Assembly (NCBI GenBank): GCA_945859975.1
Contig: CAMAPH010000052.1
Location: 1 to 14,677, forward strand
Length of the DNA: 14,677 nucleotides
Direction of reading: 5' to 3'
Source of the DNA: Chthonomonas calidirosea
GTDB lineage: Bacteria > Armatimonadota > Fimbriimonadia > Fimbriimonadales > Fimbriimonadaceae
The notes under the pieces are model-generated. The model saw only the letters and a program-made list of their open reading frames with translations. It did no database searches and was not told where the DNA came from. This document shows positions 1 through 14,677 of this stretch, one piece after another. Numbering within the stretch: the stretch's first letter is position 1; each line of letters starts with the position of its first letter. A program made the translations under genes and the position numbers.

Positions 1-107
1 GTTGGCAGGTTTTCTGTGCCGACAACTTTTAGGCCGCCTTTGGTCTGCAAGAAGAACTTCGTAAGCTTGCGGATGACGGCATAGATGAGCGGGTTGCCAA
101 TGATCAC
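1..107 (-). CDS. 5' end of a probable lysophospholipid (1-acyl-sn-glycerol-3-phosphate) acyltransferase, PlsC-like; runs off the left edge
   Basis: Not in the ORF track. Manual translation from GTG at 107 gives (M)IIGNPLIYAVIRKLTKFFLQTKGGLKVVGTENLP. An amphipathic helix followed by 'LKVVGTENLP' matches the typical PlsC N-terminal 'v.G.EnlP' motif that precedes NHxxxxD (outside the window). A TATCAT hexamer lies 8 nt upstream. Confidence 0.65.
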   Translation of the reverse strand, partial: MIIGNPLIYAVIRKLTKFFLQTKGGLKVVGTENLP

Positions 108-157
108 AGACCTTGATGATACTTCCTAACGTTCGCTGAGCCGGGTAAACCTGCGGG

Positions 158-943
158 ATGGCTAACCAACTTGCCGCTCAGATGTACACCCTTCGGGACT
201 TTGTGAAGACGGGAGAGGGGTTGGATGCGGCCTTGCAGACTTTGCACGGCATCGGATATGCCGGGGTTCAGCTTTCGGCGATTGGCTGCATGGATGGCGA
301 GAACCCGGAGGTTTCGGCGGCGACGGCTCGGCAGATGTTGGATAGCCATGGGTTGGTTTGCGCGGCGACGCATCGGCCTTGGGAGCGGTTGCTGCATCAC
401 ACCGATGAGGAGATCGAGTTCCACCTCACTTTGGGCTGCACCTATACGGCGATTGGTGGGCTTTGGGGGACTAACGACGATCCGGGCAAGTACCACGAGT
501 TCGTCGGGGCTTCGATGGCGGTGGCCGAGAAGCTATCGGCGGCGGGGATTCGGTTTGGGTTCCACAACCATGCCCACGAGTTCATTTTGGACCGGCATAC
601 CGGCAAGACAAACTACGACATCATCATCGACGCTCCGCACATGATGCTGGAGATTGATACTTATTGGATTCAGCATGCGGGGATTGATCCGGCGAAGTTT
701 ATGTTGCGGTTCCCGGGTCGGTTGCAGGTGATCCATGTTAAGGATAAGGAAGTCGTTTCTGGCGATGGGCCGGTGATGGCTCCGGTGGGTGAGGGGAACT
801 TGGATTGGGACGCGATTATTGAGGCCGGGAAGGCCGGTGGGGTTGAGTGGTGGACGGTGGAGCAGGATTACTGTCGGCGCGATCCGTTTGACTGCTTGGC
901 TTCGAGTTTCGAGTTCCTCGCTGCGCGCGGACTAGCGGGCTGA
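158..943 (+). CDS. Sugar phosphate isomerase/epimerase, xylose-isomerase-like TIM barrel (AP endonuclease 2 / IolE-like family)
   Basis: 261 aa with the family motifs AQMYTLRD, GYAGVQL, FGFHNHAHEF, LEIDTYW, IHVKD, VGEGNLDW and VEQD. Confidence 0.9.
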   Translation: MANQLAAQMYTLRDFVKTGEGLDAALQTLHGIGYAGVQLSAIGCMDGENPEVSAATARQMLDSHGLVCAATHRPWERLLHHTDEEIEFHLTLGCTYTAIGGLWGTNDDPGKYHEFVGASMAVAEKLSAAGIRFGFHNHAHEFILDRHTGKTNYDIIIDAPHMMLEIDTYWIQHAGIDPAKFMLRFPGRLQVIHVKDKEVVSGDGPVMAPVGEGNLDWDAIIEAGKAGGVEWWTVEQDYCRRDPFDCLASSFEFLAARGLAG

Positions 944-1680
944 TGGTTGTCGAGATTGTCTGCTGTCGCGTGGCCGATGTCGTGGCGGTGCGGCAGGCCG
1001 GGGCGCATCGGGTGGAGCTTTGTTCGGCGATTGAGCTCGGAGGGTTGACGCCTTCTTATGGTTTGACGGTCGATGCCCTTGAGGTTGGGCTGCCGATTTT
1101 GGCGATGATTCGGCCCCGAGGGGCGGGATTTCTTTATGACAACTCCGACTTTCAGGTGATGAAGGCGGACGTTTTGGCTTTGTCTCGCTTGCCGATCGCC
1201 GGGTTTGTGACCGGGATTTTGTTGGCGGATGGTCGGCTGGACTTGGTCCGGATGGCGGAGCTTCGTGCTTTGGCTCCAGATTTGGACTGGGTTTGTCACC
1301 GGGCTTTTGATGCGGTGCCCGATCCGTTTGCGGCTTTGGACCAGTTGGTGGAGCTGGGCTTTACGCGGGTTTTAACCAGCGGCCAGCGGCCTCGGGCTAC
1401 GGAGGCTCTTTCGCTGGTTCGAGAATTGGTTGCCTATGCGGGTGACCGGATTGAGGTTTTGCCGGCGGGCGGCTTGCGGCCGCATAATGTTGCCTCGTTT
1501 GTTGAAGCCACGGGGGTTTCGCAGGTTCATTTGGCTCCGTTTGGCTGGATGCCGGACGTTTCGACGGTCCGCGCCCGGGAGGCGGGGATTGGGTACGGGA
1601 TCCCGGAGATTCCGCGAGAAGACGCTTTTCGGGAGATCGACGGCGACGCGGTGCGGGCGGTTGTGACGGCGTTTTCCTGA
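943..1680 (+). CDS. cutC: Copper homeostasis protein CutC family
   Basis: 245 aa with GAHRVELCSAIELGGLTPS, MIRPRGAGFLY, CHRAFD, RVLTSG and AGGL. TGATG stop/start overlap with the upstream gene at 941-945. Confidence 0.93.
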   Translation: MVVEIVCCRVADVVAVRQAGAHRVELCSAIELGGLTPSYGLTVDALEVGLPILAMIRPRGAGFLYDNSDFQVMKADVLALSRLPIAGFVTGILLADGRLDLVRMAELRALAPDLDWVCHRAFDAVPDPFAALDQLVELGFTRVLTSGQRPRATEALSLVRELVAYAGDRIEVLPAGGLRPHNVASFVEATGVSQVHLAPFGWMPDVSTVRAREAGIGYGIPEIPREDAFREIDGDAVRAVVTAFS

Positions 1681-1843
1681 CCGCGTTTTTTATTATTTAA
1701 TGTTCCCGCCTTAGGCGCGAAACATAAATTTCCGATTTCGGGTCCGTTTTTGGGCATCTGTACCCTTAAGTTTTCGGGGCGAGGAAAAGTAAACCAAGGG
1801 TTTTACGGGGTGCTTTACGGTGGAGCCTGAGCGATTCTTAGGG

Positions 1844-1920
1844 AATATATAATTATATGTAATTATGATATATTGACTTTGTATTGAATTAAAGCAAACA
1901 GAATCTTTGTTAGGTTGTTT
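1844..1920. promoter_or_regulatory. AT-rich tract with a perfect 12-bp palindrome (ATATAATTATAT, 1847-1858), a TAATTAT repeat at 10-bp pitch and TTGACT (1873-1878); possible operator/promoter
   Basis: Read directly from the sequence. No well-spaced -10 follows TTGACT, and the tract lies between convergent genes, so its function is uncertain. Confidence 0.3.
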
Positions 1921-1977
1921 ATCACTCTTCGACCACAGCTATCGGTAACATCGAAATTGTCAGATTAAAGGCGCAAA

Positions 1978-2020
1978 GCCCCTCGGGGGTGGGCTGAAAA
2001 GTGCACGCACAGCCCATACC
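1978..2020. terminator. Stem-loop(s) between the convergent cutC and island operon 3' ends; possible terminator
   Basis: TGGGCTG (1990-1996) pairs with CAGCCCA (2010-2016). An adjacent small hairpin CCCC-TCG-GGGG (1979-1989) is preceded by AAA, which gives a short U-run on the minus strand. There is no strong poly-U tract. Confidence 0.3.
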
Positions 2021-2049
2021 TAGGCACGTGACATTGTCATTTTTTGCAA

Positions 2050-2439
2050 TCAGGCGCTTTCTTGGTCGTCGATCCTCAAAGCGGCTCGTACTCTGACTCT
2101 TTCACCAGTGGAGAGAAGCATTGGATTGCGACAGCTTCTGAGCCACAGCCTTCGGAGCAGGGCAGCGTCGCCTACAGACAGGGCTTCAGCTCGATACCGC
2201 TCTTCGGTCCGCAATAGTGCTTTGGCCTGCTGATCCAAAATCCACTCTGGCAGGCCGCCAAGACCTCTCACAGACACCCCAATTCTGTCCATAAGATCTT
2301 CTCGCTTTAGTTGTGCAACGGCATCGAAGAGGTCGATGGCCAGTTTTCGCACGATAGATCGTCCAGCAGGAAAAAAACTGTTCCGCTCTCGGAACAGAAC
2401 CGCCTCCAGTTCCTCTACGCTTTGCTCCGGATTACTCAC
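2050..2439 (-). CDS. Hypothetical protein, 129 aa, probably alpha-helical; last gene of the operon
   Basis: GTG start 2 nt after the stop of the MotB-like gene, on the same strand. Charged amphipathic helical pattern with no recognisable catalytic motif. Confidence 0.65.
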   Translation of the reverse strand: MSNPEQSVEELEAVLFRERNSFFPAGRSIVRKLAIDLFDAVAQLKREDLMDRIGVSVRGLGGLPEWILDQQAKALLRTEERYRAEALSVGDAALLRRLWLRSCRNPMLLSTGERVRVRAALRIDDQESA

Positions 2440-2441
2440 GC

Positions 2442-3176
2442 CTAGTTCATCTCGTCGTCAGTGTAAAACAGCACAATGTCAACTCTACCGGCAAGTTTAG
2501 AGGTCAACAAACGAGATTTAAAATAGAGTTCGCTGCCTGTTCCATAAGAGATCGCGTATTTACTGGCGATAGCATTGGGTGGTACATCGCCCAGTTCAGG
2601 CTTGGCAATTGCCCCTGCTGAAACAAGGACGTTGTAGACAGCATCAGCGCGTTCGCGAGAATTGAGTAGTGCTTGACGCCGTGCCGCATCACCTACCCCG
2701 AATTCAGCTGGCTCAGTGATCCCGTGTGTGAACAGATAAGCAAATTCTCGAGCGTGCTTTTTGAAGATTCGGGCCATCGCGACAAGGAGTTGCCGACCTG
2801 CGGGCGTTAACTGGGAATTACGTTGCCCTTGAAACATCGGCAAATAAATCTTGATTCGCTGAAAATTCCCATTCTCCCAAATCTGTGCAAGGATTTGCCC
2901 TTTTGAGTCCAGTACCGCGGTGTGACGTGATTCTTTCGACGGACCGCGCTCTTCCGATCTCGTGCCCGACCCAAATATTTTCACACATTCCTCGCGTACT
3001 GCCTTCTGACGATCTTGTCTCGCAACCAGAAGAAGCGCCTGAGAATTGGCAAGAGCGGACACTACTGAGAACATCGCAAAGAAGAATGTCAATCCAATAG
3101 TCATGTCTGTCAGGACCACGAATGGATTTGATCGGAATCCTTCGTTACTACCATTTTTGCGAGCACGCCTTCTCAT
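2442..3176 (-). CDS. MotB/OmpA-like peptidoglycan-binding membrane protein (ZorB-like)
   Basis: Basic N-tail, then a TM segment NPFVVLTDMTIGLTFFFAMFSVV with Asp at the MotB/ZorB/ExbD position (D24, codon 3105-3107). OmpA-like C-domain: F..NSQLTPAGRQLL, THGITE, LNSRERADAVYNVL, ISYG, GRVDIVLF. I prefer the ATG at 3176 (ATGA overlap with the upstream stop, AAGGA 7 nt upstream) to the track's start at 3194. Confidence 0.8.
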   Translation of the reverse strand: MRRRARKNGSNEGFRSNPFVVLTDMTIGLTFFFAMFSVVSALANSQALLLVARQDRQKAVREECVKIFGSGTRSEERGPSKESRHTAVLDSKGQILAQIWENGNFQRIKIYLPMFQGQRNSQLTPAGRQLLVAMARIFKKHAREFAYLFTHGITEPAEFGVGDAARRQALLNSRERADAVYNVLVSAGAIAKPELGDVPPNAIASKYAISYGTGSELYFKSRLLTSKLAGRVDIVLFYTDDEMN

Positions 3177-4753
3177 CGCCGCATCCTTTGCCAAAACGGA
3201 GCACGAACTTCTTCGAGGATTTCATTCAGCTTTCGGTGGACATTATCCGCATTTCCAGCTTGATCTGTGCTTGGGGTGTTGAGCATCGCTATTCGCTGCT
3301 CAATCCGAGCCAGTTGCTCGATCAATAATGAAGTGGGAGAGGAGTCGGCGCTCGTAGTAATCGCCGCGCGGATTGACGATAGAAGTTGCTGCAGTTCAGG
3401 GATCTGGAGTTCAAACTCAGATACACGAGCACTGACCGGCGCGAATGCCGTTTCAATCAAGCCATCTAAGCGCTCTCTGGTAATCCGATCCGGGAGTTCT
3501 GCCGCTTGATCAGCGATTTCGGTAAAAAAAGACTCTAGCTCATCTAGTCGTTTACCTAGACTGACGAGTACATCGTTCGTGCGTTCCGTTTGAGTGTCAA
3601 TGCGCTGCAAAATCGAAGTGAGAACATCATTAACCTCAGCTCGGATGCCGGCAGGTACCGCGCGAGCCGCATCTGCGGCTTCCTTGACGATTTGTTGCAC
3701 CGAGCCCGAATCTTCAAGTACCAACGCCGCTCGCTGAACTGCTTCGGACATCGCGACTGTCTGCTTCTGGACAATCAAAAGCGATGCCTTGGTTTCAGCC
3801 AGCGATTCTTCTGTCACATTACGCGACTCGCTAATAGTTGCAATTTCGGCGTGAATCGCCTGAGAGCCATCTCGAACGGCGCTGGCGATTACTTCAGCAC
3901 CAATTTGAGTGGCACTGCCAAGTCGATCAGCCGCATTGTTCGCGGCGCCCTCGAGTTCCTTGGCCCCTGCACTCAACGCATCGGTCAACCCAACCTGCGC
4001 AGCCCGAAACTCATCTCGCACTCCCTCCAAGCTTACCTTAGAGCTCCTGGCGATAGCCTCAGCTGTCACGGCGGTCGCTTGGAGCTTTTCTTGGATGGTG
4101 TTAAGGGCGGGGACGACACTGGCGATAGAAGCAGCCAACTGATTTGAAACTTTTCGAAGCTCTTCGAACGTTGGATCAAGACTCGATCCAGCACCCGCTG
4201 CTTCCAGCATTTTGGCGTACGCTACTTCTTCAAGAAGTCGCGCTAGTTCCTCTCTGAGGCGGTCAATTTCCGCTAAGAAAGCTTGGGTAACTACGGTGGC
4301 TATAACGCCAGCAATGGCCGCCCAGAACGCATTGCCAAAGTTGCCCAGAACGTCACTTGCTCGCTGGACAAATTGCTGTACTTCCTCACTGGACCTTACG
4401 TTCGGATTGCCGAAAAGGCCTACAGCCTCACGCAGACCTAAGAGGGCACCAACTAATCCGATGTAAACGGCGGATTGGGAAAAGAAACGGGCGATCCCGA
4501 TACGCACAGGAATTGCTTCTTCGCTAGCGATATCAGCTAGTCCGGCTGGATCAATTGCTTGCCGACGCTCCACTAAGGCCCGGATTCCTCTGTACACTCG
4601 GTCCGCAGATGGAGAGTTTACAGAACCTGGACGCCACACTTTAACGGCCTCAGTTTCCTCACGAAGCGCCCGGATCGCTAAAATCTCAATGACGACGACG
4701 TAGACTGTTCCTGCTACTAGAAGCAGTGCGGCTAGAACTGGAATGTTTTCCAT
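3173..4753 (-). CDS. MotA/TolQ/ExbB proton-channel family protein with a long C-terminal helical tail (ZorA-like)
   Basis: TM1 at the N-terminus, TM2 SAVYIGLVGALLGL and TM3 GNFGNAFWAAIAGVIATVV match the MotA/ExbB channel pattern. They are followed by ~360 aa of Ala/Glu/Ser/Leu-rich helical sequence. Translationally coupled to the MotB-like gene. Confidence 0.8.
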   Translation of the reverse strand: MENIPVLAALLLVAGTVYVVVIEILAIRALREETEAVKVWRPGSVNSPSADRVYRGIRALVERRQAIDPAGLADIASEEAIPVRIGIARFFSQSAVYIGLVGALLGLREAVGLFGNPNVRSSEEVQQFVQRASDVLGNFGNAFWAAIAGVIATVVTQAFLAEIDRLREELARLLEEVAYAKMLEAAGAGSSLDPTFEELRKVSNQLAASIASVVPALNTIQEKLQATAVTAEAIARSSKVSLEGVRDEFRAAQVGLTDALSAGAKELEGAANNAADRLGSATQIGAEVIASAVRDGSQAIHAEIATISESRNVTEESLAETKASLLIVQKQTVAMSEAVQRAALVLEDSGSVQQIVKEAADAARAVPAGIRAEVNDVLTSILQRIDTQTERTNDVLVSLGKRLDELESFFTEIADQAAELPDRITRERLDGLIETAFAPVSARVSEFELQIPELQQLLSSIRAAITTSADSSPTSLLIEQLARIEQRIAMLNTPSTDQAGNADNVHRKLNEILEEVRAPFWQRMRR

Positions 4754-4759
4754 CTGCGG

Positions 4760-7700
4760 CTAGGATGCTCCCAGAAGGGTATCGAAGCGAATCCTCTGGC
4801 TACACTGAACATTCGGGCAAATCTCAGGAAGTGCTGGCACCGGTCCGCCGTTGTCAGGCGCGAGGAACTGGTTGCAGTTATCGCATCGCCAAGCTGCAGG
4901 ACTTTCGCCGGATGCAATGGCTTGTATCGCGTTGACCCGGTTGAGATCAAAACTGAATGAACCTAAAATTGCCTTTAGAAGTTCAGGGCGAGTTCTGAGG
5001 TCGTCAAGTTCACGGGTGAACGCTTGCTTGTTATCGACTTCTTTGTTGCCGATAAGCAGGTTCCAATTGTCAACCGCGGCATTAAACGGCGTGATCAGCA
5101 TCGCCGCGCCAGCAACCCCTACGGCGGCAATCTTATCAGTTACTTGGTCTTTCAGGTTTTGAAGGGCCAGTGGATCTCGCCCCAAAATGTAAGCCGCATC
5201 GCTTAGGTCTCGATTGCGGCTAAGGGAGAAGTCTCTGGCAGGATCAAAGGGCGTGGCGAGCGTCCGGAACGTTAGTCCACCCCCCTGTACTGGCTTCACG
5301 ATTCCAAAAGCGGACGCCAGCAGGATGAGGCCGATGTTTCGGCGTTCTTCCCGATCCAAGGGCGCACCATCAAGGCGTTGCCAAACGATGTCCGACCGAG
5401 ACCTGCGTGATGGAGTGTAGTGAGAGATGTGCTCCTCAATACCCTTGATAGAATAGATTGAAAACCCCGATACAGCTTCGGTGAAGAGGATACGATGCGG
5501 GTCACTCGTGTGATCAACAGGAAGTCCAAGTCTCTTCAATGCTGAGTTCACTGACGCCGCATCTCCAACCTGGTCGCCGCCTACGGCATGGAAGTACACC
5601 CGAGCTGGCCGACGAATATTGTCGGGGCGGGTCGGAAAACCAAATTGATTATCGGTAGGGTTTACATCAATGCTGATGCGTCCTGCATCGGCAGCCTTTC
5701 TGAGTTCTGACTCCCAGTTCGGCCACACAAGGAGACGACGCTCGACACGCTCGTCCTTTACTTCCAAGAAAGGTGCGCGCGCATCTTGAATAACCTTATC
5801 CTTATCATCTGCAGTCGCCTTGCGTGGGCGGTCGTAAATACTCAGCCCGTGAGGGCTTAACAGTGCAGTGAACCAATCGTTTTGCTTGTTTAATACAGTT
5901 GTCGCCGCTGTATTTTCGACTTTAGTGTCTTTGAGGTAGCGAACCCACTCCTCTTGGATTGTCTGATTCGGCGTGAAGAGCACGAGTCCGCGTACTAGGG
6001 GACCGCGCGCGTTTCGATCACTGGCTACTTTATCCAAGTCCGCTTTCACGAAGGTGAGGAACTGCGCAAGACCGTTAGGGCCACTGTTTATCCGATCGTA
6101 GAGTGATTTCGCCCTTTCAACAATTCGCTTAAGATTTTCCTTCTCAAATTCCTCGCTCGTTATGATGAGGGTTGATTGCCAATGATCATTGATTTGCTTA
6201 ACCCAACGCGAAGTGATCTCCTGCGGTTTTGGCTTGCGAACAAATGGGTTACAACCTTTCTTTGCTCCCAGCTCTCGCCATATGGAATTTGCCCGATCCA
6301 AGCTTGACTGGGCCTGAGCCCGGATGCCAATGTCCGTCTTCGGACTTTCCAAATCAAGTAGCCTTTGCTCTGAAATAGTGATAAGCTGTTTGAGCAAGCT
6401 GGCAGCATAGTAGACACCATGTGATGGTTGCTGGCAATATTGCGCAACTTTGGCGTCCAGCTTTTTGACCCGGGCGTCAGCAAGTTCGGCCGCTACCTCG
6501 TAGATCGGGTTGCGAAATTCACCAGCATAGTTCTGATCGTGACTTTGCGAAGCTTGCGCAATGTTGTTTTTTATGTGCAGCTCATGTTTATCCCGAGCCG
6601 ATAGATTTCCTTTCAGTGCTGAGCTGGCCGCATTCTGCGCCTCAATGCCTATCCGCTCAAGATAGAGTTGTACTTTCTCGTTGTTGACCATTGCGTGGGC
6701 ATACGAGTCTTCAGAAATTGCTAGCTCGGAGGCAAAGGCAAGAACCTCATTGTCATTTGCTACACGGTTCTGCAAGACGCTTCCAATAGCTGCTCCCGCT
6801 AGGCGAGCTGCCAAACCTTCGATAATATGTTCAGCTGGGAAAAGCACCACCGATGCACCGAGAGACGCATAGGAAAGGGGACGGCCTTTAGTATCGCGCT
6901 CCGAACCATAATTGCCTAACCCGTCAACAAGCTTATTCACGACCCAGTTTCCGCTGTCGGCGACGGAGGTCAAGTGTATGAGTTCAGCTACGGAATGCGC
7001 TAGCGGCGAGAATGCCTCTGGTTTTGTATCTCCAGTTTCTGGCTGCAGTAAGGCGACAATATCGAATGGTCTTGTTTGGCTTCGGACTGTATTAAGCCGA
7101 TTGGGAAACTTCACTTCGTAAGGCTTTCCAATGTGATAATGATTCAACTCCGTGAGAGCAGCAAGTGCATTTCCCCAGTGAACGGGTTCTGCATATGAAG
7201 AATGTGGAATGGTGAGGTAGGCGTCCACCTTGACTCGGCTGCCTACACCTGAAACGCTTTTCAGGAAATAGCCAATGTCTATGAAACTACCGCTATTGGT
7301 TCCACCCGTTAGCGATCCCACAATAAAAACTTGAATGCTATGCTCGCCCCCAACCGATCCGAAGGAAACACGTTGTTCACGTCCGTCCTTGTTGTTCCCT
7401 ATGGCTTTGCTTGCATCAGCTTCACTCAAGCCATCCAGATCATGGAACTGCGCTAGAAAGTCAGATAGGAACACAGCATGATTATCTTCATGCAGGAAAC
7501 ATAGCCGTCCGGTAGGGCGCGAATTGTTTGCGCCATGAAGTGGTGCTCCGCCCGCGATCATCACTTGGCGAATTTCACCATCTGCCCAGGTGGAAAACGC
7601 GATCTTCTCATCGTAGGCAGCAGGTGTGCGGAAGTATCGGTCCCAAGTGTCGTTGCCAATACCCAAGTGACGAACCAAGCCCTTACGTGTCAATGGACTT

Positions 7701-7849
7701 GATTGCTTCTGCTCAGTTTCGTAGACGAGAAACTTCAGCCACGGAGTTCGGTCAAGTCCACCATGGTCTGCCTCGATGCGTTGCACAAGATGCTGTGCCA
7801 CATCGTGGCCGAACGAACCCATACCGATAACAATCGTCTTGACCGCCAT
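4760..7849 (-). CDS. Tubulin/FtsZ-like protein (Tubulin_2 / FtsZl1-type) with a long helical C-terminal region and a terminal Zn ribbon
   Basis: TIVIGMGSFG, FLVYETE, GANNSRPTGRL, GSLTGGTNSGSFIDIGY, NALAALTELNHY and RPFD follow the order of Tubulin_2 motifs. The C-terminus has CDNC-x18-CPNVQC. 1029 aa. Confidence 0.85.
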   Translation of the reverse strand: MAVKTIVIGMGSFGHDVAQHLVQRIEADHGGLDRTPWLKFLVYETEQKQSSPLTRKGLVRHLGIGNDTWDRYFRTPAAYDEKIAFSTWADGEIRQVMIAGGAPLHGANNSRPTGRLCFLHEDNHAVFLSDFLAQFHDLDGLSEADASKAIGNNKDGREQRVSFGSVGGEHSIQVFIVGSLTGGTNSGSFIDIGYFLKSVSGVGSRVKVDAYLTIPHSSYAEPVHWGNALAALTELNHYHIGKPYEVKFPNRLNTVRSQTRPFDIVALLQPETGDTKPEAFSPLAHSVAELIHLTSVADSGNWVVNKLVDGLGNYGSERDTKGRPLSYASLGASVVLFPAEHIIEGLAARLAGAAIGSVLQNRVANDNEVLAFASELAISEDSYAHAMVNNEKVQLYLERIGIEAQNAASSALKGNLSARDKHELHIKNNIAQASQSHDQNYAGEFRNPIYEVAAELADARVKKLDAKVAQYCQQPSHGVYYAASLLKQLITISEQRLLDLESPKTDIGIRAQAQSSLDRANSIWRELGAKKGCNPFVRKPKPQEITSRWVKQINDHWQSTLIITSEEFEKENLKRIVERAKSLYDRINSGPNGLAQFLTFVKADLDKVASDRNARGPLVRGLVLFTPNQTIQEEWVRYLKDTKVENTAATTVLNKQNDWFTALLSPHGLSIYDRPRKATADDKDKVIQDARAPFLEVKDERVERRLLVWPNWESELRKAADAGRISIDVNPTDNQFGFPTRPDNIRRPARVYFHAVGGDQVGDAASVNSALKRLGLPVDHTSDPHRILFTEAVSGFSIYSIKGIEEHISHYTPSRRSRSDIVWQRLDGAPLDREERRNIGLILLASAFGIVKPVQGGGLTFRTLATPFDPARDFSLSRNRDLSDAAYILGRDPLALQNLKDQVTDKIAAVGVAGAAMLITPFNAAVDNWNLLIGNKEVDNKQAFTRELDDLRTRPELLKAILGSFSFDLNRVNAIQAIASGESPAAWRCDNCNQFLAPDNGGPVPALPEICPNVQCSQRIRFDTLLGAS

Positions 7850-7858
7850 GACCTGCGC

Positions 7859-7874
7859 ATTCTACACCATAGCA
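7859..7874 (-). promoter_or_regulatory. Candidate internal promoter (-10 elements) upstream of the tubulin-like gene
   Basis: The minus strand reads aaTGcTATGGTgTAGAATgcgcaggtcATG: an extended -10-like TGnTATGGT plus TAGAAT 9 nt before the ATG, in a 26-nt gap with no well-placed SD. Confidence 0.35.
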
Positions 7875-7875
7875 T

Positions 7876-8994
7876 TTAGGGGGCTAGTTCAAGTTTGATC
7901 TCAAGGGTCCGAGACTTGCCGTTCTCGTCTTTCATGGGTAGCTTTCCGCTCTCGGTCACTAACCGGTCACCATCGCAACTCCAAACCCCATCAAGAATCT
8001 CAAGCCCCTTTGAAGTTGCTTTGAGCGAGAAAAGTCTGGCCGCAGGAAAATTCTCGCCATCGAGCATCCTTTTTTCATCAGCCTCTTCAGCCTTGCCGCC
8101 GGGACCGACGAAGGCGATCACCTGGCCCTTACGGACGGTCGCTTCTGAAGAGCGCGCCACGGAGACAATCCAGTTCTTTCCGCTTCCGGTTAGTCCAGAT
8201 TTGGCTACGGCAATACCTATGCCAGCCAATGCGGCGAAGCCCATGATCCCGAACAGAATCTCCCACATCGGAAGCTGGGGGCCACCGCCGTTCAGCGATT
8301 CTGGACCGTACAAAAAGACTTGAAAAGTTTGATTGGGCAAGCCAGTCTTGAATGGCGTTGCAACTGGGTCGTAAGCGATTAACCCGAGTTTGTCCACTCC
8401 CGCCGTACGCTGATCTTGCCTGCGGGTCTCCGCATCTTCCTCCGTTCCTGGAGACTCACTTATTCCAATGTCAGTAAATTGAATAATCAGAGTGGGAACC
8501 TGCGATGGGCCAAGGATCTCCTGAAGAGCTTCTCGTGCGGCAATGTTGCTATGCCCACCTCGCTTAGGATAATCGGTCTTGCCGTCGCCGCGTATCTGAA
8601 ACGGTGTCTTTGGAAATGCCCTTTCAATTTGAACAATGCTCTCCTTGCTTAGTTGTACGCCGGAAACGCACTGACCTGCTTTTGAGTAAATGTCAAGCTG
8701 GTATGGATAGAACCAAACTTCGTGCGCACGACCATCTTTCAGACGATTCGTGAGAAAAGTGCGCGTCTCAATAATCGCAGACTCAAGATACGCGGACTTG
8801 TTGTTTACTTGAGACGAGTTAAATAAAAGTGCAAAGCGCCAAGGCTTTCGCCACAAATCTTCGGACTTGCCACCTTGTGAACGTATTTGGGACTCTAACG
8901 ACTTCTCAATCCATTCGGAAGCTCTGATTGTTTTCTGAGCTTGCGCTTGAACTGAGAGGGCGAGTATGGCGGCACACAGAAATGGAAGTCGCAT
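7876..8994 (-). CDS. Single-pass membrane protein: signal peptide, degenerate vWA-like extracytoplasmic domain, TM helix, cytoplasmic beta-rich (FHA-like?) domain
   Basis: Signal peptide MRLPFLCAAILALSVQAQA (AQA cleavage site). vWA-like elements FALLFNSSQ (DxSxS position), GGHSNIAAREAL and LIIQFTD. TM LPMWEILFGIMGFAALAGIGIAVA. The ~105-aa tail is made of short beta strands. The CDS is confident; the domain calls are tentative. Confidence 0.65.
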   Translation of the reverse strand: MRLPFLCAAILALSVQAQAQKTIRASEWIEKSLESQIRSQGGKSEDLWRKPWRFALLFNSSQVNNKSAYLESAIIETRTFLTNRLKDGRAHEVWFYPYQLDIYSKAGQCVSGVQLSKESIVQIERAFPKTPFQIRGDGKTDYPKRGGHSNIAAREALQEILGPSQVPTLIIQFTDIGISESPGTEEDAETRRQDQRTAGVDKLGLIAYDPVATPFKTGLPNQTFQVFLYGPESLNGGGPQLPMWEILFGIMGFAALAGIGIAVAKSGLTGSGKNWIVSVARSSEATVRKGQVIAFVGPGGKAEEADEKRMLDGENFPAARLFSLKATSKGLEILDGVWSCDGDRLVTESGKLPMKDENGKSRTLEIKLELAP

Positions 8995-8999
8995 TGCTT

Positions 9000-10313
9000 T
9001 TAGTTGTCCACAATATCATATGAGACGTGTATCGTCTGATCTCTCATGAACGCGAACACCTCCACGGATTGACGACGAATCACCAGGTTCGCGGTTTCCC
9101 AAGGCGCTGCAAGAGCGTTTTTGGGAAGATTCAGTTCAGTTTCGCTTCCGTTCCTCGGGTCGGCTAAGAGTACGCGTGGTCGACCATCTCCTTGGACTGC
9201 AGTCAGCACGCACAGTCCGTTTGGTGTACTAAGACCTGCGATAGCAAGGATCCTTCCGTTAGGGTGTCGCCAGCCATGCTGTGCAGCACTTCCATCGGAC
9301 AGTCTGACCTGCCATATGGACTCATTTTCCCGTCGCGGAAGAAGCCATACGGATTCATCTACTTCGTCCACGAACGTATCAACATCGCCCACGCCGCGTG
9401 CCGGTAGGCTCGCCCACGGTTGCGCTTTCGGTAAAGCCGACACAATTGAGGTTGTATCTCCCACTCGCCTAACACCATATAAGTCGCCGCGATGAAGGAA
9501 GATGCTGCTAAGTTCGGAGTGAGTTGGCTCGCCGACCCGACCCATATCGATCCGGACGAGATTGCACCCGTAAAGCAAGTATACTGCGTTGTGGTCCGCA
9601 ACGGCGACGCCCACATCGGCCTTGGGAAGGGTTGATATCACATTCCCGTTTCGGTCCAATATCTCGCCTGAGAAGGCAGCACCAACCCAGCCATCAGGAC
9701 CAACGGTATGAGTAACAACTCGCTGATCTGTAACAACTTCCGATTGGCGGCCTGCAAGCGGGATTCTCTCTACTCCGTTAGTGGTTGCAAGATATAAATC
9801 TCCTGCTATAGCTATTGGAGCCGGGTTGCTCACTACATCATGGTTCGTAGCTGCTCGTGACGATTCCGAGCCGATACGTTGAACCGTGGCCTCGTCTACC
9901 AGTGCAATTGTGCGTCCAAGGTCCAGAGCGAGGAAGCCTCGCCGCCATACCTGCACGTTTCCATACTTGACACTGGGCAAGGCTGGAACCGCAAACGAAC
10001 GAGTACCGTTTTCTGGACCGGTCGGAGTGGACCACCGCAGAGGCAATGGCTCTAGGGCAGAACGATTGCTGCATTCGCAGACGCGTGCTGTCGCGTTGTG
10101 GATTCGCCCGCAGCCTTCTGTCGCGCAGACCCGAAGTGGAGTTGCACAATGGGCGCACCTTCCGTCATCCAGTTCTCCACCCCCCACTAGCGTTTGTGCT
10201 GCGCACACGGGACATGGCTGTCGGAGCGCGTATCCACATGCGATACAAAACCGGGCCCCGGGAATGACTTCCGGCGTTTCACAGCCAGGTCGAATGCAAT
10301 TGATGTTAGTCAT
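9000..10313 (-). CDS. Multiple (double) zinc-ribbon protein with a C-terminal beta-propeller-like domain
   Basis: Six Cys pairs in the first ~80 aa (CIRPGC, CIAC, CPVC, CAHC, CATEGC, CEC). Then WSTPTGPENGTRS, which resembles the leader of PQQ/BamB-type propellers, followed by repeated short beta strands (GDLYLAT, NAVYLLY, GDLYGVR, ESVWLLP). No signal peptide. Confidence 0.7.
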   Translation of the reverse strand: MTNINCIRPGCETPEVIPGARFCIACGYALRQPCPVCAAQTLVGGGELDDGRCAHCATPLRVCATEGCGRIHNATARVCECSNRSALEPLPLRWSTPTGPENGTRSFAVPALPSVKYGNVQVWRRGFLALDLGRTIALVDEATVQRIGSESSRAATNHDVVSNPAPIAIAGDLYLATTNGVERIPLAGRQSEVVTDQRVVTHTVGPDGWVGAAFSGEILDRNGNVISTLPKADVGVAVADHNAVYLLYGCNLVRIDMGRVGEPTHSELSSIFLHRGDLYGVRRVGDTTSIVSALPKAQPWASLPARGVGDVDTFVDEVDESVWLLPRRENESIWQVRLSDGSAAQHGWRHPNGRILAIAGLSTPNGLCVLTAVQGDGRPRVLLADPRNGSETELNLPKNALAAPWETANLVIRRQSVEVFAFMRDQTIHVSYDIVDN

Positions 10314-10341
10314 TGGAAAAGATCGCTGTCGTGCCTGCTGA

Positions 10342-11181
10342 TCAGGTCATGTGAATCGGCAATGGTGGTGTAGCGGGATGTGACATTGAATCGCGCGCTG
10401 ATAGTCTTACTACCGCGCGTTCTAGTACAGATCCTTTCCTCAAGCCACGGCTAACAACGTGACGAATGAACTCTCCCCCTATCGGGCTTCCAGGCTCTGT
10501 AATGTGTAAAGTTCCAATCATCCGTTCACCTATAACGGGCTCAATCAGTTCGTACCCGGCATTGGTGATCACCCGCCTTACAAGGATTTGAATGGCTCTT
10601 CCGGCGTCTGCGTACGGTTCATACATTCCGGATGGATCAACGGGGAACCGGTATTCGTCGAACGCTAACAATACAAGGTCCTGAGTAACGTTGAATGCTT
10701 CCCTACTGGCCGCTATTTCGACCAATTCGGAAACTTGCTGCACCCATCGTCGATGCCACTCCGAAACAGGATCCCCACCGGTGAGCGAAGCTCGATGGCG
10801 ACTGAGTTCATCGATTGGATCCGCGGCAGCGTGATCAACGAGTGGTAATTTGACGTCACCAGTTTCTGCAATGAGAGCGTTTGCCAGTTTATTCAATTGG
10901 GTAGAAATTTCTATACTTTGACTGTCAATGAGATGATTAGCGTATGCGGTGATGGCCATTTCAAACACACGGACCGCCGGGACATGGGCACCGTTAGCGG
11001 TCAGACCGGTCTGCTGTAATACTTTGCGAATTTCCGGCCAACCGCTGAGCCCTTCCGCGTGACCGAACGACAGCGCAACTTCAACCTGATGCAGAAATGG
11101 TAATTTATATTGCGTTTGCAATTGTTTCGTGGTCGCCTTAAGCGCTTCGGCAACGGAATATAGCTCCAGTGTGTCGCTCAT
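10342..11181 (-). CDS. Helical protein with a C-terminal GrpE-like (nucleotide exchange factor) beta head
   Basis: The C-terminal GYELIEPVIGE..H...IRHVVSRGLRKGSVLERAVVRLS parallels the GrpE pattern G.E.I...H...I..V...GY.....RA.V.V. ATGA overlap with the Hsp70-like gene at 11178-11181. Confidence 0.65.
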   Translation of the reverse strand: MSDTLELYSVAEALKATTKQLQTQYKLPFLHQVEVALSFGHAEGLSGWPEIRKVLQQTGLTANGAHVPAVRVFEMAITAYANHLIDSQSIEISTQLNKLANALIAETGDVKLPLVDHAAADPIDELSRHRASLTGGDPVSEWHRRWVQQVSELVEIAASREAFNVTQDLVLLAFDEYRFPVDPSGMYEPYADAGRAIQILVRRVITNAGYELIEPVIGERMIGTLHITEPGSPIGGEFIRHVVSRGLRKGSVLERAVVRLSARDSMSHPATPPLPIHMT

Positions 11182-13514
11182 ATGGCTCCCGAAAAAATAC
11201 TCTCACGTGGAGAATCGGACTGATTCATATATACGTCAACGCTCCCATGCACCCATACTGTGGTGAATGATGTCCGGCCAGCCGGCCACTTGAAGGCGGC
11301 TTGGGCAATATTGTACCACTTGTTGTCGTCTCCCAGGGTCTCGAGCCGTACCTGAGCTGGTACCGAGTCTTCGCGGCGTAGCAGTTTAGGCTCGGACAGA
11401 TGAGTCGTTATGAGTGATGGAGAAAGAACCGAGAGTACGATTTCAGCTTCTCCCTCGGATCCCAACAAAATTCTCATCCGTTCCGATGCAAGTGGTGGCT
11501 TTAGTTCGCCGCTTGCGAGTCCTTGAACAACTGCAAGGCGTCTTAAAGGATCGGGAACCTCAATCATATGGGCAACATTGTCCGGCCTCTCCCTGAACGT
11601 AGGGATCAGGCTGTTGCCACCGACAAAGAAAATCCACTTAGTTGCGTGTCCATGGTTCGCCTGTTCTTCGACGAGGGAGAATAACTGGGCGTTGAACTGC
11701 TTGCTAAGTGCGTTGCGAGCGGCGTCGATGTCGCGCTGAGTTACATCCAGGTTTCCGAGCCGCGATGCGCGAAAAAACCCTTGCCCATTTTGAGCCAGCT
11801 CCAATTTGACACGCTCGATTCGTTGAATACTAGAGATGTCATGGAGATGCCAATAGCGTTCCGCATTGATATCGCTCCGGTATGGCATCAATTCTGGGAA
11901 CCCGCTCCAGTCTGCCGCTGGACAGCCCGTCAGCTCTGAAAGCACAGCTTGTGCATCAGGACCAGTGCCTGTGGCAATCAGCCAATAATAAATTACCGTT
12001 GCGCCAATTAGGCGAGTCACATCTCCGCCGCCAAAAGAATACGCCGACGCAACTACGCCAGCCTGATGTCGTTCTTTCAGCTCGACGTGGCGGTGAGTTG
12101 GTGCTTCGAGGCGAAGTGAACCACCTTCTCGTCTGAAAGTACCGAAGCATACATCTGTGGTGCCACCGCCTCCATCTACGACCATTACGCGATCTCCGTC
12201 CTCTAAGCCGGAAATATCATTATTTTCCTGAGTAAGAATTGCTCTCAAGGCAGCTTCTGGTTCTGGAATAAAGCTGAGACTCCCCCGGCCCGGAATGCCC
12301 GCTATTAGAGCAGCCTGTCTTAATCGCTCGATGTATTGCGTACGCATCGAATCATCAAGTGCCGGGATAGACAGCCGCCAGTCAATATTAAGAGACTCAA
12401 TCGTTGAATTCGCAATGTGTTCCAAAACCCCCTTAATCCGGTCCGAAACTAGTCTGCGTAAATACCATGCAACCACCTCGGTTGCTTTTAGTCCGGTAGC
12501 AACAATGAATTCGTTTTCTGCCAAAAGGTACTTTTTCAGTTCGACGAGCAACCTTCCGGTCCCACGCTCGTTGTACTTCCATTCCGCTTCCTCACCGTAC
12601 GACCATGTAGCACGATCTGCTTCGTCCGGAATCCAGATTAATGTATTACTTCGAGGAACCCCAAGCTCTCTTGGTTGGTCGTTGCCTAACAGATCGCGGA
12701 AGAAAACTGAGGTGCCTGTAGTGCCGAAATCAATTCCTACGACGAACCGTGGCTCCTCGACAACACCTAGGACAGGATCTGGAATGAGCTTAACAACAAC
12801 TTCCTCCACCAGTCCAGATGAGGAAAGTACGAGTTCTGCTCGCTCAGCGTTATCACTGGCATACACGGTGTACTCTTGCGGATGATTTGACCTGATGCGC
12901 GTATTTTCTGGCCCTTTAAAGTGCCATCCGTTGCCTTTAACGGCCGCGGAAACATCGGCCATGTAGGAATCCTTTACAGCAACAGTGATATTTACTTTTC
13001 TACCGGGCCTTACTTTCACACGCTCTGGAAGCACAACTAGCCGTGCTCGATTTGTACTGCTATTTATGTGCACAACATGCTCGCGTTCTTCACGAGCCAC
13101 CTGTCGGCCATGACTTTCAAATACCTGATCGGACGCGCGCCGCCAGACTTGTTCAACTCGGGCCCGAATCTCTCCACTGTGTAGGCCCTGGTCGAGAGTG
13201 AATGATATGTTTCGGGACCCTGGCTTGGAGGCATCTAGCTGGCTCTGGGAAAGGTGAACTCCTGTCGAACGAAGTGTGATGGTGGAGTGTGGCGCAGGAA
13301 CTTCTACCTGCAATGTTGCCCGACCTTCTCCCGTTCCATCCGCAACGACAGTGTCCGTGGTCCAGGCGAAAGCTAGACGCCGAGAACCACATTGTGGGCA
13401 ATATCCCCAGTCTGGCTGAAGCTCCTGCTGGCATTCGTTGTTATGGAGATCTCGGCACTTCACCACGAAGTGAACGTACCCCACAGGCCGGGCCGCGAGG
13501 CGTTTTGACACCAT
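11178..13514 (-). CDS. Hsp70/DnaK-like (actin-fold) ATPase with an N-terminal Zn ribbon and beta-sandwich-like region; not housekeeping DnaK
   Basis: VGIDFGTTGT (phosphate-1), LSIPA, PEPEAAL, VVDGGGGTTD (phosphate-2), FGGGDV, IERVKLEL, FVGGNSLIP (adenosine) and AVVQGLA are all present. N-terminal C-x7-C-x10-CPQC. An alternative GTG start lies at 13466. Confidence 0.88.
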   Translation of the reverse strand: MVSKRLAARPVGYVHFVVKCRDLHNNECQQELQPDWGYCPQCGSRRLAFAWTTDTVVADGTGEGRATLQVEVPAPHSTITLRSTGVHLSQSQLDASKPGSRNISFTLDQGLHSGEIRARVEQVWRRASDQVFESHGRQVAREEREHVVHINSSTNRARLVVLPERVKVRPGRKVNITVAVKDSYMADVSAAVKGNGWHFKGPENTRIRSNHPQEYTVYASDNAERAELVLSSSGLVEEVVVKLIPDPVLGVVEEPRFVVGIDFGTTGTSVFFRDLLGNDQPRELGVPRSNTLIWIPDEADRATWSYGEEAEWKYNERGTGRLLVELKKYLLAENEFIVATGLKATEVVAWYLRRLVSDRIKGVLEHIANSTIESLNIDWRLSIPALDDSMRTQYIERLRQAALIAGIPGRGSLSFIPEPEAALRAILTQENNDISGLEDGDRVMVVDGGGGTTDVCFGTFRREGGSLRLEAPTHRHVELKERHQAGVVASAYSFGGGDVTRLIGATVIYYWLIATGTGPDAQAVLSELTGCPAADWSGFPELMPYRSDINAERYWHLHDISSIQRIERVKLELAQNGQGFFRASRLGNLDVTQRDIDAARNALSKQFNAQLFSLVEEQANHGHATKWIFFVGGNSLIPTFRERPDNVAHMIEVPDPLRRLAVVQGLASGELKPPLASERMRILLGSEGEAEIVLSVLSPSLITTHLSEPKLLRREDSVPAQVRLETLGDDNKWYNIAQAAFKWPAGRTSFTTVWVHGSVDVYMNQSDSPRESIFSGAI

Positions 13515-13585
13515 TGTAATGGCGTCGAGTAGCTCACACGGGCTGAACCGTCGGCGGAGAAATCCATCGCTGCCACGTCAGTGGA

Positions 13586-14677
13586 TTACAGCTGGCGGAA
13601 GTTCACTCCGGCCTGAGTCAACCGATCCAGGTGGAAAGGCAACCGAACCTGGAAACCGGCCCAATCCCGCACCGACTTCGGCGACCAGAGAACCTCCGCC
13701 ATGGCCGACGCTCGCGGGAACATCATGTACTGCGCTTTTCTCGCCGAAGGGATGTATTCCGTCCAGAGGTTGGCTTGGCCGCCTAGGATGTGTTTGGCTT
13801 CTTCGGGGGTGAGCGAAGCGGGGACGGGCTCGAACGAGTAGACCTTCTCCAGCGGCAAGTAGCCGCCGATGGCCAACGGCTCGCTGGCGGAGGGGGCTTG
13901 GTAGTAGTCGAAATAGGCGAAGTCGGTGGGGGACATGACGACGTCGTGGCCTTCTTTGGCGGCCTCGATTCCACCGGCCATTCCGCGCCAGCTCATGACG
14001 GCGGCGCCGGGGGCGAGGCCGCCTTCTAGGATTTCATCCCAGCCGATCAGGCGTCGGCCTTTCTTTTCGAGCCACTTATCCATTTGGCGGATGAACCAGC
14101 TTTGGAGTTCATCTTCGTTCTTCAGGCCGCGTTCTTTGATGAGGGCCTGGGCGCGGGGGCTGGCTTTCCACTGGGTTTTCGGGCACTCGTCGCCGCCGAT
14201 GTGGATGAACTTGCTGGGGAAGAGGTCAAGGACTTCGGTGAGGACGTCTTGCAAGAAGCTGACGGTTTTTTCTTCGGGGTTAAAGACGTTCTCGAAAACG
14301 CCCCACTTGGTGCCGACTTCGATTTGGGTGCCGAGGTTGCCGAGTTCGGGATAGGCGGCGATGGCGGCTTGGGCGTGGCCGGGCATTTCGATTTCCGGCA
14401 CGACATTGATGTGTCGGTCGGCAGCGTATTTCACCACGTCGCGAATGTCTTGTTGGCTGTAGAAGCCGCCGTGCGGGGTGCCGTCGTACTTGCCATCGCT
14501 ATACCGGCCGAGCATGGTTTCTTTCCGCTTGCTGCCGATTTCGGTGAGCTTCGGATACTTCTTGATCTCGATTCGCCAGCCCTGGTCGTCGGTGAGGTGC
14601 CAGTGGAACGAGTTCAGCTTGTGCATCGCCATGAGGTCGATGAAGCGGTAGATTTCGCCCTTTTGCATGAAGTGGCG
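13586..14677 (-). CDS. Beta-N-acetylhexosaminidase, glycoside hydrolase family 20 (5'-truncated by the window edge)
   Basis: The frame is open to the edge (RHFMQK..., the end of the DxxRHF motif), so the ATG at 14668 is internal. Motifs: HWHLTDDQGWR, VPEIEMPGH, catalytic HIGGDE, IGWDEI, YFDYYQ, GGQANLWTEYI and FPR. Confidence 0.95.
   Translation of the reverse strand, partial: RHFMQKGEIYRFIDLMAMHKLNSFHWHLTDDQGWRIEIKKYPKLTEIGSKRKETMLGRYSDGKYDGTPHGGFYSQQDIRDVVKYAADRHINVVPEIEMPGHAQAAIAAYPELGNLGTQIEVGTKWGVFENVFNPEEKTVSFLQDVLTEVLDLFPSKFIHIGGDECPKTQWKASPRAQALIKERGLKNEDELQSWFIRQMDKWLEKKGRRLIGWDEILEGGLAPGAAVMSWRGMAGGIEAAKEGHDVVMSPTDFAYFDYYQAPSASEPLAIGGYLPLEKVYSFEPVPASLTPEEAKHILGGQANLWTEYIPSARKAQYMMFPRASAMAEVLWSPKSVRDWAGFQVRLPFHLDRLTQAGVNFRQL

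Follow-up and report, generated by a model that had tools for sequence, protein, structure and literature searches.

What is the function of a gene cluster that brings together an Hsp70-type ATPase with a GrpE-like partner, a tubulin-like GTPase, and a MotAB-like membrane pair? Such a cluster is found in an uncultured lake bacterium, within the stretch of DNA analyzed here (the window, 14,677 nucleotides). All eight of its open reading frames (ORFs) were confirmed on the minus strand, and they are real and tightly coupled.

g1, 11178..13514, minus strand: 778 amino acids; zinc ribbon and Hsp70-type nucleotide-binding domain
g2, 10342..11181, minus strand: 279 amino acids; variable, helical N terminus, then a GrpE-like beta domain at the C terminus (residues ∼195 to 261)
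g3, 9000..10313, minus strand: 437 amino acids; all-beta region preceded by two to three N-terminal zinc ribbons
g4, 7876..8994, minus strand: 372 amino acids; signal peptide, periplasmic vWA fold, transmembrane (TM) helix, cytoplasmic FHA-like domain
g5, 4760..7849, minus strand: 1,029 amino acids; FtsZl1/Tubulin_2 GTPase domain (6 to 355), long, mostly helical region, C-terminal zinc ribbon
g6, 3173..4753, minus strand: 526 amino acids; MotA/ExbB/ZorA-like membrane domain and coiled-coil tail
g7, 2442..3194, minus strand: 250 amino acids from a TTG at 3194; MotB/ZorB-like, one TM helix and an OmpA-like periplasmic domain
g8, 2050..2439, minus strand: 129 amino acids, GTG start; small predicted helical protein

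Successive genes from g1 to g8 are spaced by -4, 28, 5, 26, 6, -22, and 2 nt, the first value being a 4-nt overlap of g1 and g2. The spacing of -22 becomes a 4-nt ATGA overlap if g7 starts at the ATG at 3176 (244 amino acids), which is more likely its start than the TTG. Seven of the eight domain calls made in a preliminary description of this DNA (those for g1 to g7) were borne out by profile, structure-model, and alignment evidence.

The zinc ribbon of g1 comprises C20, C28, C39, and C42, all nearly invariant across 12 orthologues. A beta-rich region runs to about residue 250 and is followed by the nucleotide-binding domain (about 255 to 670) and a short, beta-rich C terminus of about 110 residues. 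A PDB search with a profile of four orthologues returned 99 sequences at E ≤ 1, of which the best 60 were Hsp70-type ATPase domains (DnaK 2v7y, E = 7.7e-6); the YegD-type match was weak (E = 0.032). Invariant across the 12 orthologues are D262, K327, E418, D447-D454, and G632-G633, and a search of 1.84 billion representatives assigned 196 to this family at E ≤ 1e-30. For g2, whose window copy contains no TM segment, hhalign of the family profile (A8) against housekeeping GrpE (A9) gave a probability of 93.2% (E = 2.9e-7, 71 columns), with the alignment confined to the C-terminal beta domain. The Pfam HSP70 and GrpE models do not match the window copies of g1 and g2, and GrpE matches two g2 orthologues weakly (L007, E = 0.013; L167, E = 0.001). 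The source genome (G000) also encodes an ordinary housekeeping DnaK and GrpE elsewhere, and the proposed dedicated Hsp70/GrpE pair is present as a divergent pair on top of these. Like the canonical pair, g1 has the Hsp70 ATPase motifs and g2 the GrpE C-terminal beta domain; in contrast to it, g1 adds the zinc ribbon and beta-rich front end, neither a canonical substrate-binding domain nor a lid was detected in g1, and Pfam found no J-domain protein in the operon.

The N-terminal four-cysteine zinc ribbon of g3 matches NF045510 (E = 7e-6), its orthologues match Pfam DZR and Zn_Ribbon_1, and eight cysteines are invariant. The AF2 model of g3 is poor (pLDDT 51); in VIA, its residues 266 to 437 match propeller blades at Z scores of 10.6 to 8.6, and the all-beta region is probably propeller-like, as judged from this model. 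In the AF2 model of g4 (pLDDT 67), the signal peptide is followed by an alpha/beta domain, a TM helix at 244 to 263 (241 to 268 for the TM segment), and a beta domain at about 275 to 370. For residues 45 to 237, vWA folds made up 50 of the 50 VIA matches listed (Z scores of 10.0 to 7.4), with a degenerate MIDAS motif in which N-S-S-Q-V replaces DxSxS, and Foldseek matched the C-terminal domain to FHA domains with probabilities of 0.99 (2lc1, E = 6e-3) and 0.98 (E = 2e-2). The assignment of g5 rests on Pfam Tubulin_2 (PF13809, E = 2.1e-35), with invariant T1 and T4 glycine loops (G9, G11, S12, and G14; G182, G183, T184, S186, and G187) and four invariant cysteines in the zinc ribbon (C989, C992, C1011, and C1016); a sequence search found no solved structure of a relative.

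Three hydrophobic segments (1 to 31, 95 to 114, and 142 to 163) precede the tail of g6, which is 357 residues long and rich in Ala, Leu, and Glu. The window copy has no Pfam match, MotA_ExbB included; orthologues exceed the MotA_ExbB threshold, with 35.0 and 27.9 bits versus 22.9. The ZorA models of PADLOC match 9 of 10 g6 orthologues, and the window copy matches only ZorA2 among them, at an E value of 0.0063; since PADLOC holds no generic MotA/ExbB models, such a best match cannot separate ZorA from other 5:2 stators. Weak matches of g6 to long coiled-coil proteins were also observed, and the SMC-like models LmuB and JetC match it too, so the ZorA tail matches may reflect coiled-coil composition. 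In g7, an invariant aspartate lies in the TM helix (D30, or D24 counted from the ATG; NPFVV..D motif). Pfam OmpA matches g7 below threshold (E = 0.0017), and comparison with OmpA/MotB clusters gave 0.93 for Atlas features and structure TM scores of 0.68/0.84.

The eighth gene is less clear. Its GC pattern is coding-like and its Atlas model looks like helical repeats; no Atlas feature matched. ORFs of 132 to 182 amino acids occupy the same position in loci L075, L009, L006, and L007, with no invariant column among them and g8 and identities of 14 to 20%; HMM and tblastn searches found no relatives of g8. The ORF exists, as the preliminary description stated, and is not conserved in sequence. 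A further feature within its reading frame begins 45 nt downstream of the g7 stop codon.

Terminator-like hairpin, 2371..2397, minus strand: 8-bp stem with 5 G-C pairs, followed by 7 T

With 13 terminator-like sites in the region versus 13.0 expected from shuffles, this hairpin is notable by position only. Membership of g8 in the system is uncertain.

The same gene order is seen again elsewhere in Armatimonadota and on metagenome contigs. The co-occurrence check proposed in the preliminary description found all seven recognizable families, with order kept, in four further loci (L007, L009, L075, and L164), and the arrangement of g1 to g7 is therefore not due to chance. Six of the seven families are present in L079, and partial copies lie on the short contigs L006, L074, L076, L077, and L078. 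Among 20 Armatimonadota loci retrieved around g1-family genes, g3 was found in 16 and g2 and g5 in 15 each (three of the five lacking g5 are contigs shorter than 8 kb); the g6-g7 pair, searched with its own profiles, was found in only 3. In a fourth of these loci, L169, the pair is ZorA1/ZorB1-like (ZorB1, E = 1.9e-16), and in the close relative L008 the locus ends after the tubulin gene, without g6 and g7. The conserved core is thus g1 to g5, and the motor pair is optional. It follows that the suggested recruitment of the tubulin-like protein by the motor tail is possible as an optional input and is not the core logic of the system.

Neighboring genes vary among the relatives: Abi_C adjoins L009, in L177 an EEP domain takes the place of g4, L178 and L179 have trypsin-like peptidases, L172 has Hypoth_Ymh/HEPN, L176 has NOV_C, and L165 has Cas6b and WYL alongside. 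Among 81 ORFs flanking 11 related loci, clear defense matches were observed at only two of the loci (L165, CRISPR associated; L172, HEPN), and the remaining matches look like housekeeping genes; enrichment in defense islands, raised earlier as a check, is therefore not demonstrated.

Comparison with a near-identical sister genome, G014, showed that the cluster lies on a segment that G014 lacks.

Variable island, 1811..13589, no strand assigned: 11.8 kb, absent from G014

In blastn, window positions 1 to 1810 and 13590 to 14677 are 94.3% and 95.2% identical to G014, respectively, with no match between them. In G014, the corresponding site between CutC and GH20 carries 7.9 kb of other DNA encoding an amidase_3, a HicB-like protein, a Zeta_toxin/AAA_33-like protein, and unknown proteins. 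The GC content is 0.49 to 0.55 within the island versus 0.58 to 0.60 outside, and GC3 is 0.47 to 0.52 in the operon versus 0.79 in the neighboring GH20 gene. The window flanks are metabolic (Pfam GH20, CutC, and an AP_endonuc_2 family protein). The tubulin-like gene is present in 5 of 41 related genomes (G000 counted); within the genus, 3 of 24 other genomes have it, and across the phylum, 42 of 401 genomes have the g1 family. The g4-to-g7 half occurs on four Deinococcus plasmids, one of them mobilizable. The cluster is accessory and mobile, and it is horizontally acquired. Given the patchy distribution and its absence from G014, the operon is not core and syntenic across the lineage. CutC itself is just 40 to 47% identical in most genomes of the genus; the genus is deep, and divergence of the operon proteins is thus no sign of an arms race.

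Our literature search found no experimentally characterized system of this composition, in agreement with the preliminary description. The composition is not wholly new, since its themes have already been predicted. FtsZl1 operons were proposed to be a membrane-remodeling system (Makarova and Koonin 2010, PMC2875224), and Additional file 5 of that paper tabulates FtsZl1 beside MotA/TolQ/ExbB and OmpA proteins for Deinococcus (DR_0540 to DR_0536; Deide_2p00760 to 2p00800); hence, both of the themes said to merge here, FtsZl1 and MotAB, are present, but their merger is not new. The available main text does not discuss a MotA-like neighbor or a stator-type motor and reads the FtsZl1-linked OmpA proteins as beta-barrel porin-like. 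In the supplement, FtsZl1 has an adjacent GrpE gene in Chloroflexus and a nearby DnaK gene in Magnetospirillum (PMC2875224). The order on Deinococcus deserti plasmid 2 matches g4, g5 (FtsZl1), g6, and g7: g4 is homologous to the 418-amino-acid protein upstream (hhalign 93.2%, E = 3e-7; HMM E = 4e-5), g6 to a 411-amino-acid MotA/TolQ/ExbB-like protein (97.9%, E = 3e-13; HMM E = 2e-27), and g7 to an OmpA family protein (59.9%, E = 8.7e-5, 183 columns; HMM E = 5e-4). In contrast to the window, the 19 kb examined there contain no relative of g1, g2, or g3. The upstream protein, "hypothetical" in the 2010 listing, has a vWA fold and an FHA-like domain here, and the GTPase and protein kinases named in the 2010 text as frequent FtsZl1 partners (PMC2875224) are absent from the window.

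Predicted GAP1-N2 DO-GTPase loci contain tubulin and vWA (∼52%) or HSP70 and GrpE (∼14%) as non-overlapping themes, mainly in Firmicutes and Actinobacteria, with NTP-dependent multimeric assemblies proposed as effectors (Kaur et al. 2020, PMC7159879). As in those systems, zinc ribbons are common here and many parts are membrane linked; unlike them, as far as that text describes them, both themes share one Armatimonadota operon, together with a MotAB-like pair ("MotA" occurs 0 times in the available text). No DO-GTPase or GAP1 Pfam match was found among window proteins or neighboring ORFs, and DO-GTPase1 and DO-GTPase2 are without a match anywhere in the source genome, which upholds the reported lack of a separate GTPase. 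In Zorya, ZorAB was shown experimentally to be a phage-sensing motor whose tail, ∼70 nm long (tail-tip deletion, residues 483 to 739), recruits effectors (Hu et al. 2024, PMC11946911). The g6-g7 pair shares the MotA-like membrane domain that leads into a long helical tail, the TM aspartate, and the peptidoglycan-binding OmpA-like domain. It differs in its tail, which is shorter than that described for ZorA (PMC11946911), and in that ZorC/ZorD, ZorE, and other effectors are absent from the window. As anticipated, PADLOC gave at most weak ZorA/ZorB matches in the window (E = 0.006 to 0.008), and it gave no match for g1 to g5 or g8, either in the window or in L075.

We favor, with a probability of roughly 45%, the reading that the cluster encodes an accessory, horizontally acquired, envelope-spanning NTPase machine, most likely directed against invaders such as phage or other mobile DNA. 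Its accessory status, its kinship to conflict systems predicted earlier, and the variable neighbors in relatives speak for this role. Against it stand the lack of a recognizable effector (nuclease, NADase, pore, and so on) in the window, the metabolic flanks, the scarcity of defense matches (2 of 11 flanks), the failure of the window g6 to match Pfam MotA_ExbB, and the perhaps compositional ZorA tail matches.

A rather unlikely alternative is an accessory membrane-remodeling or cytoskeletal system with no conflict role, as proposed for FtsZl1 operons (PMC2875224). Here, the membrane would be shaped, constricted, or vesiculated by the tubulin-like protein; the vWA protein, together with the peptidoglycan-anchored motor, would link the polymer to the envelope, and Hsp70/GrpE would recycle it. 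Besides the FtsZl1 context, the membrane or envelope association of all non-chaperone parts, the missing effector, and the metabolic flanks fit this account; G000 has no other Pfam-detectable MotA/ExbB/TolQ protein, so the g6-g7 pair could serve a general envelope role. However, the patchy distribution (5 of 41 relatives, 42 of 401 in the phylum), the absence of the cluster from G014, with toxin-antitoxin-like cargo at its site, the operon composition foreign to its flanks, and the plasmid-borne Deinococcus relatives point to a mobile trait that the cell can do without more than to a cell-biological one. A niche-specific envelope function may nevertheless be served.

By analogy with the Agl/Glt gliding motors on MreB and the Tol-Pal and TonB energizers, the cluster might instead encode a device for proton-driven transport or surface motility, in which the MotAB-like unit would push cargo along, or rotate against, a tubulin-like filament. 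We consider this improbable: a MotA/ExbB-like protein and an OmpA-like anchor do lie directly downstream of a filament-type protein in two phyla, but the pair is missing from L008 and most loci that keep the g1-to-g5 core and cannot be what drives the conserved function, and the neighbors of related loci include no conserved outer-membrane or secreted cargo genes beside it. That the genes are chance neighbors or recently shuffled and do not cooperate, with g3 and g8 as over-read ORFs, is very improbable and for g1 to g7 largely refuted, since seven families keep their order at 18 to 48% identity in at least four further loci (partly in six more) with start and stop codons overlapping or within 28 nt, even though the g3 model is poor and g8 is unconserved and contains the hairpin.

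The analysis shows which domains are present, that their gene order is conserved, that the motor is optional, that the cluster is accessory and mobile, and that it lacks a DO-GTPase and any known effector. For the favored anti-invader machine, we infer the stoichiometry, polymerization, binding partners, and trigger, as well as the role itself. The tubulin-like FtsZl1 GTPase g5 would assemble at the membrane, where g4 would couple the periplasm to the cytoplasm through its vWA fold outside and FHA-like domain inside, with g3 as a putative zinc-ribbon/propeller adaptor. The private Hsp70-type ATPase g1, recycled by its own exchange factor g2, may load, remodel, or dismantle the tubulin-like assembly, its zinc-ribbon/beta front end serving in place of the substrate-binding domain that it lacks. 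Homology to MotAB and ZorAB suggests that g6 and g7 form a 5:2 proton-driven stator unit, anchored to peptidoglycan by the OmpA-like domain of g7, and the g6 tail, if one continuous helix, would pass a signal or torque ∼40 to 50 nm into the cytoplasm. The machine would have two layers, the g1-to-g5 core, which is conserved across Armatimonadota, and the motor pair as an optional input module.

The operon comprises eight ORFs (g1 to g8), all on the minus strand and with exactly the coordinates assigned in a preliminary description of the window, which was made from the sequence alone:

11178-13514, minus strand, g1, Hsp70-like protein, 778 aa
10342-11181, minus strand, g2, GrpE-like protein, 279 aa
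9000-10313, minus strand, g3, zinc-ribbon protein with a plausible propeller, 437 aa
7876-8994, minus strand, g4, vWA-TM-FHA-like protein, 372 aa
4760-7849, minus strand, g5, tubulin-like protein, 1029 aa
3173-4753, minus strand, g6, MotA-like protein, 526 aa
2442-3194, minus strand, g7, MotB/OmpA-like protein, 250 aa from a TTG at 3194 (alternative ATG at 3176)
2050-2439, minus strand, g8, small predicted helical protein, 129 aa

From g1 to g8, the intergenic spacings are -4, 28, 5, 26, 6, -22, and 2 nt. With the ATG at 3176 as the start of g7, its overlap with the g6 stop codon is the usual ATGA, and its key Asp is D24 (D30 in TTG numbering). Counts of promoter-like and terminator-like sites in the region were at or below the shuffle expectation. 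Pfam identified g5 as Tubulin_2 (E = 2.1e-35), gave g7 a sub-threshold OmpA match, and left the other operon proteins unmatched. PADLOC on the window returned weak matches to ZorA2 (g6, E = 0.0063) and ZorB1 (g7, E = 0.008) and nothing more, in line with the expectation of partial ZorA/B hits at most. Since off-the-shelf libraries recognize so little, the gene calls were based on profiles of orthologues together with motifs and predicted folds.

The calls of g1 and g2 as an Hsp70 and a GrpE were upheld. A single g1 sequence found nothing relevant in the PDB, and a profile of four sequences was needed; it gave 99 matches at E ≤ 1, and all 60 of the 60 listed were Hsp70-type ATPase domains (best match, DnaK 2v7y, E = 7.7e-6). 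The protein carries the phosphate-1, connect-1, phosphate-2, and adenosine motifs of the actin-fold ATPase domain. Among 12 orthologues, its ATPase motifs are invariant or nearly so (D262-G264-T265, K327, E418-P419, D447-x-G-x-G-T-T-D454, and G632-G633), and four N-terminal Cys residues are nearly invariant. The PDB profile search did not detect a canonical substrate-binding domain in g1, in which only ~110 residues remain after the ATPase domain; the best PDB alignment stops at DnaK residue 413. The g1 family is real but small, with 196 members at E ≤ 1e-30, mostly of 750 to 900 aa, in a library of 1.84 billion representatives. No DnaJ family was matched by Pfam among the eight operon proteins, and a normal DnaK and GrpE are also encoded elsewhere in the genome of the window (G000).

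Conservation of g2 is confined to its last ~70 residues, and the N-terminal part is variable and cannot be aligned with GrpE. In an hhalign comparison with eight aligned housekeeping GrpE proteins of G000 and its relatives, g2 matched the C-terminal beta domain of GrpE over 71 columns (probability, 93.2%; E = 2.9e-7), and it is thus predicted to have this domain, the part that contacts the Hsp70 ATPase domain. A sequence search of the PDB with g2 gave nothing usable, and a complex prediction for g1 residues 250 to 672 with g2 residues 150 to 279 returned a score of 0.00 and the verdict "no answer," which is uninformative either way. In several relatives, the g2 proteins are much longer (436 to 667 aa), with N-terminal extensions, and the related locus L007 encodes a second, shorter GrpE-like paralogue after the first (positions 5918-6571; 217 aa; HMM E = 3.9e-10).

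For g3, the zinc-ribbon half of the original zinc-ribbon/propeller call stands: the N terminus consists of zinc ribbons (NF045510, E = 7e-6; Pfam DZR in orthologues), and the remainder is all-beta. The propeller is plausible, with residues 266 to 437 aligning to propeller blades in VIA, a structure search independent of Foldseek (Z = 10.6 to 8.6); the model is poor (pLDDT, 51), so this fold is not secure. In the model of g4 (pLDDT, 67), a signal peptide is followed by an alpha/beta domain, a transmembrane (TM) helix, and a beta domain, in agreement with the proposed SP-vWA-TM-FHA-like architecture. For residues 45 to 237, all 50 of the 50 VIA rows listed are vWA folds (Z = 10.0 to 7.4); the Pfam VWA models do not match g4, and its MIDAS is degenerate (N-S-S-Q-V versus DxSxS). 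The C-terminal domain resembles FHA domains by Foldseek (2lc1, probability 0.99, E = 6e-3; 6ccd, probability 0.98), and the canonical phosphothreonine-binding residues were not seen in it when the alignment was read by eye.

The tubulin-like protein g5 belongs to PF13809 (123.1 bits; cutoff, 27). It keeps the T1 loop and a T4 loop of the GGGTG[ST]G type (G9, G11, S12, and G14, and G182, G183, T184, S186, and G187, invariant in eight sequences), and its C-terminal four-Cys ribbon is kept in 8/8 aligned sequences, which bears out its description as a tubulin-like protein with a zinc ribbon. Within the tubulin/FtsZ superfamily, no branch has diverged further than FtsZl1. Our literature searches found no bench study of it, and a sequence search of the PDB with g5 found no solved relative, the sole match being 14-3-3 (E of ∼0.08). 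The protein is also rare: a collection of 5.8 billion proteins holds six clusters including its own, at 41 to 48% identity.

The MotA-like protein g6 has three hydrophobic/TM segments, followed by a tail of 357 residues that is rich in Ala, Leu, and Glu and includes 9 Pro and 14 Gly. At E ≤ 0.01, Pfam MotA_ExbB does not match the window copy. Its orthologues, defined by synteny and an HMM built from the window copy, scored 35.0 (L009), 27.9 (L007), and 19 bits (L006, sub-threshold) against a cutoff of 22.9; g6 can through them be assigned to the MotA/ExbB/TolQ family, as its call as a MotA-like protein with a long tail had anticipated. Against the PDB, weak TolQ, PomA, and MotA-family rows (E = 0.13 to 0.5) appeared among coiled-coil proteins. 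ZorA models matched 9/10 of the g6 orthologues (E = 3e-9 to 2e-3), and these models do not separate ZorA from other stators. The tail is also matched by SMC-like coiled-coil models, and its likeness to ZorA may therefore reflect composition only. Elsewhere in G000 (a 95.8%-complete assembly), there was no MotA_ExbB match at E ≤ 0.001; an ordinary flagellar stator, ExbB, or TolQ was not detected in this genome, and g6 of the window is itself too diverged to match.

In g7, the Asp in the single TM helix is invariant in 4/4 orthologues. In the Atlas, a comparison of protein clusters by features and structure, g7 groups with OmpA/MotB clusters (features, 0.93; structure TM score, 0.68/0.84 over 186 residues), consistent with its MotB/OmpA-like label. 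Its Pfam OmpA score is 19.1 bits, below the cutoff of 27.2, and a sequence search of the PDB gave nothing usable. The standing of g8 as an eighth gene is mixed. The ORF is real, and its codon-position GC resembles that of the other operon genes; ORFs of 132 to 182 aa lie at the same position in four loci and share no conserved column with it. Inside g8, 45 nt past the g7 stop codon, there is a terminator-like hairpin with seven T after it.

We compared this set of genes with the operons in which FtsZl1 was defined, where it has vWA, diverged GTPase, kinase, and OmpA-family neighbors (Makarova and Koonin 2010, PMC2875224, accessible part). The vWA-domain neighbor (g4) and the OmpA-family neighbor (g7; several genomes in the published operons) are common to both, whereas the diverged P-loop GTPase and/or Ser/Thr kinase, frequent but not universal in the published operons, is absent from the window; besides Tubulin_2, no kinase or GTPase Pfam family was matched among the eight operon proteins. 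In Additional file 5 of that study, FtsZl1 of both Deinococcus radiodurans and D. deserti is immediately followed by a "MotA/TolQ/ExbB membrane protein" and an "OmpA family protein"; the same supplement records GrpE next to FtsZl1 for Chloroflexus aggregans and, for Magnetospirillum, DnaK close to vWA genes (PMC2875224). Relatives of g5 occur on four Deinococcus plasmids. On D. deserti plasmid 2, hhalign related the 418-aa protein upstream of FtsZl1 to g4 (93.2%, E = 3e-7), a 411-aa protein to g6 (97.9%, E = 3e-13), and the OmpA protein to g7 (59.9%, E = 8.7e-5); by these profile alignments, the g4-g7 half is therefore the Deinococcus-type FtsZl1 module. No relatives of g1 to g3 were found in 19 kb of this plasmid.

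The Hsp70-GrpE half has its own precedent in the GAP1-N2 DO-GTPase conflict systems, which carry a tubulin-plus-vWA or an HSP70-plus-GrpE theme (Kaur et al. 2020, PMC7159879). In the accessible part of that source, these systems have one theme or the other, whereas the window joins both. The proposed absence of a separate GTPase agrees with our searches: DO-GTPase1 and DO-GTPase2 (PF19975 and PF19993) had 0 matches in G000 (95.8% complete), with the PF19993 control matched in Corynebacterium glutamicum and the PF19975 half of the test weak, as it was unmatched in every control genome too. The DO-GTPase families had no match among 88 neighbor ORFs of related loci, and GAP1 had no Pfam match in g2, g3, g4, g8, or these 88 ORFs, its models perhaps lying outside the library. 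The operon is a GTPase-less fusion of a Deinococcus-type FtsZl1-vWA-MotAB module with an Hsp70-GrpE module, of a kind known from prediction. It is not the wholly undescribed system that was first suspected, an interpretation that is partly supported: this version of it is new, but the g4-g7 half is a Deinococcus-type module, and the themes were described by Makarova and Koonin (PMC2875224) and Kaur et al. (PMC7159879), as far as those sources were accessible.

The arrangement recurs in relatives. Scans of contigs with a single g5 query found no relative, and an alignment query did; iterative HMM searches then covered 8,562 ORFs. Seven recognizable families stand together in the same order in L007, L009, and L075, and in L075 the sizes of all eight ORFs correspond as well; six of the seven families are present in L079, and short contigs carry partial copies (L006, L074, L076, L077, and L078). 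The other families are absent from 108/123 FtsZl1-type loci, most of them from Gemmataceae and similar groups or on short contigs; the close relatives of the operon are from Fimbriimonadales/Armatimonadota.

Across the phylum, a g1 profile matched 42/401 genomes (32/301 high-quality genomes), and 20 of the matched loci were examined for gene content. While g5 was present in 15, g3 in 16, and g2 in 15 of the 20 (three of the five loci lacking g5 are contigs of <8 kb), the g6-g7 pair was present in only three (L164, L165, and L167), and in L008/L160 g5 is the last gene of the operon, with a convergent metallo-beta-lactamase-fold gene beyond it. Genes g1 to g5 therefore make up the conserved core, and the motor pair is optional. 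In L169, the tubulin gene is followed by genes for a 690-aa ZorA1-like and a ZorB1-like protein (E = 1.9e-16); the g7 family aligned with the latter in the TM region alone (hhalign, 22%). Several relatives have further genes within or near the operon. In L177 (8343-9788), the g4 slot between the zinc-ribbon and tubulin-like genes holds a 481-aa endonuclease/exonuclease/phosphatase (EEP) protein (E = 1.8e-26), and in L170 (3913-11521), g3 and g5 are separated by inserted genes for a PAS histidine kinase, a LuxR-type response regulator, and two large proteins of unknown type, of 966 and 448 aa. Some 2 kb downstream from its MotB-like gene, L165 (526-2248) encodes Cas6b (E = 1.5e-53) together with a protein that has a WYL domain. 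L009 (16200-17147) encodes an Abi_C-domain protein directly downstream of the operon, and L172 (5488-6000) a Hypoth_Ymh/HEPN-type protein (Aga_HEPN, E = 1.4e-18) nearby. On the metagenome contigs L083 and L110, one or two more distant FtsZl1-type genes have a g1-family gene close by, in the opposite orientation, which suggests that the Hsp70-tubulin link reaches beyond the operon type studied here.

The operon is dispensable and mobile. The tubulin-like gene occurs in 5/41 related genomes, including G000, and in 3/24 other genus members. Among sequencing runs, the probable source sample was the only one in which the DNA was recovered in full. In the sister genome G014, the flanks match window positions 1-1810 (94.3%) and 13590-14677 (95.2%), and between them lie 7.9 kb of other low-GC DNA versus 11.8 kb in the window. 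This cargo (locus L207, G014:C1 6738-14681; GC, 0.45 to 0.50) comprises genes for an amidase_3, a HicB-like protein, and a Zeta_toxin/AAA_33-like protein together with six ORFs of 125 to 570 aa that match no family, and the chromosomal site behaves as an integration hot spot. The GC content of the operon is 0.49 to 0.55 versus 0.58 to 0.60 in the flanks, and its GC3 is 0.47 to 0.52 versus 0.79 for the adjacent GH20 gene. We rejected GH20 as an operon member given this GC3, its retention in G014, which lacks the operon, and its absence from related loci. Homology with G014 stops at 1810, within a ∼370-nt noncoding stretch (1681-2049) between the convergent CutC gene and g8 that has a strongly AT-rich tract at ∼1860-1930, placing an island junction there; no tRNA and no direct or inverted repeats were found at the island ends. 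The fast divergence of the operon was rejected as an arms-race sign, since the flanking CutC is equally diverged within the genus.

Among MotAB-like pairs with a long tail, Zorya alone is understood from experiments (Hu et al. 2024, PMC11946911, accessible part). The architecture of g6, a MotA-like TM domain with a long tail, would fit ZorA as well as other stators; g7 shares with ZorB the TM Asp, which is essential there, and an OmpA-like fold. The window copies match ZorA2 at E = 0.0063 and ZorB1 at E = 0.008. No Zorya effector (ZorC/ZorD of type I, ZorE of type II, or ZorF/ZorG of type III) had a PADLOC match among g1 to g5 and g8 in the window or in L075, as the preliminary description had supposed, and our literature searches found no pairing of Zorya with tubulin, FtsZ, or Hsp70 among the papers listed.

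Together, g6 and g7 would form a peptidoglycan-anchored, proton-driven 5:2 unit, with a tail reaching ∼40 to 50 nm inward, into the cytoplasm, provided that it forms a single continuous helix. g4 could couple periplasmic events to its cytoplasmic FHA-like module, and g5 would undergo GTP-dependent assembly at the membrane. g1, recycled by g2, might load or dismantle this assembly, and g3 may be an adaptor; that g1, g3, and g5 all carry zinc ribbons hints at a contact common to them.

As to what such a machine would serve, we put the probability that it functions in conflict with invaders such as phages at roughly 45%. This role is favored because of the accessory and mobile behavior of the operon, because every module is akin to those of predicted or proven conflict systems, and because the inserts in relatives are variable. 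These inserts and neighbors include the EEP domain of L177 (possibly an enzymatic effector), trypsin-like peptidases, Abi_C, HEPN/Hypoth_Ymh, and NOV_C. Counting against it, the operon has no recognizable effector, the window flanks are metabolic genes, and among 81 flank ORFs from 11 loci, clear defense matches were found in only 2 loci, so that a defense-island enrichment is not supported. Membrane remodeling, the 2010 reading of FtsZl1 operons, is a strong rival, which we nevertheless hold to be somewhat unlikely. A core housekeeping operon is at odds with the finding of g1 matches in 42/401 genomes and with the other cargo at this site in G014.

Within the conflict reading, the motor and the vWA/FHA sensor might trigger assembly of g5 at an envelope breach, in place of nucleases, with Hsp70/GrpE keeping the polymer disassembled or clearing it later; we regard this specific scheme as doubtful. 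If true, it would amount to immunity by cytoskeletal containment or membrane sealing, an effector class not known in bacterial defense. The optional motor around a five-gene core is a natural experiment on modular sensor-effector coupling, and the operon itself is compact and clonable in one piece, combining a tubulin-like GTPase with a private Hsp70 cycle and a predicted 5:2 ion motor, each engine being open to clear point mutation. If these parts cooperate, three questions would become directly testable: the function of FtsZl1 proteins, a possible regulation of prokaryotic tubulin-like assemblies by Hsp70-type ATPases, and the recipient of the signal from ZorAB-like motors that have no nuclease attached.
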